This document shows, one piece after another, positions 1-64,000 of a stretch of DNA of 64,000 nucleotides. Origin of the DNA: Candidatus Hermodarchaeota archaeon. Its GTDB lineage: Archaea; Asgardarchaeota; Lokiarchaeia; Sigyniarchaeales; SOKP01. Every line of letters begins with the position of its first letter. The stretch's first letter is position 1. The DNA is taken from contig JBHLLG010000003.1 in the NCBI GenBank assembly GCA_048885925.1, positions 1 through 64,000 of the forward strand, in the 5' to 3' direction. The position numbers were made by a program, and so were the translations under genes. The notes beneath the pieces were generated by a model that had not been told where the DNA came from, did not search any database, and saw nothing but the letters and a program-made list of their open reading frames with translations.

Positions 1-137
1 AAAAATTTCTGAGAAACTTAATAAACCTATTTGAATTTGAAAATTAAAAAGTAATAAATTATAATGTAATTTCTTAACATGTAATAAAGAAATTTGGAAT
101 GAGATAAATTATTCATTATTTTTTGAGTTGAGCTAAT

Positions 138-752
138 GTGTCTTTAAGGAAAAAAAAAACTGAAATAGTTAAAAAAGAAAAAAGAAACCTATTTATTATA
201 TCAGCTCTCTCTGTTTTTGAAGAGAAGGGATTTAATAATGCTCGCGTAAAAGATATTACAAAAAAGGCAGGAACCTCTGTAGGAAATTTTTATAACTATT
301 TTAAAAGTAAAGAGGAAGTGTTCGAGGTAATAATTAGTGGAATAGCTGAACTTATGATAAGTAAATTTAGAGAGTTATTTGTTTATTTTAAAGAAAATAG
401 ACTCCCGCCAATCTCTGCTGTTAAAAATCTATTTCGAGGATATGCAAGAATTTTTAGAGCAAAAAGAGAGACATTTCTCATTTTTTTTGAGCAAATGGGA
501 GGGATAAATGTAAAATATAGAACAAAAAGAAATGAGATCCTTGACAATTTTACAAATGAAGTAGAAAAAATTATTTTAAAATTAATAGAATTCGGAGCTC
601 GTGAACAGAATACCAAGTTATCAGCTAGAGTTTGGACGTCTACGGTACTTGGAGTTTTCATTTGGTGGATTCGGAGCGATTTTGAGTTGGAAGAGGAAGA
701 ACTTGTTAAAAATTTAACGGATTTTCTTGTTAGAGGGACGATGACTAAATAA
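138..752 (+). CDS. TetR/AcrR family transcriptional regulator
   Basis: N-terminal HTH pattern ALSVFEEKGFNNARVKDITKKAGTSVGNFYNYFKSKEE. Confidence 0.92.
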   Translation: MSLRKKKTEIVKKEKRNLFIISALSVFEEKGFNNARVKDITKKAGTSVGNFYNYFKSKEEVFEVIISGIAELMISKFRELFVYFKENRLPPISAVKNLFRGYARIFRAKRETFLIFFEQMGGINVKYRTKRNEILDNFTNEVEKIILKLIEFGAREQNTKLSARVWTSTVLGVFIWWIRSDFELEEEELVKNLTDFLVRGTMTK

Positions 753-964
753 GTATAAATTGTCTTACGGTAGTTTTTATTAATGGGGTCATTTTTCCTT
801 AAAGTGCTCTTTTTTTGCGATCTTGCTTACTTTTCCACTAGGTTTTATTTAGAATTTCTAATACTAATAAATGAATAAATTTTTGCAATAGTTATAGTTA
901 TAAACAATAAATTCAAATTATACTTGGAGAATTATCTTTTTATTATTATTGGGCTTGAAATAAA

Positions 965-1915
965 ATGAAGAGAATTATAGATGACAAAACCTACTTGAGT
1001 TATCTTTTACAATCGTTAAATGTTGATGATTTAAAAGAAATATGCCGAGGTTTTGATATAAAAGGATTTTCTAAGTTAAAGAAATCAGAACTTACTGATT
1101 TTATCCTTGATTCATTGGCAGAAGAGGAATATAAAGAATTATTAAAGCAGAAAGAAATGGAAATAATATCTGAGGGAATAGATTTAGCAATAAAAAAGAT
1201 TAATGGTGAAGATAGAGAAAGTGTAACAGATATTCGAATTGTAAACCCAAAAAATCATGAAATTGAGTTATCATTTAAAGGTTTTAATTGGGAAGTGCAA
1301 TCTTTTTTATCAATTACTCAGAAGAACATTCAAAACCCTGAACGTGATTGTGATTGTCGAATAGGATCAAATATGGGTTTTTGTAGTCATTTTTGGATTG
1401 GGTTCATCTATTCTTTAAAACAAAAATGGTTTAAAATTAGAGATTGGAATTTAACTATTTTACCTGAGAATTTTGAAAAAAAAATCGAAACCATTAAACT
1501 GTTGGAAGCCCAAGTGGGGGAAAAAGGCGAGAAAATTAAAGATTCTGCAGTTTTAATTGATGAAACTTCATCTGGTGCTAAATTAATGAAATATATGGAT
1601 TCCTCGATCGTTGTATATGATAGTGAAATTATGCAGATTCTTGAGAGAGAATCTGAATTTCAGGGAAATATTACAAGATATTTTATGGCTTCAGTTAAAA
1701 ATGTTAGATTCGGTCCTAAATTAAAAAAAGCAAGTAATTTTCGAGAAGAGGATCTCGAGGATATTGAAGGATTAAAAGTAAGAATTAGCGAAAAATTACA
1801 GAGTGAAAATAGTTTTAAAGTGGGAGATAAAATCAAATTTAACGGTAAATTGAATAAAGATAATTTTTGGGGTTATCTCGTAAAGAATGTAAGAAAGATT
1901 GAAAAAATCAAATAA
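965..1915 (+). CDS. Hypothetical nucleic-acid-binding protein (HEH/Rho_N-like, SWIM zinc finger, possible OB fold)
   Basis: LNVDDLKEICRGFDIKGFSKLKKSEL (HEH-like); CDC-x8-CSH SWIM pattern; C-terminal FKVGDKIKFNGKL beta-rich segment. Confidence 0.6.
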   Translation: MKRIIDDKTYLSYLLQSLNVDDLKEICRGFDIKGFSKLKKSELTDFILDSLAEEEYKELLKQKEMEIISEGIDLAIKKINGEDRESVTDIRIVNPKNHEIELSFKGFNWEVQSFLSITQKNIQNPERDCDCRIGSNMGFCSHFWIGFIYSLKQKWFKIRDWNLTILPENFEKKIETIKLLEAQVGEKGEKIKDSAVLIDETSSGAKLMKYMDSSIVVYDSEIMQILERESEFQGNITRYFMASVKNVRFGPKLKKASNFREEDLEDIEGLKVRISEKLQSENSFKVGDKIKFNGKLNKDNFWGYLVKNVRKIEKIK

Positions 1916-1984
1916 TTACTTTAATAAAATTTTAACTTAATCCTAGTTTTTTTTTTAATATTTCAGTTTATTTTATAATTAAAT

Positions 1985-2845
1985 ATGTTTAATCTAATGA
2001 AAGATAAAGTTTGCATTGTCACTGGTGCAAATTCAGGAATAGGTAAAGCAACTGCATTGGGATTAGCAAAATTAGGAGCAACTATTATAATGGTCAGCCG
2101 TAATAAAGAACGTGGTGAAGTTGCACAAACTGAAATTATAAATAAAAGTGAAAATACGTTAGTTGATTTATTCATAGCTGATCTTTCCTTACAACAATCT
2201 ATTCAAAAGTTTGCTTCAGAATTTAAAAAAAAATATAATAAATTGCATGTTTTAATAAATAACGCAGGAATTAATCCTACCAAACGTAGATTAACTCCAG
2301 AGGGAATAGAAGAAACATTTGCAGTTAATGTTTTAGCCCCTTTTTTATTAACAAATTTATTACTAGATATTTTAAAAGCGAGTAAACCGGCAAGAATAAT
2401 AAATGTTGCATCTGCAGTACATAGTAAAAAAATTAATTTTAATAATCTTCAAGGTGAGAAACGTTTCATCCACTGGAAAGTATATGCCCAATCAAAAGTA
2501 GCTTTAATATTAATAACTTATGAATTTGCTAGAAGACTAATGAATTCTGGGATAACTGTGAACTGTCTTCACCCTGGAGGAGTGAAAACGAATATTATGA
2601 GGGATTATAAAGGTTTTGTAAAATTCTTTGGAAAATTATTCTTTAGTTTCGCAAAAAGCCCGCAAGAGGGAGCAGAAACTTCAATTTATCTTGCATCATC
2701 ACCAGATGTTGAAAATATAAGTGGAAAATATTTTATAGATAAAGAAGAAGCTAAATCAAAAGATATTACTTATGATGAGTTAATTGCTAAAAAACTATGG
2801 GACGCTAGTGTTAAATTAACAAATGTAGATCTCGATATTAATTAA
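1985..2845 (+). CDS. SDR oxidoreductase (retinol dehydrogenase-like)
   Basis: TGANSGIG, NNAG, YAQSK (YxxxK) motifs. Confidence 0.93.
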   Translation: MFNLMKDKVCIVTGANSGIGKATALGLAKLGATIIMVSRNKERGEVAQTEIINKSENTLVDLFIADLSLQQSIQKFASEFKKKYNKLHVLINNAGINPTKRRLTPEGIEETFAVNVLAPFLLTNLLLDILKASKPARIINVASAVHSKKINFNNLQGEKRFIHWKVYAQSKVALILITYEFARRLMNSGITVNCLHPGGVKTNIMRDYKGFVKFFGKLFFSFAKSPQEGAETSIYLASSPDVENISGKYFIDKEEAKSKDITYDELIAKKLWDASVKLTNVDLDIN

Positions 2846-2868
2846 ATTCTAAACAAGGAGAAAAAATT

Positions 2869-4248
2869 TTAAGGATACATGAGTTTCAGCGAATTTGTAA
2901 GATCTTGTAATTTTTCTGAGATTTTAAAATTAAAAACATGAACATTCTCGAGTTTTTTATACAATTCAGGTAATCTTTTAATATTTTTTAAATAAAACAC
3001 TTGAATCTCATCTATATTTGGTAATTTAAATACTAATTTACCATTCTTCATAATTGGTATTAATAATTCTTCAGAGTTAGAAGGAGGAGTCTCATCTTCA
3101 AGTGCCAATATGTCTTCTTTAAAAATGTCATCTTTATCATAAATTCTGTACACTTGTTTTTTTCCCGGATATGTCAATTTTTCTTCACTTGTTTTTATTC
3201 TTGGTTTATTATTATATTCCATTAATTTATATACACCTGCTAAAGTTGGATCATCACGAGAGGTTGCTAATTCGGTGCCTACTCCAAAAGCATCGATAGG
3301 AGCTTTCTGATCTATAATCTCCTTTATTTTATATTCATTTAAATCTGAACTTGCTACAATTATAACTTTTTGACATCCATTTTCATCCAAAATTTTTCGT
3401 ACTTTTCTAGCGTGTTCAATAAGATCACCAGAATCAATTCTAACGCCGCTTATATTATTACCATACTTACAGGATTTCTTAGCACCTTTTTCAGTATTAT
3501 ATGTATCTATTAAAAGTATTGAGTCTTTACCATATATTTTATAGTACGAATCGAAACTCTTATGCTCAATATCAAATTTTTGAACAAAACTATGAGCCAT
3601 TGTACCACTAGAGTTAATTCCTAATTCAAGATCCGCAACTGCATTACTAGTACCATTAAAACCTGCAATATAACTTGCTCTAGCCGCATATACACCAGCT
3701 AGTGGACTATGAGATCTCCTTGTGCCAAATTCAAGAAGAACCTTATTTGGAGCTATATTTTTAATTCTTGATGCTTTTGACGCAACTAGCGTTTGATAAT
3801 TTATTACATTAAGTAAATAGGTTTCTGCAACCTGAGCGTGAAATAATGGTCCTTGTACTCTCAATATTGGTTCATTTGGAAAGAAAAAATTACCTTCCTT
3901 CATAGCCCAGACATCAAGCTTAAATTTGAAATTAGGAAGATAATCATCGAAAAAACTTGGATCAATATTTTTAAAGACAGCTTTACTCCTCAAAAATTTT
4001 ATTGTTCGCTCAGTAAATCTAGCATTTAATAAATAGTGAATTGCTTGTTCTAACCCAGCAAAAATTAAATAATTGCGATTTCTGGGTAATTGTCGAATAA
4101 ATAGTTCAAAAGCAGCAATATCGTCTGTTTCATTAATATTATTTTCAAGGTTATATTGATAATACGCTGCCCCCATTGTTAATTGATAAAAATCAGTTGC
4201 AAGAATCATATTCAAATCATTTACAAAACCAGAGTTCATAATAGTCAC
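2869..4248 (-). CDS. pncB: Nicotinate phosphoribosyltransferase
   Basis: TDFYQLTM, EFGTRR, GTMAHSF, RIDSGD, FGVGT motifs. Confidence 0.95.
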   Translation of the reverse strand: MTIMNSGFVNDLNMILATDFYQLTMGAAYYQYNLENNINETDDIAAFELFIRQLPRNRNYLIFAGLEQAIHYLLNARFTERTIKFLRSKAVFKNIDPSFFDDYLPNFKFKLDVWAMKEGNFFFPNEPILRVQGPLFHAQVAETYLLNVINYQTLVASKASRIKNIAPNKVLLEFGTRRSHSPLAGVYAARASYIAGFNGTSNAVADLELGINSSGTMAHSFVQKFDIEHKSFDSYYKIYGKDSILLIDTYNTEKGAKKSCKYGNNISGVRIDSGDLIEHARKVRKILDENGCQKVIIVASSDLNEYKIKEIIDQKAPIDAFGVGTELATSRDDPTLAGVYKLMEYNNKPRIKTSEEKLTYPGKKQVYRIYDKDDIFKEDILALEDETPPSNSEELLIPIMKNGKLVFKLPNIDEIQVFYLKNIKRLPELYKKLENVHVFNFKISEKLQDLTNSLKLMYP

Positions 4249-4410
4249 TTTAATTCGTTGTATTTTCTAATACTATTATGTAATTAGTTTGTTTATTTAA
4301 TTTTAAAGATTATTTCAAATTATACATTGAAGTATTAAGAAAATAATATAATTATGTAAAGAATTTATGATAAAATTATGTTAAATTTATTGTAAATTAA
4401 AATGATTTAA

Positions 4411-5241
4411 ATGAAAAGAAACAACCTTAAGGAAATTGATAAGATTAGGAAAAAATGGAATAACCGTGCTAAAACTTATGATGATTTCTATAAAACATTT
4501 AGAGGAGCAGTTGAAAGTAATGTTGATTGGGAATTATTAAGAAAGTATTTACCGAAAAGTAAAGAAGCTAAGATTTTAGATGCCGCAGGTGGAACAGGGA
4601 GAATTAGTTTAACTTTAGCAAAAATGGGCTATTCAATTACTTTATGTGATATAGCTCCTGAAATGTTAGCTTTAGCAAAAAAAAAAATGCTTAAAGAGGG
4701 AGTTACTGATAAGGTAAAGATTTTAGAATGCAATGTGAGCAATCTTCAATTTGATGATGAAAGTTTTGACTTTGTTATGTGCTGGGATGGAATGGTTGAT
4801 CAATTTGTTATAAAAGAATTAATAAGGGTTACTAAAAAGGGAGGTTTAGTTTCAATATATCTCAATAACAAATGGGCAAAATTCATAAAAAAGTTCTACG
4901 AAAATCCAAAAAACACTCTTGAGTTAATCGATTCCCAACCTAATTTTATAGGAGAGCAAAAGAAGAAACATTTCAGTCCAGAAGAAGCTAGGAATCTATT
5001 TGAGAGAGAGGGAATCAAAATTCTTGATATATATGGAGTCTGTCATTGGGCAAAAATTTTGAATATACCAGATGAGATTCAAGAAGCGAAAAATTGGGAT
5101 AATATCTTTTTTAAACAAACAACTAAAATGTTTCTAAAATTGAGTAATGAACCTTCTGTCAAAGGAATATCAAAACATCTAATAGTATTTGGAAAAAAAA
5201 ATAACTCCAAAATTAAAATAAGAAATTTTCAAAAATTCTAA
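4411..5241 (+). CDS. Class I SAM-dependent methyltransferase
   Basis: ILDAAGGTG motif I; FDDESFDFV. Confidence 0.88.
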   Translation: MKRNNLKEIDKIRKKWNNRAKTYDDFYKTFRGAVESNVDWELLRKYLPKSKEAKILDAAGGTGRISLTLAKMGYSITLCDIAPEMLALAKKKMLKEGVTDKVKILECNVSNLQFDDESFDFVMCWDGMVDQFVIKELIRVTKKGGLVSIYLNNKWAKFIKKFYENPKNTLELIDSQPNFIGEQKKKHFSPEEARNLFEREGIKILDIYGVCHWAKILNIPDEIQEAKNWDNIFFKQTTKMFLKLSNEPSVKGISKHLIVFGKKNNSKIKIRNFQKF

Positions 5242-5395
5242 ACTGGCATAAAATGTTAATAGAGAAGGATAACGTGTAATTTTGCAGTTTATTTACAAAT
5301 CATATTATCAAAAGTGGGAAAAGTAGAAAAATCTTTAAAAGTCTTTATATAAATAGTTATTTTAATAAAACATTAAAATTTGGAGAACACAAAAA

Positions 5396-7135
5396 ATGTA
5401 CCATTTAGACGACGATGAGTACTTAAATGTACCATATTATAGAAAAACAAGGAGTGTTTGTCCGGAATGTTTAGAACCAATCGATGCTGAAGTTTATGAA
5501 GAAGATGACCAAATTTGGATGAGGAAAACATGTGAAGAACATGGTCATTTTAAAGATAAACTTAGCTCAAGTGCTAAATATTATAAATGGACTCATTGGG
5601 CTATAAAAGATAAAGATGGAAATGTAGTATGGCAATTTGATAAAGATGGAGAAGCGAATCCTCCTGACTGTGTTGGTGATGACCCAAGAGGATGTCCCTA
5701 TAATTGTGGACTATGTGATCAACATCTCTCAACTTGTTCATTAGCCTTAATAGATCTAACAAATCGTTGTAATTTTAACTGTAATTTTTGTTATGCTAAT
5801 GTTTTACAATCAGGATACTTAGTCGAACCAACTTTAGAAGAAATTGATAGAATCATGAAGCATTTCAGGAACAAACCAATTCCCGCTGTTGCTATTATGT
5901 TTACTGGTGGTGAGCCAACAGTAAGAAAAGATTTTCCTGAAATCTGTAAAATGGCAAAAGACAATGGATTTAAAGAAGTTATTGTTGCCACTAATGGTTA
6001 TGGTTTTCAAAAGAAAAATGGAGGCCTTGATTGGACTAAGAAAGTGAAAGAAGCTGGTTTAGATACTCTTTACTTCCAATTTGACGGAATTAACAATATT
6101 ACTTATGAAAAGACTCGTGGAATTAAAAATTTGATGCCTTATAAACAACGAGTTATAGAAAACTGTCGTAAAGCGGGTTTAGATTCTATTGTATTGGTTG
6201 CTACAATTGCTAAGGGAGTTACAGATATTGAAGTTGGCAATATTATTCAATATGCTATTGATAATGTTGATGTCGTTCGGGGAATAACGTTTCAACCTGT
6301 TTCGCTATGTGGACGTATTGCTTTCGAAGAACGTGAAGAACTAAGAATTACCAATGCGGATGTACTTAAAATCATAGAGAAGCAAACCGCAGGTAAGATT
6401 AGTATGGAAAATGCATGGTATCCATTAACGACAATCGTAGAATTCGGCAGGGTTATAGCATATTTAGCTGATGTAGAGCCAATTGAATTCACTTGCCATC
6501 CAGACTGCGGTTTTGCTAGTTACATGGTAGTAGATCCCGATAGTGGCGAAATGATGCCTATTATGGAATATTTTGATCCTCTAAAAGTAATCGATTTTGC
6601 TAACCGTTTTTGGGCTAAAATCAAACATAAAGAAAATAAACAACTTCGAGTGTTTGAAGATTTATTAGGAGATTTTGGTAAAACGCTTGATAAAGGTCTA
6701 AACTTTTTAGATAAGACACAATTGCGTGCGCGGTTCCTTTTAGGTGTATTACAATATATGAAGAAACCCGGAAAACTCATGGAAATGTTTTCAAGGCTTT
6801 TAATGCGCGGTGATTGGGAGAGCGTGAGCTCTTTTAGCTATGGGGCGTTATTACTCTCTAGCATGCATTTCCAAGACGCTTATAATATGGATCTTGAAAG
6901 GGCGAAGAGATGCATAGTGCATTTTGGCATTGCAATGCCTGATCAAAGCGTAAAGGAGATTAGTTTTTGTACGATGAACTCAATTCATAGACCTATTATT
7001 GAAAAACAAATAGCAAAGCAAGTTACGGCTAAAGTAAGAAATGAATTTGATACAACTACGGGTCAAGCAGTAGAGGAAGTTGAACAATTAGTTGCGCGAA
7101 ATGGAGGAATTAACAAGAGTGAGGAGGAGGAGTAA
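5396..7135 (+). CDS. tes: Radical SAM tetraether lipid synthase (Tes/GDGT-MAS, MJ0619 family) homologue
   Basis: CPEC...CEEH, CPYNCGLCDQH, CNFNCNFC radical SAM motif, TGGEPT, CHPDC and C-terminal C...FC cluster ligands. Confidence 0.85.
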   Translation: MYHLDDDEYLNVPYYRKTRSVCPECLEPIDAEVYEEDDQIWMRKTCEEHGHFKDKLSSSAKYYKWTHWAIKDKDGNVVWQFDKDGEANPPDCVGDDPRGCPYNCGLCDQHLSTCSLALIDLTNRCNFNCNFCYANVLQSGYLVEPTLEEIDRIMKHFRNKPIPAVAIMFTGGEPTVRKDFPEICKMAKDNGFKEVIVATNGYGFQKKNGGLDWTKKVKEAGLDTLYFQFDGINNITYEKTRGIKNLMPYKQRVIENCRKAGLDSIVLVATIAKGVTDIEVGNIIQYAIDNVDVVRGITFQPVSLCGRIAFEEREELRITNADVLKIIEKQTAGKISMENAWYPLTTIVEFGRVIAYLADVEPIEFTCHPDCGFASYMVVDPDSGEMMPIMEYFDPLKVIDFANRFWAKIKHKENKQLRVFEDLLGDFGKTLDKGLNFLDKTQLRARFLLGVLQYMKKPGKLMEMFSRLLMRGDWESVSSFSYGALLLSSMHFQDAYNMDLERAKRCIVHFGIAMPDQSVKEISFCTMNSIHRPIIEKQIAKQVTAKVRNEFDTTTGQAVEEVEQLVARNGGINKSEEEE

Positions 7136-7423
7136 ATGCCTGAAGAATTAGTCGAAGATAAAGATGGAATGAAAATTCGTAAATTAGCAGAACTAAGAAC
7201 AGTTACGAATAAAGATTATGAAGAAGCTATGATTAGACGAGTCGATGAATTTAAGGAGAAAAAACAAGAAAAATCCCAGTTCAACGACGTCCTTCAAAAC
7301 ACTTTTTTTAAAGCGTTAAGTACTGCGTTAGATTTAAAAGTCCAAGTTGATAAGGCTCTTGGAGAAGATAATTTAAAGAAGCTTCATAAAGCAATCGATG
7401 ATATTCTTTTATTAGGTTTATAA
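7136..7423 (+). CDS. Hypothetical helical protein, abutting tes
   Basis: ATG directly follows the tes TAA; GGAGGAGG lies just upstream inside tes. Confidence 0.7.
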   Translation: MPEELVEDKDGMKIRKLAELRTVTNKDYEEAMIRRVDEFKEKKQEKSQFNDVLQNTFFKALSTALDLKVQVDKALGEDNLKKLHKAIDDILLLGL

Positions 7424-7675
7424 TTTTATTTTACTATTTAATATTTTATTTATTATTCGTTTTCTTTGGTTTGAAATTATCATTTGCTATTTAGCAATTT
7501 GAGAAATCTTTGCTAGTCATAGCTCTTTTTACTCCCTTATTTAATACCATTTAATTTTTTCCCTTTTTTATATTTAATAAATAAAATTATAAATATTTGA
7601 AAATGAAAATATATTTCAAGCATTCTATTCTATTTTAGAAAGAATATTTTTGATAAATATGAGAAATAAATAATT

Positions 7676-8947
7676 ATGGCTGAAACGAATAATAAAAAAG
7701 GTAGAGCAGGTTCAAACTTTAAATATCTCATTTCTGTTTTAATGTTAGTTCAAATCCTTGATAGTTATGTAACATTATTTCCTGGTGCGATTCCTTCGGC
7801 AATTGCGGGTGAATTTCTAAGTGATAAATCAATAGTGGTTCAAAATTCTATTATGGCATTTGCAAATGGTCTTGTTTCGAGTGGTATGATGTTGTTATTT
7901 TTTAGTCAATATTTAACTGATAGGCTTGGAAGAAAGAAAATGTTAGGAATAAGCGTATTTGGCATGGCGATTGCATCATTAGGCATGTTCTTAGCAGTTA
8001 ATTTTGTTATGTACATGTTATTTGTGTTTGTCTTATATTTTTTCTTTAGCAGTGATATTTGGTTAATTTATATAAATGAAGAGGTTGAATCAAATAAACG
8101 TGCATTCTATTCCAATATTTTGTTAATGGTTGGCTTAGTTGGAGCAATATCCATGGTAATCTGTCGTCTAATTTTCATTAAGGAAGTTAATCCCTTTTGG
8201 AGAGGAATGACTTTACTTCCAATGATTATTGGATTTCCGTTATCCATAATCATTTTATCAACTCTAAAAGAGAGTTCAAGATATCAATTGATGAAAGAAA
8301 GTGGTATAAGAGAACAAAGATCCTTTAAGGAAGATTTATCATCCATTTTTAAAACAGAAAATCGGAAACCTTATTTATTTTTATTAGTTATAGTTTTTCT
8401 CAGAGGCGGATCATCGATATATTTGAGTTTATTTGAGAAGTATATAAATGATGTAGGATCTTTAACTCAAGATCAAGTTACAATGATTTTCCTTTTAACG
8501 GTGTTTACTGTTTTAATTGCTTATGCCCTAAATGGTTTTCTTGCTGATAGAATCGGAAGAAAACCGTTGTTATATCTTTGGTGTGCGTTAGCACCAATCT
8601 CTGTATTACTATGGGTATTTGGAGCATATAATACTGAAAATGCATTTCCTATCGTTATGGTTGGATATGCTATGAGTCATATAGCTTATTGGGGTTCTAT
8701 AGGGATTATTAGGCTTATTACGATTGAATCCCTCCCAACTGATAGAAGAGGGACTGGAGTTGGATTTAGAAGCTTTATTGGTGCTTTAGGAGGTACAATT
8801 GGGCTGTTATTGAGCAGTTTGGTTATTTTATCGTTGGGTTTAGGTTTTACGTTCATTATATTTGTAATGGGAAATTTGGTGGTTATACCATTGGCAGCTC
8901 TATTTCTTAAAGAGACAAAGGGTATTGAACTTTCTGAAATTAAATAA
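7676..8947 (+). CDS. MFS transporter
   Basis: LTDRLGRKK and LADRIGRKP MFS motif A; ~12 hydrophobic segments. Confidence 0.92.
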   Translation: MAETNNKKGRAGSNFKYLISVLMLVQILDSYVTLFPGAIPSAIAGEFLSDKSIVVQNSIMAFANGLVSSGMMLLFFSQYLTDRLGRKKMLGISVFGMAIASLGMFLAVNFVMYMLFVFVLYFFFSSDIWLIYINEEVESNKRAFYSNILLMVGLVGAISMVICRLIFIKEVNPFWRGMTLLPMIIGFPLSIIILSTLKESSRYQLMKESGIREQRSFKEDLSSIFKTENRKPYLFLLVIVFLRGGSSIYLSLFEKYINDVGSLTQDQVTMIFLLTVFTVLIAYALNGFLADRIGRKPLLYLWCALAPISVLLWVFGAYNTENAFPIVMVGYAMSHIAYWGSIGIIRLITIESLPTDRRGTGVGFRSFIGALGGTIGLLLSSLVILSLGLGFTFIIFVMGNLVVIPLAALFLKETKGIELSEIK

Positions 8948-9056
8948 CCTTTAACTTAAAATATTATTTTTTTATTTTTTTTAATTTCAAGTTTATACTA
9001 TTTTGAGGATTTTTTCATAACTTATTTTTAAAATCATAATTTAGATTAGTTATATT

Positions 9057-10142
9057 ATGGTTTATAACTGTCTTACATTACCTGTTACAATCTTTTATAT
9101 ATTAAACGGTTTTGTTCATCTTTACTATGCTTTTAGGTTAAAACAAAAATTTCCACAAGATCATAATTTTATTACTTCCCTTCTAATAGTGGTATTATGG
9201 ATTATTGCTGGAGTTTTATATCCCTTATTCTTTATAAGAGATACGAGTCAAGCGAGATGGTTTCAAGGACTAGCTCTTCAGATTATTTGTATATATGCTC
9301 CATTGCTAATTTTTGCTATTTTATATTATCAATATCAATTTGTGCTGAAGAAAAATCCAAATCTGAAAGGCCAAAGGACTATAAATAAGTTTGTAGATAA
9401 ATTTCCTTTAATGGATATAAAAAATCTCAACAATAGAAAAAATGCTTTGAAAACTGATTTTCATAGGAAAGCATTTCATTTATTACCCGCAGTAGTCATT
9501 ATTTTTCTATGGATTTTTGCTGTCTATATTTGGGAAAAAATATGGAATGCTGATGTATTTTGGGGAATCTCAGGGAAAGAATATGGTATATTTTTGATTT
9601 TAACAGTTGGTTACACAGGTATTATCATATTTGCTGCTTTAGATTACGTTCGCTTATCATATATATTCAATAAGAGTAGTATTTATCATCTGCTTCCAAC
9701 TTGTATTTCTAATACCCTTGGGAAAACTTTAAAGAAAAATGAGATTTATGAATTTACAAGACCAGTTGCTTTAGTTTTATCGCTCATACCCACCTTATTC
9801 CTTCCTTTTGGATTATTTACAGCCACGGCACTGATAGCTACATTAGGTGATGGTGCAGCATCAATATTTGGACTCAGATTTGGTAAAATTCATATTCCAA
9901 AGTCATCAAACAAAACTTTAATAGGATATGTTTCAGGATTTTTAGTATCTTTAGGAATTAGTTATTTAGTTTTATGGTTATTCGAACATCAATCTTTTAC
10001 ATTTCCTCAAATTATTATTATTGGATTAATTGGGGCATTAACGTTTTTAATTATTGATATTCTCAATCTTAAAGTCGATGATAATATTTTAAATCCAATT
10101 TTTTGTGGTTACTTAATGCTCCTAATATCAATGTTATTCTAA
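9057..10142 (+). CDS. Dolichol/phytol kinase-like membrane protein (CTP-dependent polyprenol kinase family)
   Basis: RKAFH, GDGAASIFG, KTLIG and DDN motifs. Confidence 0.8.
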   Translation: MVYNCLTLPVTIFYILNGFVHLYYAFRLKQKFPQDHNFITSLLIVVLWIIAGVLYPLFFIRDTSQARWFQGLALQIICIYAPLLIFAILYYQYQFVLKKNPNLKGQRTINKFVDKFPLMDIKNLNNRKNALKTDFHRKAFHLLPAVVIIFLWIFAVYIWEKIWNADVFWGISGKEYGIFLILTVGYTGIIIFAALDYVRLSYIFNKSSIYHLLPTCISNTLGKTLKKNEIYEFTRPVALVLSLIPTLFLPFGLFTATALIATLGDGAASIFGLRFGKIHIPKSSNKTLIGYVSGFLVSLGISYLVLWLFEHQSFTFPQIIIIGLIGALTFLIIDILNLKVDDNILNPIFCGYLMLLISMLF

Positions 10143-10377
10143 TTTCATACGTTTTATTAAAAATCTCAAAAATCGTTTATACTTTTTAGGCTTAAATCCA
10201 AGAAATCTAATAACTTTTTAAAAACAAATCAAATTTCAAGCCAATAGAATTAATTTATAAAAATAAATATATGAAATATACATATTAGTAATAAATCATT
10301 ATATATTTTATTTAAGCGGAATTTGATGAAAAACGTCAATAACTTAGTTTAAATGGTGATCTAAAATAGTAGATTCA

Positions 10378-11574
10378 ATGATTTGGGACCCATTAGAGAA
10401 GATGTTATTAGGGATTGCCATAGTACTCGCTTTTTTGTATATTTTATTATATTTGAACAAGGGAAGGCATAGAGATAATTCTAAGGAAAAGTTAATTTTT
10501 TATGGTTTCACCAGTCTAGGTGTAGGGTTAGCATCATCATTAATTATAGGATTTTACATCCATCTTCAATTGCCTGGACATTTTATTAATCTTACGTTTT
10601 ATGGAGATATGTATTACACAAATTGGGAACTAGAAATACTCAGGAGATTATGGCTAGTTTGTTATATGAGTGGATTTATTCCATTCTTTTATGCTTATGA
10701 GATAAATCAAAAGCGCACCAAGTTTTTACTTACGATAATTCAAGTGTCTTTAATTATTCTCATTTTTATTTCGCCCTATAATGTATTAGATCCTAGAGAT
10801 CCGGTTTCATTTCTTGCTTTTAATTATGCCTCCTTGTTATCATATATAATCTTACTTCAATATACAAAATGGGCTAGTAATGAGCATAAAATAATTGCTT
10901 TATTTATGTTTCTTTCATTTGTTTTAATTGGGAAAGGCATCTCATATTCTCTTCCAGAAATAAACTCTCTTAATGTAATACCTTTATTTATATCCCCCTT
11001 ATTTTTAATCCTTGGTTTCATAATGGGAATTATTCCCCTCTTATTTACTCCCTCTAATTATTCACATACTTATTTCTATTGGAGATTGTTTGTATATATT
11101 TATATTATTTTTGGATTAATTGAATTCGTTACTTTTTTGTTTATGGGAATTCCTGTAAACAGTGTAATAGCATTAGTTTTTAGTATTTTTATTTCTATAT
11201 ATATGCTTTTTTATACAAACAAAAAACTTAAACCTCAATTTTTAGGTAAAATCCCTTCAGTTGATGAAAAAGAAAGGCCAGATGTATTAAGTATACTTAC
11301 TAGACCCCAAAAAGTTACAGAAGAAGAAGTTACAATATCGAAAGAAAAAAAGATTTGTATCGTGTGTAAAGGTAAAGTAGGGAGAAAAAACATATATCTT
11401 TGTCCAGATTGTGATACTTTTTATTGTCTAAAATGTTCTAATACGCTAATTACTTTAGAAAATGCATGTTGGGTATGTAATACTCCAATAGATCCATTAA
11501 AACCTGTAAAATTGTATAAAAAAGAAGAAGATGATTTTATTAAAAATATATCCTTTGAGAAAAGTAAAGAATAG
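10378..11574 (+). CDS. Polytopic membrane protein with C-terminal C4C4 zinc finger
   Basis: ~9 hydrophobic segments followed by CIVC-CPDC-CLKC-CWVC. Confidence 0.75.
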   Translation: MIWDPLEKMLLGIAIVLAFLYILLYLNKGRHRDNSKEKLIFYGFTSLGVGLASSLIIGFYIHLQLPGHFINLTFYGDMYYTNWELEILRRLWLVCYMSGFIPFFYAYEINQKRTKFLLTIIQVSLIILIFISPYNVLDPRDPVSFLAFNYASLLSYIILLQYTKWASNEHKIIALFMFLSFVLIGKGISYSLPEINSLNVIPLFISPLFLILGFIMGIIPLLFTPSNYSHTYFYWRLFVYIYIIFGLIEFVTFLFMGIPVNSVIALVFSIFISIYMLFYTNKKLKPQFLGKIPSVDEKERPDVLSILTRPQKVTEEEVTISKEKKICIVCKGKVGRKNIYLCPDCDTFYCLKCSNTLITLENACWVCNTPIDPLKPVKLYKKEEDDFIKNISFEKSKE

Positions 11575-11656
11575 CAGGTAGTAAATGCCCTTATATAAAA
11601 TCCTAGATATTCTTGCTAAACTTTCACGATATAAATTCTTGTATTAAAATCAAAAA

Positions 11657-14569
11657 TTAAAAGAAAGCATCCATTTTTTTAATACCTTTAATTTCTTCAT
11701 ATGTGATACCCAATGCATCTAAAACTTGTTCCAAGGCAGATATTAAAAGTTCTTTGTATTTTGCTGTATCTATATCTTGAAGTTTAGCAAGTTCAAGCGC
11801 CTTTGCTCCGGTAGTACTCTTACTTTTAATAAAACTTATTGTTTCGCCTTTTTGAAATTCCTTGCCAGTAACTTCTTTTAATTCTAATGCTGCTCTGACA
11901 TGTTGAGGAACAACTTTCTTATAACTCTTAAGATCCTTCTGTAAAGCAATATTAATAGCATAGTCCTCTAGAGTAAAGGTATTAGGCTTTCCTATTTTCT
12001 TTAAGTTTTCTCTCACAATTTCGATGATTTTATCCTTAGCTTTCGAAAATTCATTGACATTTTTAATATTTTTTAGGATTTCAATCATCTCACTGAAAGC
12101 TTTTTTAATAAATTCAGGTGTATTTTTCTTTTTCGCAACAAGCCCTTTTATATCGACATATTTGGTATCTTTATAAATGCCAATATAGTTTTTCTTTCTT
12201 TCGGAGAGGGCAAGAAATTGATAAGTCTTTTCCTCCTCTAAATCAAGATCTAATTCTTTTTTACTCCAGTCTGAAATTTGTTTCATATGGTCTTTTGTAG
12301 GGTTTAAAAGAAAAACTGAATCCGTATCTCCATACAATACTTTTACTCCAATATCTTCTGACTTTTTGATTGTCTGTTTTATAGAATATTGTCCTATTGC
12401 TGTTGTACTTTCAGCTACAGGAAGACAAAATAGAGGGAAATTCTGAGATCCGAAGACACCATATGAGCCATTGATAAAAACCTTAAGTGCTTGTTGAATT
12501 GTTTCATAATAACTTCTCTGTTTTGGCGTTGAAGTTTTATTACTGGATTTAGGTTTAAAATATTTTACCCTTATATCCCGAAAAAATCCAACTACATAAG
12601 CAAAAATGCCCATCTTATGAGTACATGTATAATATGGACTGCCTTTTAATAAGTTATCTTGGCAATCTTTGTGTGGACATACTACCGTTTCATATGAGAG
12701 ATTATATTCTTTAATAATAGAGGGATACAGACTTGCAAAATCCATAACTACAACATCAAAATGAATACCTGGAACTGGTTGAACAACGTATGCACCTGCA
12801 AAACTTTTTCCTTCTACAACTGATTTAGAATAACCCCCCGATTTTAATTCTGCAATTTCAGATCGCCGAGGAATAAGATAATTGTTACGTCTATGTTCAA
12901 AATAAAAAATATTTTGAATCCATGTTGAGATTTGACGTCTCACCGTTTCATGAATAGGCATCTTGGTGATCCGACATAATATTATGATTAAATTCCAAAC
13001 TAATGAATTGTTAAATTTTGTTAACTCTAAAGTTAAAATAGAATCTTTAAGATTATACCAAGAGAGAATATCATATTCCATTTCATGAATTTCTTCTTCA
13101 TGTTCATACTTCTTTCTCCCTAATAAAGCATCACTGATCGCATTTAATGAACTGCTTTCATATACTCCACCGAATGCATATCCGGAGATACTCCGATTAA
13201 AGAAGAAATTAAATAGATCAATATGAATTCCTTTTCTTAAATCACAATCTGATGCTGATAAGAACCCGAATCCTCTTTTAATGTGGATTGGATTTAAATC
13301 TTTAGGTATTTTTAATTTATCTGCTCTATGAAACATGTAGTTTAAGTCAAAATTATCCCCATTGAAAGTAATAATTACAGGATATTCCCAAAGAATGCGA
13401 AATGTTTCAATCAATAGCTCCTTTTCATTTTTAAAGAAAATTATTTTAGCATCAGAAGGGAACTTTTGATGGAGTCCACGATATACAAAGCCATCTCGTT
13501 CTAATACATGAACTAATTTCAATCCATCTGAAGACACGAAGGATACACTTATAATTTCCTGATTAGCTAAACGCGGATCGGGAATGATAAAATCTTCTGA
13601 TCCTAAACTTACTTCAATATCCATTGCTAGTCTTTTGACATCTGGAATTGGAGTTAAAAATATATCTAAAAACTTTTCCGAAAATTCTTGAATTTCTTGG
13701 GATTCTCCCTTGAATAAAGTACGTAGTTCCATTGCCATTTTCTTAGTTTCTTCTGAATCCTCTTCAAAACTTAATTTTTTAATTTGACCCCCTTTTATAT
13801 TATAAATCAAACCAGGAATTAATTGCCTATCGAAAATATAGTTTAAATGATACCGAATATCTGCTTCCCAAGCTTTTATATTTTGTTTTCCTAAAATATT
13901 TCTAATATTTGTACCAGATCCTCCAATATCCGAAGGGGTTTTACCATAGATTTTTGTCATTGAGATTGTTTTATCTGTTAATAAATCATTTTTCTCAATT
14001 TTTTCGAACCGAGTAAAACCTTCATAATCTGTTAATTCTACCATCTTTTGTAAATCAGTTATAGACTTTTTGCTTAGACAGTAAGGTTCATGGTCAGTTG
14101 TATCAATCCAAATCTTTATATCATCAGTTTCCAAATCATAAAATTTACAATAAGCTTTATTTTGTCCACCATCATAATCCACATCAAGTAATAATCCTCG
14201 TCCTAAATCTTCAACAATTTCGTTTTTTTCAATGAGATATCGAATATACTTTGATGAAACATTTTCTCGTAAGACCTTAGGTAATTTTATAATTCCTTCT
14301 TTTAAACCAAAAGGTTCGTCATTTCCCTTAAAAAACAAGTTTGGAGGTATTTCTTTAGTTATTTTTTCTGTTTTGGGGGGTGGTACTTTCTTTTCCTGTT
14401 CTTTTATAGCTTTAGGTTCACTTTTAGGCTTTTCTTCTTTAACTTTCTTCGATTTTACTACTTTTGATGCTTGTTTCGACTCTTTTTTTTTCTGCTCTTT
14501 TTCATCAACAAAGGAAAAAAGCGAAGTTTGTTCCTTATCACTTAACTTTTTCTTTTTTGGAGGTGGCAT
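11657..14569 (-). CDS. polB: Family B DNA polymerase (PolB1-like), intact exonuclease and polymerase motifs
   Basis: DIE, FNGDNFD, YNLKD, DFASLYPS, KVFINGSYG, YGDTDS. Confidence 0.95.
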   Translation of the reverse strand: MPPPKKKKLSDKEQTSLFSFVDEKEQKKKESKQASKVVKSKKVKEEKPKSEPKAIKEQEKKVPPPKTEKITKEIPPNLFFKGNDEPFGLKEGIIKLPKVLRENVSSKYIRYLIEKNEIVEDLGRGLLLDVDYDGGQNKAYCKFYDLETDDIKIWIDTTDHEPYCLSKKSITDLQKMVELTDYEGFTRFEKIEKNDLLTDKTISMTKIYGKTPSDIGGSGTNIRNILGKQNIKAWEADIRYHLNYIFDRQLIPGLIYNIKGGQIKKLSFEEDSEETKKMAMELRTLFKGESQEIQEFSEKFLDIFLTPIPDVKRLAMDIEVSLGSEDFIIPDPRLANQEIISVSFVSSDGLKLVHVLERDGFVYRGLHQKFPSDAKIIFFKNEKELLIETFRILWEYPVIITFNGDNFDLNYMFHRADKLKIPKDLNPIHIKRGFGFLSASDCDLRKGIHIDLFNFFFNRSISGYAFGGVYESSSLNAISDALLGRKKYEHEEEIHEMEYDILSWYNLKDSILTLELTKFNNSLVWNLIIILCRITKMPIHETVRRQISTWIQNIFYFEHRRNNYLIPRRSEIAELKSGGYSKSVVEGKSFAGAYVVQPVPGIHFDVVVMDFASLYPSIIKEYNLSYETVVCPHKDCQDNLLKGSPYYTCTHKMGIFAYVVGFFRDIRVKYFKPKSSNKTSTPKQRSYYETIQQALKVFINGSYGVFGSQNFPLFCLPVAESTTAIGQYSIKQTIKKSEDIGVKVLYGDTDSVFLLNPTKDHMKQISDWSKKELDLDLEEEKTYQFLALSERKKNYIGIYKDTKYVDIKGLVAKKKNTPEFIKKAFSEMIEILKNIKNVNEFSKAKDKIIEIVRENLKKIGKPNTFTLEDYAINIALQKDLKSYKKVVPQHVRAALELKEVTGKEFQKGETISFIKSKSTTGAKALELAKLQDIDTAKYKELLISALEQVLDALGITYEEIKGIKKMDAFF

Positions 14570-14720
14570 AAATGTCAGTAAAAAATAATATTTTAATGTC
14601 TAATATTAGTAATTATTATAATATTTATTATTATAGTCTCCCTTTAATAACTCCAAAATTAAATAACATGATAAATGGAAGTATTGCCTTGATTTCTGGA
14701 TATAAAAAAATCTGATATTA

Positions 14721-15065
14721 TTAACTATTATTTCTAATAAGGCTGGTAATTTCTTTTAATAGAAGTTCTTTTTCAGCTATGTACCAATCTAACTGGCTTT
14801 TACTAGGATTTTCATGATAGATAATTTCAGCAAGGTCTTTAATTTCTTCTTCAGTAGCAGTAATCAATTGACCATTAACATCTTCTCTTATTAAAAGAAT
14901 TAGATTATCTGTTTCAAGAGGTTTGATATCGTATCCATCTTTGATGTTTTTGTTAATGGTAACACATAATTCGGCAAGCCTCCAAACTGCCTTCTCAAGG
15001 GGTTGATTTTCTTTGTAAATCTTAAATGCAAGGGAGGTAACATCTTCTTTCGTAAACGGAGACAT
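14721..15065 (-). CDS. Hypothetical protein with two DUF2934-like repeats
   Basis: EDVTSLAFKIY...WRLAE and EEIKDLAEIIY...DWYIAE; GAGGTGA SD upstream. Confidence 0.6.
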   Translation of the reverse strand: MSPFTKEDVTSLAFKIYKENQPLEKAVWRLAELCVTINKNIKDGYDIKPLETDNLILLIREDVNGQLITATEEEIKDLAEIIYHENPSKSQLDWYIAEKELLLKEITSLIRNNS

Positions 15066-15255
15066 TTCTTTCAGTTCACCTCGGTTTTTTTTGTATACAT
15101 GTAAGAGTATTGGACGTTTTATTAATTGTTGATTAACAAAAAGATAAGTAAACTTATAATAATTTCCATTGATTTTTAAAAGCCTTCAAAACCACAAAAT
15201 TAAAAATTTAGAATATTTTCTTATAAATATAGAAAAACTTGATAAGCCTTTAACT

Positions 15256-15386
15256 GCCTCCGTAGCTTAAAAATAATGATAGGCGCTTTATTTGGCAAAG
15301 CGGTATAGCATTCGACTTGTAATCGGAAGGTCGGGGGTTCAAAAAGACATGCTCTTCGCAATCTTGAACAGATCCCCCCGGGGGCT
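15256..15386 (+). tRNA. tRNA-Thr(UGU) with two non-canonical introns (D-loop ~15270-15299; T-loop 15343-15371)
   Basis: Acceptor GCCTCCG/CGGGGGC, anticodon arm TTCGA-CTTGTAA-TCGGA, T-stem GGGGG/CCCCC, U73; removing the BHB-defined T-loop intron restores TTCAAAT. Confidence 0.9.
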
Positions 15387-15571
15387 TTACTTTATTGATA
15401 TTTAAGTTATCTTTCTCATTCTTGATTTCATAAATAATAATTAATCAAATGCTTTGCTTTTTTATAAATAGTATTAAAATGTATAATTCAATATTATGGG
15501 CATTTTATAATATCATTTATTAATTTCGAAGAATATGTAGATATCAACGGAAATGTGATTGGTGACATTAA

Positions 15572-17146
15572 ATAAATAAGATCAATAGAATCATACTTTG
15601 TATTATCGATGATATACGCGCGGAGCATCTTTTTAATAATATAAAAAAAGGATTACTCCCTAATTTAAGGAAATTAATGGAAAGGGGAATTTATTCGGAG
15701 AATTGTATTACGGATTTTCCGCCTATCACATACCCTACTCAGGTCTCGTTAATAACGGGCACATACACAGGAAATTTTAAGAAAGAACTATGTCATGGAG
15801 TACCGCTTTTAAATTGGATGGATCGCGATAAATCACCACCTTTATTAAGAGAATATGGTGCGAAAGATTTACAAATCTATAAAATTAATAATGATATGGG
15901 GAGCAATTGTCAGACAATTCTTGAAATGGTGGGAGATGGTAATAAAGCAAGTATAGCTCAATTTATTAATAGAGGGTCTAATTATGTTTTTCCTGAGCGA
16001 AAGACAAAACTTGCTATGTTTTATCTTCTTTTGAAATATTTCCCTGGTGTAAAAAGGAGAATGATTAGATCCAATTCAGTAATTGCACAAAAATTAATTG
16101 AAGTTTTCAAAAAGCCAAAGAAATTTTTTGGTAATTCAGAACCACCTATTGCTTCTTTACTTTGGTTTATATCTTCTGATTTGTTGATGCATAAATTTGG
16201 TTTTGATTCAAATATATATAAATTGAATTTAATTCATATTGACAAAGTTATAGGAGTTCTTGTTGATACGTTAAAGAGAATGGGTTATCTAAAAGACACA
16301 GCAATAGCGATCACTTCAGATCATGGTAATTATAAAGTGAATAAAGTTGGTAATTTAAATTATTTTCTAAAGCAAAATAGATTGACAAATTATCATCCTC
16401 TCAGAAATTCAAAAGGCAATATGGATCTTGCATACTATTCCGGTGTAGGATTCTTTAATTTTAGAGGTATTAACAATTCAAAATTTGAAAACGCTTGGTC
16501 CCATCCTAGAATTAAAGAGCTTGAGAATTTTGGTCCGAAGAGAATAAATCTATTAAATCAATTATTCAAAATTAATGGAAGTCATTTAATGTATTATAGA
16601 GATGATGAAAACACCCATAATAGAGGTACAATTTATCTTAAAAGAAAAATTAAAGAGACAGGAAAAGTAATAAGAGGGAGGATTGAGTATGAGGGCAATG
16701 GTATAGATTATAAAACTCGCTATATATCAGAAAACAATGATAATGATATTTTTAATTTTATTAATGATGATAGGGCATATCGACTATTGGATAATAAATT
16801 TCATACAACTCAAGAATGGTTAGCTGGAACATATCATCTTGATTATTCTTTGCATCCAGATTTAATACCTCGTCAATTAAAAAATCCCAGGAGTGCTGAT
16901 ATAATTCTAAGTAATGATGAAACTATAAAATTTGGCATTCATCATGGAAAGCAAAAAAGTAAAAATCTTTATGATCACGATGTAGGCCTAAAGAAATGCA
17001 TGGTTGTTCCATTAATAATAGGTGGTTCTCTTGAGATTCCTCATAAAGAGATTCTTTACTGCAAAATAACAGATATAACCCCAACATTGGTTAAATTAAT
17101 AGGAAAAACACCGCATCATAGTATTATCGGTCAGAGTTTAATTTAA
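15572..17146 (+). CDS. Alkaline phosphatase superfamily / nucleotide pyrophosphatase-like protein (start extended upstream of the ORF-track ATG 15677)
   Basis: Upstream in-frame RIILCIIDDIR metal-binding motif; PPITYP, DLLMH, TSDHG, YDH motifs. Confidence 0.75.
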   Translation: MNKINRIILCIIDDIRAEHLFNNIKKGLLPNLRKLMERGIYSENCITDFPPITYPTQVSLITGTYTGNFKKELCHGVPLLNWMDRDKSPPLLREYGAKDLQIYKINNDMGSNCQTILEMVGDGNKASIAQFINRGSNYVFPERKTKLAMFYLLLKYFPGVKRRMIRSNSVIAQKLIEVFKKPKKFFGNSEPPIASLLWFISSDLLMHKFGFDSNIYKLNLIHIDKVIGVLVDTLKRMGYLKDTAIAITSDHGNYKVNKVGNLNYFLKQNRLTNYHPLRNSKGNMDLAYYSGVGFFNFRGINNSKFENAWSHPRIKELENFGPKRINLLNQLFKINGSHLMYYRDDENTHNRGTIYLKRKIKETGKVIRGRIEYEGNGIDYKTRYISENNDNDIFNFINDDRAYRLLDNKFHTTQEWLAGTYHLDYSLHPDLIPRQLKNPRSADIILSNDETIKFGIHHGKQKSKNLYDHDVGLKKCMVVPLIIGGSLEIPHKEILYCKITDITPTLVKLIGKTPHHSIIGQSLI

Positions 17147-17296
17147 TTCCAATTAGCCTCTAAATTCTTTTTTTAAATTATTTTTCATTTAATAATGAAA
17201 AATTTTTATTAATTTGAAGAAGGTCAATATATTGAACTATATATTCTAATTAGAGTTTAATAGAAAATAATTATATATAAATAAATATTAGGATAT

Positions 17297-17977
17297 TTGA
17301 TGGAAGATATTGATCTTAATGAAGTTGAAGATAAAAAGCTTGCTAAATTAAGCATTGATGAATTAACACGTTTATTCTCGGAAAATATTAATGAACAGAC
17401 TTTAAGGTTAATTGAAGGAATTGAATTTCTTGTAGATGAGAATTTTGAAAAATTTATGGAAAATATGAAATACGTTATCAAAACCAATACAGAGGTTCAG
17501 GTAAAAAAAACATTTGAATCAAAGATTTTCAAGTCAAAATTAATGTTTTCTAAAGCAGATAGATTAAAATTATTTAATAAAATAAATGATATAAAAAATA
17601 TAGGGGAATTTTTAGCAAATAAAATGCTTCTTTACAGAGTAGTATTCCCCGATGATACATTTAAACTACAGGTATTAGATATCCTTAAATCTTTAAGAAT
17701 TATCTCTAATGAGATTTCTGAAGCAGTAAAATTAATTGGATCTGATCTAAGTAAAGCACATGATGTCTGTGAAAAAATAAAAGAAGAAAGAAGATCAATG
17801 AGAAAAAAAGAATGGAAACTAATAAATCGTTTATACAATTATGATATGGATTATTTGTCTAGAACTTTCTTATATCTTAAGGAATTAATTGAAACTATAA
17901 TGATGCTTGCGGATCACATTAAAAACTTCTCCGAATATATTCAATTTCTTGCTACAAAATATCTAATTTTTGATTAA
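17297..17977 (+). CDS. DUF47/PhoU-like phosphate transport regulator (divergent)
   Basis: Helical protein with ADRLKL and LADHIKN patterns; overlaps the start of the PiT ORF. Confidence 0.7.
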   Translation: MMEDIDLNEVEDKKLAKLSIDELTRLFSENINEQTLRLIEGIEFLVDENFEKFMENMKYVIKTNTEVQVKKTFESKIFKSKLMFSKADRLKLFNKINDIKNIGEFLANKMLLYRVVFPDDTFKLQVLDILKSLRIISNEISEAVKLIGSDLSKAHDVCEKIKEERRSMRKKEWKLINRLYNYDMDYLSRTFLYLKELIETIMMLADHIKNFSEYIQFLATKYLIFD

Positions 17978-19031
17978 GAAATTATCGTTAATATTTATTA
18001 TGACTGCCCAGTTATCTACAATTCTAATTATAGTTTTAATAGTAATGGCAATCTCTCTTGCCTTTTCTATTGGTGCAAATGATGAAACACTTTCTGCATT
18101 AGTAGGGGCAGGAGTACTTAAATTTAGAATCGCGTTAATTGTTGGCGGTATTGCTATTGGGGCGGGTATGATTTTTTTTAGTGGAGGTTTTGTAGCAAAA
18201 ACCGTGGGTGCAGACATTTTAGGGGAGGGAATAACGTATACTACTTTTATGTTATTGACTGTTTTAATAAGCAGTATAATATGGTTAGTTGTTGGAAGTT
18301 TTGCTGGAATACCTTTAAGTAGTACACATTCATTGATTGGGAGTGTTTTTGGCGTTTTAATAGTATATGCATTATTTCAAGGTGATCTAAATCCCGAAAC
18401 TGCCTTGAATTGGACTAAATTAGGAAATGTTATCTTGAGCTGGTTTTTATCTCCATTATTTGGATTTTTAGTTACATTTGTATTATTCAAAGTGATTGCT
18501 AAATTTTATTTATCTCATTTAAAGGGATTAAATCAAATTGAGAAATCTGAAAGATATTTCAAGTGGATTTTACTAATATCAGTCATATTTGCTGAGATTT
18601 GGGTTGGTGCTAATTCTGGTGAAGCACTGGGGATTCTATACGGACTATTTGATAATGGTTCATTAAATATCGCGCAATATTTCTTTTATGCCGTAATTTG
18701 TGGAATTTTTGCAGGTATTGGAATTTATGTAGCTGCTCGTTATGTTATTAAAAATTTAGCATCTCAAATGATTGATACCCGTCCTAGTGAAGGTATTATA
18801 TTACAATCAAGCTCAGCTATAATTTTAATGGTTGCTACTATTTTTGGTTTACCCATATCCCATAGCCATGTTATTGTTTTTAGCATAATAGGGTTAAGTG
18901 TTGCACAGAAGAAAGAAGTTGATTACAGAGGATTAGGAAAGATGGGAATATTTTGGATTCTCACATTTCCTATTGCAGCTTTGTTGGCAGGATTGATTTA
19001 TTCGGGATTTATTTATTTTGGATTACCCTAA
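17970..19031 (+). CDS. pit: Inorganic phosphate transporter, PiT family (true start may be ATG 18000)
   Basis: GAND, GIPLSSTHSLIGS, GLPISHSH signature motifs. Confidence 0.92.
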   Translation: MIKKLSLIFIMTAQLSTILIIVLIVMAISLAFSIGANDETLSALVGAGVLKFRIALIVGGIAIGAGMIFFSGGFVAKTVGADILGEGITYTTFMLLTVLISSIIWLVVGSFAGIPLSSTHSLIGSVFGVLIVYALFQGDLNPETALNWTKLGNVILSWFLSPLFGFLVTFVLFKVIAKFYLSHLKGLNQIEKSERYFKWILLISVIFAEIWVGANSGEALGILYGLFDNGSLNIAQYFFYAVICGIFAGIGIYVAARYVIKNLASQMIDTRPSEGIILQSSSAIILMVATIFGLPISHSHVIVFSIIGLSVAQKKEVDYRGLGKMGIFWILTFPIAALLAGLIYSGFIYFGLP

Positions 19032-19106
19032 AATATTTATTATAGATTCATCTATATAGTCATATCATTAATTATTAGATTATATTAATTTAACAAAAAA
19101 TTTTTC

Positions 19107-19799
19107 GTGATTAACATGGGCTCCTTAATTGAATTTATGAAACGAAAGACAGCTGAAAATGTATTAGGAAAATCTATAAAACATGCTCAACAAGTTCAAA
19201 AATGTGTAAAGAAATTAAATGAAGGAGTACAACTTCTTTTGAAAACTAAAAAAGTTGAAAATTCTCATGCTATATTTCTTAATGTTGATGTTTTTGAAAG
19301 AGAAGCAGATAATATGAGAAGAGATATCATGAAAGATGTTTCGAGGGGAGAATTGAATCCTAGTGTGCGTACTGATTTATCACATTTAGTAAAAAGAATG
19401 GATGATGTTGCAAATTGTGCAACTGGAGTAGCTCGAAGAATTGATACTATCCCTGATAAATTTTGGGAACAAAGCAGTGAAGAAACTATAAACTTGATAA
19501 GTGAAATGATGAATAAATCCGTTATATGTGTTGAATTTTTAGATAAACTTTTAATTGATTTACTTGGAAATCGATCTCAAGTAAAAGAAATTGCAGCAAA
19601 AATTAATGATCTTGAACATCAAGTTGATGTACTCAATATAAAATTAAGAAGAAGTCTTCAACAAACTGATTATAAAGTTAATACATTTACCATTTTTACC
19701 GTTGGAATGACTATGAATATAATCGAAGCCATTTCTGATGCAATTGAAGCCGTAGCAGATTATATCCTAGTATTATTAACCAGTTCAGAGGCTCCATGA
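19107..19799 (+). CDS. DUF47 family phosphate transport regulator
   Basis: EREADNMRR, MDDVA, LEHQVD, IEAISDAIE. Confidence 0.88.
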   Translation: MINMGSLIEFMKRKTAENVLGKSIKHAQQVQKCVKKLNEGVQLLLKTKKVENSHAIFLNVDVFEREADNMRRDIMKDVSRGELNPSVRTDLSHLVKRMDDVANCATGVARRIDTIPDKFWEQSSEETINLISEMMNKSVICVEFLDKLLIDLLGNRSQVKEIAAKINDLEHQVDVLNIKLRRSLQQTDYKVNTFTIFTVGMTMNIIEAISDAIEAVADYILVLLTSSEAP

Positions 19800-19856
19800 T
19801 TAGAATTGTTAATCTACTCTTAGAAAATGATAATTAAAAAACACTTTTAAAATACT

Positions 19857-20483
19857 TTAGATTCCTGTATTATCTCGATTCAGTTTTTGTTTTTTCGAAT
19901 TTTGTTTTATAAGAATAATCGATTCTTCTCTCGCTTTGAGGAGAGATCTTTCACTAATTCCGTCCATTTCTTTGGATGGAAGAACCTTTTCTTTTAATAT
20001 TCTTTTAAATAGCAAATACTCCTCTTTTCTACTAATGAATGGATTAACTTTTTCCTCATGGATAAATTCTTCGAGAGTGATATTTTTTCCATTACAATTA
20101 CCTTCTGTAAGATCAAAACGGAAATCTTTATACACCAAAAAACAATGAACCATTGGAACATAAGGAATATCATATTTTTTCAGGATTTCTTGTGCTCCAC
20201 TAGAAATTTCTTCTGTGAGTTTATAGACACCCACATGTTTATATAATGGTATATTCAATTCTTCTGCCAAGCCACTGATTACAGCATGTTTGGAAGTACA
20301 AGAACCTTTATTCTCTTTAAAAAAAATCATCTCGTCATCATAATCACTATTAAACCCATATTCAACATTATGAACGTAATCACAAGCCTCTCTGAATGAT
20401 GAAATTCCAAGTTCTAAAAATTTTTTTGATATTTTTCCTTTATCTTCAATTTCGGCGTTTGGTATTTTATTATAAGAATCCAT
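19857..20483 (-). CDS. Hypothetical protein, transglutaminase/papain-like fold candidate
   Basis: GSCTSKH...HCFL...DLT putative Cys-His-Asp triad. Confidence 0.55.
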   Translation of the reverse strand: MDSYNKIPNAEIEDKGKISKKFLELGISSFREACDYVHNVEYGFNSDYDDEMIFFKENKGSCTSKHAVISGLAEELNIPLYKHVGVYKLTEEISSGAQEILKKYDIPYVPMVHCFLVYKDFRFDLTEGNCNGKNITLEEFIHEEKVNPFISRKEEYLLFKRILKEKVLPSKEMDGISERSLLKAREESIILIKQNSKKQKLNRDNTGI

Positions 20484-20655
20484 TAAAATCTTCTTAGGTT
20501 TATCAATTATATACTATTCATACATAATTGCATAGTTTAAAAAAGTATTTTTAAATAATTATTAGGAAAGATCTAATTTGTTTTTTCTAAAAGAGTAATT
20601 TTATAAGATGAATTTATATTCTAAAAGAATATTCTTAGCTCTAATTTTTATTTAT

Positions 20656-20817
20656 TCTATATAGATAATTTGAGCTAAATTTTACTTTTTCATAAATATT
20701 TTTAATGAATTATTTGCTTTGTCTATATAGACTATATAGTAATTATTTTAAAAAGAACAATTATTTATTCTATATAACTAAATAATAACATTAATGATAT
20801 TTAATATTCTATATAGA
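20656..20817. promoter_or_regulatory. Cluster of CTATATAG palindromes upstream of phoU (candidate operators)
   Basis: TCTATATAGA at 20656, 20722 and 20808; ACTATATAGT at 20731; near match at 20769. Confidence 0.6.
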
Positions 20818-20844
20818 TTTAAATACATAATTTAGGGGGAAATT

Positions 20845-21843
20845 ATGGTTTTTCATATTGAAACAAGAAAAGTACAAAAAACCGGTGGAAGTTCGTATAT
20901 TATAAGTCTGCCGAAGTTGTGGATTGATAAGCATGGCATTGAGAAAAATGATACCTTAGGTATACTAAGTCAACCAGATGGAAATTTACTAATTACTCCA
21001 AAAATTGATTCTGAAGAATACATAAAAAGTAAGGTTCTTGATGTAGACGGAATAACAGATTCTAATTATTTATTTCGCCTTTTAATCGGAATGTATGTTA
21101 TGGGATATACTGTTATTACAATCAAATCTAGTAAAAAATTTGAACCTTCTATTAGAGATACTGTTATAAATTTTACTCAAATTGCAATTGGACCTGAAAT
21201 AGTAGAGGAATCTAATAATATAATAATAATGAAAGATTTACTAAATCCTAAAGAGATGCCTTTTGAAAAAACTATTCGAAGGATGTATGTACTAGCTGAG
21301 GATATGCATGAAAATGCGATTAAAGCCATGAATTCTGGTGATAAGACACTAGCTGAAGAAGTTATTAAGAGAGATGACGAAGTTGACCGATTACACTGGT
21401 TAATAGGGCGTCAATCAAATATAGTTTTAAGAGACATTATTCTATGTCAAAAGATGGGTATTATTTTAGAAGATATTTCTCATTTTCAGTCAATGAGTAG
21501 GTTTTTAGAAAGAATATCTGATCATGCTGTTAAGATAGCAAAAAATGTTTTGTTAATTGAAACAATTGATAAAAAAATTGTTAGTGATCTTCTAAAAGCA
21601 AGCAAAATTTGTTTAGAAATGCTTGATATTAGTTTGGATTCATGGTTACATAAAAATATAAATTTAGCAAATGAAAATATTGAGTCAGTTAAAACTCTAA
21701 TCGAAGTTTGTGAGAATATTTATCTTAAATTAGATAAAGTCTCTGAATTCTCAGTTCCAATTGGCTACATAATTGAAAGTATTAGACGAACAGGTGAATA
21801 TTCCGTAGACATTTCAGAAGTTATTATTAATAAATTGATTTAG
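20845..21843 (+). CDS. phoU: Phosphate uptake regulator PhoU with N-terminal AbrB/MazE domain
   Basis: RKVQKTGGSSYIISLPKLW (AbrB), DDEVDRL, LERISDHAVKIA. Confidence 0.93.
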   Translation: MVFHIETRKVQKTGGSSYIISLPKLWIDKHGIEKNDTLGILSQPDGNLLITPKIDSEEYIKSKVLDVDGITDSNYLFRLLIGMYVMGYTVITIKSSKKFEPSIRDTVINFTQIAIGPEIVEESNNIIIMKDLLNPKEMPFEKTIRRMYVLAEDMHENAIKAMNSGDKTLAEEVIKRDDEVDRLHWLIGRQSNIVLRDIILCQKMGIILEDISHFQSMSRFLERISDHAVKIAKNVLLIETIDKKIVSDLLKASKICLEMLDISLDSWLHKNINLANENIESVKTLIEVCENIYLKLDKVSEFSVPIGYIIESIRRTGEYSVDISEVIINKLI

Positions 21844-21877
21844 GAATGTCTAAATCAATAAGAGATTTAAGACTAAC

Positions 21878-22771
21878 TTAATTCTTTTTATTTTCTAAAG
21901 GCCAATTTAGTAAAGATACGATTAAATTTTCTCTAGATAGATCTCCTTGAGTTAATTTACCGATTACACTTTCTCTTTTGAAAATTCTTTTTACTATTTT
22001 TTTATGAATCTGCTCTTCAGAGAAATCCTCTTTATCGAGAATATTATAATTTTCATGGACTTTTTTGTGTAAATTTTTGATTTCATTGCTCTTTTCAATT
22101 AAAAAGTCTCTTCCTTGTAAAACACCATTTCCCGCCGAAAATATTAATAAATTATTCATACCCTCTGTAAATTCATATAATTTTTGAAGTGATTCATAAA
22201 TTAATGATATATCTTCTTGTATATCACTATTTTTTCCAAATAACATTTTATATTTAGGTTGTACAGCATCAGCTACAAAAGCCCATTGTTTTGTTTTTTC
22301 AATTAAAGCAACCAATTCTGGAGCATGTCCCGGTATAGGAAATAATTCAAATTTATAGCTTTTGGATCTTGTTATAATTGGCTTATCAATTATTTTTGCA
22401 TTGACAGGTAATAATTTTGGACCCCATGCCATTTGTCGATATTCAGGATATATATTTTCAGATTTTAAAAGGTCTACTGCCTTTTTACTTGTATATACAG
22501 GAATTCCAAATTCAATATTTAATAGATGGGCACCACCTGCGTGATCTTCATGTGTATGTGTAATAAAGCACTTATTAATCATTTGATCATTAGCGAGAGT
22601 TTTAACAAATACTTTTAGATCTTCTTCTCCTCCTGGAGCACCAGAGTCAATAAGAAGTCCATCTACTAAATAACAAGATGTAAAATATGGGTATGGCATT
22701 AATGGGTTGTCTGAAGCCCATTGCCATTCCAAAACTTCCTCATTGCAATAATAATTTATGCGAACGACCAA
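21878..22771 (-). CDS. Metallo-beta-lactamase fold hydrolase
   Basis: LIDSG, THTHEDHAGG, PGH, AD motifs. Confidence 0.88.
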   Translation of the reverse strand: MVVRINYYCNEEVLEWQWASDNPLMPYPYFTSCYLVDGLLIDSGAPGGEEDLKVFVKTLANDQMINKCFITHTHEDHAGGAHLLNIEFGIPVYTSKKAVDLLKSENIYPEYRQMAWGPKLLPVNAKIIDKPIITRSKSYKFELFPIPGHAPELVALIEKTKQWAFVADAVQPKYKMLFGKNSDIQEDISLIYESLQKLYEFTEGMNNLLIFSAGNGVLQGRDFLIEKSNEIKNLHKKVHENYNILDKEDFSEEQIHKKIVKRIFKRESVIGKLTQGDLSRENLIVSLLNWPLENKKN

Positions 22772-22823
22772 AAATTAGCCTCTATTTATACAAGTTTTAG
22801 ATATTAATAAAGAAAATATAAAT

Positions 22824-23933
22824 CTATTCCACTTTAATTTTTTTCAGGGGGATAAAGACATCTCTGAGACCGGTTCTTTCAAGTTGTATAACATTTTCTG
22901 GGCAATGATGAGTACAGACTCCACATCCAATGCATTTGTTTTCATCAACCACTGATATATCATCTTCTAAATCAAGTGCCTCAACTGGACATTTTTCAGC
23001 ACAGATCCCGCAACCAATACAATTCTCATCGTCCACTTTTGCGATGTAGGAACTAACTGTATGTAATGGTGTAATTCCGCGATGATACATTTGAAAAATT
23101 CCACAGCAGCATTTGCAACAATTACAAACTGCTTCGAGACCTCTCTGAGGATCAGAATGAACGTGAAAAGCTTTATGAACTAATCCATAATCTTCTGCTT
23201 CTCTACATAATCTCAATGCTTCATCTTTCGAAATAGGTTTAGCAAAATTATGCTCTATTGCATATTGAGCAGACTTATCTAAAAGAAAGCAATTTAGTTT
23301 TGGAGCTCCCAATTTACATGGATTATTGAGGAGATCATGTTCATGACGGCAATAACAGTGTGCTACCGCTATACCATTTTCTTCTTTTCCATACTCCTCG
23401 AAATAGCTTTTTAGTTCTTCATAAGGCATTACACTTTCAGTACCAACTGTAACTTCTTTTTCAACTGGTAATGTTTGATCAACTGGAAGTGCTTGTTTAA
23501 ATAACACTGAAATAGATTCATAATTATTTTGAGCCTTTTCTGATAATTCACTGAACAATTTCTCGGATAACTCTGCAAATCTCTTTTTTTTATCATCAAC
23601 TTTTCCATTCATTAATGTATATTCAAAAATGCCGGGATAAGGACCCATTAAACGATAAACCATAATTCCTGCACTTCGACTTAGAGCACCTACGATAATT
23701 CCATTATCCATTAAATCATTCAGCATTTCTTTTATTTGTTCATGGTCTAATTCTGATTTTTGTTTGATTTGTTCAAACGTTAATGATGGTTTCTTGAAAA
23801 CTAAAAGAAATTTGGCTTGTTCTTCATTTATGACTAACTGAAGAAATTGTATAAGAGTATCAGTAATAGGAAATGGAAATGCTCCTGCTTTAACAATTTT
23901 TCTTGCTACTTTATACCATAATCTATCAATCAT
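22824..23933 (-). CDS. 4Fe-4S dicluster domain protein with N-terminal HTH-like region
   Basis: CYCRH, CNCCKCCC, and two CxxCxxCxxxCP motifs. Confidence 0.88.
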   Translation of the reverse strand: MIDRLWYKVARKIVKAGAFPFPITDTLIQFLQLVINEEQAKFLLVFKKPSLTFEQIKQKSELDHEQIKEMLNDLMDNGIIVGALSRSAGIMVYRLMGPYPGIFEYTLMNGKVDDKKKRFAELSEKLFSELSEKAQNNYESISVLFKQALPVDQTLPVEKEVTVGTESVMPYEELKSYFEEYGKEENGIAVAHCYCRHEHDLLNNPCKLGAPKLNCFLLDKSAQYAIEHNFAKPISKDEALRLCREAEDYGLVHKAFHVHSDPQRGLEAVCNCCKCCCGIFQMYHRGITPLHTVSSYIAKVDDENCIGCGICAEKCPVEALDLEDDISVVDENKCIGCGVCTHHCPENVIQLERTGLRDVFIPLKKIKVE

Positions 23934-24153
23934 TTTATTAATATCCCCTCTTAATTTTTTTGAAATTAATTTTTAACTTATAAAAAAATCCATGATTTAA
24001 TTACATTATTAGAATAGTCCATAATGAAATTAAATTAGAGGATATCAATAGCTATAAATTAGAATCCATAAATTCTAATGACTCTTTATTATTTTTAATC
24101 AATAGCTCTTCTATTCCCATTAACCCACAAATGGGTTGAGGTAAAATAAAGAT

Positions 24154-24327
24154 ATGATGAGAGAAGTCCAAGAACGAATAAATAAATTGGAGCTCACTAT
24201 AAATCTTTTAGAAGAACATTTAAAAAAGTATGAACACCTCATAGAATCCCTCCCTCTTAAGTTTATTAAAAGACAGATTAAGTTCTATAAACGCGAACTC
24301 AAAATAAGGAAAGATTATCCTCTATAA
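24154..24327 (+). CDS. Unannotated 57-aa coiled-coil small protein
   Basis: MMREVQERINKLELTINLLEEHLKKYEHLIESLPLKFIKRQIKFYKRELKIRKDYPL; GAGGT upstream; T-rich tract downstream. Confidence 0.55.
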   Translation: MMREVQERINKLELTINLLEEHLKKYEHLIESLPLKFIKRQIKFYKRELKIRKDYPL

Positions 24328-24520
24328 AATGCTAAAATTCCTCTTTTTATTCCAATTTTCATACTCAAAAGTATAATCTTGTTATTATCTTTAATTTCAG
24401 TTATCAATTATGGAATTAAACCTTTCTAATTTGGAATCTGAATATTATTAAATATAAAAACAATAGTACCTTTTAAGATGCAATTATAAGATATTATCAC
24501 AGAACATTCTTTTTTTTATT

Positions 24521-25834
24521 ATGATAGAAAATAAAGTTCGGTTTAAAAACAGTTATATAGGAATATTTTCACTTAATTATTTTATTCAGGGAATGAATCA
24601 GAGTATGTTTACTGTTGTTATTCCTATTTATTTAATTTTAGAGTTAGGTTCAATAGGAGGGGAAAATATTGCATTTTTAACATCAATTGTTTTGTTACCT
24701 TTTGCTATTAAATTTATTTACGGAATGTTAAGCGATAAAATTGCATTAAAAAAGCTAGGGAGACGAAAACCTTGGATTATTGCGTTCATGATTATTTCTG
24801 GTTTCATTTGGATATTTATTCCTTTTATTATTGAAGCTGAAAAAGCATTTATTATATTTACCTTAGGGGGTATATTTATTGCTCTTGGAGTTGCCATTGC
24901 GGATACAGCTATCGATGGTTTAATTCTTGATATTTGCCCTAAAGAGAAACTTGGAAGGGTACAAGGAATATGTTGGGGAGTAAGATCACTAGGAATTATT
25001 ATAGGAGGGCCTTTAATTGTAGTTCTATATCTCTTAATTGGAGGGAGTATTGATTTAATCTTTATCATATTGGGAATTTTGATGATAATATCACCCCTAA
25101 CGATTTTTCTAGTAAAAGAAATTGCTATAATTACAAAAATAAAAATTATTCCCAATTTAAAATTAATTTTTGGAAAAAGAAAGAATTGGAAAGTCTATAT
25201 GTTTTCATTGTTTAATTCATTTGTTGATGGAGTAATTTTTGTTTTCTTATCTCTCTATATTATTATTCAAACCCCATTACTTGAAGCTGAGGGTGCAACA
25301 ATAGGAATTCTAGAGACTGATGCTGATTTATATGGACCTAATGCATTTATATCATTCATAATTGGTATAGGTGTAATTTTAGGATCATTAATAGGAGGTC
25401 ATATTGCAGATTTAAAATCTCGAAGAATGAGTGTCTATTCATCACTTTTGGTCACAACCATCTTTATACTTCTATTTTTAATACCTGCTCCTGTTCCAAT
25501 TTTGATAGTTTTTGCATTTTTAATTGGATCTTCATCAGGATGGAGACAAGCTGGCTTTTCTGCTGTAATTGGTCAGATATCAACACAATACCCAGAAGTT
25601 GATTGTACTTATTTTGCTACATGTAATTCATTTATCAATTTTGGAGCTGTTTTAGGATTGCAAATTACCGGATTATTGTTTATTAGTTTAACAGGATTAA
25701 GTACATATGCGATTTATGCAATAGTATTTATCTTTATGATATTTATGTCAAATCTTGGATTTATACCTTTTTTGACAATAGACTCTAATGAATATGAATT
25801 AATATCAAAAAGAAAAGAACCTAAAAATATGTAA
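24521..25834 (+). CDS. MFS transporter (AmpG/BT1-like)
   Basis: LPFAIKFIYGMLSDK...GRRKPW, DTAIDG. Confidence 0.88.
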   Translation: MIENKVRFKNSYIGIFSLNYFIQGMNQSMFTVVIPIYLILELGSIGGENIAFLTSIVLLPFAIKFIYGMLSDKIALKKLGRRKPWIIAFMIISGFIWIFIPFIIEAEKAFIIFTLGGIFIALGVAIADTAIDGLILDICPKEKLGRVQGICWGVRSLGIIIGGPLIVVLYLLIGGSIDLIFIILGILMIISPLTIFLVKEIAIITKIKIIPNLKLIFGKRKNWKVYMFSLFNSFVDGVIFVFLSLYIIIQTPLLEAEGATIGILETDADLYGPNAFISFIIGIGVILGSLIGGHIADLKSRRMSVYSSLLVTTIFILLFLIPAPVPILIVFAFLIGSSSGWRQAGFSAVIGQISTQYPEVDCTYFATCNSFINFGAVLGLQITGLLFISLTGLSTYAIYAIVFIFMIFMSNLGFIPFLTIDSNEYELISKRKEPKNM

Positions 25835-25840
25835 GATTTA

Positions 25841-27103
25841 TTGTTTCTAAAAAGGTTTATTCTTTTATTAATAATAAAATCATATAAAAATAAACCTAAT
25901 TTTAAAGATAAGGTGATTCAAATTAGAATAGAATATTCTGAGAGGGTAAAAAGGCTTCCAACATATATATTTGTTGAAATAGAGCAACTTTTAGAGGAGA
26001 AGAGGAAAAAAGGTGTTGATCTTATACCTTTAGGAATTGGAGATCCTGACTTAAAAACTCCTGATTTGATCATTAATGAATTGATTGAACAGGTTAAGAA
26101 TCCAAGAAACCATAACTATCCTTCAAGTATGGGAGAAGAAGATTTTAGAGAAGCAGTGGCACGATGGTATAAAGTCAGATTTAATTTGAATTTAAATCCA
26201 AAAGATGAAATTTCTAACATAATTGGAGGAAAAGAAGGGGTGGCGAATATTGCACGAGCATTTGTAAATACGAAAGATGTTGTACTTTGTCCTAATCCCG
26301 GTTATCCTGTTTATGAGAATGGAGCAACAAAATTATGTGATGCGGATCCCTATTTAATGCCTTTATTAAAAGAGAACCAATTTTTACCTGATTTAGACTC
26401 TATTGATGATGATGTTCTTAAAAAGACAAAATTAATGTATTTAAATTATCCAAATAATCCAACAGGCGCAATAGCATCGAAAGAATTCCTGAAGAAAGCA
26501 GTTGATTATGCTGAAGATTATAATTTTTTCATTATTCACGATAATCCTTATTCAGAGTTTACGTTTGGAGATTATATAGCCCCCTCAATATTACAAATTG
26601 ATCAAAACCATGTAGAGATCAATAGTGCATCAAAAATGTTTAATATGACTGGTTTTAGGTGTGGTTGGATAGCTGGTAATAAAGATGTTATAAAAGGATT
26701 AAGAAATATTAAATCTCAAATTGATTCAGGGTGTCCTAAGTTTATACAAAGAGCTGTAATTAAAGGTTTAAATGAATATAAATCAGAAAAGAAGCCAAAC
26801 ATTGTTGATAATATAGTTAAAGTTTATGAAAAACGTAGAGATGTCCTTATAAAAGGTTTAAATGATATTGGGTGGATGACGAAAAAACCACAAGCAACTT
26901 TTTATGTCTGGACTCAAGTTCCAAAGAAATATCAAGAGATCAGTTGTATGGATTTTGTAAAAAAATTAATAGATGTTGGAGTTGTTATAACACCAGGAAT
27001 TGGTTTTGGTCAATATGGGGAGGGTTTTGTAAGATTTGCATTAACACAACCTGAAGAAAGAATAATTGATGCATTACAACGAATAAAAAAAGTAATTAAT
27101 TAA
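25841..27103 (+). CDS. dapL: Class I/II PLP aminotransferase, LL-diaminopimelate aminotransferase-like (true start probably ~25913-25922)
   Basis: LGIGDPD, GGKEG, NYPNNPTG, DNPYSE, SKMFNMTGFRCGW. Confidence 0.8.
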   Translation: MFLKRFILLLIIKSYKNKPNFKDKVIQIRIEYSERVKRLPTYIFVEIEQLLEEKRKKGVDLIPLGIGDPDLKTPDLIINELIEQVKNPRNHNYPSSMGEEDFREAVARWYKVRFNLNLNPKDEISNIIGGKEGVANIARAFVNTKDVVLCPNPGYPVYENGATKLCDADPYLMPLLKENQFLPDLDSIDDDVLKKTKLMYLNYPNNPTGAIASKEFLKKAVDYAEDYNFFIIHDNPYSEFTFGDYIAPSILQIDQNHVEINSASKMFNMTGFRCGWIAGNKDVIKGLRNIKSQIDSGCPKFIQRAVIKGLNEYKSEKKPNIVDNIVKVYEKRRDVLIKGLNDIGWMTKKPQATFYVWTQVPKKYQEISCMDFVKKLIDVGVVITPGIGFGQYGEGFVRFALTQPEERIIDALQRIKKVIN

Positions 27104-27162
27104 GTAAGATTAAAGAATTAAAAAAAATTATATCATTTTAAAATTTAGAATCAGATTATTTT

Positions 27163-27336
27163 TCATTTTGAAGAGTATTTCCTCCTAAGATACCCCAGCT
27201 TTTTCGCATCTTCAACCTCAAGATTTTCTATTAAATCATTTGGGCTATCAAATGCTAACATAACTGGAGCTTTAGAAGAATCCCAATTTTTATAATAATC
27301 TAATATTAGATCCAATTTATCGGATTCTTCTTCCAG
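27163..27336 (-). CDS. Unannotated 57-aa small protein, probable CTG start
   Basis: GGAGGTG SD 7 nt before CTG; open frame (M)EEESDKLDLILDYYKNWDSSKAPVMLAFDSPNDLIENLEVEDAKKLGYLRRKYSSK. Confidence 0.6.
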   Translation of the reverse strand: MEEESDKLDLILDYYKNWDSSKAPVMLAFDSPNDLIENLEVEDAKKLGYLRRKYSSK

Positions 27337-27572
27337 TAGTTTTCACCTCCTTTTTCTTTATTTAGCTTCCACGTAGAAGAATCAATCCCTATTCTCCCTA
27401 GATTTTACAATTTTCAGAAATATTATGTTAAGAGAACAAATCCTTCAAAGTTATAAAAAAGAGGGAGTAAATAAGGATTTATTCTCTTCATAATACTAAC
27501 TTTAATGGGATAATAAAGGCTTTCTTATAGCCTACCCATGTACAAGTAGTATTATGATGTGAAAAACTCATT
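27337..27572 (-). ncRNA. Putative structured 5' leader / cis-regulatory RNA
   Basis: Adjacent stems 27489-27498/27547-27556 and 27430-27445/27473-27488; loop complementary to the SD; BRE/TATA GGAAAG-TTTATAA at ~27596-27608 on the minus strand. Confidence 0.55.
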
Positions 27573-27745
27573 AAATAAGAAATATTAGAATAACCTTATA
27601 AACTTTCCCATTTCCTTCCCATTTGTCAAATTATTCAGATATATTGAGTTGACAATTAAGTATAACGAGTGTTTGATTAAATATCATAAAAATCTATTAA
27701 ATCAAGTACAATTTTAATTATCTAAGTCATTCACTTTCTAATATT

Positions 27746-29083
27746 ATGGTTTTAAAAAGCATGGATAAAAAAATTGTCTTAGTAGGCGCGGGAAGTACTA
27801 GTTTTGGACCTAAAATGTTTAATGATATTTTTTTAAGTGACATATTGGAAGGTTCAACTATAGTTCTTCATGATATCAATAAAGAGAAACTAGAGATGAT
27901 TTATGAATTATTGACAGTTGAAAATGAAAAGCGTGGTAGTAAATTCAATCTTGAAAGTACGATTGACCGAGTGAAAGCTCTCAAAGGGGCTGACTTTATA
28001 ATCAATTCTATAGAAGTTGGTGATAGAATGAAATTATGGCGACAAGATTATGAGATACCAAGAAAATATGGTTCAAAACAAATATTAGGAGAATGTGGAG
28101 GTCCTGGTGGCACTTTTCATGCGTGGAGAATAATTTCTCCAATTGTTGATATAGTTAGAGATGCTGATAAGATTTGTCCTAATGCATTTTTGATAAACTT
28201 CTCTAATCCTTTATCCCGAGTATCTTTGGCTATTAAACGAACTGTAAAAGATCTGAAATTTATTGGTTTATGTCATCAAATAGGCTTCCTTACAAAACAC
28301 TTACCCTCTATGTTTAAATATTCAATAAAAGAGCTTAAAATAAAAGTAGCAGGCCTCAATCATTTTGCTTTTCTTTTAGGATTAGAGGAGATGGCTAAAG
28401 GAAAGGATTTAATGCCAAAATTTAACAAAAAAGCTATTAACTACTTCAAAGAAAATGAAGATCGGTTTGAATTTTCTAAATTAACTCTTGAAGTCTTCAA
28501 AAGATTTGGATATTTTTCTTATGTTGGAGATAATCATCTTGGAGAATACTTGATTTTTGGATCTGAGTTCACAAAAAAGCAGGACATGATAGATTGGATA
28601 AATTATATAGATAACCAAGGTCAAATGGTATATGCAATGTTTGAGAATTATTATAAAAGATTTAAAAGAGGAAGATATCCGAATAAAGGGGTTTTATTAA
28701 AGAAACCTTCTGGTGAACGAGCGATTCCAATAATAGAGGCAATAATTAAAAATGAAAATTCTTATGAAATTGCCGTTAATATTCCTAATGATAATATAAT
28801 CGATAATTTGCCAAATGATTTAATTTTAGAATGTTCAGCAATTGTGAATAGAGATGGTGTGCATGGTGTTAAAATAGGTTCCTTACCCACAAGTATAGCT
28901 GCTCTACTGCGTATTGAAGCTTCAATCCAAGATTTTTGTGTCGAGGCAGTTTTAAAAAAATCTAAAGATATTGCAATCGCTTGTTTAGCAGTAGATCCGA
29001 ATGTTGGAAGTTTCGAAATGGCAGAAAACATCTACAACGATATGATTGAAGTACAAAAAGCCTTTTTACCCAATTTTAAATAA
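27746..29083 (+). CDS. Glycoside hydrolase family 4 (NAD+-dependent alpha-glucosidase/galactosidase)
   Basis: GAGS, ECGGPGG, NFSNP, GLCH, GLNH. Confidence 0.92.
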   Translation: MVLKSMDKKIVLVGAGSTSFGPKMFNDIFLSDILEGSTIVLHDINKEKLEMIYELLTVENEKRGSKFNLESTIDRVKALKGADFIINSIEVGDRMKLWRQDYEIPRKYGSKQILGECGGPGGTFHAWRIISPIVDIVRDADKICPNAFLINFSNPLSRVSLAIKRTVKDLKFIGLCHQIGFLTKHLPSMFKYSIKELKIKVAGLNHFAFLLGLEEMAKGKDLMPKFNKKAINYFKENEDRFEFSKLTLEVFKRFGYFSYVGDNHLGEYLIFGSEFTKKQDMIDWINYIDNQGQMVYAMFENYYKRFKRGRYPNKGVLLKKPSGERAIPIIEAIIKNENSYEIAVNIPNDNIIDNLPNDLILECSAIVNRDGVHGVKIGSLPTSIAALLRIEASIQDFCVEAVLKKSKDIAIACLAVDPNVGSFEMAENIYNDMIEVQKAFLPNFK

Positions 29084-29111
29084 TCTTGTCTTTTTTACAT
29101 TTGTTAAATTT

Positions 29112-29146
29112 TACTACTAAAATAAGAGATTTAGTGGTATTTTCTT
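29112..29146 (+). terminator. Hairpin plus T-tract after the GH4 gene
   Basis: TACTACTAAA...TTTAGTGGTA (10 bp, one G-U) followed by TTTTCTT. Confidence 0.45.
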
Positions 29147-29260
29147 GACTTTTACTAGTAATAGTTTGAATTAATCTTTAAATATTCTAACAAATTAGTA
29201 AATTTACCTCTGATAGATTTATAAACTTAAAATTACATTAAACTCACGATCCAATTAATT

Positions 29261-32200
29261 TTGCAATGGGCGATGAAAGCAGATAATAATAATTCGCAAG
29301 AAAAAATAAGAAAAGCCACTGAGTTGCTTCAAAAGTCCTGGTGGTTTTCATGGTTCTTAATAATTGCTCCTTTAACAACAGCGATAGTTGGCTTTTTTAT
29401 TTTTCGTCTTTTCCGAATAGAGTTTTATTTGGCACTTTCTTTCGCTGTTGTTGTTTTTATGTTTGCTTTACTACTTTTTTATAAAGCCTTCGATAAATAC
29501 AGAAATAATCCATTTTTTCTTGATAAAACTAACAATCTCAAAGCAAGAATTCATATTATATTTTTAATTTCTACTTTAGCATTTATTGCAACTCCCATTT
29601 TTATTCTTATATCGCCAGTAGGATACTCATTTATTACACTTCCATTAATCAGTTATGCTCTTCTCTATAATATTGTTTATTATTATTGTTATTTCCAACC
29701 ATTAGACTTTTATGATTTAAATAAAGGAGAATTCAAGCATGCTCAGGATTTTAAATTAATATTAAAACAACCATATAATTTCTTACTTTTCCTAAATTAT
29801 ATTATTCATATAATTTTTTTATCCATTACTGCTTCCACTAATTTCTCTTGGCTTTATTCTCTTATAACAAACCTATTCATATATTTCATTACTATAACAA
29901 GTACTAAGAAACAAATTAATGAAATAGATGTTCTAATATTAGAAAAGAAATCATTCTTGAAAGAATTAACGTTATATAAATTAAAATTAACGATTTCTTT
30001 GATTAACCTCATTTTTATTTTATTAATTCAACTACCCTTTATAGTATTAATAACTTCAATTCTTTCAGGTACCCATTATTCAAATATAGAGCTTGTAAAT
30101 AGCTTTTTTTTATCTCTAATATTTATCTTGTTTTATTTTAAATCTAGGTTTTATATTAGTTTTTACTATACTTCCAGGCTTACTGTCTACGAAGAAGCTG
30201 AAAAATTAAAAGACGTTCAAGAGAGACCACCATTTTTAAGTAATAAGTATCAAAAGTACAATTCTTATTTTTCTGGACTATTAATTCTTTTGATAATGCT
30301 TTTCTCATTTCTAATTAATATTCCAGTATTGATATTATTTATTCTTCCTTTTCTTTATATACTCTTTCATTATGAACAGAAGTCAGATCTTTGTTCTAAA
30401 AAATACAACAAATATATTATCCTACTAAACTCTTTTGTTATTTTAATTTCTATTTGTTTTGGGCTTTTACCACAAATTTCGGAAATATTTTACATAAATA
30501 TTCAATTTATTTCATTTTTATTTTTGTCATATTTTGCATTACAATTATTTGCGAAATTTGGGTATTTTAACAAAGATAATATTATTATTTATCAAAATAT
30601 AATTGGAGTTTCTTGTTTTTCTATAATATTATATTCTTTTTTTCCCATTGTTATTTTTGAATATATTTCATTTACATCTGATCCATTTATTATATTCATT
30701 TCAAATTTTTTAGTCCATTCAATATTAATTTTGATAATTTTATTAATTTCTTTTTATGTATTATATATTCGTTTCTTTTATGCCAAACGTCCAAAATTAT
30801 TTAAAGTCAGCGTAGTTGCTAATATTTTTGTAATTGAATTAATTCTATTTATTTTAATTAATCTGAGAATATTTTATTTAGTTGAACTTTTTACATTTTT
30901 CCAAATTTTAATTTTGTCAACTATTTTATTTCCTTTAATTTTTATAATCTTTGTATCAATAAACTATTTCATGGGTATCCTCCCCCTAAAAAACTTTCTG
31001 CTACTCACATATTATTCTTTTTGGATGTTAATTTTAACTGTTTTTCTATCAATCTCTTTAACTTTTTTTAACAATTATATTATAATAACTCTCGATCTTT
31101 TATTGTTATCTATTTTACTTCATTATAACATAAAATTTGGATTAAATTTGGATAAAATAACCGCTAAAACTTTTAAAAAATTTGTAAAAGTCAATTCCTA
31201 TTTATTAACTTTTGAGCTTTTCTTTTTATTTTACAATATTTTTTTCGTAGCTTTTCAGGCGTTATTATTATTTGATAACATAATATATTCAACTTATTTA
31301 TCCTTAGCGATAATTTGCACTTTAATTAATCTATTTTCTAAAAGGGAGATCTTTTCAGAAGCGCTTTATATAAAAATAAACGTCTTTATTTTACTATACA
31401 GCTCAATTATAACATTTTATTTTTTTTTATTGTTAACACTCAATACATTTTATGTCTTAATTATTCCTATTTTAACCTCAAGCATTGTTCTTTACATTCC
31501 AATTTTATATTTAAGAAAAAAGAAATTATGCTCAAATTTAACTCCCAAATTACTCACATTTAATAGTATTTTATTATCAATAACGTTAGCATTAATTCCC
31601 ACTATTATAGGCTTAGATTTATTCTATTTGGGCATATATTTTGACTTGACTTTTTTAATAATAACAATAATCAATTTTACATTGTATATTCTGTTCTTGA
31701 TTTTTGCGATAATCAACTATTTATCACGTAAAATTAAGATTAGAGAGGAAAGATTAAAATTTTTCTTGAAATTTCAATTGCTTACTGTATTCTGTACAAG
31801 TGCTACGACTATATTTTATTATCCCTATTTCTTATTAAGCGAGACTTTATATGCAATTGTCTTCCCTTTGATTTTTGTTTGCTGTTTCCTATATTTTCCT
31901 CTCTATTACTCTTATAAGAAATCGTTTTTCAATATAGAGGATGTTAAAAGAATAATAATTCTTAATACAATAATTTTATCTTGTTTATTAACAACAATAC
32001 CAACTCTAGTTGGCATAAATTTCATTTATCTTGGAGTTATTTTTGATTTCAATATGTTTTTGTTAAACATATTAAATTTTTCAATCTATATATTCTATTT
32101 ATTCCTTTTAATCATCAGCAGCTTATTAAAAAAATTCAAAATTAAAGAAAATTTCATCTTAATTGTTAATCAAGTACATATTATATTCTTATTTATAATA

Positions 32201-35200
32201 TCTATTACAACAGTTTTCTTTTATCCTTTTCTAGTGTTATTAGAATCTTATTATGGCATAATTTTGCCACTAATTGCATTACTTTTTTCATGGTTCTTCC
32301 TTTTTTATTATTCTTATAAAAAAGAGTACTTTAATTTAGAGAGGGTCAAGAAATTGACAATATATAATTTTATTATCTTTTCTTGTTTAATTATTTCTTT
32401 ACCTACAATTGTAAGTTTGGAATTTATTAGAATTGGATTAGAAGTAAATTTAATATTTATATTAACTAGCTCTCTATTCCTACTATTTGTTTTTCTAAAG
32501 ATTTCTGAGAGTTTAAGTGTAAAAATTAAATTAAAAGAGAAATTTATCAAAAATTTTAAGTTATTTGCATTTATTTCTTGGTTTTCGTTTACTTTACTAA
32601 TATCTTATTATATTGCATCGACATTTATAGCTGAAATAGAGTTAACTCCAATAACTTTATTAATATTGAGTTGTAGCTTTTTTACATTTTTTACATTAAG
32701 TATTTACAGTTTATTTCTATTTTCTAGCTATTCAGCGGGATTATCGTATTTAAAATATTTCCAGGATCTTATCATTTATGGGATTATAATTTCAATATCA
32801 TTTATATTCTTTTTTTTAATACTCTCAGTAGAGTTTTTCGTATTTCTTTTTATAGGTCCACTGCTATTTAATGTATCAATTTTAATTGGTTCTTTTTTTA
32901 CAATTTTTCTTTTAATTCTAATAATAATTGATAAAATAATAGAAATAAGATTATCTCAATTAAAAATTATAATTGAGCTAATATCATGGCTAATTATAAA
33001 GATATTAATATGTTTATCAACCTTTTCTCTATTTGATTTTTTTACATATCAGTTCTTTGCATATCAGTTCTTTATGATTAATAAGATACTTTTATTTTCA
33101 CTAATATTTTTGTTTCTTACTCCAATAAGTCTGTTTATTTTAAAGAGTTTAAAATATTTAACTACTGAAAATCAATTTTTAATAAAAAAGATCGCTGTTA
33201 TAATCTTTATCATTTCAATATTAAGTATTTATTCTGAAATTTTGTTTAATACTATGAATTTATTACCTATCTTTTATCAGAATTTCCTATTTCATATAAC
33301 AGTCTTTATGGTAAATTTAATTTTATTTGGTTATTATTTTATTTTGATTTTTAATATAACCGTTGAAGAACGTTCTGTTTTAAAATTATTTAGATTTTAC
33401 ATTTTATCATTTATATTATTTATAAGTCTTCTTTATTTTGGTACAATTTTATCAATTTTTCTTTTATTAATATCCTTTGTTATAATTCTCTCTCAGAGGA
33501 GTTCTATTCCAATTTTTCGATTTTTCTCATATTTCCTACTAAGTTTTTTTACCTTTATTGAAACTATTGTTATTCTAAATACTTATGCTATTATACCCGG
33601 ATTTGATATACTAATGATGAATATTTTTATTATTCTTTATCTATTATCCATCAGTGGAGTTTTAGTATTTTCTATTTTATTAAATATAAAAAGAAATAAT
33701 AATCTGGAGAAAATTTCACTATATTCTCTCATTTCACTATTATCTTTTGTCTATCTTAATTCATTTACTAAAATATTAATTCTTTACAACATAACAATTT
33801 CAGCTTTTATTTTATTGTTATTTATTGGAATTAACTTGTATCGCCAAAAAGATGAACGATATAAATGGTTTATTAACCCGTGTGTACTTTTATTTATTTT
33901 TGATTTTATTAGCTTTTTATCATATTCATGGTTCTTTAATAATCCAATTTTTAAATTGTATAATCCGATTTTAACTTTTACATTAACTTTAAGTATGACT
34001 GGATTTGGATTTATCCTTTTGTATAATAAAGCGCCAGCTAGATTTAGGAAGAAGTCTTTTCTTTATGTAATTCTTCCATCAATAGTTTTTTCTTTTCCAA
34101 CCTTTTTATATTTTCTTATCATCGCTGCTTTATCTATGCCATTATGGTCTGTAGTCCCTTTTATCGTCGCAATTAATTTTGGAGTTTTTCTTTTTTATTT
34201 TTCAATTGGAATTTATCAATGGAGGATCTCATGGACAATTTGGAAATCTGGGTGGTATGCTTGGAATATTCTACCTTTTGTTAATTTCTATATAATTTAT
34301 CAAAATTTTACAGGAATAGATGTATTAACCAATTCATTACAATTTGGAATGTTTTCCGTTGAAGGATCATTAATTATATCGATAATAATTTGTTCTTTAT
34401 TTTTTTTACCAGTTGTATACTCTAAAATTAAGAAATACTTTTCTCAAATTTTTTTTATTATTTGGGGTGAAAGTCTATTTTTACTCTATTGGATTAGTCA
34501 AAATTTGTTTGTTGATGATATATTACTGAGAAATTTATCTTTCGTTTTATTCTCTGCGATTTTATTGATGCCTATTTTAGTAGGTTTAAAATTTTGGAAA
34601 ATTTTGTCAATACTTTGGGTATTTCCTCTAACATTTATTAACATATGGTTTATATCATCTTATTTGATATCTATAGGAATATCTTTTGAACTTGCATTTT
34701 CAATTGATGTTTTGGTTATAGGGTTGTTATTAATAGTATATTCATTTTTTCCAAATATTAGATCAGTAGTTGTTGTTTTAATAACTGCGTATTTCATAAC
34801 TTTATTAGGTATTTTCTTAACAATTTATTTTGTTCTATATTCTCTAATATTGAACCCATATTTTGCTATAAATATGAGTTTTATTACGGTTGGTTTTAGT
34901 CTTTTTTCCTCAAAATATGTAAAGTTATCCAAAAGAATTATTGATATATGTCTTTCTTGGATTCTAATAATAAATTTTGCATGGTTAACTTTTAATACAT
35001 TAAGTTTAATTCCAGGCTTAATAATGGTTGCTTTTTCATTAGCATTAACTGTTTTAGGTTTTTCCTTCTTCATATTTAATCGTTATAAAATGAAAATTCC
35101 TATCAATAAAGCGATTCCATATTTAATTTTGACAATTGGAGCGTCATTATCAGCCTCATCTTTAATTTCTATTATCTTTAAAGCATCTCCAGGTATTCTG

Positions 35201-38200
35201 ATTTCTGTCTCTTTTTCAGTATTCATTCTATTTTTATATTTTTTAATTACGGAATATAGGTTCATTATTTGGCTTCTTATTCCAATTCCTATAACTTCAC
35301 CAATACTTGAGCAAATAATGAGAATAAATTTTATTAAACCATTTTGGCTTTTAACGTGGTCGATGTTATATCTTATATCTTTTCAGGTATTGATAAATTT
35401 ATTTAAAAATTTGGTAACGGAAGAAAAACCGGAAATAAAAAATAGTATTTTAAAAATTTTCACGGATAAAAATCAAGTGAAACAGCTTAACTTTACCTGT
35501 TTTCTATTAAACTCAATAAGTATATCTCTATTTATCGCAATTTTTTTACCAAATTTATTGAAACAAATCATATTTACTGAATTACTATTAATTTACCAGA
35601 TTTGCGATTTTCTAATAATTTGGTCGTTCTCATTTTTAATTTGTATGAAATATGTTGAAAAATCAGAATTGAATATAAGAATAAAAAATCTAATGCATTA
35701 TTTCGCAAAAATTAGTTTCATTTTATATCTTTTAATACCCTTTGCACTAGGAATTAATCTTTATTTATATCTGGTATTTATGAAAGCAGAATTTTTGATA
35801 TCTCTTTATCTAGTTTTATTATTATTCAGTGCAGTAATGTTTATAGAAAATTTCTTCTTAGATAAAAATTATTTTTATCTTCTTTTCAATTCAACAAGAA
35901 ATCAATTTACTTTAGGTTCATGGCTAATTTTTAGTAATATTTTGGCTCTATTCTTATATTTATTTCATTTAAACGTTTTTCTTTTAATTTTAACTATTTC
36001 ACTATTGAATATCGTATCTATTTACTTTTTATCTCATTTAGATATTTCAAAAACCAAAATTTCTACTTCTTATTTAATTCTTATTTATAATTCATTTATT
36101 TGGAGTTCTTTTTATATTGCATCGTTAATTTCTGATGGGTTGGTTTTTATATTTGAAGAATTAAGGGGTTTTACTTATTACTCATTATTATTTCAAAATG
36201 CATTTTTACTATTATTCGTTTTTAGTTATTTTTTCATTAAATTTGAAAAGAATTTAAAAAATTGGATTGAATTCATTTTTTTCATCATATTTCAAGGATT
36301 ATTAGTAGTAAATTTGATTTTAATACTTGTGATTTATAATTATTTAAATGTACTTACAATTAACATAATTATTTTGATTGAGACTTGTTTGTCATTTAAA
36401 CCAATTAATAGTGTTAATATTATATTACCTGAACAAAAATATCCAAACTTCTTAACAAAAATCTCTTCAATTTTAGTATTGTTATTATATATTGAAGTAA
36501 GTATGACGATTTATGGATTATTAATTGGATTCATAGGAATGCTTGAGAGTATTCTAATTTCTCTATCATTATTATTCTTCCTAACTTTTGCAGATATTTA
36601 TTCTATCAAAAAAGTAAGAAAAAGTTATGCTTCACTTGTTCATAGTGTTAGTTTCTTTACGATTTCATTTATGTTGTTTTTAATTATAAATCGGTTGGTA
36701 TCTCAATATCCACTCTTACTTAGTGTAGAAATTTTTATCTTTTTAATAATGCAATTTTACACTAATTATTCTTTATTTGCCTCTTTAAAGAATTTTAGTC
36801 CAAATAAAAAAGAGGATCTTAAAAAAGTTCAATTATATATTCAACATCTTCTAGGTATAGGTTTCTATCTCACTCTATGTAGTTTTATATTACAGTCTTT
36901 AATCTTACAAAGGTTTGAATTGCAATTAATTCTTTTAATCCTAAGCGTTGTAGTCCATGCTTTAATGATTATAGACAATTTTCTTTTGAAATTTATAGGC
37001 AAAACGTCTAATTACATTAAAGTCATTTCCTGGATATTTATTATGACGTTTACGGCTACATACTTAATCTGGCTTTATAGTACTTATTTTATTACCTCCT
37101 TTTTTACTGTTATACCAATTATTATAATTATTCTTATCCTCGAAGTAGCTTATCTCTTCAGATTATTGATTTTTTGGCCAATAATTATTTCGAAAAAAGA
37201 AAAAATTCGTTTTTTTCTAATTAATTTAACCTATCTTAATTTTATTACATGGCCTTTGTATTTTGCGAGATTAAATGCTTTTCTTATGCTAAATTTAATA
37301 CTATTTTCCTTTCTAATTACTGTTATAATTACTTATATTGATGAAACTATAGGAGTTTTAAGAGAAAAAACAAGAAAATCCTTGAAGTCTTATTCATTCT
37401 TGATTTTTGGTAGCTTATTAACTATTGACGTTTTCATTCTCTTAGGATTTATTCCCCATTTCGATATTCTATTAAATGTTAGTATTTCTTCTTTATTATT
37501 TATTACATTTATTGTAATCAAAGTGAAGCCATTTAAAGAACATTCATTTATAGCTTTCGGTTTTTGGATGGCCATTTTTTTATTATTAAGCTTATTTATA
37601 TATCGGATTTCATTATCTTGGATTTTTGGAGTAGTAGTTTTGGGTTTAACTATTTTAATTTATCCATTCGTATTCCTTTTAGAAGAATTAAGAGAATTAT
37701 TTAACAGATTTATTGATAATTTAATAAATTTATTTAGAATGATAAAAACTATTGTTAGGAATTTAGTTATTAATATCGTCAATTTCATAAAGCTATATTT
37801 CAAATCAATTTTGATTATTGTTAATATGTTTCTTTCAATATTTCTTGGTATTCTTCTATCACCCGCAATATTGAATATATTAAATTGGATTCATTCAATA
37901 CTCCTAATATTTCCATTTTTTGGATTACTCTATTCATTCATCCCCACTAAAAAATCAAAAGATGTGGATATAACTTTTAAACGTCATATGTATCGTCTAA
38001 TTATCAGTTGGGGTAGTATTATTGTGGTTTTGTTTGCGTTTATAACACCTATTTGGTATATATTCACTATTTGGATATCAATTTGGATTGTTGGAGCAAT
38101 TTTATTACCTTATATAAGTTTTAAAGAAAAAAGTGAGAATATATCAATTAAGTGGAGATTTTATACACTAATACTTTTAATAATTTTGCTTATTTTATTT

Positions 38201-38248
38201 GGAATATTATTTGGTACTCAGATTTATATGAATTTTTTTCTAAATTAA
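29261..38248 (+). CDS. Giant (~2990 aa) polytopic membrane protein of unknown function (start likely ATG 29273)
   Basis: 9-kb uninterrupted ORF of alternating hydrophobic stretches and short Lys-rich loops; internal 134-aa repeats. Confidence 0.85.
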   Translation: MQWAMKADNNNSQEKIRKATELLQKSWWFSWFLIIAPLTTAIVGFFIFRLFRIEFYLALSFAVVVFMFALLLFYKAFDKYRNNPFFLDKTNNLKARIHIIFLISTLAFIATPIFILISPVGYSFITLPLISYALLYNIVYYYCYFQPLDFYDLNKGEFKHAQDFKLILKQPYNFLLFLNYIIHIIFLSITASTNFSWLYSLITNLFIYFITITSTKKQINEIDVLILEKKSFLKELTLYKLKLTISLINLIFILLIQLPFIVLITSILSGTHYSNIELVNSFFLSLIFILFYFKSRFYISFYYTSRLTVYEEAEKLKDVQERPPFLSNKYQKYNSYFSGLLILLIMLFSFLINIPVLILFILPFLYILFHYEQKSDLCSKKYNKYIILLNSFVILISICFGLLPQISEIFYINIQFISFLFLSYFALQLFAKFGYFNKDNIIIYQNIIGVSCFSIILYSFFPIVIFEYISFTSDPFIIFISNFLVHSILILIILLISFYVLYIRFFYAKRPKLFKVSVVANIFVIELILFILINLRIFYLVELFTFFQILILSTILFPLIFIIFVSINYFMGILPLKNFLLLTYYSFWMLILTVFLSISLTFFNNYIIITLDLLLLSILLHYNIKFGLNLDKITAKTFKKFVKVNSYLLTFELFFLFYNIFFVAFQALLLFDNIIYSTYLSLAIICTLINLFSKREIFSEALYIKINVFILLYSSIITFYFFLLLTLNTFYVLIIPILTSSIVLYIPILYLRKKKLCSNLTPKLLTFNSILLSITLALIPTIIGLDLFYLGIYFDLTFLIITIINFTLYILFLIFAIINYLSRKIKIREERLKFFLKFQLLTVFCTSATTIFYYPYFLLSETLYAIVFPLIFVCCFLYFPLYYSYKKSFFNIEDVKRIIILNTIILSCLLTTIPTLVGINFIYLGVIFDFNMFLLNILNFSIYIFYLFLLIISSLLKKFKIKENFILIVNQVHIIFLFIISITTVFFYPFLVLLESYYGIILPLIALLFSWFFLFYYSYKKEYFNLERVKKLTIYNFIIFSCLIISLPTIVSLEFIRIGLEVNLIFILTSSLFLLFVFLKISESLSVKIKLKEKFIKNFKLFAFISWFSFTLLISYYIASTFIAEIELTPITLLILSCSFFTFFTLSIYSLFLFSSYSAGLSYLKYFQDLIIYGIIISISFIFFFLILSVEFFVFLFIGPLLFNVSILIGSFFTIFLLILIIIDKIIEIRLSQLKIIIELISWLIIKILICLSTFSLFDFFTYQFFAYQFFMINKILLFSLIFLFLTPISLFILKSLKYLTTENQFLIKKIAVIIFIISILSIYSEILFNTMNLLPIFYQNFLFHITVFMVNLILFGYYFILIFNITVEERSVLKLFRFYILSFILFISLLYFGTILSIFLLLISFVIILSQRSSIPIFRFFSYFLLSFFTFIETIVILNTYAIIPGFDILMMNIFIILYLLSISGVLVFSILLNIKRNNNLEKISLYSLISLLSFVYLNSFTKILILYNITISAFILLLFIGINLYRQKDERYKWFINPCVLLFIFDFISFLSYSWFFNNPIFKLYNPILTFTLTLSMTGFGFILLYNKAPARFRKKSFLYVILPSIVFSFPTFLYFLIIAALSMPLWSVVPFIVAINFGVFLFYFSIGIYQWRISWTIWKSGWYAWNILPFVNFYIIYQNFTGIDVLTNSLQFGMFSVEGSLIISIIICSLFFLPVVYSKIKKYFSQIFFIIWGESLFLLYWISQNLFVDDILLRNLSFVLFSAILLMPILVGLKFWKILSILWVFPLTFINIWFISSYLISIGISFELAFSIDVLVIGLLLIVYSFFPNIRSVVVVLITAYFITLLGIFLTIYFVLYSLILNPYFAINMSFITVGFSLFSSKYVKLSKRIIDICLSWILIINFAWLTFNTLSLIPGLIMVAFSLALTVLGFSFFIFNRYKMKIPINKAIPYLILTIGASLSASSLISIIFKASPGILISVSFSVFILFLYFLITEYRFIIWLLIPIPITSPILEQIMRINFIKPFWLLTWSMLYLISFQVLINLFKNLVTEEKPEIKNSILKIFTDKNQVKQLNFTCFLLNSISISLFIAIFLPNLLKQIIFTELLLIYQICDFLIIWSFSFLICMKYVEKSELNIRIKNLMHYFAKISFILYLLIPFALGINLYLYLVFMKAEFLISLYLVLLLFSAVMFIENFFLDKNYFYLLFNSTRNQFTLGSWLIFSNILALFLYLFHLNVFLLILTISLLNIVSIYFLSHLDISKTKISTSYLILIYNSFIWSSFYIASLISDGLVFIFEELRGFTYYSLLFQNAFLLLFVFSYFFIKFEKNLKNWIEFIFFIIFQGLLVVNLILILVIYNYLNVLTINIIILIETCLSFKPINSVNIILPEQKYPNFLTKISSILVLLLYIEVSMTIYGLLIGFIGMLESILISLSLLFFLTFADIYSIKKVRKSYASLVHSVSFFTISFMLFLIINRLVSQYPLLLSVEIFIFLIMQFYTNYSLFASLKNFSPNKKEDLKKVQLYIQHLLGIGFYLTLCSFILQSLILQRFELQLILLILSVVVHALMIIDNFLLKFIGKTSNYIKVISWIFIMTFTATYLIWLYSTYFITSFFTVIPIIIIILILEVAYLFRLLIFWPIIISKKEKIRFFLINLTYLNFITWPLYFARLNAFLMLNLILFSFLITVIITYIDETIGVLREKTRKSLKSYSFLIFGSLLTIDVFILLGFIPHFDILLNVSISSLLFITFIVIKVKPFKEHSFIAFGFWMAIFLLLSLFIYRISLSWIFGVVVLGLTILIYPFVFLLEELRELFNRFIDNLINLFRMIKTIVRNLVINIVNFIKLYFKSILIIVNMFLSIFLGILLSPAILNILNWIHSILLIFPFFGLLYSFIPTKKSKDVDITFKRHMYRLIISWGSIIVVLFAFITPIWYIFTIWISIWIVGAILLPYISFKEKSENISIKWRFYTLILLIILLILFGILFGTQIYMNFFLN

Positions 38249-38446
38249 TGATGAAATTTTAAATTTGATAATTTTTAAAATCAGTAATTTTTGAAATCAA
38301 TAATTATTATATTTGTTTTTATAGAGTACTATAGTAATTTTATAAACATGTGTATAAAAAGTTGAAAACTTTAAATATATGTTAAAATGAACTATTATTT
38401 GAAAATCTAAAATAAAATATAAAAGTTTAAAAAAATAAATTAAGAA

Positions 38447-39937
38447 GTGATCAAAAATATGGAAGCACTAACTAAAAGAATTATAGCTATTGTCCTTATT
38501 GTTGCCATTGGAGCAGGTGTTGGCGTGACCGCATGGATTTTTCTTGCGGCACCAGGCGCTGGTGAATATTCTTGGGGTGCAAAAGATTGTCCAGGCTTAC
38601 CTGAAGGAGCTACTGTTACTTCAGAGAATATAATCAAGTTCGGAGTGGCCGGTGATGTTGGTGAAATAACAGGTGATGGCGCTTGGGAAGGTACAAGGTT
38701 CGCGGCAAAAGAAATAAATGCAGCAGGTGGTATTGTAATTAACGGTACTACATATTATATTGGGGTCACAAAAGAAGATACAGATGAGGCAAATCCTAAT
38801 TTAGTAACATCAAGAGGTGTTAATGCCGCAGAAAGGTTGGTGTATAATAAAAAGGTTCATTTTGGAATTGGTGGATTCAGATCAGAGGCATTGTTAGCAT
38901 ACCGAGAAGTATTTATGGAAAACGAGATTATATTTATTGATACTGGAGCCGCTACAGATGTATTTTGTGCATCAGTCGGATCATGGTATACTAGATATAA
39001 ATATTTCTGGAGATCCATGCCAATAAACTCATCTTCATTAGGCGCTCAAATCTTTGGCTATCTCTTCTATATGGTAGGTTTGTTAAATTACACCTATCAT
39101 CCTGCTACAAGTCCAATTGGAGGAACTGAACCAATTGATAAAATTGGAATAATTTATGAAGATTTAACTTGGACAAAGGATTTAGTAAATGGCGTGAAGA
39201 CATATTTCGGAACTCCAGGAATCCCTGTTCCTCCCTATAATAAATACGCAGGAATGCTTGTAGAAGATATCCCATATGATGTTACCTTAACCTCGGCAGA
39301 TATGCTCACTCATGTAAATGCATTAATAGCTGCTGGATGTGATATTGTTATCCCTGTAATATCTGCTCAAGGTGGAGTATTCTTAACACAACATTATGCT
39401 GATCTTACGCCAAATTTCATTTTAATAGGAATAGATGTTCAATCACAGTTGGACACATATTGGACTCAAACTGGCGGAGATTGTGTGTACGAGACTATAA
39501 TGCAAAGTATACATTATACCAATAAAACTGCAACCACAAAATCATTTTGGACAGATTTTCGCACAGAATATGGTCATGATCCACTTTATACTGCATCGGG
39601 TAGCTACGATGCTGTAAACTTCCTTGTGTGGGCAATCGAAGAGACTCAATCATTAGATCCAGATGTTATAACAGTTCAAATGGAGACAGCTACAAAATCC
39701 AATGTAATAAATAATCCTGGGGATTTCCCTTCTAGTGTTGGTGGACTTGGAGCCTACAATAGTAATCACGATCTGATTGCAGGTTATCCATTTGGATATA
39801 CTTTGTGGTGCCAGTGGCAAGCTAACGCAACGAAAATAATTTGTCCAACCGGAGGTTATGTATACCCTGACACCGCTCTTGAGAATATTGGAACGTATCA
39901 AGTGTCACCTTGGGTTCATACAGCATGGACAACTTAA
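38447..39937 (+). CDS. livK: Branched-chain amino acid-type ABC transporter substrate-binding protein
   Basis: N-terminal TM anchor; AAKEINAAGGI, GGFRSE, SYDAV; first gene of the liv cluster. Confidence 0.85.
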   Translation: MIKNMEALTKRIIAIVLIVAIGAGVGVTAWIFLAAPGAGEYSWGAKDCPGLPEGATVTSENIIKFGVAGDVGEITGDGAWEGTRFAAKEINAAGGIVINGTTYYIGVTKEDTDEANPNLVTSRGVNAAERLVYNKKVHFGIGGFRSEALLAYREVFMENEIIFIDTGAATDVFCASVGSWYTRYKYFWRSMPINSSSLGAQIFGYLFYMVGLLNYTYHPATSPIGGTEPIDKIGIIYEDLTWTKDLVNGVKTYFGTPGIPVPPYNKYAGMLVEDIPYDVTLTSADMLTHVNALIAAGCDIVIPVISAQGGVFLTQHYADLTPNFILIGIDVQSQLDTYWTQTGGDCVYETIMQSIHYTNKTATTKSFWTDFRTEYGHDPLYTASGSYDAVNFLVWAIEETQSLDPDVITVQMETATKSNVINNPGDFPSSVGGLGAYNSNHDLIAGYPFGYTLWCQWQANATKIICPTGGYVYPDTALENIGTYQVSPWVHTAWTT

Positions 39938-39998
39938 AACAACTAAGAAGATTGACTAGAAAATTAAATTGAATTAACTATTTAATAAATACAAATAA

Positions 39999-40014
39999 TT
40001 TTTTTTTTTTTTTT
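39999..40014 (+). terminator. Oligo-T archaeal terminator after livK
   Basis: Run of 16 T between livK and livH. Confidence 0.55.
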
Positions 40015-40171
40015 AAGAAATATAACGTAGTAGAGAATAGATTTATAATTTTATAAAGTAGGTTGTTATTGTATTATTTTGTCAAAAAATAATTGAAAGA
40101 TTAGCTTTATAAAAGATGGGATAAAAGTATAATATAAGTATTTTAATAAAAACACCTAGGAACAATTAAAA

Positions 40172-41062
40172 ATGATTGAAGATATAATAAATTTCATATT
40201 CAATGGTACTTTAAATGGTGCTGTATATGCTCTAGTTGCTATGGGATACTCCTTAACTTATGGAGTAGGAGGAATTATGAATCTATCTCATGGAGCATAT
40301 TTTATGTTAACAGGTTATTTAATGTTATGGTTGGTTGGATCTCCTTTTTTTGAAGGGCTCGAGTGGTTAACTGTAGTCCTTGCATTGCTTATTATAACGA
40401 TAATAGGAGGACTTACGTATATCTTACTTATTAATCCTTTACAAGAGTCTCATGTTGCCGTTGTCCTAATAACCTTCGGATTAGCGTTCTTTTTAGAACA
40501 AGTAGTATTAATATCTCCTTCTGGTACTGAATCCTGGTCTATTAGTAATTTGAGATTAGTTCAGGGTGCTACACAATTTCTAGGATATAGTATTATTAAT
40601 CAATTTTTAGCACTCATAATTATATCTTTGATAATTGTTTCTTTATTCGCACTTTTTATCAGCAAATCCAAGCTTGGAAAATCTATTCGAGCAGTCTCCC
40701 AAGACAGAGAAGCAGCTATGTTAATGGGGATAAATGCTGATAAAATTCTCCTATACACTGTCATGATTTCAGCATTTTTAGCAGCCGTGGCAGCATTTCT
40801 ATATCTGCCGGGAGCTGCCTTAAGTGGTCCCTCTATGGGATGGGAATTTTTAACGAATTCATTTGCTATCGTAATTCTTGGAGGGATGGGAAGTCTTGTA
40901 GGAAGTGTAGTTGGGGCTTACATTGTGGGATATACTATCCAATTTACAAATATTTTTATTCCTAATGGTCCATCTTGGGCGCATTTAGTTCCTATAATAG
41001 TTATTGTTATAATGCTCTTAATTAGACCTCAGGGATTGTTTGGAAAAAAAGAACTAAAATAA
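40172..41062 (+). CDS. livH: Branched-chain amino acid ABC permease
   Basis: YALVAMGYSL, MNLSHG, GKSIRAVSQD, ILGGMGS, RPQGLFG. Confidence 0.92.
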   Translation: MIEDIINFIFNGTLNGAVYALVAMGYSLTYGVGGIMNLSHGAYFMLTGYLMLWLVGSPFFEGLEWLTVVLALLIITIIGGLTYILLINPLQESHVAVVLITFGLAFFLEQVVLISPSGTESWSISNLRLVQGATQFLGYSIINQFLALIIISLIIVSLFALFISKSKLGKSIRAVSQDREAAMLMGINADKILLYTVMISAFLAAVAAFLYLPGAALSGPSMGWEFLTNSFAIVILGGMGSLVGSVVGAYIVGYTIQFTNIFIPNGPSWAHLVPIIVIVIMLLIRPQGLFGKKELK

Positions 41063-41082
41063 TAAATTGAGGAATTTAAAAT

Positions 41083-42117
41083 ATGTTTACAAAAAGAGTT
41101 CAGGAAAAAGTATCCGATTTTCCAAGTTATTTTAAGACATGGGCTAAAACATTTAGTGGAGGCTTAACCCTTTTTTGCGTACTTAGTCTTGCATTGCTTC
41201 CTTTTCTTTCACAAAATGTGAATTTTACATATTTATTCTTACGCCAATTCACACTTGCTATGATTTTTTCAATCTTTGCTGCAAGTTGGGATCTTTTAAC
41301 TGGAATTGCCGGACAAATTAGTTTTGGGCACGCTATTTTTTTTGGAATATCAAGTTATGTTTGTGCTTACCTTATTAAATACCAAAGCTTCAATGTTTTC
41401 TTAGCAATGTTATGTGGCGCAATTGCAGCAGTTTTATTTGGCTTAACCATTGGAATACCATGCTTAAGACTGAGAGGCCCGTATTTAGCATTAGGAACTC
41501 TTGCATTAAGCTTAATTTTATTAAAATTATTTTTAATGGGTTCACTTGCTGATATATTCTTTGGTTCAGAAGGAATATTCGGTCTTAAAGGATTGTATCC
41601 TGCACTTTCTAGAAACCCTGTTTTAGAATATTTTATAATATTCATTTCAATGGTAATAGTATTTATAATTATAATTCAAATTACTAAATCTAGATTTGGA
41701 ACTATTTTGAAATCAATTCGTGATGACGAGTTGGGAGCAGATGCTTCAGGAATTAATACAACAAGATATAAAATTTATGCATTTATGTTAAGTGCTCTAT
41801 TTGCTGGAATTGCTGGTTCCTTTTATACCATGTATATCGGAGCTGTAAACCCTACTGGGAACTTTGGTACGGTTATTTCATTTTTTGCTATTCTCATGGC
41901 CTCTTTAGGGGGAATTGCCACAATTTCAGGATCAGCATTAGGAGCTTTTTTCTTCATTTTTCTTGAATATGCTCTTATACAAGCAGGGGTTGAAATTTAC
42001 GTTCATTTGATTTTTGCCATTACGTTAATTATCGTTGTTCGATTTGCAGAACACGGTATTTTAAGACCTTTAGTTGAGCGTTTAAAAGATTTATGGGATG
42101 TTTTATTAGGAAGATAA
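41083..42117 (+). CDS. livM: Branched-chain amino acid ABC permease
   Basis: GQISFGHAIFFG, LRLRGPYLAL, SIRDDE. Confidence 0.92.
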   Translation: MFTKRVQEKVSDFPSYFKTWAKTFSGGLTLFCVLSLALLPFLSQNVNFTYLFLRQFTLAMIFSIFAASWDLLTGIAGQISFGHAIFFGISSYVCAYLIKYQSFNVFLAMLCGAIAAVLFGLTIGIPCLRLRGPYLALGTLALSLILLKLFLMGSLADIFFGSEGIFGLKGLYPALSRNPVLEYFIIFISMVIVFIIIIQITKSRFGTILKSIRDDELGADASGINTTRYKIYAFMLSALFAGIAGSFYTMYIGAVNPTGNFGTVISFFAILMASLGGIATISGSALGAFFFIFLEYALIQAGVEIYVHLIFAITLIIVVRFAEHGILRPLVERLKDLWDVLLGR

Positions 42118-42158
42118 AAATTAATATTTTAATGAATTAAATTAAGGTGAATTAAATA

Positions 42159-42899
42159 ATGGGAGTTCTTTTAGAAGTTAAAAATTTAACAAAAAAGTTT
42201 GGTGGATTAACAGCAGTTAATGATTTTAGTTTTGAAATCATGCAAGGAGAATTTGTTGGTTTAATTGGACCAAATGGCGCAGGTAAAACTACTGTGTTTA
42301 ATCTAATATCTGGGTTTGAAAAACCTACATCAGGAAAAATTCGGTTTGATGGAATTGATATTATTGGAATGCGACCATATAAAATTGTAAATTTAGGACT
42401 TGCGAGAACCTTTCAGTTGGTAAGATCTTTTAAATTTCTCAGTCTTCTTGATAATGTGACTGTCGCTTGTTTATCGCATAGAGGAAAGCAAGTTTCAAAA
42501 GATATAGGCACGGATGAATATGCAAGTTCAATTCTTGCTGCTGTAGGTCTTGTGGATAAAGCAAGAATACCACCTATTATAGTACCTCATGGTGATTTGA
42601 GAAAATTACAAATTGGAAAAGCGATTGCTACCAATCCAAAATTACTTCTTCTTGATGAACCATTTAGTGGCCTTAGTTTTGAGGAAACAGTAGGTATTAT
42701 TGATTTAATAAAGAAGTTACATAGCGATGGAGTTACTATTTTGATGACGGGTCATGTATTACGTGAACTTATGGCTTTAGTACCAAGAGTAATTGCGATG
42801 CATCAAGGTAAATTCATTATGGAGGGGACTCCTAAAGAAGTTGCGAATAATAAAATTGTGCTTGAAGCATATTTAGGAAGAGGTGAAGGTTATGCTTGA
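42159..42899 (+). CDS. livG: Branched-chain amino acid ABC ATPase
   Basis: FGGLTAV, GPNGAGKTT, ARTFQ, LLLDEP, EAYLG. Confidence 0.93.
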   Translation: MGVLLEVKNLTKKFGGLTAVNDFSFEIMQGEFVGLIGPNGAGKTTVFNLISGFEKPTSGKIRFDGIDIIGMRPYKIVNLGLARTFQLVRSFKFLSLLDNVTVACLSHRGKQVSKDIGTDEYASSILAAVGLVDKARIPPIIVPHGDLRKLQIGKAIATNPKLLLLDEPFSGLSFEETVGIIDLIKKLHSDGVTILMTGHVLRELMALVPRVIAMHQGKFIMEGTPKEVANNKIVLEAYLGRGEGYA

Positions 42900-43596
42900 A
42901 ATAAAGAAATTATATCATTATTATGGGAAAGCAAGAGCTCTTGAAGAAATCAATTTAAAAATTGAAGAGAAAGTTTTAGATGCTGTTATTGGTCCAAATG
43001 GAGCGGGAAAATCTACTCTTCTCAGAGTAATATCTGGTTTAGAAGAACCAGATAGAGGAAAAATTGAATTCTTAGGAGAGAGAATAGATGAGTTAAAAGC
43101 TCATAAAATAGCCAAAAAAGGAATTTCTCATTGTCCAGAACGTCGAAGGTTGTTTCCTGACATGAATGTTGCCGATAATCTCAAAATGGGAGCATTCTTA
43201 AATAAAGATAAAGAAAAATACAAAATATTAAGAGATTTTGTTTTTGAAATTTTTCCACGTCTTAAAGAAAGAAGAAAGCAACGGGCAGGGACATTAAGTG
43301 GAGGAGAACAACAAATGCTTGCTATTGCACGTTCTCTTATGGCTAACCCAAAATTGCTTTTATTAGATGAACCATCATTAGGTTTAGCTCCAAAAGTTAA
43401 GAAAAAAATTTTTGAAGCAATTGAAATGATCAAAAAAGAAGGTACAACTACATTATTAGTTGAACAAGATGCCGCATTAGCTATGGATGTATCTGAATAT
43501 CTCCATGTTTTAGAGGAAGGAAAAATTGAAATGCGTGGTACAAGCGAAGAATTAAAGAGAGAACCTCGAATTAAAAAAATATATTTAGGTATATAG
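42883..43596 (+). CDS. livF: Branched-chain amino acid ABC ATPase (start likely ATG 42892)
   Basis: GPNGAGKST, LSGGEQQMLAIAR, LDEPSLGLAP. Confidence 0.93.
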   Translation: MKVMLEIKKLYHYYGKARALEEINLKIEEKVLDAVIGPNGAGKSTLLRVISGLEEPDRGKIEFLGERIDELKAHKIAKKGISHCPERRRLFPDMNVADNLKMGAFLNKDKEKYKILRDFVFEIFPRLKERRKQRAGTLSGGEQQMLAIARSLMANPKLLLLDEPSLGLAPKVKKKIFEAIEMIKKEGTTTLLVEQDAALAMDVSEYLHVLEEGKIEMRGTSEELKREPRIKKIYLGI

Positions 43597-43607
43597 GGTG
43601 ATTTTGA

Positions 43608-45068
43608 ATGTCAGCTCCTTTAGAAATATTATTGAGAGATGCTCGAATTGATCTCGTTTTAGCTCGAATCGAGAAAGATGAATCTATTATAAATGAGATA
43701 ATAAACCATATAGATAACAATATTAGATCGATTAAATTCAATGCGATTCATGTATTAGGAGAATTAGGCCAAAAATCTAAAAACAGTATCTCAAAATTGA
43801 GGAAATGTTTAGAAGATGATGATTGGAGTATTAGACGTGAAGCTGTTAGATCCTTAGGAAAGATTGGAGAAATTGCTAAAGATACAATTCCACAGGTATC
43901 GATAATGCTAAAAGATAAAGAAGAATCTATTAGAAGTGAAGCAGCAATTTCACTTGGTAAGATTAAGAATCCGACTAATGAAGCAATTTCAAGTTTAATT
44001 GAAGTATTAAATGATAATTCTGAAATTGTCCGAACTGAAGTTGCTAAAGCTCTCGGTGAAATAGGGGCAGATGCATATGAAGCAATTCCATTTCTTATGA
44101 AAAGCCTTAAAGATGTAAGTTGGACTGTTAGAACTTCCTCAGCTCAATCAATTAGTCAGATTGGGAAAGGATCTACCAAAGCCATACCAAGTTTAATAAA
44201 AGCACTTGAAGATAAAGATTGGAGAGTAAGATTCAGAGTCTCGAATACTTTAGCAGAATTAGGAAAGGAAGTAATTCCAAATCTTGTATCTATATTACAC
44301 CATAAAGATAAATTTGTAAGAAAGTGCGTAGTAGATATATTGGGAGAAATGAAACTAACAGATCAAAATATAATGGACAATATCTCAAAACTATTACATG
44401 ATAAAGCCGAAATCGTTAGAGGGAAAGCTGCTGATGCTCTTAGGAGTATTGGCAAAGACGCTGTTCCCATTTTAAATAGAGAAATTGAATCAGCATCTTT
44501 AAAAATGAAAAAAATCATAATTTCTGCACTTGGAGGTATTGGTACAGACGCTAAAGAAGCGATTCCAACTCTTATCAGTTTATTAAAAGTGCCTGAACAA
44601 TTATATATTGAACATATGCTTGGAATGGGTTTATGGAAGGTTATTTCTTATAAGTCTAAACATTCAATTTTAACTTTTATAAACGATCCCTTTAGAAGAA
44701 ATGTATCAGTTAGAGTAGAAGTAGCAAGAGCATTAGGAAAAATTGGAGTAGATTCAGAAGATGCTATCCGTGCTCTTGAATTTGCTTTGTATGATCCCAG
44801 AAGTATTGTACGACGTGAAGCTGCACTTTCTTTAGGAAAATTAGGATTATTAGCAAAAAATGCAGTTCCCAGTTTAATTAAAAGTTTACAAGATAAAAAT
44901 CCAGATGTAAGATGGAGATCATCTGAAGCATTGGGAGTATTAGGCGTTAATACCGAAGAAGTTATATCAAGTTTGAATGAATTAATCCATGATGAATGTG
45001 ATTTCGTATGTGAATCTGCTATTAATGCATTAGATGCATTAACCGAAGAAGAACAAAAATATTATTAG
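43608..45068 (+). CDS. HEAT (PBS lyase-type) repeat protein
   Basis: Recurring LxDxxxxVRxxAAxALGxI repeats; GGTGA SD right after the livF stop. Confidence 0.9.
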   Translation: MSAPLEILLRDARIDLVLARIEKDESIINEIINHIDNNIRSIKFNAIHVLGELGQKSKNSISKLRKCLEDDDWSIRREAVRSLGKIGEIAKDTIPQVSIMLKDKEESIRSEAAISLGKIKNPTNEAISSLIEVLNDNSEIVRTEVAKALGEIGADAYEAIPFLMKSLKDVSWTVRTSSAQSISQIGKGSTKAIPSLIKALEDKDWRVRFRVSNTLAELGKEVIPNLVSILHHKDKFVRKCVVDILGEMKLTDQNIMDNISKLLHDKAEIVRGKAADALRSIGKDAVPILNREIESASLKMKKIIISALGGIGTDAKEAIPTLISLLKVPEQLYIEHMLGMGLWKVISYKSKHSILTFINDPFRRNVSVRVEVARALGKIGVDSEDAIRALEFALYDPRSIVRREAALSLGKLGLLAKNAVPSLIKSLQDKNPDVRWRSSEALGVLGVNTEEVISSLNELIHDECDFVCESAINALDALTEEEQKYY

Positions 45069-45157
45069 AGATCCATATTTTTCTTAATAATGATCTATAT
45101 TTTTCTTAATAATAATTATTATAAAAGGAAGTATTTTAAAAAGGAGGAAGTTAAAAA

Positions 45158-46855
45158 TTGAGTGATAATCCGTATGCAGCAAAACCATGGTTACAACATT
45201 ATGATGATGGTGTTGCAGCCGAAGTAAATATCCCTGAAATGAATATTTCAGAGTTTCTTGACAATTCAACTAAGGAATTTGGGAGTAGAACTGCTATTTG
45301 GTTCCTAAAAAACAAAATATCGTATAAAAAGTTCAAGGATGTAGCTGATAGGCTTGCTACTGCTCTTGTTGATTTAGGTGTGAAAAAAGGTGATGTCGTG
45401 GCAATCATGTTGCCAAATATGCCTCAATTTATGTTTAGTTTTTATGGTATCTTGAAGGCAGGGGGCATTGTAACCGCAAATAGTATACTCCACACAGAAC
45501 ATGAGCTAGCTTATCAATTAAATGACTCTGGTGCAGAAATAATAATTGCATGGGACAATCAGTTAGAAAAAATTATGAATATTAAGGATAGAACACGTCT
45601 TAGACACATAATTATTACTAATGTATTTGATTATGCTCCGATGGCTGATCAATTAAGGGTAAGAGAACCTCCAGAAATAGCGGGAACGATTCAATTTCTA
45701 AATTTAATTAATAAAACAAAACCTAATCCTCCTAAATTTGAGACTAACGCAAAAGAGGATGTAGCAGTCCTACAATATACAGGAGGAACAACAGGTTTAC
45801 CTAAAGGAGCAATGCTGACTCATTATGGTTTAGTTGCCAATTGTGTTCAGATGCATGAATGGACAAAATCCTTAGTACAGAGAGGGAAACAGACTGCGCT
45901 TACAACATTACCTTTATTTCATATCTACGGAATGCAAGTGTGTATGAATAGTTTCATATATAGTGGAACAACTATCGCTCTACATCCTGATCCTCGAGAT
46001 CAAAAAGGTTTATTTGAGGTGATTAAAGCAACTCATCCTGCAATGTTTCCTGGTGTACCAACGATGTACATGCGCCTATTAGAGCGTGATGATCTCGAAG
46101 ATTATGCTAAAGATCTCAGGTCAATCAAGGTTTGTAATAGTGGTGCTGCTCCAATGCCACCTGAAGTTCTAAAAGAATTTGAGGAAAGAACGGGGGCTGT
46201 AATAATCGAAGGATATGGAATGACAGAATGTGGACCCGCAACTCATGTTAATCCATTAAACGGAACAAGAAAAATTGGTTCTGTAGGATTGGCAATATCA
46301 AGTACTGAATTTAAAATCGTTGATATTGAAGATTATACTAAAATTGTTCCCCAAGGTGAAGCAGGAGAAATAATGGTTAAAGGGCCTCAAGTTATGAGAG
46401 GATATTGGAATAAACCAGAAGAAACAGCAAATCAATTGAAAGGCGATTGGTTATTAACTGGAGATATTGGAAGAATGGATGAAGATGGGTATTTATATAT
46501 AGTCGATAGGAAAAAAGATATGATAAATATCAGCGGGTTTAAAGTGTACCCAAGAGAAGTTGAAGATGTATTATTTGAACATGAGGCTATTGAAAATGCA
46601 TCAATAATAGGAGTGCCTGATCCTAATGTTCCTGGTAATGAATATGTTAAAGCATTCATAGTACTAAAAGATGGATATAGAGAAACTGAGGAAATTAAAG
46701 CAGACATTAAAGAGTTCTTAAGGAAAAATGTTGCTCCTTATAAAGTTCCAAAAGAAATGGAGTTCAGAAAGGAATTGCCTGAAACTTTTGTCGGAAAAGT
46801 GCTCCGTAAAGATCTAAAGGAAATAGAAGCCAAAAGACGCGGAGAAGAAGTATAG
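45158..46855 (+). CDS. fadD: Long-chain fatty acid-CoA ligase
   Basis: YTGGTTGLPKG, EGYGMTE, TGD, DRKKDMI, GKVLRK. Confidence 0.92.
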   Translation: MSDNPYAAKPWLQHYDDGVAAEVNIPEMNISEFLDNSTKEFGSRTAIWFLKNKISYKKFKDVADRLATALVDLGVKKGDVVAIMLPNMPQFMFSFYGILKAGGIVTANSILHTEHELAYQLNDSGAEIIIAWDNQLEKIMNIKDRTRLRHIIITNVFDYAPMADQLRVREPPEIAGTIQFLNLINKTKPNPPKFETNAKEDVAVLQYTGGTTGLPKGAMLTHYGLVANCVQMHEWTKSLVQRGKQTALTTLPLFHIYGMQVCMNSFIYSGTTIALHPDPRDQKGLFEVIKATHPAMFPGVPTMYMRLLERDDLEDYAKDLRSIKVCNSGAAPMPPEVLKEFEERTGAVIIEGYGMTECGPATHVNPLNGTRKIGSVGLAISSTEFKIVDIEDYTKIVPQGEAGEIMVKGPQVMRGYWNKPEETANQLKGDWLLTGDIGRMDEDGYLYIVDRKKDMINISGFKVYPREVEDVLFEHEAIENASIIGVPDPNVPGNEYVKAFIVLKDGYRETEEIKADIKEFLRKNVAPYKVPKEMEFRKELPETFVGKVLRKDLKEIEAKRRGEEV

Positions 46856-47259
46856 TTTAAAACTTTTTTATTTTAAATTTTCCTTTTTCCATTTTTTCAT
46901 AAAATCTGTAAAATCATAACTAGAGATTCCGAGAGAATTAAAATTTTTTTTTTTTATTTTTTTATCAGATTCAGATTTATCTCTTAAAGACTCCTGCCAA
47001 TCATAATAACTTATAGCTTTTGACATGATCTTATAACCATAATTATAATAAATAAACTAATACAGAGTACCAGTTTTCTAATAGTCAAAGAAATAATACA
47101 AATTTGTCTATTTAGATTTAAGCATTATATTCCATAATACGTACCAAAAGAACAAAAAATTGAAATTAGTAAATAAATTTAAGGGAAAACTTTCATAGGT
47201 TATTTAGAAGGGAGATATACGACAAAAATATTCAGATTTTACATTTTTCAAAATATATT

Positions 47260-48264
47260 TTATTCACTTATAATAGAATATACGTGTTTAGGTCGTCCTG
47301 CTTTTTCGCGTTTAATTATTTCCTCTTTTATTACCCGTTCTTTGACTAAAAATTCAAGGATCTCTCTTAACTTTGCACCAGATATTTTAGATTTAATAAC
47401 CAATTCACGAGTTTTAACTTTTTCTTGGTTTTTAATGATGTCTAAAATGTTCTGAATAGGATCTGGATTAATCTCAATTGATTTAATACAAGTTTTTGCA
47501 TCAAACATTTTTCTCACACTAATTGCCATATTCGGCATATAGAATCCGTTAAAATGAAAATATGAATCATCAATGAATAAAACCGAATTAAAGTAATAAT
47601 CTATTAGAATTACTCCCTCATTGACGATTAAATCATTGAATCTTACTAATCGACATGCTTTTTCATTTGTTTCAATGATTTCTACTTTAATATTTTTTAA
47701 AATATCTGTTATATATCCAAAATAGTTATCAATTGATTCAAAATCTAATTTTGAATAATAAAGTTTAATTTTAATTCCGTTCAAAAAAGCTCTGTTTAAT
47801 CCTCGCTCTAACTTTTTCAAAAGGGATGGTGGAAGAGAAGAAAGGATGATCTCACTTTCTGCTTTATCAATTAATTCATATATATATTCAAGACCAATAT
47901 TTATATCAGAATGATGATAGAACGTGATATTTCGGGTACAAATCCCTTTTACACTTTCTAATGCTTGAATACCTTCCTCAAGTTTATGTATTCTTTCCAG
48001 AATAGTATTATTTTTCTTCTTTAATATTTCTGTTAATATGATTTTTGGGTTACTTCTAAAATACATTTTTGGTTTTCCATCTGAAGCAGTTATGAATCCA
48101 TTATTTTCTAGATATCTTAAATTATCCCTTACCACAGCATAGGAATAGTCTAAATCATTTTTGATTTGACCAATACTTCCAAAATGATTATTTAACAAAT
48201 AATCATAAATTTTAATTTGTATATCAGATAATCCAAATTCATTAAGAAAGTCTAAATTATGCAT
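47260..48264 (-). CDS. TrmB family transcriptional regulator
   Basis: N-terminal wHTH (FGLSDIQIKIY...GKPKMY), TrmB middle region, second C-terminal wHTH (GRPKHVY). Confidence 0.8.
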   Translation of the reverse strand: MHNLDFLNEFGLSDIQIKIYDYLLNNHFGSIGQIKNDLDYSYAVVRDNLRYLENNGFITASDGKPKMYFRSNPKIILTEILKKKNNTILERIHKLEEGIQALESVKGICTRNITFYHHSDINIGLEYIYELIDKAESEIILSSLPPSLLKKLERGLNRAFLNGIKIKLYYSKLDFESIDNYFGYITDILKNIKVEIIETNEKACRLVRFNDLIVNEGVILIDYYFNSVLFIDDSYFHFNGFYMPNMAISVRKMFDAKTCIKSIEINPDPIQNILDIIKNQEKVKTRELVIKSKISGAKLREILEFLVKERVIKEEIIKREKAGRPKHVYSIISE

Positions 48265-48412
48265 ATTTATTATTTCCTCTAATATTATATTAGAATGATT
48301 TGTGACAGTTTATATTCGTATTGAAGGAAATCATCATTTATATAAACTCACAAATAATTATAAATCGTAATGATTAATAAATTTAAATTAAATAAAAAAT
48401 GGAGTGATTAAT

Positions 48413-48544
48413 ATGGCTCAATGTAAAGACTGTAAATTTTATAAACCAATTGATGAAACCAAAGGAGATTGCTTTGGACATGAAGTTCCGGCAACTTTAA
48501 ACGTGGAACAATGTCCTGCTAATGCATTTCAACCTAGGGAATGA
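48413..48544 (+). CDS. Unannotated 43-aa four-Cys protein, BssC/TutF-like Fe-S candidate
   Basis: MAQCKDCKFYKPIDETKGDCFGHEVPATLNVEQCPANAFQPRE; GGAGTGA SD upstream. Confidence 0.7.
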   Translation: MAQCKDCKFYKPIDETKGDCFGHEVPATLNVEQCPANAFQPRE

Positions 48545-48572
48545 ATTTAAACTTTTATTTTGGTGGTATAAA

Positions 48573-49196
48573 GTGCAAGCAAAAGTTGATTTTAAAAAAT
48601 CAATGAATGATTTTTACCAACCCAATTCGAAAGAAGTAGTAGTCATTAATGTTCCAGAAATGCAATTCTTGATGATTGATGGAATTGGATCTCCTGGAGA
48701 CTCTGAAGAATATTTAGACGCTCTTGCTGTACTATATCCTGTGGCTTTTAAAATAAAGTTTTTGAGCAAAACAAAAGGTAAAGATTATGTTGTTCCTCCA
48801 TTGGAAGGTCTTTGGTGGGCTGATAAAATGGAAGATTTTATAGAAGGAAATAGAGATAAATGGAAGTGGACAATGATGATTATGCAACCAGATTGGATTA
48901 CTCTAGATATGATTAATGAAGCTATTGAAATTTCAAAAGAAAAAAAACCAGAGCTGAAAGATAAATTATCTAAACTTCGTCTTGAAAAATATAAAGAAGG
49001 AAAAGCTGCACAAATAATGCATATAGGTCCTTATTCTGAAGAAGGTCCAACGATTGAAAAAATACATAATTTTATCAAATATAATGGTGGAAGTTTTAAC
49101 GGATGCAAACAAAAGCATCATGAAATATATTTAAGTGATCCAAGAAAAGCAAATCCAGCTACCATGAAAACGGTTATAAGGCAGCCCTTTATCTAA
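48573..49196 (+). CDS. GyrI-like domain protein (start corrected to GTG 48573)
   Basis: PPLEGLWW, WKWTMMIMQP, HIGPYSEE, HHEIYLSDPR; GGTGG upstream of the GTG. Confidence 0.88.
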   Translation: MQAKVDFKKSMNDFYQPNSKEVVVINVPEMQFLMIDGIGSPGDSEEYLDALAVLYPVAFKIKFLSKTKGKDYVVPPLEGLWWADKMEDFIEGNRDKWKWTMMIMQPDWITLDMINEAIEISKEKKPELKDKLSKLRLEKYKEGKAAQIMHIGPYSEEGPTIEKIHNFIKYNGGSFNGCKQKHHEIYLSDPRKANPATMKTVIRQPFI

Positions 49197-49302
49197 ATGT
49201 TTTTCTAAATTTCATTTAAATATAATGAGTGCTTTTTTTTATAAAATGGATTTTAGAATGTTAGCTAAACTTCTTTTATTTAATTATATTTAAATTAATA
49301 TC

Positions 49303-51891
49303 ATGTTTATCTATTTAGAGAATTTACACTTATCAGAAGATAAAGAAAAGGGTATATTTTTAATTCCTCAACCATACTATCTAAAAGTTAAAAATTTGAA
49401 AAAGTTGAAGATAACAGAACAATCTCGACTATTTTCAGATATAAAAAAGGATTATTTATTTATAATTGAAGATTTTCAAAAAAAATTGGTAGATTTTGGA
49501 TTAAAAAAAAAGTTAGAAATTCATGATATTAACAATAGCAACAAATTTCCAAAAGTTAAATCAATTTTAAAAATTGGTAAAAATAGTTTTCCAGAAAACC
49601 TTTATGATAATATTGTAAAACAAAATAATTATATTGAACAGGGATATATTTTAGTTTCAGAAGATTCTTCAATAGTAATTGAAGCTTCTTCATTTCGAGG
49701 GTTATTTTATGGAATTCAAACACTGATTCAATTGTTAAATTCAAGTAATAATAAGTTATCTATTAATGAATTGAGAATAATAGATTATCCTACATTAGAA
49801 ATCAGAGGTGTATCAGACAATATATCAAGGGGACAAGCACCTACCATTGAAAATTTAAAGAAATTTATCAAAGAATTGAGTCATTATAAAATAAATCAAT
49901 ATTATCTGGTGCATATACATGACATATTTAATTTTTCTAATCATCCAGAAATTGGAAAAGAGAGAGGGGCATATTTAAAAGAAGAATTAGTAGAATTGCG
50001 AGATTTCGCAAAAAAATATTTTGTAGATTTAATTCCAATTTTTCAAACTATAGGCCATTGGGAGAATATTTTAATTAATCCTAAATACTGGGAAAATGGA
50101 GAATTCCCTGGTTCAAATAGTTTAAATATTGCTAATCAAAACATTTATATGCTTTTAGATGAAATGATTGGTGAATTAAGACAAGTTTTTAATTCCGATT
50201 ATTTTCATATTGGAGCAGATGAAAGTTGGGATGTTGGAAAAGTAACATCAAAAAACTATGTAGAAAATATTGGTCTCGGAAAAGCTTATCTGAACCATTA
50301 CAAACGCGTGTATCAAATTGTAAAAAAGCATGGGTTTAAGAAACTTATAATTTATCATGACATTCTCCATAATTATAAAGAAGTACTAGAAAATTTACCT
50401 AAAGATATAATAATAATGTACTGGAAGTATAGTGTACAAAAGAATCATCCTATTTTAAAGAAAATCAAAAGCTATGGCTTTCCATTAATTGTAAGTCCAT
50501 CTATTATGGATTTTAATCGTATTTTTCCCTCATTTGATAAATATGAAAAAAATATTGTTAATTTAATCAAATTTGGATATGAAAATGGAATTCTTGGAGA
50601 AATTACATCAAGTTGGGGAGATTATAGAAATAGAGAGCTCAGAGAAAATCGAATTTATGGTTTTATCTTTTCTGCTATGATTGGATGGAATCCAATAAAA
50701 GAGGTTAACGTTTTATATTTTTGGAAGAGTTTATTTATACATTTCTTCGGAATAATAAATCCTAAATTAATTCAAATTTTTAGTACTCTTAGATCGATCC
50801 AAGATAAAAGATTATTGCATATAAGATCTTCAGCTTACTATAATCATTTCTTTGCTCACCCATATTCTAATAATACCAAAAGGTATAGAAAAAATATAAG
50901 GACCTCTGGATTTGCTAAATTAACACTAAGGTTAAATGAAATCATTAAAATTTGCAAAGAATTAGAAAATGAGGTAATTAGGAATAGAATAAATATAAGA
51001 AATCTTGCTTTTGTCGCAAAACATATTAACTTTTTCTGCAAAAAAAAATTAAACTCAAAATCTTTAGTACAAATTACGCTTATCAATGAAAAATATAGGA
51101 ATCAAAAAATTCAGGAGATTAGAGATTTAATAGAAGAATTAATCCATCTATTAGATGAATATGAATTTCTATGGTTAAAGTGTGCAAAGAAAGAAGGTTT
51201 TAATGCAATAAAAAATCAATATTGGTGGTTAATTAGGTTTTATAATGATAAAATTGAACAATTGCAAAATAATATAAGATGGGAAAACCCTAATATCCCT
51301 AGTGAGCTAATATATTTAGATAAGGAAGCCCTACATACTTACCATACAACTTTTTATAAAAAGGTAATAAACTTTGAAGGAGAAATAGAAAATGCATACT
51401 TACAGGTTATTGCGGGTACTTTTGCTAAAATTTTTATTAATGATTCGTATATAGGTTATACAATTACAAGACATTCACTTGAATTTAATATCTTAGAAAA
51501 TAATATTCAAATTTTTAATATAAAAAAATATTTAAAACAAGAAGAAAATGTAATTAAGATTGAAAATAATGATTTTATTGGAGGGATAAGCCCCATAAGC
51601 GTTTATGGCGAAATAGATATACTTCCTAAAAAGCAAATTCTAATAAAAACAGATAGAACATGGGAAGCAACAAGAGAATTTAATAAAAATTGGAGAAATG
51701 TTAAAAGTTTTGGAAGTCCTCCTAAAGCAACAGGAGGATTGTATTATCCTGACTTCAAAAATGCTCTACATTCGAAAGAAACTGATTTACTAGCATTCTT
51801 AAATACTATTATTAGTAGAAAATCTACAAGATCTTTTTGGTTTTTAAAGTTAATATTCAAGCTTTTTTACCGACTTAATATTTTAGAATAA
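49303..51891 (+). CDS. GH20 beta-N-acetylhexosaminidase
   Basis: [19 protein letters not shown], catalytic HIGADE. Confidence 0.88.
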
Positions 51892-52042
51892 ATACAATAT
51901 TTTACTTTAGTTATTTCTATTTCAAGAGTTTTTTGGTTATTATCTTTTTAAAAGGATTTAACCCACTTAAGAATAACATTAAAATTTATATATTCTGACC
52001 TTATAGTTATTTTAATAAATTTGTAATTTACAGGTTTAGAAA

Positions 52043-52594
52043 ATGAGTAATGAAGAACTTAATCAAACTAAAAAAATAAACGTAAGAGATTGGATCGTAC
52101 TTAGTACGGTTATGATTGGTGCGGTTCTCACGATCCTTGCTCTAATTTGGCAGGTTCCACCTCCTAATGGGATAGTTACCGCAACATTTTCACTAATGAT
52201 ATCTTTTATTTTTTTTGTTAATTCTGTCTCTGCTAATTCTAAAGCTCAATTCGAAGCTAATCTAGGGAAAGTATCTGAAGAAAGAATTAACCGATTTGTA
52301 ACTTTTGCAGAATATTCATTTGGATTTGGATTTACATTAGTCATCACTGGATTTACAATACTAGGTTATGAATATTTATTAGGTTATGTTGGTCGGGAAT
52401 TAATTAGTCTATTGCTCCCAATTACTTTTTTATTTACTGCGTGGGTAATTATCTTCATATATAATATAATAAACTATTTTGGGAAACCTCTAGGAGCCTT
52501 AAGAAACTTAAAACGTAACCTCTGGATATTTTTAGAACTAATCTGCCTGGTAATAATCATATTCGATTTTTTCGAGATATTATCTATTCCCTAA
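52043..52594 (+). CDS. Hypothetical membrane protein
   Basis: ~5 hydrophobic segments, no recognised motif. Confidence 0.65.
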   Translation: MSNEELNQTKKINVRDWIVLSTVMIGAVLTILALIWQVPPPNGIVTATFSLMISFIFFVNSVSANSKAQFEANLGKVSEERINRFVTFAEYSFGFGFTLVITGFTILGYEYLLGYVGRELISLLLPITFLFTAWVIIFIYNIINYFGKPLGALRNLKRNLWIFLELICLVIIIFDFFEILSIP

Positions 52595-52606
52595 ATTTTT
52601 TTTTCT

Positions 52607-55015
52607 TTAAATGAAGCATGATAAATCTGTTTGAAGCGATTTCTTATTATAATCTAAAGTTAATAATTCTTCAAGCTCAGGGAACTTAAAAGGAAAGATG
52701 TTTTCAAAAGCTCTTTTTAGAAGTTCAATGTACTTTCTTTTATCATACTGGTGCTTTTTTGGATTATACAAATCTGAAAGGATAACTTTCTTTTCAGGAA
52801 AATTCGGATCCGCATCAGCGTTAAGAATAATATATCTCACATTCTTTCCAGCAGACGCTACAATACCTGAGCGTTCTAACTGTCTTGCGGCTACAGCTTG
52901 ATAAGAATTTACTTTGTATGCTGATGGCTTTCGGGATATTTTTTGACGGATAGAAAGTTCATCTCTGGATACTTTCCCCGAACAAATTCGTTCTACATAT
53001 TCATAGAGCTTTTCCATTGCTTGTGGAATTCTTTCTATAAATTCATTGACGGTTTTTGCACCTTGAAAGACATCAATAAAGGCATATTGAGCATCTTTTA
53101 CAATTTTGGGTATATCTCTGCGTCTCACTTCAATACCTCTCACCTTGACCTCGCCATTGCTTTTTATCCCCCAGTAATGACTAAGGGCTGGTACCTCTGG
53201 TTCTGCTCGAGAAGGCAAGAAAACGATAACATTGAATCTTCCCTCCCAACTCATAGGAATACTTGTGCTTTTAGATATTTCTTCAGCAATTTTTCTTGTT
53301 AATTTCTCAAATTCTTCTGGATTTCTTCCTTTTTTGTCTTGGATCCACATGGAATCAACAATTCCATGGACAATTTTACAATCATAATTTTTAGCAATCT
53401 CGACGGATCTCAATAAAAATTCACGAGCGAAGGCACAAACTGTTTGATGAGCCTCAATTTTTCCAAAACGGGCGTTTTTAAATCCTAAATATCCAAAACT
53501 TACAACAAGTACCCATTTTAATGCAATATCGGTAAATTTGTATCGAAGATCGTCATGAGTCTTATTATATGCTTTACACTCTAAACGCTTTCTTAATGGT
53601 AAACTAATTGATTTCGAAATAATCCCCTCTCTTTTCGAACAAATATGAAAATCTAGACCAGGTACTTTAATCCCTGTACCATCATCTTTACAGCATTTGC
53701 AATTAATCGTTTCTGAAGAAATATTAAAGTTAGCCATTAGGGAGGGATACATTGAGGAAAAGTCTAACTCTATCACTTGATCAAAAACACCTATTAATGG
53801 TTCAAATATATGCCCACCTCGGTCATTTTTGATCAAATCCATTCCACTTCGAAAACCTTCTGGGCTCTTCTTGAAAGGTGGGATAAGGTGATTTAGTTTA
53901 TAGGCATTATAGTATTGTATCGATTGAAGAGCGCCCCCGATTGTTACTCTACATAATCTTTGCAATGGAACTCGAGATACTCTTGCAACCTCAATAACAC
54001 CTGGTATATTTCCCTCGCTAAAGTGTAAGCTACCGTAAGTTGTTGTGTCTAAATGAAAGCGTCCTGTAAAATAAACTTGTGTTTTGGAACGTCGCATTAT
54101 TATTCCGTAAGACATATAATGATCAGAGTTTCCTGAAAGATTGAAGATACACTTTCCGAGTGGCGTTTTTGTGCGAGAAAAATAGAGATCGCTTGATACA
54201 CGATTCACTGATGCTCGAGCTGCCAAGTAAGGAAACACAAATTCATCTCCTCCATGTGTTAAAATAATGTCTGGATCTAAACGCTCAATCACTTTACTAA
54301 TTGATTTGATGGTTTCTGCTTCATCAGCTTTGTCAATTAGAACTTTTCTTTTTCTCTGTCCATCAGCTCTCGGTATGTTGGCTTTTTCGTCTTTTTCAAC
54401 AATACTAACTTCCGCACATATCAGCGGGTCGTTGAAATATGATCTCATTCCATGTTGCTGTATTTTAATATCCAGCCACACAGCTTTTAAAGGTGGTAAC
54501 TCGTAAAACAATTCTTCGTTGTTGTCTTTTAGCTCTAATGAAATTAAACGCATTAATTGCCCGTCACCCTTTTTATTCTTTTCAGAATTAACCTTGAAAC
54601 AACATAAAGACATTGGAAATAAATCATTTACATAGAAATACATTTGCGAGATTGGAAGATCCGTATTATATAGAGTAAAAAGACCGATTTCATCTATTTC
54701 CTTAATTGTTTTCTTAAATACAGAAGGTTTTACTACAGAAACTCCTAATATTTTTACTTTTTCATGATCCTCTAACTTCACATATTTTTCACAGATTCGG
54801 ACATCCTTTACATTGGGGTGTGATTTGAGAATTTGTCTTAATCTCTTGAAATCGTTACCCGTATGTCTTTTTGGTACTGCAAAAAATTCTGGACAGAATT
54901 CATGAAAGATTTTTAAAACCTTTTGTTCCTTTAAAGTTTTTACCCAAAGGATAACTCCCTTATGATAAGTTGAAACATCTAAAAGCCAGCCATCAAATTG
55001 ATCTTGATAATCCAA
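52607..55015 (-). CDS. polB2: Archaeal PolB2-type DNA polymerase (exonuclease-degenerate)
   Basis: DFSSMYPS, KWVLVVSFGYLG, HGIVDS in place of YGDTDS, no ExoI DxE; C-terminal QTDLSCF. Confidence 0.88.
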   Translation of the reverse strand: MDYQDQFDGWLLDVSTYHKGVILWVKTLKEQKVLKIFHEFCPEFFAVPKRHTGNDFKRLRQILKSHPNVKDVRICEKYVKLEDHEKVKILGVSVVKPSVFKKTIKEIDEIGLFTLYNTDLPISQMYFYVNDLFPMSLCCFKVNSEKNKKGDGQLMRLISLELKDNNEELFYELPPLKAVWLDIKIQQHGMRSYFNDPLICAEVSIVEKDEKANIPRADGQRKRKVLIDKADEAETIKSISKVIERLDPDIILTHGGDEFVFPYLAARASVNRVSSDLYFSRTKTPLGKCIFNLSGNSDHYMSYGIIMRRSKTQVYFTGRFHLDTTTYGSLHFSEGNIPGVIEVARVSRVPLQRLCRVTIGGALQSIQYYNAYKLNHLIPPFKKSPEGFRSGMDLIKNDRGGHIFEPLIGVFDQVIELDFSSMYPSLMANFNISSETINCKCCKDDGTGIKVPGLDFHICSKREGIISKSISLPLRKRLECKAYNKTHDDLRYKFTDIALKWVLVVSFGYLGFKNARFGKIEAHQTVCAFAREFLLRSVEIAKNYDCKIVHGIVDSMWIQDKKGRNPEEFEKLTRKIAEEISKSTSIPMSWEGRFNVIVFLPSRAEPEVPALSHYWGIKSNGEVKVRGIEVRRRDIPKIVKDAQYAFIDVFQGAKTVNEFIERIPQAMEKLYEYVERICSGKVSRDELSIRQKISRKPSAYKVNSYQAVAARQLERSGIVASAGKNVRYIILNADADPNFPEKKVILSDLYNPKKHQYDKRKYIELLKRAFENIFPFKFPELEELLTLDYNKKSLQTDLSCFI

Positions 55016-55018
55016 TCT

Positions 55019-55300
55019 CTAACCTTTTTCTTCTATCAATTCTTCTAACTTTTTTACCTTCTCCTCTAACTCCTCAATTCTTTTTTCTTGTTCAACTGCA
55101 AAGGAGATAAATAAGACTTCTGACAGCACCGGACGGGCACTCATACTACCTGCATCAGCATGAATTCGAGCGAAGTTCATTAATTTATCAAAAATTTTCT
55201 GTTCTTCAGGGCGTAGAGCTCTTTTGAAGTCTTTCCAGCTTTCGATCTCATGCTCCAAGGCAGGTCGAAAAGAGGGTACCGTTCTTCCCATATCTTTCAC
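55019..55300 (-). CDS. PolB2-associated small helical protein (arCOG07300-like)
   Basis: MGRTVPSFR...W..FKRALR..E...FD.L; 3 nt upstream of polB2. Confidence 0.8.
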   Translation of the reverse strand: MKDMGRTVPSFRPALEHEIESWKDFKRALRPEEQKIFDKLMNFARIHADAGSMSARPVLSEVLFISFAVEQEKRIEELEEKVKKLEELIEEKG

Positions 55301-55414
55301 TTTAATTTAAGGTAAAATCCAAAAAAGAGAGTATTGCAGTAAATTAAAAAAAAAATACAATACCAGTTTTCTGATTTTTAAATCTAATCATCGTTTAATA
55401 GATGATTTTAAAGA

Positions 55415-55555
55415 TTAATTTTCTTTTCCTTGGCATTCCGGACAAACAATCTCATCAAAATCTTCTAAATCACTTCTCCAGAAAAAAACTTTGCCTTTCC
55501 CTTTGCAAATTTTACATTTTTCCACATCTCCTTTTGGATATGCGAAATAGCTCAA
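55415..55555 (-). CDS. Unannotated 46-aa zinc-finger microprotein (DnaJ-type CxxCxG repeats)
   Basis: MSYFAYPKGDVEKCKICKGKGKVFFWRSDLEDFDEIVCPECQGKEN; TTG start with AGGTGA SD. Confidence 0.7.
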   Translation of the reverse strand: MSYFAYPKGDVEKCKICKGKGKVFFWRSDLEDFDEIVCPECQGKEN

Positions 55556-55732
55556 GTTTTAAATTCACCTTCTAAGGGTAATTATTGGAAAAGATTAATT
55601 CCAACAAAATATGGTTAATCTACCTATTTAAATGTTTTCATAAAATATGAAACTTGGAAAAATAAATAGAAAGGTTAATAATATCTAAAAATAATACATT
55701 AATACTAAAAGAATGAAGAATAGAGAACAATT

Positions 55733-56143
55733 ATGAGTAAAGATTTGAAAAAATGGCATGCACCCTGTGGAATTTTCTGCAAAAGATGTCCGGGAGTAAA
55801 ATCTTTTGGATGTAGGGGATGCAGAGAGCAAGAAGGTCAAATACGTAAGTTTCCAGTTTGTAAAACCTATAAATGTTGTATAAATAATAGATATGAATTT
55901 TGCTATGAATGTGAAGATTTTCCATGTGAAATGTTAGAACCTATTGTAAATTTTGAAATTTTCACACCACATAATTCCAAAGTATATAATTTGATTATGA
56001 TAGAAAAGTTAGGGTTAGAAGAATGGAATAAAATATGTGATGCCAAAACTAATCTTTACTATAATGGTCGCAAGATTCAATACGGTGGAGATCAATTAAC
56101 TTTAGAAGAAAAAGATCCGAATATGTATAAAAAAAAGAATTAA
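55733..56143 (+). CDS. DUF3795 family Cys-rich protein
   Basis: APCGIFCKRCP...CRGC...CKTYKCC...FCYECEDFPC. Confidence 0.85.
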   Translation: MSKDLKKWHAPCGIFCKRCPGVKSFGCRGCREQEGQIRKFPVCKTYKCCINNRYEFCYECEDFPCEMLEPIVNFEIFTPHNSKVYNLIMIEKLGLEEWNKICDAKTNLYYNGRKIQYGGDQLTLEEKDPNMYKKKN

Positions 56144-56469
56144 TAACTGAAATACTGAGTGAACGATAAATATTTTGATTTCTATACTTAAGATAGTTCT
56201 TTAAATTTAGGAATAAATTAGAAATTAAGTTAAGAATTTTTAAAAAATAAAGTCTATTTTAAAATTTCGTTATTTCTTTAGATTGGTTAGAACTTATCGA
56301 ACAAAAATTCTTCTTAGTTCTTGTTATTATGCCCAAAGAATCCTTATGATAGTTGTTCTCTCACTCTTAAGGAAAAGATCCTAAATTTGTGCAAAAAAGA
56401 AGAAGATTAAGTGTATTATGTTCCTTTCAATAAAATTTTATATGGATAGATTTTCATATATAATATATT

Positions 56470-57207
56470 ATGGTAGCACCTATTACTTTTCTAAATTTTA
56501 TAGGTATGGTCTTCGAGATCTTCATAATAATCATTGCTGCGGTTTTACTAATACTCATTCTAAAAAAATACTTAATTAAACGCCATAAACTTACTCGATT
56601 GCTTTTATTTATTTTTATAAATTATTTTATTGCAATTGTTTTTTCTTGGATCTCAAAAGTTTTTGTAGTTTTTCAGATAAATATAACTCAAGATGGCTCT
56701 ATAACTGCTTCGATATATAATTTAATATCAGATTTTAGATTAAGTGAATTTTTTGTTGTAATTGCCATCTTTCTATCGTATATATTAAAGGTAAATGTTT
56801 TTGAAAAGGGATATATTAAGTTACAAAAATATATCGTGATAATTTATGGGATATTTAGTTGCGCTTACGTATTATTCATCTATGAAGACGGTAATACATT
56901 ATTAGACATTATTGCCTTCTTGATTGTCTTTATATACATGGTTATGGTATATGCCCCTTTTCTACGAAGATCAATAGAATCTTATCGTGCTGTGGAGGAG
57001 AAAACTTATAAACAAGCATTTTTATCCTTAGCAATCATGTCAGTCAGCTTTATGTTGATATTTCTTAATTTTGCTGTCGATCGATTATTAATCTTTTTAG
57101 GAAGCCTTGGATTTACCGTCTTTTATTTTCTAGCGTGGAGTTTTGCTATTGTAGGTATTTTTGGATCATACTATGGTTATGTTAGACCAAAGGCTAGTAA
57201 GGAGTAA
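56470..57207 (+). CDS. Seven-TM membrane protein
   Basis: Seven hydrophobic segments separated by short basic loops. Confidence 0.7.
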   Translation: MVAPITFLNFIGMVFEIFIIIIAAVLLILILKKYLIKRHKLTRLLLFIFINYFIAIVFSWISKVFVVFQINITQDGSITASIYNLISDFRLSEFFVVIAIFLSYILKVNVFEKGYIKLQKYIVIIYGIFSCAYVLFIYEDGNTLLDIIAFLIVFIYMVMVYAPFLRRSIESYRAVEEKTYKQAFLSLAIMSVSFMLIFLNFAVDRLLIFLGSLGFTVFYFLAWSFAIVGIFGSYYGYVRPKASKE

Positions 57208-57299
57208 TCATTAAATTTTTAAAAACTAAACATTAAATATTTTATAAATATTTTTATTTATTCACTAGAACATTAGAAATATGTTAAGCTGTGATTTAG

Positions 57300-57713
57300 A
57301 TGGAAAAGATAATACAAGATATATGGATACTAAATGATGCTGGTGCGGTTCTATTTAACCGTGTTTTTGAAAAAAAAATTGATGAACAATTAATTGGAGC
57401 TTTGATGTCAGCATTGAATCTATTAGCAGAAGAATTAGAAAGAGGAGGCTTATCTAATTTTCAGCTTAAAGAAAAAAAATATTTTATTATGAAACAACAT
57501 GGAATATCTTTTATAGTTAATTCCTCAAAAAAGACTAAAGAGAAAAAAGTTAATGAAGAATTGAAAAGTATAGTAAATAAGTTCTTCAATTTATATCCAA
57601 AAGAGATGCTTAATACTTGGGACAATGATATAAGTATATTTTCTGATTTCGAAAAGCATATTGAAGATAGTTTACAAGATACTATAGATAAATTTGAAAA
57701 AGCTTTTTGGTAA
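57300..57713 (+). CDS. Longin/roadblock-like (profilin-fold) domain protein
   Basis: IQDIWILNDAGAVLF...EQLIGALMSALNLLAEEL pattern typical of Asgard longin-like domains. Confidence 0.7.
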   Translation: MEKIIQDIWILNDAGAVLFNRVFEKKIDEQLIGALMSALNLLAEELERGGLSNFQLKEKKYFIMKQHGISFIVNSSKKTKEKKVNEELKSIVNKFFNLYPKEMLNTWDNDISIFSDFEKHIEDSLQDTIDKFEKAFW

Positions 57714-57717
57714 TATT

Positions 57718-58467
57718 TTAAAACCACACGTCAAGAGTCATATTTCGTAAGGGTACCTTTTTCTTAGGTTTACGAAGTTTCCACTTTTTCAGCCTATTTT
57801 CTGGTAAGTAAGGATGTTGAACAAGCGTATATTCGACATATCTCTCATCATCATTTATCATTACCAGCACATTTCCAAAATGAGAAAGAATTTTACCTCC
57901 TTTTGGTCTGAAGAGGGAATGTTCATGTAAGGGTGCCGTTATTATAATGAGAGGTTTTGTTTTCCAGAGCATCTGTTTAATTCCATCTATCGCCCTTAGC
58001 AATTCTTCGAAAGTTTGCTTTTCATAGCCTTCAAATAGAGTTGTAATCCCAGAGATAAGTACAACTTTCACATCTTCAAGCATTGAAAGCTTATTCTCCA
58101 GAATCTCAATTATTTGGTCAAAAGTAAAGGCTCGTGAAATAAGGATGTTTTCTAACGCCATACGAGGGGACAGGTTTTGAGTGACTGCAAATTTGCTTAC
58201 GTTGTAAGGGTTAAAATGATTATTTCCATCGATAAAGGCAACTCTAATACCCTCTCCAAGTCCTCCATTGTCAAACGCTTTTTGAACGATAACTGCCGTT
58301 GTTAATAAGATATTAGTTGTTAATTTCTTATCTCCATAAAGTAAATAGACTAAATCTCTGTGGAATCCGCCAGAAAGCAACTTATTGAGAGTCTTATCTC
58401 CGCTAGAAATGAGGTGCGAATGATTGTTTCTTTCATGTACCGTGAATCCAGAATCAAACGTCATCAT
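57718..58467 (-). CDS. Inactivated RadA/RecA-like ATPase (PolB2-cassette type)
   Basis: SSGDKTLNKLLSGGF, degenerate Walker A LYGDKKLTT, FIDGNNHFNPY, ISRAFT, degenerate Walker B VLISGI. Confidence 0.82.
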   Translation of the reverse strand: MMTFDSGFTVHERNNHSHLISSGDKTLNKLLSGGFHRDLVYLLYGDKKLTTNILLTTAVIVQKAFDNGGLGEGIRVAFIDGNNHFNPYNVSKFAVTQNLSPRMALENILISRAFTFDQIIEILENKLSMLEDVKVVLISGITTLFEGYEKQTFEELLRAIDGIKQMLWKTKPLIIITAPLHEHSLFRPKGGKILSHFGNVLVMINDDERYVEYTLVQHPYLPENRLKKWKLRKPKKKVPLRNMTLDVWF

Positions 58468-58548
58468 ATGAAGTAACTATTCTTCAAAATAAAACAAAGA
58501 TACACCGACAATTTTCTGAAATAAATCCAATTTCTCCATAAGACAATT

Positions 58549-58603
58549 AGATAGTTTCATTTTTCAAGAATAAATGTTCTTTTAAAAGTAAGATAGTTTC
58601 ATT
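58549..58603. promoter_or_regulatory. 13-bp direct repeat AGATAGTTTCATT flanking a TATA-like TTTTAAAA
   Basis: Copies at 58549-58561 and 58591-58603 (42-bp period); TTTTAAAA at 58580-58587. Confidence 0.6.
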
Positions 58604-58802
58604 GAGACAGAGAGGTAATTGAAAGTAAAAATGAAGAAGAAAAAGATTCAGTTAAGAATGAATTAACTTTAAAAATGATATTACTTTTGATTTAAAATTA
58701 TTCAACATGGTTTATAAGCAAAATTAAACTTTATAATAAATCGCACCTAATAAAGTATAATCATCTTGAAAATTTAATCAAATAATAAACCAATGCGAGA
58801 AA

Positions 58803-60518
58803 ATGTCAAAACGATATAAAGAAAGGTTCTGGAAAGCAAAGTATGATCCAGGAATAGGTGATTTGGATCCGAAAGAGTTTGAAACTTCTTTTACTGAAAC
58901 TATAAGAAAAACTTTCAATGAGCTTCCTGAAAAATTAGCTCTTGGATTTTACGGAACAGAAATTCCATATGGAGAATTAGACAAGTTATCAAACGAATTT
59001 TCCCATATGTTGATAGAAAATGGATTTAAAAAAGGAGATGTATTAGGAATAGCATTGGTAAATATTCCTGAATACGTGATCGGATTTCTAGGAGCAATGA
59101 AGGCTGGAGTCATCGTTTCAGGAGTTTCCCCACTTCTTTCAGCTGTGCAACTTGAATATCAGTTGAATGATTTAGGAACTGGTGGAAAACAAGTTGCACT
59201 TCTTACTTTAGATGCAGTCTTTGCGGGTCATATTACCAAAATTTATACGAAAATTCCATCATTAAAGCTTGTTATAACAACCTCGGTTGGTGGATTCATG
59301 CCGAAGATGTTAGCAAAACTGGGAAAATTGGCTGGAAAAATACCAAAAGGGAAGGTTACTCCATTAGAAGGTATTACCGTACTTGAATATCATAAGCATA
59401 TTAAAGGAAAATATTCTGATAAATTACCTGATGTTAAAATAGATCCGAAGGATATAGCATTTATTCAATATACTGGTGGTACAACGGGTCCTCCAAAAGG
59501 AGCAATGCTGAGTCATCGAAATTTCGTTGCAGATATAAAAATATTTCAACATTGGCTTAGTTGGGAGTTTGGAACGGGTTTTGGATTATCAGGATTTCCA
59601 TTTTTTCATATAGCAGGATTATTTACATGTTCAAATGTTATAATGCTAGGGTGGAGTCAAGTTTTAATCCCAAATCCAAGAGATACAGGTCATATAATTA
59701 AAGAAATGTTAAAATATAGACCAACAGTTTTAGCAAACGTTCCCACATTGTATCAAATGATAATTAAGGATCCAAAATTCAAAAAAATTGATAAAGATAT
59801 GATAGATTATGCCATTTCTGCAGCAGCTCCTTTCCCAAAAGAATCACAGGAAATTTTTGAAGGAGTCATCGGTAAAGGAAAAATAATTGAGCTCTACGGG
59901 ATGACTGAAACTTCTCCATTAACAGTTGGCAATCCATCAAGAGGAAAGAAAAAATTAGGACATGTTGGTTTACCATTCCCTAATGTAGAGTTCAAATTAG
60001 TAGAACCTGACAGTGGTAAAACAGTAGATTTAGGTGAACCAGGAGAAATCTGTGTGAAAGGTCCGATGGTTATGGTAGGTTATCATAATAAACCAGAAGA
60101 AACGAAAAAAGCAATTGATTCTGATGGATTTATGCATACTGGAGATATTGGAATAATGGATGAAGAAGGGTATGTAAGAATCGCAGATCGAACCAAAGAT
60201 ATGATTATTGTAGGAGGTTATAAAGTATTCTCAACAAAAGTAGAAGATACATTGACTAAACATCCTGCAATTGGAATGGTTGCAATAATCGGGTTACCAA
60301 ATCCTGAAAGACCAGGATCTGAACTTGTCAAAGCTGTCATACAACTTGATCCAGATTATCAATATGATGGAAATGAAGAAGCATTAAAGGAAGATATAAC
60401 CGCGTTTGCTAAAAAAGAATGTGCCCCATATGAAGTACCAAAGATTATAGAAATAGCGGCCGAGTTGCCACTTACAACAGTAGGTAAAGTAGATAAGAAG
60501 CTCTTGAGGGATCGTTAA
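58803..60518 (+). CDS. fadD: Long-chain fatty acid-CoA ligase
   Basis: YTGGTTGPPKG, YGMTE, TGD, GKVDKK. Confidence 0.9.
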   Translation: MSKRYKERFWKAKYDPGIGDLDPKEFETSFTETIRKTFNELPEKLALGFYGTEIPYGELDKLSNEFSHMLIENGFKKGDVLGIALVNIPEYVIGFLGAMKAGVIVSGVSPLLSAVQLEYQLNDLGTGGKQVALLTLDAVFAGHITKIYTKIPSLKLVITTSVGGFMPKMLAKLGKLAGKIPKGKVTPLEGITVLEYHKHIKGKYSDKLPDVKIDPKDIAFIQYTGGTTGPPKGAMLSHRNFVADIKIFQHWLSWEFGTGFGLSGFPFFHIAGLFTCSNVIMLGWSQVLIPNPRDTGHIIKEMLKYRPTVLANVPTLYQMIIKDPKFKKIDKDMIDYAISAAAPFPKESQEIFEGVIGKGKIIELYGMTETSPLTVGNPSRGKKKLGHVGLPFPNVEFKLVEPDSGKTVDLGEPGEICVKGPMVMVGYHNKPEETKKAIDSDGFMHTGDIGIMDEEGYVRIADRTKDMIIVGGYKVFSTKVEDTLTKHPAIGMVAIIGLPNPERPGSELVKAVIQLDPDYQYDGNEEALKEDITAFAKKECAPYEVPKIIEIAAELPLTTVGKVDKKLLRDR

Positions 60519-60632
60519 ATAAATCAGTCCGAAATATTTATAAACTTGAAAAGAGAAAAGGTCAAATAAATTTATTAAAATTTAATCTCTTATTATTTTT
60601 TTTTATTTATATAATAATGTATAGTTTATTCT

Positions 60633-61094
60633 TTAACTTAATTTTACAACTTCAATATTGGAACTTTTTAAAAGATCTACTTTTACGATATTTTCCATGT
60701 CGTATCCTTCCTTGTAAATTAAACGCTTAATTTTAGCATTAATAATTAGTTTTAAACAACTCATACAGGGAAATGTTGTAGTATAAAGGGAAGTATTACC
60801 ATCTATTGCTGTTCCGTGAAGTGCTGCTTGAATAACGCAATTAATTTCTGCATGGACACCTCTACATAATTCTGGTTTGTCACCAGGCTTAAGATGCTTC
60901 CGAACACAAGTATCTAAAGTACAATGAGATATACCCGATGGAGCACCATTGTATCCCGTTGATAAAATATGATTATCTTTAACAAGTACAGCTCCAACAT
61001 TCCTTCTAATGCAAGTTGATCTCATGGAGATCACTTCTGCTATTTTCATAAAGTAATCATCCTTTGAAATTCTTTTTCTCATAGATTTACCCAT
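60633..61094 (-). CDS. dCMP deaminase (ComEB family)
   Basis: RSTCIRR.VGA, TGYNG, HAE, PCMSC. Confidence 0.92.
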   Translation of the reverse strand: MGKSMRKRISKDDYFMKIAEVISMRSTCIRRNVGAVLVKDNHILSTGYNGAPSGISHCTLDTCVRKHLKPGDKPELCRGVHAEINCVIQAALHGTAIDGNTSLYTTTFPCMSCLKLIINAKIKRLIYKEGYDMENIVKVDLLKSSNIEVVKLS

Positions 61095-61135
61095 TTCTAA
61101 TAATCACTCTATATAAGTTAAAAGATTTTAGAATA

Positions 61136-61912
61136 TTAACTTCTTTTTATTTTCTCTTCCACAATAGTGACTACCCTTGGAAATACATCTCCTATTTTTT
61201 CATGAATAATAACTTCAGCCATCAAATCCATATCAGTTTCCTGAATATTTATAATTGCTAATTTCGCTCCAATTGCTAAAGCTTTTTGGGGATAAAACGC
61301 AACGGGATAAACCACAAGGGAAGATCCAAGCACCAATAACAAATCACAAGTGGAGATCATATCATCTGCGGCTTCGAGTGTCTTAGATTCGAGAGGTTCA
61401 CCGAAAAAGATCGCATTCGGTTTCAATAAACCTCTACAACTTTCACAGGAAGGGCTAAAATTTCCCTTCAGTACTTGATTTACCATAGTACTGATTTGAT
61501 ATATTTGCCCACAGGTCATGCATTTAGCTTCATACGCATTTCCATGGAACTCAACGATATTTTTGGTCTTAGCTTTATGATGCAATCTGTCTATATTTTG
61601 AGTAAGAATTCCTTTCAATTTTCCAAGTTTTTGGAGCTTAGTTAGGGCTTTGTGTCCTTTATTTGGCCTTGCTTTAAAAATTTGCAAACCTGTTTCTAAC
61701 ATGAATTCTAAATTCTTTCCTTTATTCGCCACATAAGAATTTATTGAAGCAAATTCATACGGATCTACTTTTTCCCATAATCCAGTACCCGGTGACCGGA
61801 AATCAGCAATTCCGCTTTCAGTAGACATCCCTGCACCTGTTAATGCTACTATGTTTTTTGAATCAAGGATTAAGTTAGCTAATTTTTCAACTTTTTGTTC
61901 TAACAACTTCAT
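61136..61912 (-). CDS. cobB: NAD-dependent protein deacylase (sirtuin)
   Basis: TGAGMSTESGIADFR, TQNID, HG, CxxC/CxxC, FGE, GSSL. Confidence 0.94.
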   Translation of the reverse strand: MKLLEQKVEKLANLILDSKNIVALTGAGMSTESGIADFRSPGTGLWEKVDPYEFASINSYVANKGKNLEFMLETGLQIFKARPNKGHKALTKLQKLGKLKGILTQNIDRLHHKAKTKNIVEFHGNAYEAKCMTCGQIYQISTMVNQVLKGNFSPSCESCRGLLKPNAIFFGEPLESKTLEAADDMISTCDLLLVLGSSLVVYPVAFYPQKALAIGAKLAIINIQETDMDLMAEVIIHEKIGDVFPRVVTIVEEKIKRS

Positions 61913-62003
61913 TTATTTATAATTTTAATTTTATCAGATAAAAAGTAATAATAATTATATTGCCTTATAAAATGTTTTATAGTTTTATGATTTTATTGTA
62001 TTA

Positions 62004-62825
62004 ATGAATATAGAAGAATTTAAACAGATTAAATATAAAAAAGAAGAGAATGGAATTTTAACCGTTACCTTAAACTGGCCTGAAAAGAAAAATGCACTTT
62101 CACCATTAGGACTCCTAGAACTCTACTATGCTGTAGATCATGCTGAAAAAGATGATCAAGTAAAAGTTATGATACTGACTGGATGTGAGGAAGCAGGAGC
62201 TTTTTCTTCAGGAGGTTACTTTTCAAATGAAATGTTAAAGGAAGTACCAGAGAAGTATAGGAATGAAATTAATTTAAGAGATATGGCATCAAAAAGGCTG
62301 TGTCTTAAGTTTTGGGATTTACCAAAACCTGTAATATCAGTAATTAATGGTTTTGCAGTGGGTGGTGGATTTACACTTCCTGTAATTTGTTCAGATTTAA
62401 TTTATATGGCGGAAGATGCATGGTGGGCACTATTTTTTGTAAAAAGAGCGGTAATGCCTGATTTTGCCACTAGCATTCTTTTACCTTTCATGATAGGATT
62501 TCATAAAGCTAAAGAACTGTTTTATTTTGGGGATCGGATGACAGCACAAGACGCGGAGAGATTAGGACTTGTCAATAAGATATTAGCTAAAGATAAATTA
62601 ATGTCTTATGCAAGAAACCAAGCCTTAAGACTTATTCCTCCTAAGGGTCCCTCTCTTTCAATCAAATTAATGAAAAAGACCATTCATACGTATTTTAGGG
62701 AAATTATAGAAACCCAATTAAATTTAGAAAATAAGATGTGGACTAAAGCTATTCAAAGTAAGGATTTTTCAGAATCTTTAAAAGCTTTGAAGGAGAAAAA
62801 AGATCCTTCCTTTATTGGAAAGTAA
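62004..62825 (+). CDS. Enoyl-CoA hydratase/isomerase family protein
   Basis: PEKKNAL, AFSSG, PKPVISVINGFAVGGG, AERLGLVN. Confidence 0.9.
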   Translation: MNIEEFKQIKYKKEENGILTVTLNWPEKKNALSPLGLLELYYAVDHAEKDDQVKVMILTGCEEAGAFSSGGYFSNEMLKEVPEKYRNEINLRDMASKRLCLKFWDLPKPVISVINGFAVGGGFTLPVICSDLIYMAEDAWWALFFVKRAVMPDFATSILLPFMIGFHKAKELFYFGDRMTAQDAERLGLVNKILAKDKLMSYARNQALRLIPPKGPSLSIKLMKKTIHTYFREIIETQLNLENKMWTKAIQSKDFSESLKALKEKKDPSFIGK

Positions 62826-63113
62826 CTTCATACTTATTTAAAGTGCAAAGGAACTATCAGTATTGATTTTTGATTTTGGATTAAGTCTATAAAAATTTTG
62901 ATTTTTTGATCTAAGTTTTTTATTAAGTGAATAATCTCTGATAAATGAAATAAAAAAAATTAATAACGATTATTATTATTTATTGAATATTATATAATAA
63001 TAATTAATAATTCTTAAATAAGTCATCATTCTTAGCTAAGTTTAAACATTAGAAATGATGGATGATTGTTAATATTGGGGAAAATCCTTTAACCAAAATG
63101 GTGGGATGGTAAA

Positions 63114-63668
63114 ATTACGGAGAAAGTTACTAAATCATTTATTTATAAAGTTTGTATAGTAGGAGACGGTGGAGTAGGTAAAACCAGTATGGTTTTGAGA
63201 TATTGTGAGAACACCTTTAAAGAAAATTATATAATGACTATTGGTTCTAATTTTTCGACAAAACAAATAGAATTAGAAGATTATCCAAACTATCTCATTC
63301 GCCTACAATTATGGGATCTTGCTGGACAAAAACATTTCAGCTTTGTTCGCCCACCATTTTATCGTGGTGCTAGTGCGATTGTATATACATTTGACATTAC
63401 GCGAAGAAGTTCATTTCAGAATATTTTAAACTGGAAGAGTGAAGTGGAAAAAGTAATCGGTGATGGTAAACCAAGTATTTTAGTTGGAAATAAATTCGAT
63501 TTAGCAGAAAAGGGGAATAGGGAAGTAGGAGAAGGAGATGGAGAAGCATTGAAGGATGAGATTAATGCTTTAGCTTATTTTGAAACTAGTGCCAAGGATG
63601 ATATTAAAGTTGAGCCTGTATTTAAAACAATCACAATGGCAATTTTAGAACACACCAAAAAAATATAG
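63114..63668 (+). CDS. Rab-like small GTPase (start extended to include the P-loop; probable ATT start)
   Basis: Upstream in-frame YKVCIVGDGGVGKTS; TIG, WDLAGQ, FYRGA, NKFD, ETSAK. Confidence 0.88.
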   Translation: MTEKVTKSFIYKVCIVGDGGVGKTSMVLRYCENTFKENYIMTIGSNFSTKQIELEDYPNYLIRLQLWDLAGQKHFSFVRPPFYRGASAIVYTFDITRRSSFQNILNWKSEVEKVIGDGKPSILVGNKFDLAEKGNREVGEGDGEALKDEINALAYFETSAKDDIKVEPVFKTITMAILEHTKKI

Positions 63669-63749
63669 CTTTTTATTTGTTATAAACAATAAATTAAAAT
63701 TTATTTGTATATTTTAAACTATAAAATCAAATAATAATAGGTAAATCAA

Positions 63750-64000
63750 ATGTTTGGAACAGCAGGTAGGGCTTATGATCGGGCACTTACTGTTTTTAGT
63801 CCCGAAGGTCGCCTTTTTCAAGTAGAATATGCATTGGAAGCAGTAAGGCGTGGAACACTTGCGGTTGCTGTAAAATCTGAGCAGGATGTATGTTTAGCAG
63901 CTCAAATCAAAATACCTTCCATTTTAATGGATTCTGATTCAATTGATAAAATTTTTCAAATAGATGAGCATATTGGAGTAGCAATTTCTGGATTACATGC
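63750..64000 (+). CDS. psmA: Proteasome alpha subunit (truncated by window end)
   Basis: [35 protein letters not shown]...[16 protein letters not shown]. Confidence 0.95.

Follow-up and report, generated by a model that had tools for sequence, protein, structure and literature searches.

What does the minus strand of positions 27104-27745 encode, and is the RNA that it would specify a regulatory leader or simply a small gene with structure in front of it? Read in this direction, the region contains a BRE/TATA box, two hairpins (P1 and P2), the Shine-Dalgarno (SD) sequence GGAGGTGA, a CTG-started ORF of 57 codons and an oligo-T terminator. A first-pass annotation of the window (the whole stretch of DNA analyzed, 64,000 nucleotides) had proposed an undescribed riboswitch or attenuator, or else an sRNA-microprotein module. 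All of the elements that it named (BRE/TATA box, P1, P2, a second CATAATA, CTCCCT, AGGGAG, the SD and the CTG ORF) were recovered in place on the minus strand. Of the alternatives offered, we favor the attenuator; the riboswitch and the sRNA are disfavored by a conserved upstream ORF (uORF), probably leaderless, that runs through P1 into P2, and we saw no sign of a ligand-binding aptamer.

The region is best read as one transcription unit, with a predicted minus-strand transcript extending from promoter to terminator. The BRE/TATA element lies at 27596-27609 (GGGAAAG at 27609-27603, followed by TTTATAA at 27602-27596), in a genome that is archaeal, with TBP present and sigma-70 not found. Directly upstream of the BRE, and overlapping it, is a direct repeat, ATGGGAA-N4-ATGGG(AAAG), at 27603-27622. 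The repeat is kept at homologous loci, and elsewhere in the genome the same arrangement occurs at only two promoters, C50:4587 and C52:12211. At the far end, a T8 tract (27120-27127) would serve as an archaeal-type terminator; aligned homologues have a run of T7-T10 at its position. This oligo-T tract, 27127-27120, had been overlooked by the first-pass annotation. The strand is indicated by P2: at two of its positions G-U/U-G pairs predominate when the minus strand is read (53/61 and 42/61 leaders), and these would be A-C on the plus strand. A single metatranscriptome contig (237 nt, 11 differences), of low depth, strandless and possibly derived from DNA carry-over, spans 27156-27388 and gives a weak hint of expression; three further RNA libraries (X22, X23 and X24) yielded no contig, which carries no weight either way.

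Conservation of the unit extends over two genera of a single Asgard (Promethearchaeota) family. At the DNA level, identity of 68-81% was found in 20 of the 23 other genomes of the genus searched. The encoded protein of 57-61 amino acids is present in 47 of 52 genomes of its own genus and in 36 of 42 of the second genus, and in none of the 26 genomes searched from other families. Homologous records are labelled Promethearchaeota/Promethearchaeia, with a few Hodarchaeota and one Odinarchaeota. The comparisons below draw on 77 distinct leaders, with 61, 37, 36 or 28 used in some alignments; these leaders share ancestry, and counts across them overstate independence. When the 642-nt region was searched by blastn against its 3.9-Mb assembly, the only matches were the region itself, an inverted repeat inside it and short chance sequences, and relatives mostly have one significant place per genome. 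A MITE or other dispersed repeat, which the annotation had raised as a way in which its proposal might fail, is ruled out by this single copy in the genome and its relatives. The element is found once per genome, always ahead of the same microprotein gene, and its place and orientation are fixed between GH4 and aminotransferase genes. The annotation had also recognized no Rfam family here, and a covariance-model scan agrees: with Rfam (release 15) the whole 64-kb window yielded no match at gathering scores. At E-values up to 10, positions 27050-27760 gave sub-threshold hairpins resembling miRNA precursors only, the best scoring 31.3 bits where the gathering score is 119.

The main ORF (27163-27336, with CTG at 27336-27334 and TGA at 27165-27163) is predicted to encode a two-helix protein of no known family. 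It follows the SD at 27343-27350, whose GAGGTG is invariant in 61 leaders, at a spacing of 5-9 nt; the 8-mer GGAGGTGA itself occurs 52 times in the genome, where 22 would be expected. The start column of 76 leaders reads CTG in 42, TTG in 20, ACG in 10 and ATG in 4, with GTG absent, and 64 of the 76 have no ATG either at this column or beside it. A strong SD followed by a non-ATG start (CTG, TTG or ACG in most leaders) of a conserved microprotein, as first described from this one sequence, is supported across these leaders. Among Leu codons of 1579 long ORFs in this genome, only 2.3% are CTG. Gene callers place the start of the main ORF at an internal TTG; about seven conserved residues, including residues 2-7, lie upstream, and the start is corrected here accordingly. 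Residues D9, Y14, Y15, W18, D19, S20, P24 and K53 are invariant in protein alignment A1. The AF2 model of the 57-residue protein (mean pLDDT 80) has helices at 2-15 and 32-55, and the C-terminal helix of the 57-61 residue proteins is rich in Lys and Arg. Searches with the protein gave no Pfam family, no NCBIfam match (best E-value 0.019, for 1 of 20 members) and no match to a PDB sequence profile at E-values up to 10; with the model, Foldseek found no match in the PDB (best E-value 8.7), and the ESM Atlas gave no usable match. A type I toxin-antitoxin mRNA, whose small peptide would be hydrophobic and membrane-active, was rejected, since the 57-residue product is acidic/basic and hydrophilic, lacks a hydrophobic span and is predicted to form two amphipathic helices.

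Upstream of the main ORF lies a second reading frame, which begins with ATG, overlaps P1 and abuts P2 (27571-27488); it had escaped the first-pass annotation. This uORF (27488-27571, ATG at 27571-27569, TGA at 27490-27488) has 27 codons, with the predicted translation MSFSHHNTTCTWVGYKKAFIIPLKLVL. It is open in all 77 distinct leaders, at 23-32 codons, and the +1 and +2 frames over it are closed in all 77. Measured from the first T of the TATA box, its ATG lies 31 nt downstream in 57 of the 77 leaders, suggesting that the uORF is probably leaderless; in 11 others the distance is 34 nt. Several leaders of the second genus have TATA-to-ATG distances of 25-49 nt, so that "leaderless" may not hold everywhere. 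The frame spans P1, and its stop is located at the 5' arm of P2: 49 leaders have it 5 nt inside the P2 core, and the other 28 have it 2-6 nt short of the core. Thirty of the 36 listed leaders have another form of P1, and in these the ATG-to-TAA(P2) distance is 81, 84, 87, 90, 93 or 96 nt; there are six length classes of the uORF in this list, every one a multiple of 3. The peptide is conserved as well, from a MSFS-H/Q-x-NT... start to an end in ...IIKRE or ...VL, and the motif F-S-x-H-N-T...W-x-G-[YC]-K-[RS]-A-[FI]-I is kept also in the second genus. It contains no run of a single amino acid, and no regulatory codon run or arrest motif was recognized in it. Part of this amino acid conservation may arise from nucleotide constraints imposed by P1 and P2.

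The 251-nt leader folds at -62.1 kcal/mol, compared with -46.6 +/- 3.9 for 200 dinucleotide shuffles (z -3.95, with no shuffle as good); the plus strand folds also (z -3.34). Hairpin P1 (27489-27556), which lies within the uORF, has an outer stem of CATAATACTA (27556-27547) and TAGTATTATG (27498-27489) and inner TGGG/CCCA and AGGC/GCCT stems. It forms in every one of the 61 leaders compared, among which 60 P1 sequences are distinct; it has 18-28 pairs, and its z averages -4.8 and stays below -2.4 throughout. Compensatory changes occur in both its outer and inner stems; pair 30-87, for example, is AU in 19 sequences, GC in 5 and GU in 1. An H/ACA or C/D sRNA was considered for P1 and set aside, with no Rfam support and no ACA box seen after the stem. 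Hairpin P2 (27430-27488) pairs AAGAGAATAAATCCTT (27488-27473) with AAGGATTTGTTCTCTT (27445-27430) around a conserved U-rich loop (27472-27446). While P1 varies freely, 8 of the 15 pairs of P2 are invariant, 99.4% of its cells are paired in 61 leaders, and many columns of its loop do not change. With the second genus included, pair 114-147 is CG in 24, AU in 3 and UG in 1, and pair 100-160 is GU in 9, AU in 7, GC in 7 and UA in 1. Premature termination at the U-tracts of the P2 loop was dropped as an idea, as many leaders read CCTCTTTCT there rather than a T5 run.

Within the P2 loop, the segment CUCCCU (27462-27467; UUGACCU in most relatives) resembles an anti-SD. Its partner is the SD-like AGGGAG at 27399-27394 (27394-27399; AGGUCAA in most relatives), with which it pairs in the minimum free energy fold of the leader as it stands in the window. 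The first-pass annotation had cast AGGGAG as a competitor for this loop; covariation supports it as the loop's partner. Six of the seven pairs of this loop helix have changed on both sides, and pair 133-209 is GC in 36 leaders, AU in 10, UA in 8, GU in 4, UG in 1 and other combinations in 2. The helix was supported again on alignment A4, to which the second genus had been added. With P2 it would give a pseudoknot; alternatively, it would cap a long hairpin that forms instead. Together, P1, P2 and the loop helix are 92% paired, as against 47-51% with slid partners, and 13 of their 39 pairs have changed on both sides, which none of 500 shuffles matched. Covariation across homologous leaders therefore supports P1, P2 and the pairing of the P2 loop with AGGGAG, the structural conservation on which the original proposal depended. 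Two unguided analyses gave less. In mutual information with APC over all column pairs, the subfamily signal dominates and only the loop-helix pairs are Watson-Crick consistent. RNAalifold on 37 leaders returned P2, the long-range helix P0 described below and two stray pairs only; P1 is missing because MAFFT misaligns its two forms.

Other complementarities in the leader exclude one another, as had been suggested. Near the 5' end, UUUUUCAC (27559-27566) is complementary to GUGAAAA(C) at 27346-27339, forming helix P0 over the 3' end of the SD and the spacer; alternatively it can pair with GUGGAAG at 27372-27366 (P0'). Across 61 leaders P0 is 89% paired and P0' 88%; slid partners give 41-59% for P0, scored jointly with P2 and the loop helix, and 52-62% for P0', scored jointly with the pyrimidine-tract:SD helix. 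The joint covariation score of P0, P2 and the loop helix was reached by 0 of 500 shuffles. Neither P0 nor P0' shows covariation, their columns hardly varying. The second CATAATA (27421-27427) is a copy of the P1 5' strand; by pairing with the P1 3' strand it could lengthen P2. This TATTAT/ATAATA alternative, put forward in the first-pass annotation, holds up as a conserved complementarity (91.6% paired in 28 distinct leaders, 19-75% when slid), with no covariation. A degenerate second copy of the P2 3' arm, GGGAUUGAUUCUUCU (27375-27389), carries a 5' GGAUU complementary to AAUCC in the P2 5' arm, and a pyrimidine 3' end complementary to GGAGG; this pyrimidine tract is 93% paired with the SD and does not covary. 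The pairing of the P2 5' arm with this copy was rejected as weak: it is 79.5% paired, compared with 62-64% after a slide of one column scored jointly with the loop helix, and at several positions roughly half of the sequences cannot pair. Bacterial leader-peptide attenuators have mutually exclusive helices, the first of which overlaps the leader ORF; the aligned sequences show this arrangement too, with the alternatives preserved as complementarity rather than by covariation.

Whether these helices would control access to the SD is less evident. Three segments are complementary to the SD region (77-93% paired), and none of these helices (P0, the pyrimidine tract and the P2 loop) covaries, as the SD does not vary. 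One of the three is no better than its slid controls: the P2 loop:SD pairing, an element of the first-pass proposal, is 77% paired compared with 62-74% when slid, was equalled by 345 of 500 shuffles, and does not exceed generic pyrimidine/purine complementarity. Partition functions for 61 leaders put the mean unpaired fraction of the SD at 0.50 in the free RNA, at 0.42 when the 5' end is blocked, at 0.36 when a ribosome sits at the uORF stop and at 0.35 when the whole uORF is blocked. Single sequences shift in both directions, and blocking the uORF produced no consistent change in SD accessibility, nor was consistent sequestration of the SD modelled. This modelling favors no particular mechanism.

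With moderate confidence, we propose that the unit is an attenuator-like leader, in which translation of the uORF refolds mutually exclusive helices and so sets initiation at the weak start codon of the main ORF. Transcription would start probably 1-2 nt before the ATG, so that the RNA begins with a leaderless uORF of 23-32 codons. A ribosome would read the uORF through P1 and stop inside the P2 5' arm or 2-6 nt before it. The P2 loop, an anti-SD look-alike, would pair with the SD look-alike about 65 nt downstream, in competition with the helices of the 5' end with the SD spacer, of the P1 3' strand with the second copy of the P1 5' strand, and of the degenerate second copy of the P2 3' arm. 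Moving along the uORF, a ribosome would melt first the 5' end, then P1 and finally the 5' arm of P2, which would decide which of the exclusive helices form and so how well the SD and the weak start codon are used. The process would be translational attenuation, or coupling, by a leader ORF. Its output would be initiation from the perfect GGAGGTGA and a weak start (CTG here), yielding the two-helix protein of 57-61 residues, with the oligo-T terminator beyond.

The same features might belong to a plain bicistronic mRNA, encoding a peptide of 23-32 amino acids and a protein of 57-61, in which P1, P2 and the loop helix serve stability, processing or folding and nothing switches. Both reading frames are conserved; a single static fold, P2 plus the pseudoknot, could accommodate P1, P2 and the loop helix; and modelling of the SD gave no consistent effect. 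We nevertheless consider this unlikely, because several mutually exclusive complementarities are conserved well above slid controls, because all 77 leaders keep the uORF stop at the P2 5' arm, and because a weak start stands behind a perfect 8-nt SD in 64 of 76, which suggests tuned rather than constitutive initiation.

It is also conceivable, although rather improbable, that the leader binds protein, with P2 as an operator through which the encoded small protein (by its basic C-terminal helix) or another protein represses or activates translation. The sequence of P2 is conserved far beyond what pairing needs, in its invariant pairs and loop columns alike, while P1 is free to vary, and the Lys/Arg-rich helix of the microprotein would suit such a role. 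Against this, the microprotein matches no RNA-binding family or fold, and the invariance of the P2 5' arm derives partly from uORF coding (KRE-stop) and from its several pairing partners. Protein binding of this kind could coexist with a uORF mechanism.

We regard as highly improbable a ligand-sensing riboswitch in which P2, its loop and the downstream partner form an aptamer that frees or blocks the SD. The conserved structured leader, the pseudoknot-like helix supported by covariation and the long conserved loop speak for it, and with no Rfam family such a riboswitch would be a new class. However, the gene behind the leader encodes a tiny protein of no known function rather than a transporter or enzyme, and with one copy per genome and no other gene carrying the element, it does not recur upstream of the genes of one pathway. 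Moreover, a conserved uORF occupies the leader, the conserved unpaired stretches are low-complexity and U-rich, and the pairing of the P2 loop with the SD is unspecific. An independent small RNA, repeat or mobile element with a small ORF as its neighbor would account for strong hairpins at P1 and P2 on both strands, but is dismissed as extremely unlikely, given the single copy at a fixed place and orientation between the GH4 and aminotransferase genes, the continuous architecture from promoter through uORF, SD and ORF to terminator, and the lack of any Rfam match beyond sub-threshold hairpin look-alikes.

Returning to the attenuator-like leader, its confirmation would place leader-ORF attenuation in the archaeal lineage nearest to eukaryotes. 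To our knowledge, very few cis-regulatory RNAs are known in archaea, and the literature searched contained none described for the Asgard archaea, which are the closest prokaryotic relatives of eukaryotes. More tentatively, and with doubt, we suggest that the unit may represent eukaryote-style control in Asgard archaea: a 5'-terminal uORF and a weak near-cognate start (CUG, UUG or ACG, never GUG) would be read via a refolding leader, and the microprotein output would report ribosome traffic or start-codon stringency (aIF1/aIF2-type factors). Were this so, Asgard archaea would have their first described class of conserved cis-regulatory RNA, and the unit would be a naturally occurring example of archaeal initiation at CUG/ACG. 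The element is ready for testing: 77 distinct natural variants exist, covariation supports a core, the uORF is placed precisely and the output (SD and weak start) is clear. One mRNA would provide a natural system for leaderless, SD-guided and non-AUG start selection.

Several known systems invite comparison. The bacterial leader-peptide attenuators, such as the trp-type operon leaders, and the translational attenuation of ermC/cat-type leaders are alike in that the position of a ribosome on the leader ORF would decide the downstream fold, on which the downstream SD and start depend. The Asgard unit differs in being archaeal, with an apparently leaderless leader ORF that encloses a whole covarying hairpin and shows no recognized regulatory codon run or arrest motif. 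It also has neither a demonstrable terminator hairpin nor a clear SD-sequestering helix, and its downstream gene encodes a microprotein with a non-AUG start rather than a biosynthetic or resistance function. Translational coupling through the unfolding of long-range mRNA structure is known from, for example, RNA phages. Similarly, upstream translation here would open a long helix (5' UUUUUCAC with GUGAAAA by the SD) and allow downstream initiation. By contrast, some 135 nt separate the two frames here, an interval that contains competing helices and a pseudoknot, and covariation lends the long-range helix no support.

Eukaryotes control translation by uORFs and near-cognate starts, CUG and ACG being typical near-cognate codons. 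The Asgard unit resembles this control in having a uORF ahead of a main ORF with a weak start, and in using CUG and ACG and never GUG. It differs in that the main ORF is evidently guided by an SD (GGAGGTGA, 5-9 nt upstream) rather than by scanning; with some 135 nt between the uORF stop and the main start, reinitiation is unlikely. Archaeal initiation factors are of eukaryotic type, according to a review (PMC7531240). A further comparison is with Haloferax volcanii, although the available text of that study describes no conserved RNA structure or mechanism for its uORFs, and Halobacteria have unrelated sequences (PMC7261190). Ribosome profiling there indicates that uORFs can occur in the 5' UTRs of archaeal mRNAs, and that about 30% of the putative new initiation sites are near-cognate (PMC7261190).

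The region at 27104-27745 lies between a class I/II aminotransferase gene (25841-27103) and a family-4 glycosidase (GH4) gene (27746-29083), both on the plus strand, and carries a short unit on its minus strand. Its last part is an ORF of 57 codons that opens with CTG at 27336, ends with TGA at 27165-27163 and is followed by a T8 run (27127-27120). The elements named in the first-pass annotation, which had proposed a switch-like RNA leader for this microprotein, are all in place on the minus strand; overlooked there was an upstream ORF (uORF) in the leader, whose ATG lies at 27571. The gene order is conserved in relatives: a GH4 gene is found upstream in 20 of 23 scanned neighbors (17 divergent, 3 co-directional), and 3 of the 23 have no Pfam family; downstream, 9 of 10 scanned neighbors are aminotransferases, all convergent, and one is an MFS transporter. 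Directly after the GH4 gene is an ORF of 2995 codons (29261-38248, plus strand), with no Pfam family in its first 1000 residues, in an unusually A+T-rich region (G+C 0.19-0.25) where GC and AT skew are both negative.

The assembly (3.9 Mb in 181 contigs, G+C about 28% around the unit) includes no 16S rRNA gene. A TBP gene is present in the genome and sigma-70 region 2 was not found; together these mark it as archaeal. Public records with a homologous locus are labelled Promethearchaeota or Promethearchaeia, with a few Hodarchaeota and one Odinarchaeota. Of 23 further genomes of the genus, 20 carry a match to the 642-nt region, with 68-81% identity. Protein profile searches detected the small protein in 47/52 genomes of its own genus and 36/42 of a second genus of the same family, with further matches, some of them weak, to single genomes of three more genera and 4/10 of a sixth. 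All these genera belong to one family, and the profile matched none of the 26 genomes searched from six other families of the class.

A uORF frame of 23-32 codons, opened by ATG, is present in all 77 distinct leaders gathered from genome and metagenome loci, and the remaining two frames across its span are closed in every one. The exceptions are few: one metagenome contig (L078), three loci cut by contig ends and two distant homologues with ATG starts. The first T of the TATA box precedes the uORF ATG by 31 nt in 57 leaders, 34 nt in 11 and 25-49 nt in the other 9. Archaeal TATA boxes center near -26/-27, which places the transcription start 1-4 nt before the ATG; judged by this spacing, the uORF is probably leaderless. 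It traverses hairpin P1 (27556-27489) and ends at hairpin P2 (arms 27488-27473 and 27445-27430), either 5 nt into the GAGAAUAAAU core of the 5' arm (49/77) or with TGA/TAA 2-6 nt before that core (28/77, the window included). In 30 leaders with the other form of P1, among 36 listed, ATG-to-TAA distances are 81, 84, 87, 90, 93 or 96 nt, six classes all divisible by three, a regularity that exceeds what the hairpin by itself would require. The peptide is recognizable in the second genus too (M-x-F-S-[RHQ]-H-N-T-...-W-x-G-[YC]-K-[RS]-A-[FI]-I-P...V-L), and RNA pairing constraints must account for part of its conservation.

In L078, unrelated G+C-rich sequence that closes with a terminator-like GGGGC-T8 site precedes the Shine-Dalgarno sequence (SD), CTG start and ORF; the contig is either chimeric or a variant that naturally lacks the leader. 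The distant homologues L109 and L110, from another genus of the family (E about 1e-5, ATG start), lack the uORF, P1 and P2 in their upstream sequence. The leader may be younger than the small protein, or may have been lost in that genus.

The promoter region contains a direct repeat, ATGGGAA-N4-ATGGG (27622-27603), and GGGAAAG with TTTATAA (27609-27596). The general pattern, [AG]TGGGAA-N4-[ACG]TGGG then (G)AAAG and a TTTA[AT]A box, occurs at only three places in the assembly: here (27622-27596, minus) and at two other promoters, G000:C50:4587 (plus) and G000:C52:12211 (minus). Downstream of one of these two lies a Cys-rich ORF (about 66 aa) that has a GGAGGT of its own; downstream of the other come a short ORF and one of 300 aa. 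The three may be members of a small regulon under an unknown transcription factor. In some second-genus loci (L095, L100, L101, L103-L107) the second half of the repeat is inverted (ATGGGAA...CCCAC/TCCCAT), which turns the direct repeat into a palindrome and leaves the first half-site and TATA box unmoved. The GH4 gene and the unit have divergent promoters, and between these is an inverted repeat, TTGTCAA ... TTGACAA (27655-27649 and 27629-27623, minus), kept by relatives as TTGTCAA ... CTGACAA, a candidate operator common to both.

Among 76 distinct sequences, the start column of the main ORF, 5-9 nt after GGAGGTGA (the SD, 27350-27343), holds 42 CTG, 20 TTG, 10 ACG and 4 ATG codons and no GTG; in eight more, ATG immediately precedes the column. 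Closely related second-genus sequences have ACG and ATG at the identical codon. As CTG and TTG make up 2.3% and 11% of Leu codons in 1579 long ORFs of the genome, the column behaves as a start codon and not as a leucine like any other. Genomic occurrences of the complete 8-mer GGAGGTGA are rare (52 against 22 expected), and an ORF of at least 50 aa lies downstream of 11 of the 52. In an alignment of 20 members D9, Y14, Y15, W18, D19, S20, P24 and K53 are invariant. AlphaFold2 predicts two helices (2-15 and 32-55, mean pLDDT 80), and no family or fold match was found in Pfam, NCBIfam, PDB sequences, Foldseek or the ESM Atlas. An ESM Atlas entry begins at residue 8, reading an internal TTG (27315, minus) as M; automatic annotation thus shortens the ORF. 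Residues 2-7, upstream of this start chosen by gene callers, are conserved across the family. A single metatranscriptome contig (237 nt, depth 3.3, 11 differences) covers 27156-27388, taking in the ORF and SD plus some 40 nt of leader; being strandless, with DNA carry-over possible, it is a weak hint of expression.

The leader folds at -62.1 kcal/mol versus -46.6 +/- 3.9 for shuffles (z -3.95; 0/200 as good). P1 forms in 61/61 leaders (18-28 pairs, mean z -4.8, every z below -2.4), with inner stems of several quite different kinds. In an alignment of 28 distinct window-type and second-genus leaders, P1, P2 and a helix formed by the P2 loop are jointly 92% paired versus 47-51% for slid controls, in which the partner strand is shifted; 13 of the 39 pairs show two-sided changes, and 0/500 shuffles reach any of five measures. 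The clearest covariation joins the P2 loop (CUCCCU in the window, UUGACCU/UUAACCU elsewhere) to downstream AGGGAG/AGGUCAA/AGGUUAA, bearing out the complementarity to AGGGAG (27399-27394) that the annotation had pointed out: 6 of 7 pairs change on both sides among 61 leaders, one being GC 36, AU 10, UA 8, GU 4 and UG 1. Either this helix makes a pseudoknot together with P2, or it caps a long alternative hairpin; the leader's MFE fold has the second form.

Four further complementarities are kept well above most slid controls, the last weakly; lying in nearly invariant columns, they are beyond the reach of a covariation test. The 5' UUUUUCAC can pair with GUGAAAA after the SD core (89%, chosen by RNAalifold) or with upstream GUGAAGG (88%). 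The P1 3' strand can pair with the CATAATA at 27427-27421, which repeats the P1 5' strand farther downstream; this would extend P2, and the TATTATG/CATAATA complementarity, already suggested, is paired at 91.6% versus 19-75%. The degenerate second P2 3' arm (27389-27375) can pair with the 5' arm, weakly (79.5%), and, through the pyrimidines at its end, with the SD (93%). The proposed pairing of the P2 loop with the SD is feasible (5-6 bp), its 77% versus 62-74% being at the level of generic pyrimidine-purine complementarity.

On sequence grounds, the unit's anatomy is of the leader-ORF attenuator type. A ribosome that initiates at the 5' end would melt the 5' segment, next P1, and then halt on the P2 5' arm; every one of these segments has another conserved partner further along the RNA, the last of them being the SD and the weak microprotein start. 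We therefore favor, at about an even chance, uORF-dependent refolding that sets main-ORF initiation. Coupling could act through unfolding of the 5'-end/SD-spacer helix or, in the opposite direction, occlusion could follow from freed pyrimidine tracts; folding models of the leaders gave no consistent direction. A static bicistronic mRNA is unlikely. P2 itself is almost invariant (99.4% paired, 8 of 15 pairs constant in 61 leaders), with a few compensatory changes once the second genus is included; that it is a protein-binding autoregulatory operator, possibly alongside the uORF mechanism, seems quite doubtful. Of the riboswitch/attenuator or sRNA module first proposed, the attenuator is thus the part we retain; a ligand riboswitch is improbable, and the Rfam scan returned no family, as had been anticipated. 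An sRNA or repeat is very improbable, the region being single-copy in its own genome.

Full-text searches of literature outside subscription journals turned up no account of an Asgard uORF, leader or riboswitch, though an earlier description may exist. Regulation by leader-ORF attenuation or by uORFs is already known; new here, if true, would be the archaeal host, the leaderless uORF, the hairpin inside it, the pseudoknot-like loop helix and the non-AUG output.

Follow-up and report, generated by a model that had tools for sequence, protein, structure and literature searches.

A giant membrane protein of Asgard archaea with roughly 90 helices and a conserved core between arms of variable length

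Introduction

The window analyzed here, a 64,000-nt stretch of DNA, contains a 9-kb reading frame whose product consists almost entirely of hydrophobic helices, which raises the question of what kind of protein it is and what it may do in the membrane. To our knowledge, the largest helix count in one characterized polypeptide is that of Piezo, with 38. The preliminary description of this locus proposed a scaffold, a mechanosensor or a giant channel. Here we report the properties of the gene, its family and its predicted structure, and compare these possibilities.

Results

The giant-protein ORF is a single open frame of 2995 codons that begins with TTG and ends with the stop codon at 38246–38248 (Table 1). 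Because M5 is nearly invariant in the 38-sequence family alignment, translation more likely begins at the ATG at 29273, and the protein probably has 2991 aa; the length of about 2990 aa given previously was correct. The frame is far beyond chance: with 0.074 stops per codon expected from the regional base composition, the log10 P of 2995 stop-free codons was -100, the longest open run in 200 shuffles averaged 91 codons and never exceeded 162, and the remaining five frames over the gene were open for 99 codons or fewer. The gene is the longest ORF of its own genome, and its product has 84 predicted helices versus 19 in the next protein. Its GC3 (0.192) equals the genome mean (0.194), indicating that the low G+C of the gene comes from its amino-acid content. 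The intergenic gaps of 177 nt upstream and 198 nt downstream make a monocistronic gene plausible. The TTTATAAA motif noted earlier at about position 29218 was present, and TTACTA/TAGTAA-like words occur upstream of the gene. A sigma-70 promoter scan, which is not applicable to an archaeal gene, gave 73 sites compared with 81.8 ± 10.4 in shuffles, that is, no excess. No clue to function comes from the neighboring genes, which differ among the taxonomic families of the order, an observation that counts against the mechanism proposed in the Discussion.

Table 1. Features of the giant-protein locus (window coordinates).
Feature	Position	Strand	Basis
Giant polytopic membrane protein gene	29261..38248	+	ORF list, translation, family alignment, chance test
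Candidate archaeal TATA box TTTATAAA	29218..29225	+	Read directly; ~48 nt upstream of ATG 29273; putative function
N-terminal module, residues 5-330, 8 predicted helices	29273..30250	+	Stand-alone gene in certain lineages
Conserved 10-helix module, residues 331-639	30251..31177	+	Conservation 0.50-0.56
Repeat array A, four tandem ~134-aa units, 4 helices each	31178..32755	+	hhalign probability 97-100%
Less conserved 9-helix stretch, residues 1166-1449	32756..33607	+	Conservation, family hydropathy
Conserved core, residues 1450-2050, about 21 helices	33608..35410	+	Conservation, constant length, dN/dS
Inner-side Trp-rich segment and, after it, a helix whose P1672 and invariant N1675 lie deep in the membrane, residues 1648-1683	34202..34309	+	
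Repeat array B, two ~250-aa units, 8 helices each	35642..37150	+	hhalign 92-96% at ~250 offset
C-terminal 11-helix part, residues 2631-2995	37151..38245	+	Conserved D2694, E2808, E2956, K2964, R2966

A first homology search returned 88 homologs, which either had no name or were called "hypothetical" and of which none carried a Pfam domain; the closest was 68% identical to the window protein. A profile search of 1.84 billion proteins gave 66 matches, 64 of them at E ≤ 1e-10, and nothing outside the family. The names of the homologs, Lokiarchaeia or Promethearchaeota (one from Ca. Lokiarchaeum ossiferum), bore out the Asgard origin that had been supposed. The family was present in 116 of the 152 genomes of one Asgard order (genome G000 left out), and the other genomes of the phylum (about 246) yielded one marginal match. 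Judged by sequence, the giant proteins form a closed family confined to this order. Several genomes of the window's taxonomic family that are nearly complete yielded no copy of the gene (for example, G168, 99%; G174, 98%; G166, 97%; G162 and G163, 96%), indicating that it is dispensable in some lineages, which also counts against the mechanism favored below. The window protein is typical of the family in having the conserved core residues, more than 70 helices and no soluble domain.

Pfam and NCBIfam searches with the window protein gave 0 families at E ≤ 1; with Pfam, 10 full-length relatives likewise matched no family at E ≤ 0.01, and 32 family cores gave only weak matches, with no Piezo model among them. 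PADLOC, PHROGs and PDB sequences gave no match to the giant protein, which resembles no known family. Whole-gene dN/dS was 0.19–0.30 in nine pairs, with each region at 0.10–0.44 and the stretch 1270–2110 at 0.13–0.33 in the 15 lowest-dS pairs, and conserved columns were distributed along the entire length of the protein. The gene, present as a single copy in its genome, is native and under purifying selection. The preliminary description had held that a match to a known family or a lack of purifying selection would speak against it; the former was looked for and not found, and these ratios contradict the latter.

The protein is rich in Leu (17.7%), Ile (16.9%) and Phe (13.2%), with 5.1% Lys. 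Kyte-Doolittle hydropathy of the single sequence gave 84 membrane helices and family-averaged hydropathy gave 93, so the earlier estimate by eye of about 80 was right or slightly low. The helix count ranged from 58 to 96 across 32 parameter settings; the count of 93, obtained in two of the 32, was picked post hoc as the sole parity-consistent outcome. In the 93-helix model, K+R content alternated without exception over all 94 loops (1.5–8.3 versus 0–1.1), with a lag-1 autocorrelation of -0.73 that was reached in 0 of 2000 shuffles. The Lys-rich loops described previously proved to lie on the inner side, with 14.6% K in the 47 inner loops versus 1.3% in the 47 outer loops. Because the loops are short (outer, median 8 and maximum 20 aa; inner, median 20 and maximum 44 aa, the longest loop of the protein), a soluble domain is lacking, and none was found by Pfam or NCBIfam, in agreement with what had been seen by eye. 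Together these results point to roughly 90 transmembrane helices (best-fitting count 93), an inner N-terminus and an outer C-terminus, with almost no mass outside the bilayer. Its relatives carry 73–122 predicted helices. Few conserved polar residues lie deep in the helices according to family-averaged hydropathy and conservation (N1675, E2412, K1247, H2566 and D2723).

The layout is arm-core-arm: about 600 aa of core lie between arms of tandem helix-hairpin modules, and the 8-helix N-module can be separate. The N-module was a separate upstream ORF of 312–314 aa in 3 of 20 loci, and stand-alone N-module proteins formed 14 clusters of 310–320 aa (for example, P0186 adjoins P0067 by locus tag). 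The units of array A comprise residues 640–762, 763–896, 897–1030 and 1031–1165, the second and third being 39–40% identical; there were 1–5 copies in relatives from the same taxonomic family and 0–5 detected across 41 genes. The units of array B comprise residues of about 2128–2380 and 2381–2630. In close relatives the C-terminal arm was 880, 1057 or 1139 aa long, and across the family genes the N-arm measured 999–1896 aa and the C-arm 809–2326 aa; the number of arm modules differed even among species of one genus. The C-terminal part has short outer loops but also the second-longest inner loop of the protein (residues 2808–2849; window 37682–37807), which is likely helical.

The length of the core was 595–614 aa in 34 of 35 genes of the window's taxonomic family (one outlier, 511) and 597–813 aa in the other two taxonomic families, and its dN/dS was the lowest in the gene (0.12–0.29). 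The (near-)invariant residues of the core are W1661, G1664, W1668, P1672, N1675, P1717, W1735, N1748, P1771, W1779, W1786, G1821, S1828, P1831, Y1844 and G1850; W1661, P1672, N1675, P1717, W1735, P1771, W1779, W1786 and P1831 were used to define the family. D1687, at the outer end of a core helix, is nearly invariant. The strict mid-helix Pro and Asn residues and the many Trp residues resemble a specific transport, gating or binding site more than a passive scaffold.

Two AlphaFold (AF2) models, which span 841 and 940 residues of the chain before residue 2631, were all-helical, with pLDDT of 80.9 and 84.8 and pTM of 0.47–0.52. Of the 57 helices called within them, 56 fell on separate model helices and had a helical content of 13/17 or more; residues 1659–1668 and 1670–1682 were modeled as helix and 1654–1658 as coil. 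Among the best 50 matches of each of five Foldseek or VIA-align searches, no solved fold rose above helical-protein noise: the best VIA-align Z values were 10.3 and 9.9, compared with a noise level of about 13 for this tool. Nearly all of the best 50 Foldseek matches for both models were soluble alpha-solenoids aligned over 530–1170 columns, including Ski3, Ctr9, separase, Naa15 and designed repeat proteins, with TM-scores of 0.07–0.18, rmsd of 20–60 Å and E-values of 1.8e-3 or worse; the best matches had E = 1.8e-3 with a probability of 0.96 for one model and E = 0.099 for the other. The dominance of alpha-solenoids in these lists is in line with a serial hairpin geometry. Soluble alpha-solenoids (TPR/HEAT) likewise consist of serial antiparallel helix hairpins in an evolutionarily variable number of repeats; however, they are water-soluble, whereas the helices of the giant protein are hydrophobic and obey the positive-inside rule, and only the local hairpin pattern is shared.

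The best, though weak, structural neighbor of residues 330–636 was EccD, the membrane scaffold subunit of the ESX (type VII) secretion systems of mycobacteria (7np7_D4, 7b9f_X and 6umm_B), whose multi-helix domain has a structural role. Comparison with the 11-helix EccD fold gave Z of 9.2–9.9 over 207–254 aa with rmsd of 4.8–6.9 Å, below the noise level of about 13 (individual alignments: Z 9.9, rmsd 6.9 Å, 254 aa; Z 9.8, rmsd 5.0 Å, 208 aa). The identity was 8% with no Pfam match, the giant protein does not have the ubiquitin-like N-domain of EccD, and there was no ESX component among the Pfam names of the 42 scanned ORFs of the window.

Discussion

We infer that the modules are stacked in series as an open-ended in-plane ribbon, a transmembrane solenoid, and not as a closed bundle, because modules can be gained, lost or split off without loss of the gene. 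The pTM of only 0.47–0.52 and the TM-scores of 0.07–0.18 for the solenoid matches weigh against this shape. The reading that we favor, tentatively and with a probability of about 0.35, is that the protein is a large in-plane scaffold or mechanical element that organizes, stiffens or senses membrane shape or tension on the Piezo principle, reached independently. Helix-bundle arms would be attached to a conserved module, an arrangement at which the two proteins would have arrived separately; the inner loops, with their many lysines, would rest against the inner leaflet, and the Trp/Pro/Asn-rich core would act as a functional hub. Because few conserved polar residues lie deep in the helices, there is no sign of an enzyme.

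Piezo has 38 helices; its pore module is C-terminal and is surrounded by arms built from nine 4-helix units. Both proteins are very large, all-helical and polytopic, with tandem 4-helix units in series and long arms joined to one strongly conserved module. However, the giant protein has about 90 helices and a number of arm units that varies among species, its conserved module is central rather than C-terminal with two arms per chain, it has no outer cap domain (no outer loop exceeds 20 aa), and Pfam revealed no Piezo domain in it or in 10 relatives. There was no Piezo chain in the best 50 matches of the five fold searches, which used the 841- and 940-residue models. By sequence, the giant protein is not a Piezo homolog. 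Of the functions proposed initially, the scaffold and the mechanosensor fit the repeats and the core between variable arms, but the sequence and fold searches gave no link to Piezo or to any channel, and there is no outer cap.

A giant channel, transporter or lipid scramblase is a serious alternative, although we consider it unlikely. The core, alone or in an oligomer, would then form a conduction or lipid path, with the arms anchoring or regulating it, possibly with Piezo-like mechanosensitive gating. Gating hinges and broken helices typically show such mid-helix Pro and Asn residues, and the invariant mid-membrane N1675 beside P1672, together with the conserved mid-helix P1717, P1771 and P1831 in successive helices, agrees with such a path, as do the constant length and lowest dN/dS of the core and the conservation of E2412, H2566 and D2723 within C-arm helices. 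Against this, the sequence searches matched no family of transporters or channels, the best structural matches (Z 10.3 and 9.9) stayed within helical noise, and the conserved charged membrane residues are very few for about 90 helices.

It is improbable that the protein is a membrane enzyme or assembly platform for lipids or polyprenyl-linked glycans (e.g., in envelope or lipid biosynthesis) that differs greatly from the polytopic transferases known. Sequence searches detect many such transferases poorly, and in the window's taxonomic family a glycoside hydrolase family 4 gene lay upstream in 5 of 20 loci and an aminotransferase gene in 8 of 20; the nearly invariant D1687 would also suit an enzyme. 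However, this synteny is lost in the other taxonomic families of the order, and, the weak core matches mentioned above aside, 0 Pfam/NCBIfam matches were obtained for the protein, 10 full-length relatives and 32 cores. Enzymes of the GT-C type need substantial outer loops or domains; the giant protein, in contrast to GT-C glycosyltransferases and polymerases, has outer loops of at most 20 aa (median 8) and no Pfam/NCBIfam match. The prenyl synthase matches to the core model were 4-helix fragments with Z of 9–10, below the noise level.

It is still less probable that known transporters or respiratory antiporter-like subunits were joined in tandem and have diverged too far to be recognized. In the membrane arm of complex I/Mrp, too, helix-bundle modules are lined up within the membrane, complex I ND6/NuoJ chains made up 10 of the 50 best VIA-align matches for the core model (residues 1726–1866, Z 7.5–9.1), and the internal duplication and split forms show growth by module joining. 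These alignments, however, had rmsd of 6–7 Å over about 108 residues and Z below helical noise, there was no Proton_antipo or other Pfam match at E ≤ 1, the search of 1.84e9 proteins gave family members only, and the giant protein has neither partner subunits nor a conserved membrane Lys-Glu chain, with only K1247 and E2412 deep in helices.

A non-functional or artefactual frame (T-rich low complexity or an assembly artefact), suggested by the extreme composition and by the fact that no RNA data set was listed as containing the gene, is refuted by the log10 P of -100, the dN/dS of 0.19–0.30 and conserved columns over the whole length, as well as by a frame intact without internal stops in the listed matches from more than 100 genomes in separate assemblies and by the same DNA in sequencing runs of 7 studies.

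The in-plane scaffold or mechanical element can be given a more specific form, which we regard as doubtful: a two-armed in-plane ribbon around a conserved hub, invented by archaea independently of Piezo, that shapes, stiffens or senses the S-layer-free membrane of Lokiarchaeia and contributes to protrusions. A glycoproteome study of Promethearchaeum syntrophicum detected no S-layer protein (PMC11284389). The giant gene is testable now, because the family member NEF87_003094, of 4905 aa, is encoded by a strain in culture whose reported proteome comprises 3061 proteins (bioRxiv 10.1101/2025.11.30.690169).

If the topology is right, a chain of about 90 helices can be inserted and folded by a cell, and the family has more than twice the largest number of helices known to us in any one characterized polypeptide. 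If the ribbon reading is true, the family would hold the record for helix number per chain (over 120 in relatives) and introduce a new type of membrane architecture, namely a transmembrane solenoid of evolvable length. Its arms of variable repeat number are a natural experiment on the growth of membrane proteins through module addition. The family is a nearly universal marker of an Asgard order that includes cultured, protrusion-forming Lokiarchaeia, whose membrane biology is of direct relevance to models of how eukaryotes arose.

Open frame and native origin

The giant gene was read as one uninterrupted frame. At a stop rate of 0.074 per codon, taken from the base composition of the region (A 0.31, T 0.46), the chance of 2995 stop-free codons was log10 P = -100. 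The longest open run in 200 shuffles was 162 codons, and the remaining five frames of the same DNA were open for at most 99 codons. An artefactual frame is excluded. The gene was single-copy in its own 3.9-Mb genome, where its frame was the longest (3005 codons from stop to stop versus 2141 for the runner-up) and its product carried 84 predicted helices versus 19 for the next protein under an identical hydropathy count. The fall of G+C to 0.21-0.25 within the gene, with an excess of T, arose because codon positions 1 and 2 encode a protein rich in Leu, Ile and Phe. GC3 was 0.192 versus a genome mean of 0.194, indicating a native gene.

The earliest in-frame start codon is TTG at 29261, from which residues are numbered here. 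Since M5, encoded by ATG at 29273, was nearly invariant across the family, this ATG is the likelier start. The three residues preceding M5 were likewise conserved among close relatives, which could mean that translation begins further upstream at a codon other than ATG, or that a 5' leader is conserved. The gene is set off by intergenic gaps of 177 nt upstream and 198 nt downstream. A scan with a bacterial sigma-70 promoter model performed no better on this DNA than on shuffles (73 sites versus 81.8 ± 10.4), Rfam gave only one snoRNA-like match below threshold (E 0.45), and Tandem Repeats Finder detected no DNA-level repeat corresponding to the repeats of the protein. The sequencing runs listed as containing this DNA included no RNA run. 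Three metatranscriptome runs and one DNA run, searched at 85% likeness, yielded only two partial matches of 34-36 nt, both in one RNA run, too little to speak for or against expression. The residues 'CWA' or 'KLCWA' before the conserved Met were kept in frame at 29261-29272 of the window and in loci L052-L056 and L071, and Leu replaces this Met in L052.

Membrane topology

The protein consists largely of L (17.7%), I (16.9%), F (13.2%), S (8.6%) and K (5.1%). Helices were counted from Kyte-Doolittle windows, a simple hydropathy method, combined with charge alternation. The preliminary description had estimated several dozen transmembrane helices, perhaps ~80, and this estimate was close: the single sequence gave 84 (window 19, threshold 1.5), and hydropathy averaged over 78 aligned homologues gave 93 (window 17, threshold 1.2-1.4). 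The count spanned 58-96 over 32 parameter settings, and zero positive-inside violations occurred only in the two settings yielding 93 helices, a number that was chosen after the fact. In the 93-helix model, the Lys+Arg content of the 94 loops alternated between 1.5-8.3 and 0-1.1 with no exception (lag-1 autocorrelation of loop charge -0.73; 0 of 2000 shuffles equally low), from which an N-in, C-out orientation follows. The Lys-rich loops described earlier were also borne out, with 14.6% Lys in the 47 inner loops (median 20 aa, maximum 44). The 47 outer loops were shorter (median 8 aa, longest 20). With loops this short and 53% of residues in TM cores, hardly any of the protein's mass lies outside the membrane, least of all on the outer side.

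In two AlphaFold2 models comprising 1781 residues, 56 of the 57 called helices were helical at 13 or more of 17 positions, each on a distinct helix; the models thus lend the helix calls independent support. Helical periodicity of conservation was significant in only 14 of the 93 helices, with the mean spectrum peaking at 90-100 degrees, and therefore cannot separate a ribbon from a bundle.

Family and distribution

The initial search returned 88 homologues (1662-3754 aa, 31-68% identity), all of them unnamed, 'hypothetical' or 'membrane protein of unknown function', and none with a Pfam domain; those named derive from Asgard MAGs. Alignment A1, 32 sequences covering residues 1270-2110, where conservation is highest, supplied a profile for comparison with 1.84 billion representative proteins. 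There were only 66 matches, 64 of them at E<=1e-10, and all were giant proteins of up to 4905 aa or short pieces of them. The matches did not trail off into a twilight zone and included no longer, fused protein. The family includes 'hypothetical protein NEF87_003094' of Ca. Lokiarchaeum ossiferum (4905 aa). Relatives had 73-122 helices by the single-sequence count and no long non-membrane stretch, the largest such gap being 159 aa in one member of taxonomic family f3.

The same profile was run over 399 genomes of the phylum. Leaving out genome G000, the gene was found in 116 of 152 genomes of the order, distributed over its four taxonomic families as 101/133 (f1), 1/1 (f2), 12/14 (f3) and 2/4 (f4). 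Among about 246 genomes outside the order there was one marginal match (G115, E 9e-4, 80 positions). A genome search with the single protein agreed with this distribution. The genomes of the order without a match included near-complete ones (G168, 99%; G174, 98%; G166, 97%; and G151, G162 and G163, each 96%), in which the gene was either lost or missed. Genera g4, g7 and g10 and most of g11 lacked it in spite of genome completeness of 96-99%. In G169, otherwise without the gene, a weak profile match at C2:37235-37525 (E 1.5e-4, ~100 positions) contained 2 TAG and 5 TAA codons and may be a decayed remnant or a chance match. G138, from a different taxonomic family of the order, was the only genome in which two copies were noted. 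These paralogues (L047 and L048; C1:3672121-3674631 and 3431154-3433643; open frames of 4920 and 3151 aa) were not sisters in a quick tree.

A published description of the family was not found in the full-text literature, of which the searched part was incomplete. The word 'giant' does not occur in a 2021 survey of Asgard transporters (PMC7997004), and 12 of its 23 matching passages contain no mention of the family.

Arm-core-arm architecture

Conservation along the chain and profile self-comparison defined seven parts (Table), in which tandem arrays A and B flank a central core. Units 2 and 3 of array A shared 39-40% identity. From one to five array A copies were detected in 33 of 41 full-length genes, and the HMM detected none in the 8 most divergent. 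The core kept to 595-614 aa in all but one of 35 genes from the window's taxonomic family (the exception, 511 aa) and measured 597-813 aa in the remaining two families. In the 41 genes the N-terminal arm ahead of the core was 999-1896 aa long and the C-terminal arm 809-2326 aa; among close relatives the C-terminal arms fell into discrete lengths (880, 1057 and 1139 aa).

Table. Coordinates of the features described (nucleotide positions in the window unless a locus is named; residues of the giant protein)
Feature	Position	Strand	Details
Giant membrane-protein gene	29261-38248	+	single open frame, 2995 codons
TTTATAAA, candidate archaeal TATA box	29218-29225		upstream of giant gene; read from sequence
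N-module	residues 5-330		8 helices
Conserved module	residues 331-639		10 helices
Array A	residues 640-1165		four tandem ~134-aa units, 4 helices each; hhalign probability 97-100%
Less conserved stretch	residues 1166-1449		9 helices
Core	residues 1450-2050		~21 helices
Array B	residues ~2128-2630		two ~250-aa units, 8 helices each; hhalign probability 92-96%
C-terminal part	residues 2631-2995		11 helices
Invariant or near-invariant core residues	F1615, W1661, G1664, W1668, P1672, N1675, P1717, W1735, N1748, P1771, W1779, W1786, P1831, Y2037
Split N-module gene	L033:11224-12159	-	~20-nt overlap with large-gene start
Split N-module gene	L035:3576-4511	+	~20-nt overlap with large-gene start
Split N-module gene	L037:3554-4495	+	~20-nt overlap with large-gene start
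HEAT-repeat protein	43608-45068	+	486 aa, almost wholly HEAT repeats; directly after ABC importer genes
Small Ras-family GTPase	63189-63668	+	Pfam Ras, E 3e-39
Pfam-less ORFs	9057-10142, 10378-11574, 17297-17977, 19857-20483, 52043-52594, 56470-57207, 57300-57713

In 3 of 20 loci the N-module had an ORF to itself (312-314 aa), located upstream and overlapping the large gene slightly. Complete proteins of 310-320 aa in fourteen clusters matched this module; one of these, HWN80_01535, adjoins the 2712-aa HWN80_01540 by locus tag. The split genes indicate that the giant chain is a fusion of modules that are also able to serve as separate subunits.

Window-wise hhalign found no internal repeats beyond arrays A and B; comparison of an array A unit with residues 1596-1733 reached a probability of just 21%. 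Weak self-matches in an all-against-all BLAST were discarded as composition effects, none being left with composition correction. A stand-alone ancestor of the four-helix unit was sought with the four-unit profile among proteins of 67-237 aa (8000 candidates scored), and the one match was a fragment on a 1052-nt contig. A pseudo-tetrameric channel made of the four array A units was rejected, as relatives have anywhere from 1 to 5 such units.

Selection and descent

Whether the gene is under purifying selection had been left as a point to check, and selection was evident from dN/dS values (Nei-Gojobori) of 0.19-0.30 for the whole gene over nine pairs, with pairs containing the window near saturation at dS of at least 1. 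Values for all seven regions lay within 0.10-0.44. The core was the lowest region (0.12-0.29), and the stretch 1270-2110 gave 0.13-0.33 in the 15 pairs of lowest dS. Among the matches listed no internal stop was found, save in the doubtful 100-position match of G169. In a quick tree of 32 cores, genera clustered together and f3 was set apart; this grouping of sequences fits a mainly vertical descent. Between L063 and L065, loci from two genomes of the window's genus, dS was 0.10-0.20 over residues 5-2050 and 0.78-0.86 over residues 2051-2995, a mosaic that suggests recombination within the gene.

Genomic neighbourhood

The neighbouring genes are of common types. Those upstream encode an MFS transporter, a class I/II aminotransferase and a family 4 glycosidase. 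Those downstream encode a branched-chain-type ABC importer, the HEAT-repeat protein listed in the Table and an acyl-CoA-type ligase; the window's remaining genes have housekeeping functions. The aminotransferase recurred upstream in 8 and the glycosidase in 5 of 20 loci, all from the window's taxonomic family, and loci of f3 and f4 had other neighbours. No partner gene emerged from these loci.

The position of the HEAT-repeat protein behind the importer genes is unusual. The window also contains two family B DNA polymerase genes on the minus strand (11657-14569 and 52607-55015; 970 and 802 aa), and several related loci likewise have one downstream of their giant gene. The small Ras-family GTPase belongs to the eukaryote-like signature proteins that characterise Asgard archaea. 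No Pfam family was assigned at E<=1e-5 to seven ORFs (137-398 aa).

Core residues and comparison with known families

The invariant and near-invariant residues of the core were mostly Trp, Pro, Gly, Asn and Phe. N1675 is buried about 8 residues deep in a helix, beside P1672, and P1717, P1771 and P1831 occupy successive helices. A Trp-rich segment on the inner side (1654-1668) precedes the core prolines; in the AlphaFold2 model, 1654-1658 was coil and 1659-1668 formed a short helix, one face of which carries W1661, W1665 and W1668. The conserved prolines and asparagine in mid-helix favour the strongest rival to a structural role, namely that the core is a putative channel, transporter or scramblase, which we consider possible but somewhat unlikely. 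Across the protein, the only conserved polar residues deep in helices were N1675, E2412, K1247, H2566, D2723, Q2345 and Q445. They formed no catalytic-looking cluster, and a putative divergent membrane enzyme is an improbable reading.

The preliminary description had recognised no soluble domain or catalytic motif, and database comparison agreed. Pfam and NCBIfam gave no family at E<=1 for the giant protein, PADLOC and PHROGs gave no matches, and Pfam found none in 10 full-length relatives, including members of 3100-4920 aa, and only scattered single matches (E>0.06) in 32 cores. Against PDB chain sequences the core profile had no match and the full-length profile two chance matches (E 0.87 and 7.1). 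A fusion of known transporters is very improbable.

Structure models covered residues 330-2110. AlphaFold2 gave pLDDT 80.9, pTM 0.52 and 35 helical elements for 1270-2110, and pLDDT 84.8, pTM 0.47 and 33 helical elements for 330-1269. Foldseek found no match in the PDB at E<=0.001 for either model (best E 0.099 and 1.8e-3; TM-scores 0.07-0.18). In both lists nearly all of the best 50 rows were soluble alpha-solenoids (Ski3, Ctr9, separase, IFT-A, Naa15 and designed repeats), and only three in the list of the core model were membrane proteins. For these predicted structures, the lists speak only of a local pattern in which antiparallel helix hairpins follow one another in a long series. In a VIA-align comparison with 48,161 representative chains, the core reached a best Z of 10.3, with a 121-aa four-helix piece of a prenyl synthase. 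Ten rows placed complex I ND6/NuoJ on core residues 1726-1866 (Z 7.5-9.1, rmsd 6-7 Å). The EccD membrane domain of ESX secretion was best for the N-side model, on residues 330-636 (Z 9.8-9.9, 208-254 aa aligned, rmsd 5.0-6.9 Å). Z values below ~13 are common for helical proteins, and therefore no fold was assigned. Among the rows listed there was no Piezo chain, and no transporter or channel stood out; for models of this length, each spanning several modules, such an absence carries no weight. The giant protein resembles Piezo in design principle, but no test of membership supported a place in that family, and some failed.

Proposed organisation and role

The giant protein is native, selected, specific to one order and all-membrane, with ~90 helices in an arm-core-arm arrangement whose modules can be gained, lost or split off. 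Because gain and loss of units are tolerated and the models consist of serial hairpins, we infer that the modules would stack serially in the plane of the membrane and not form one closed bundle. The protein would then form a ribbon in which a constant hub is flanked by two arms whose length can evolve. Such a ribbon may serve within the bilayer as a putative scaffold or mechanical element, acting on membrane shape by organising, stiffening or sensing it. This is the likeliest of the roles considered, although a tentative one to which we give a probability of roughly one in three.
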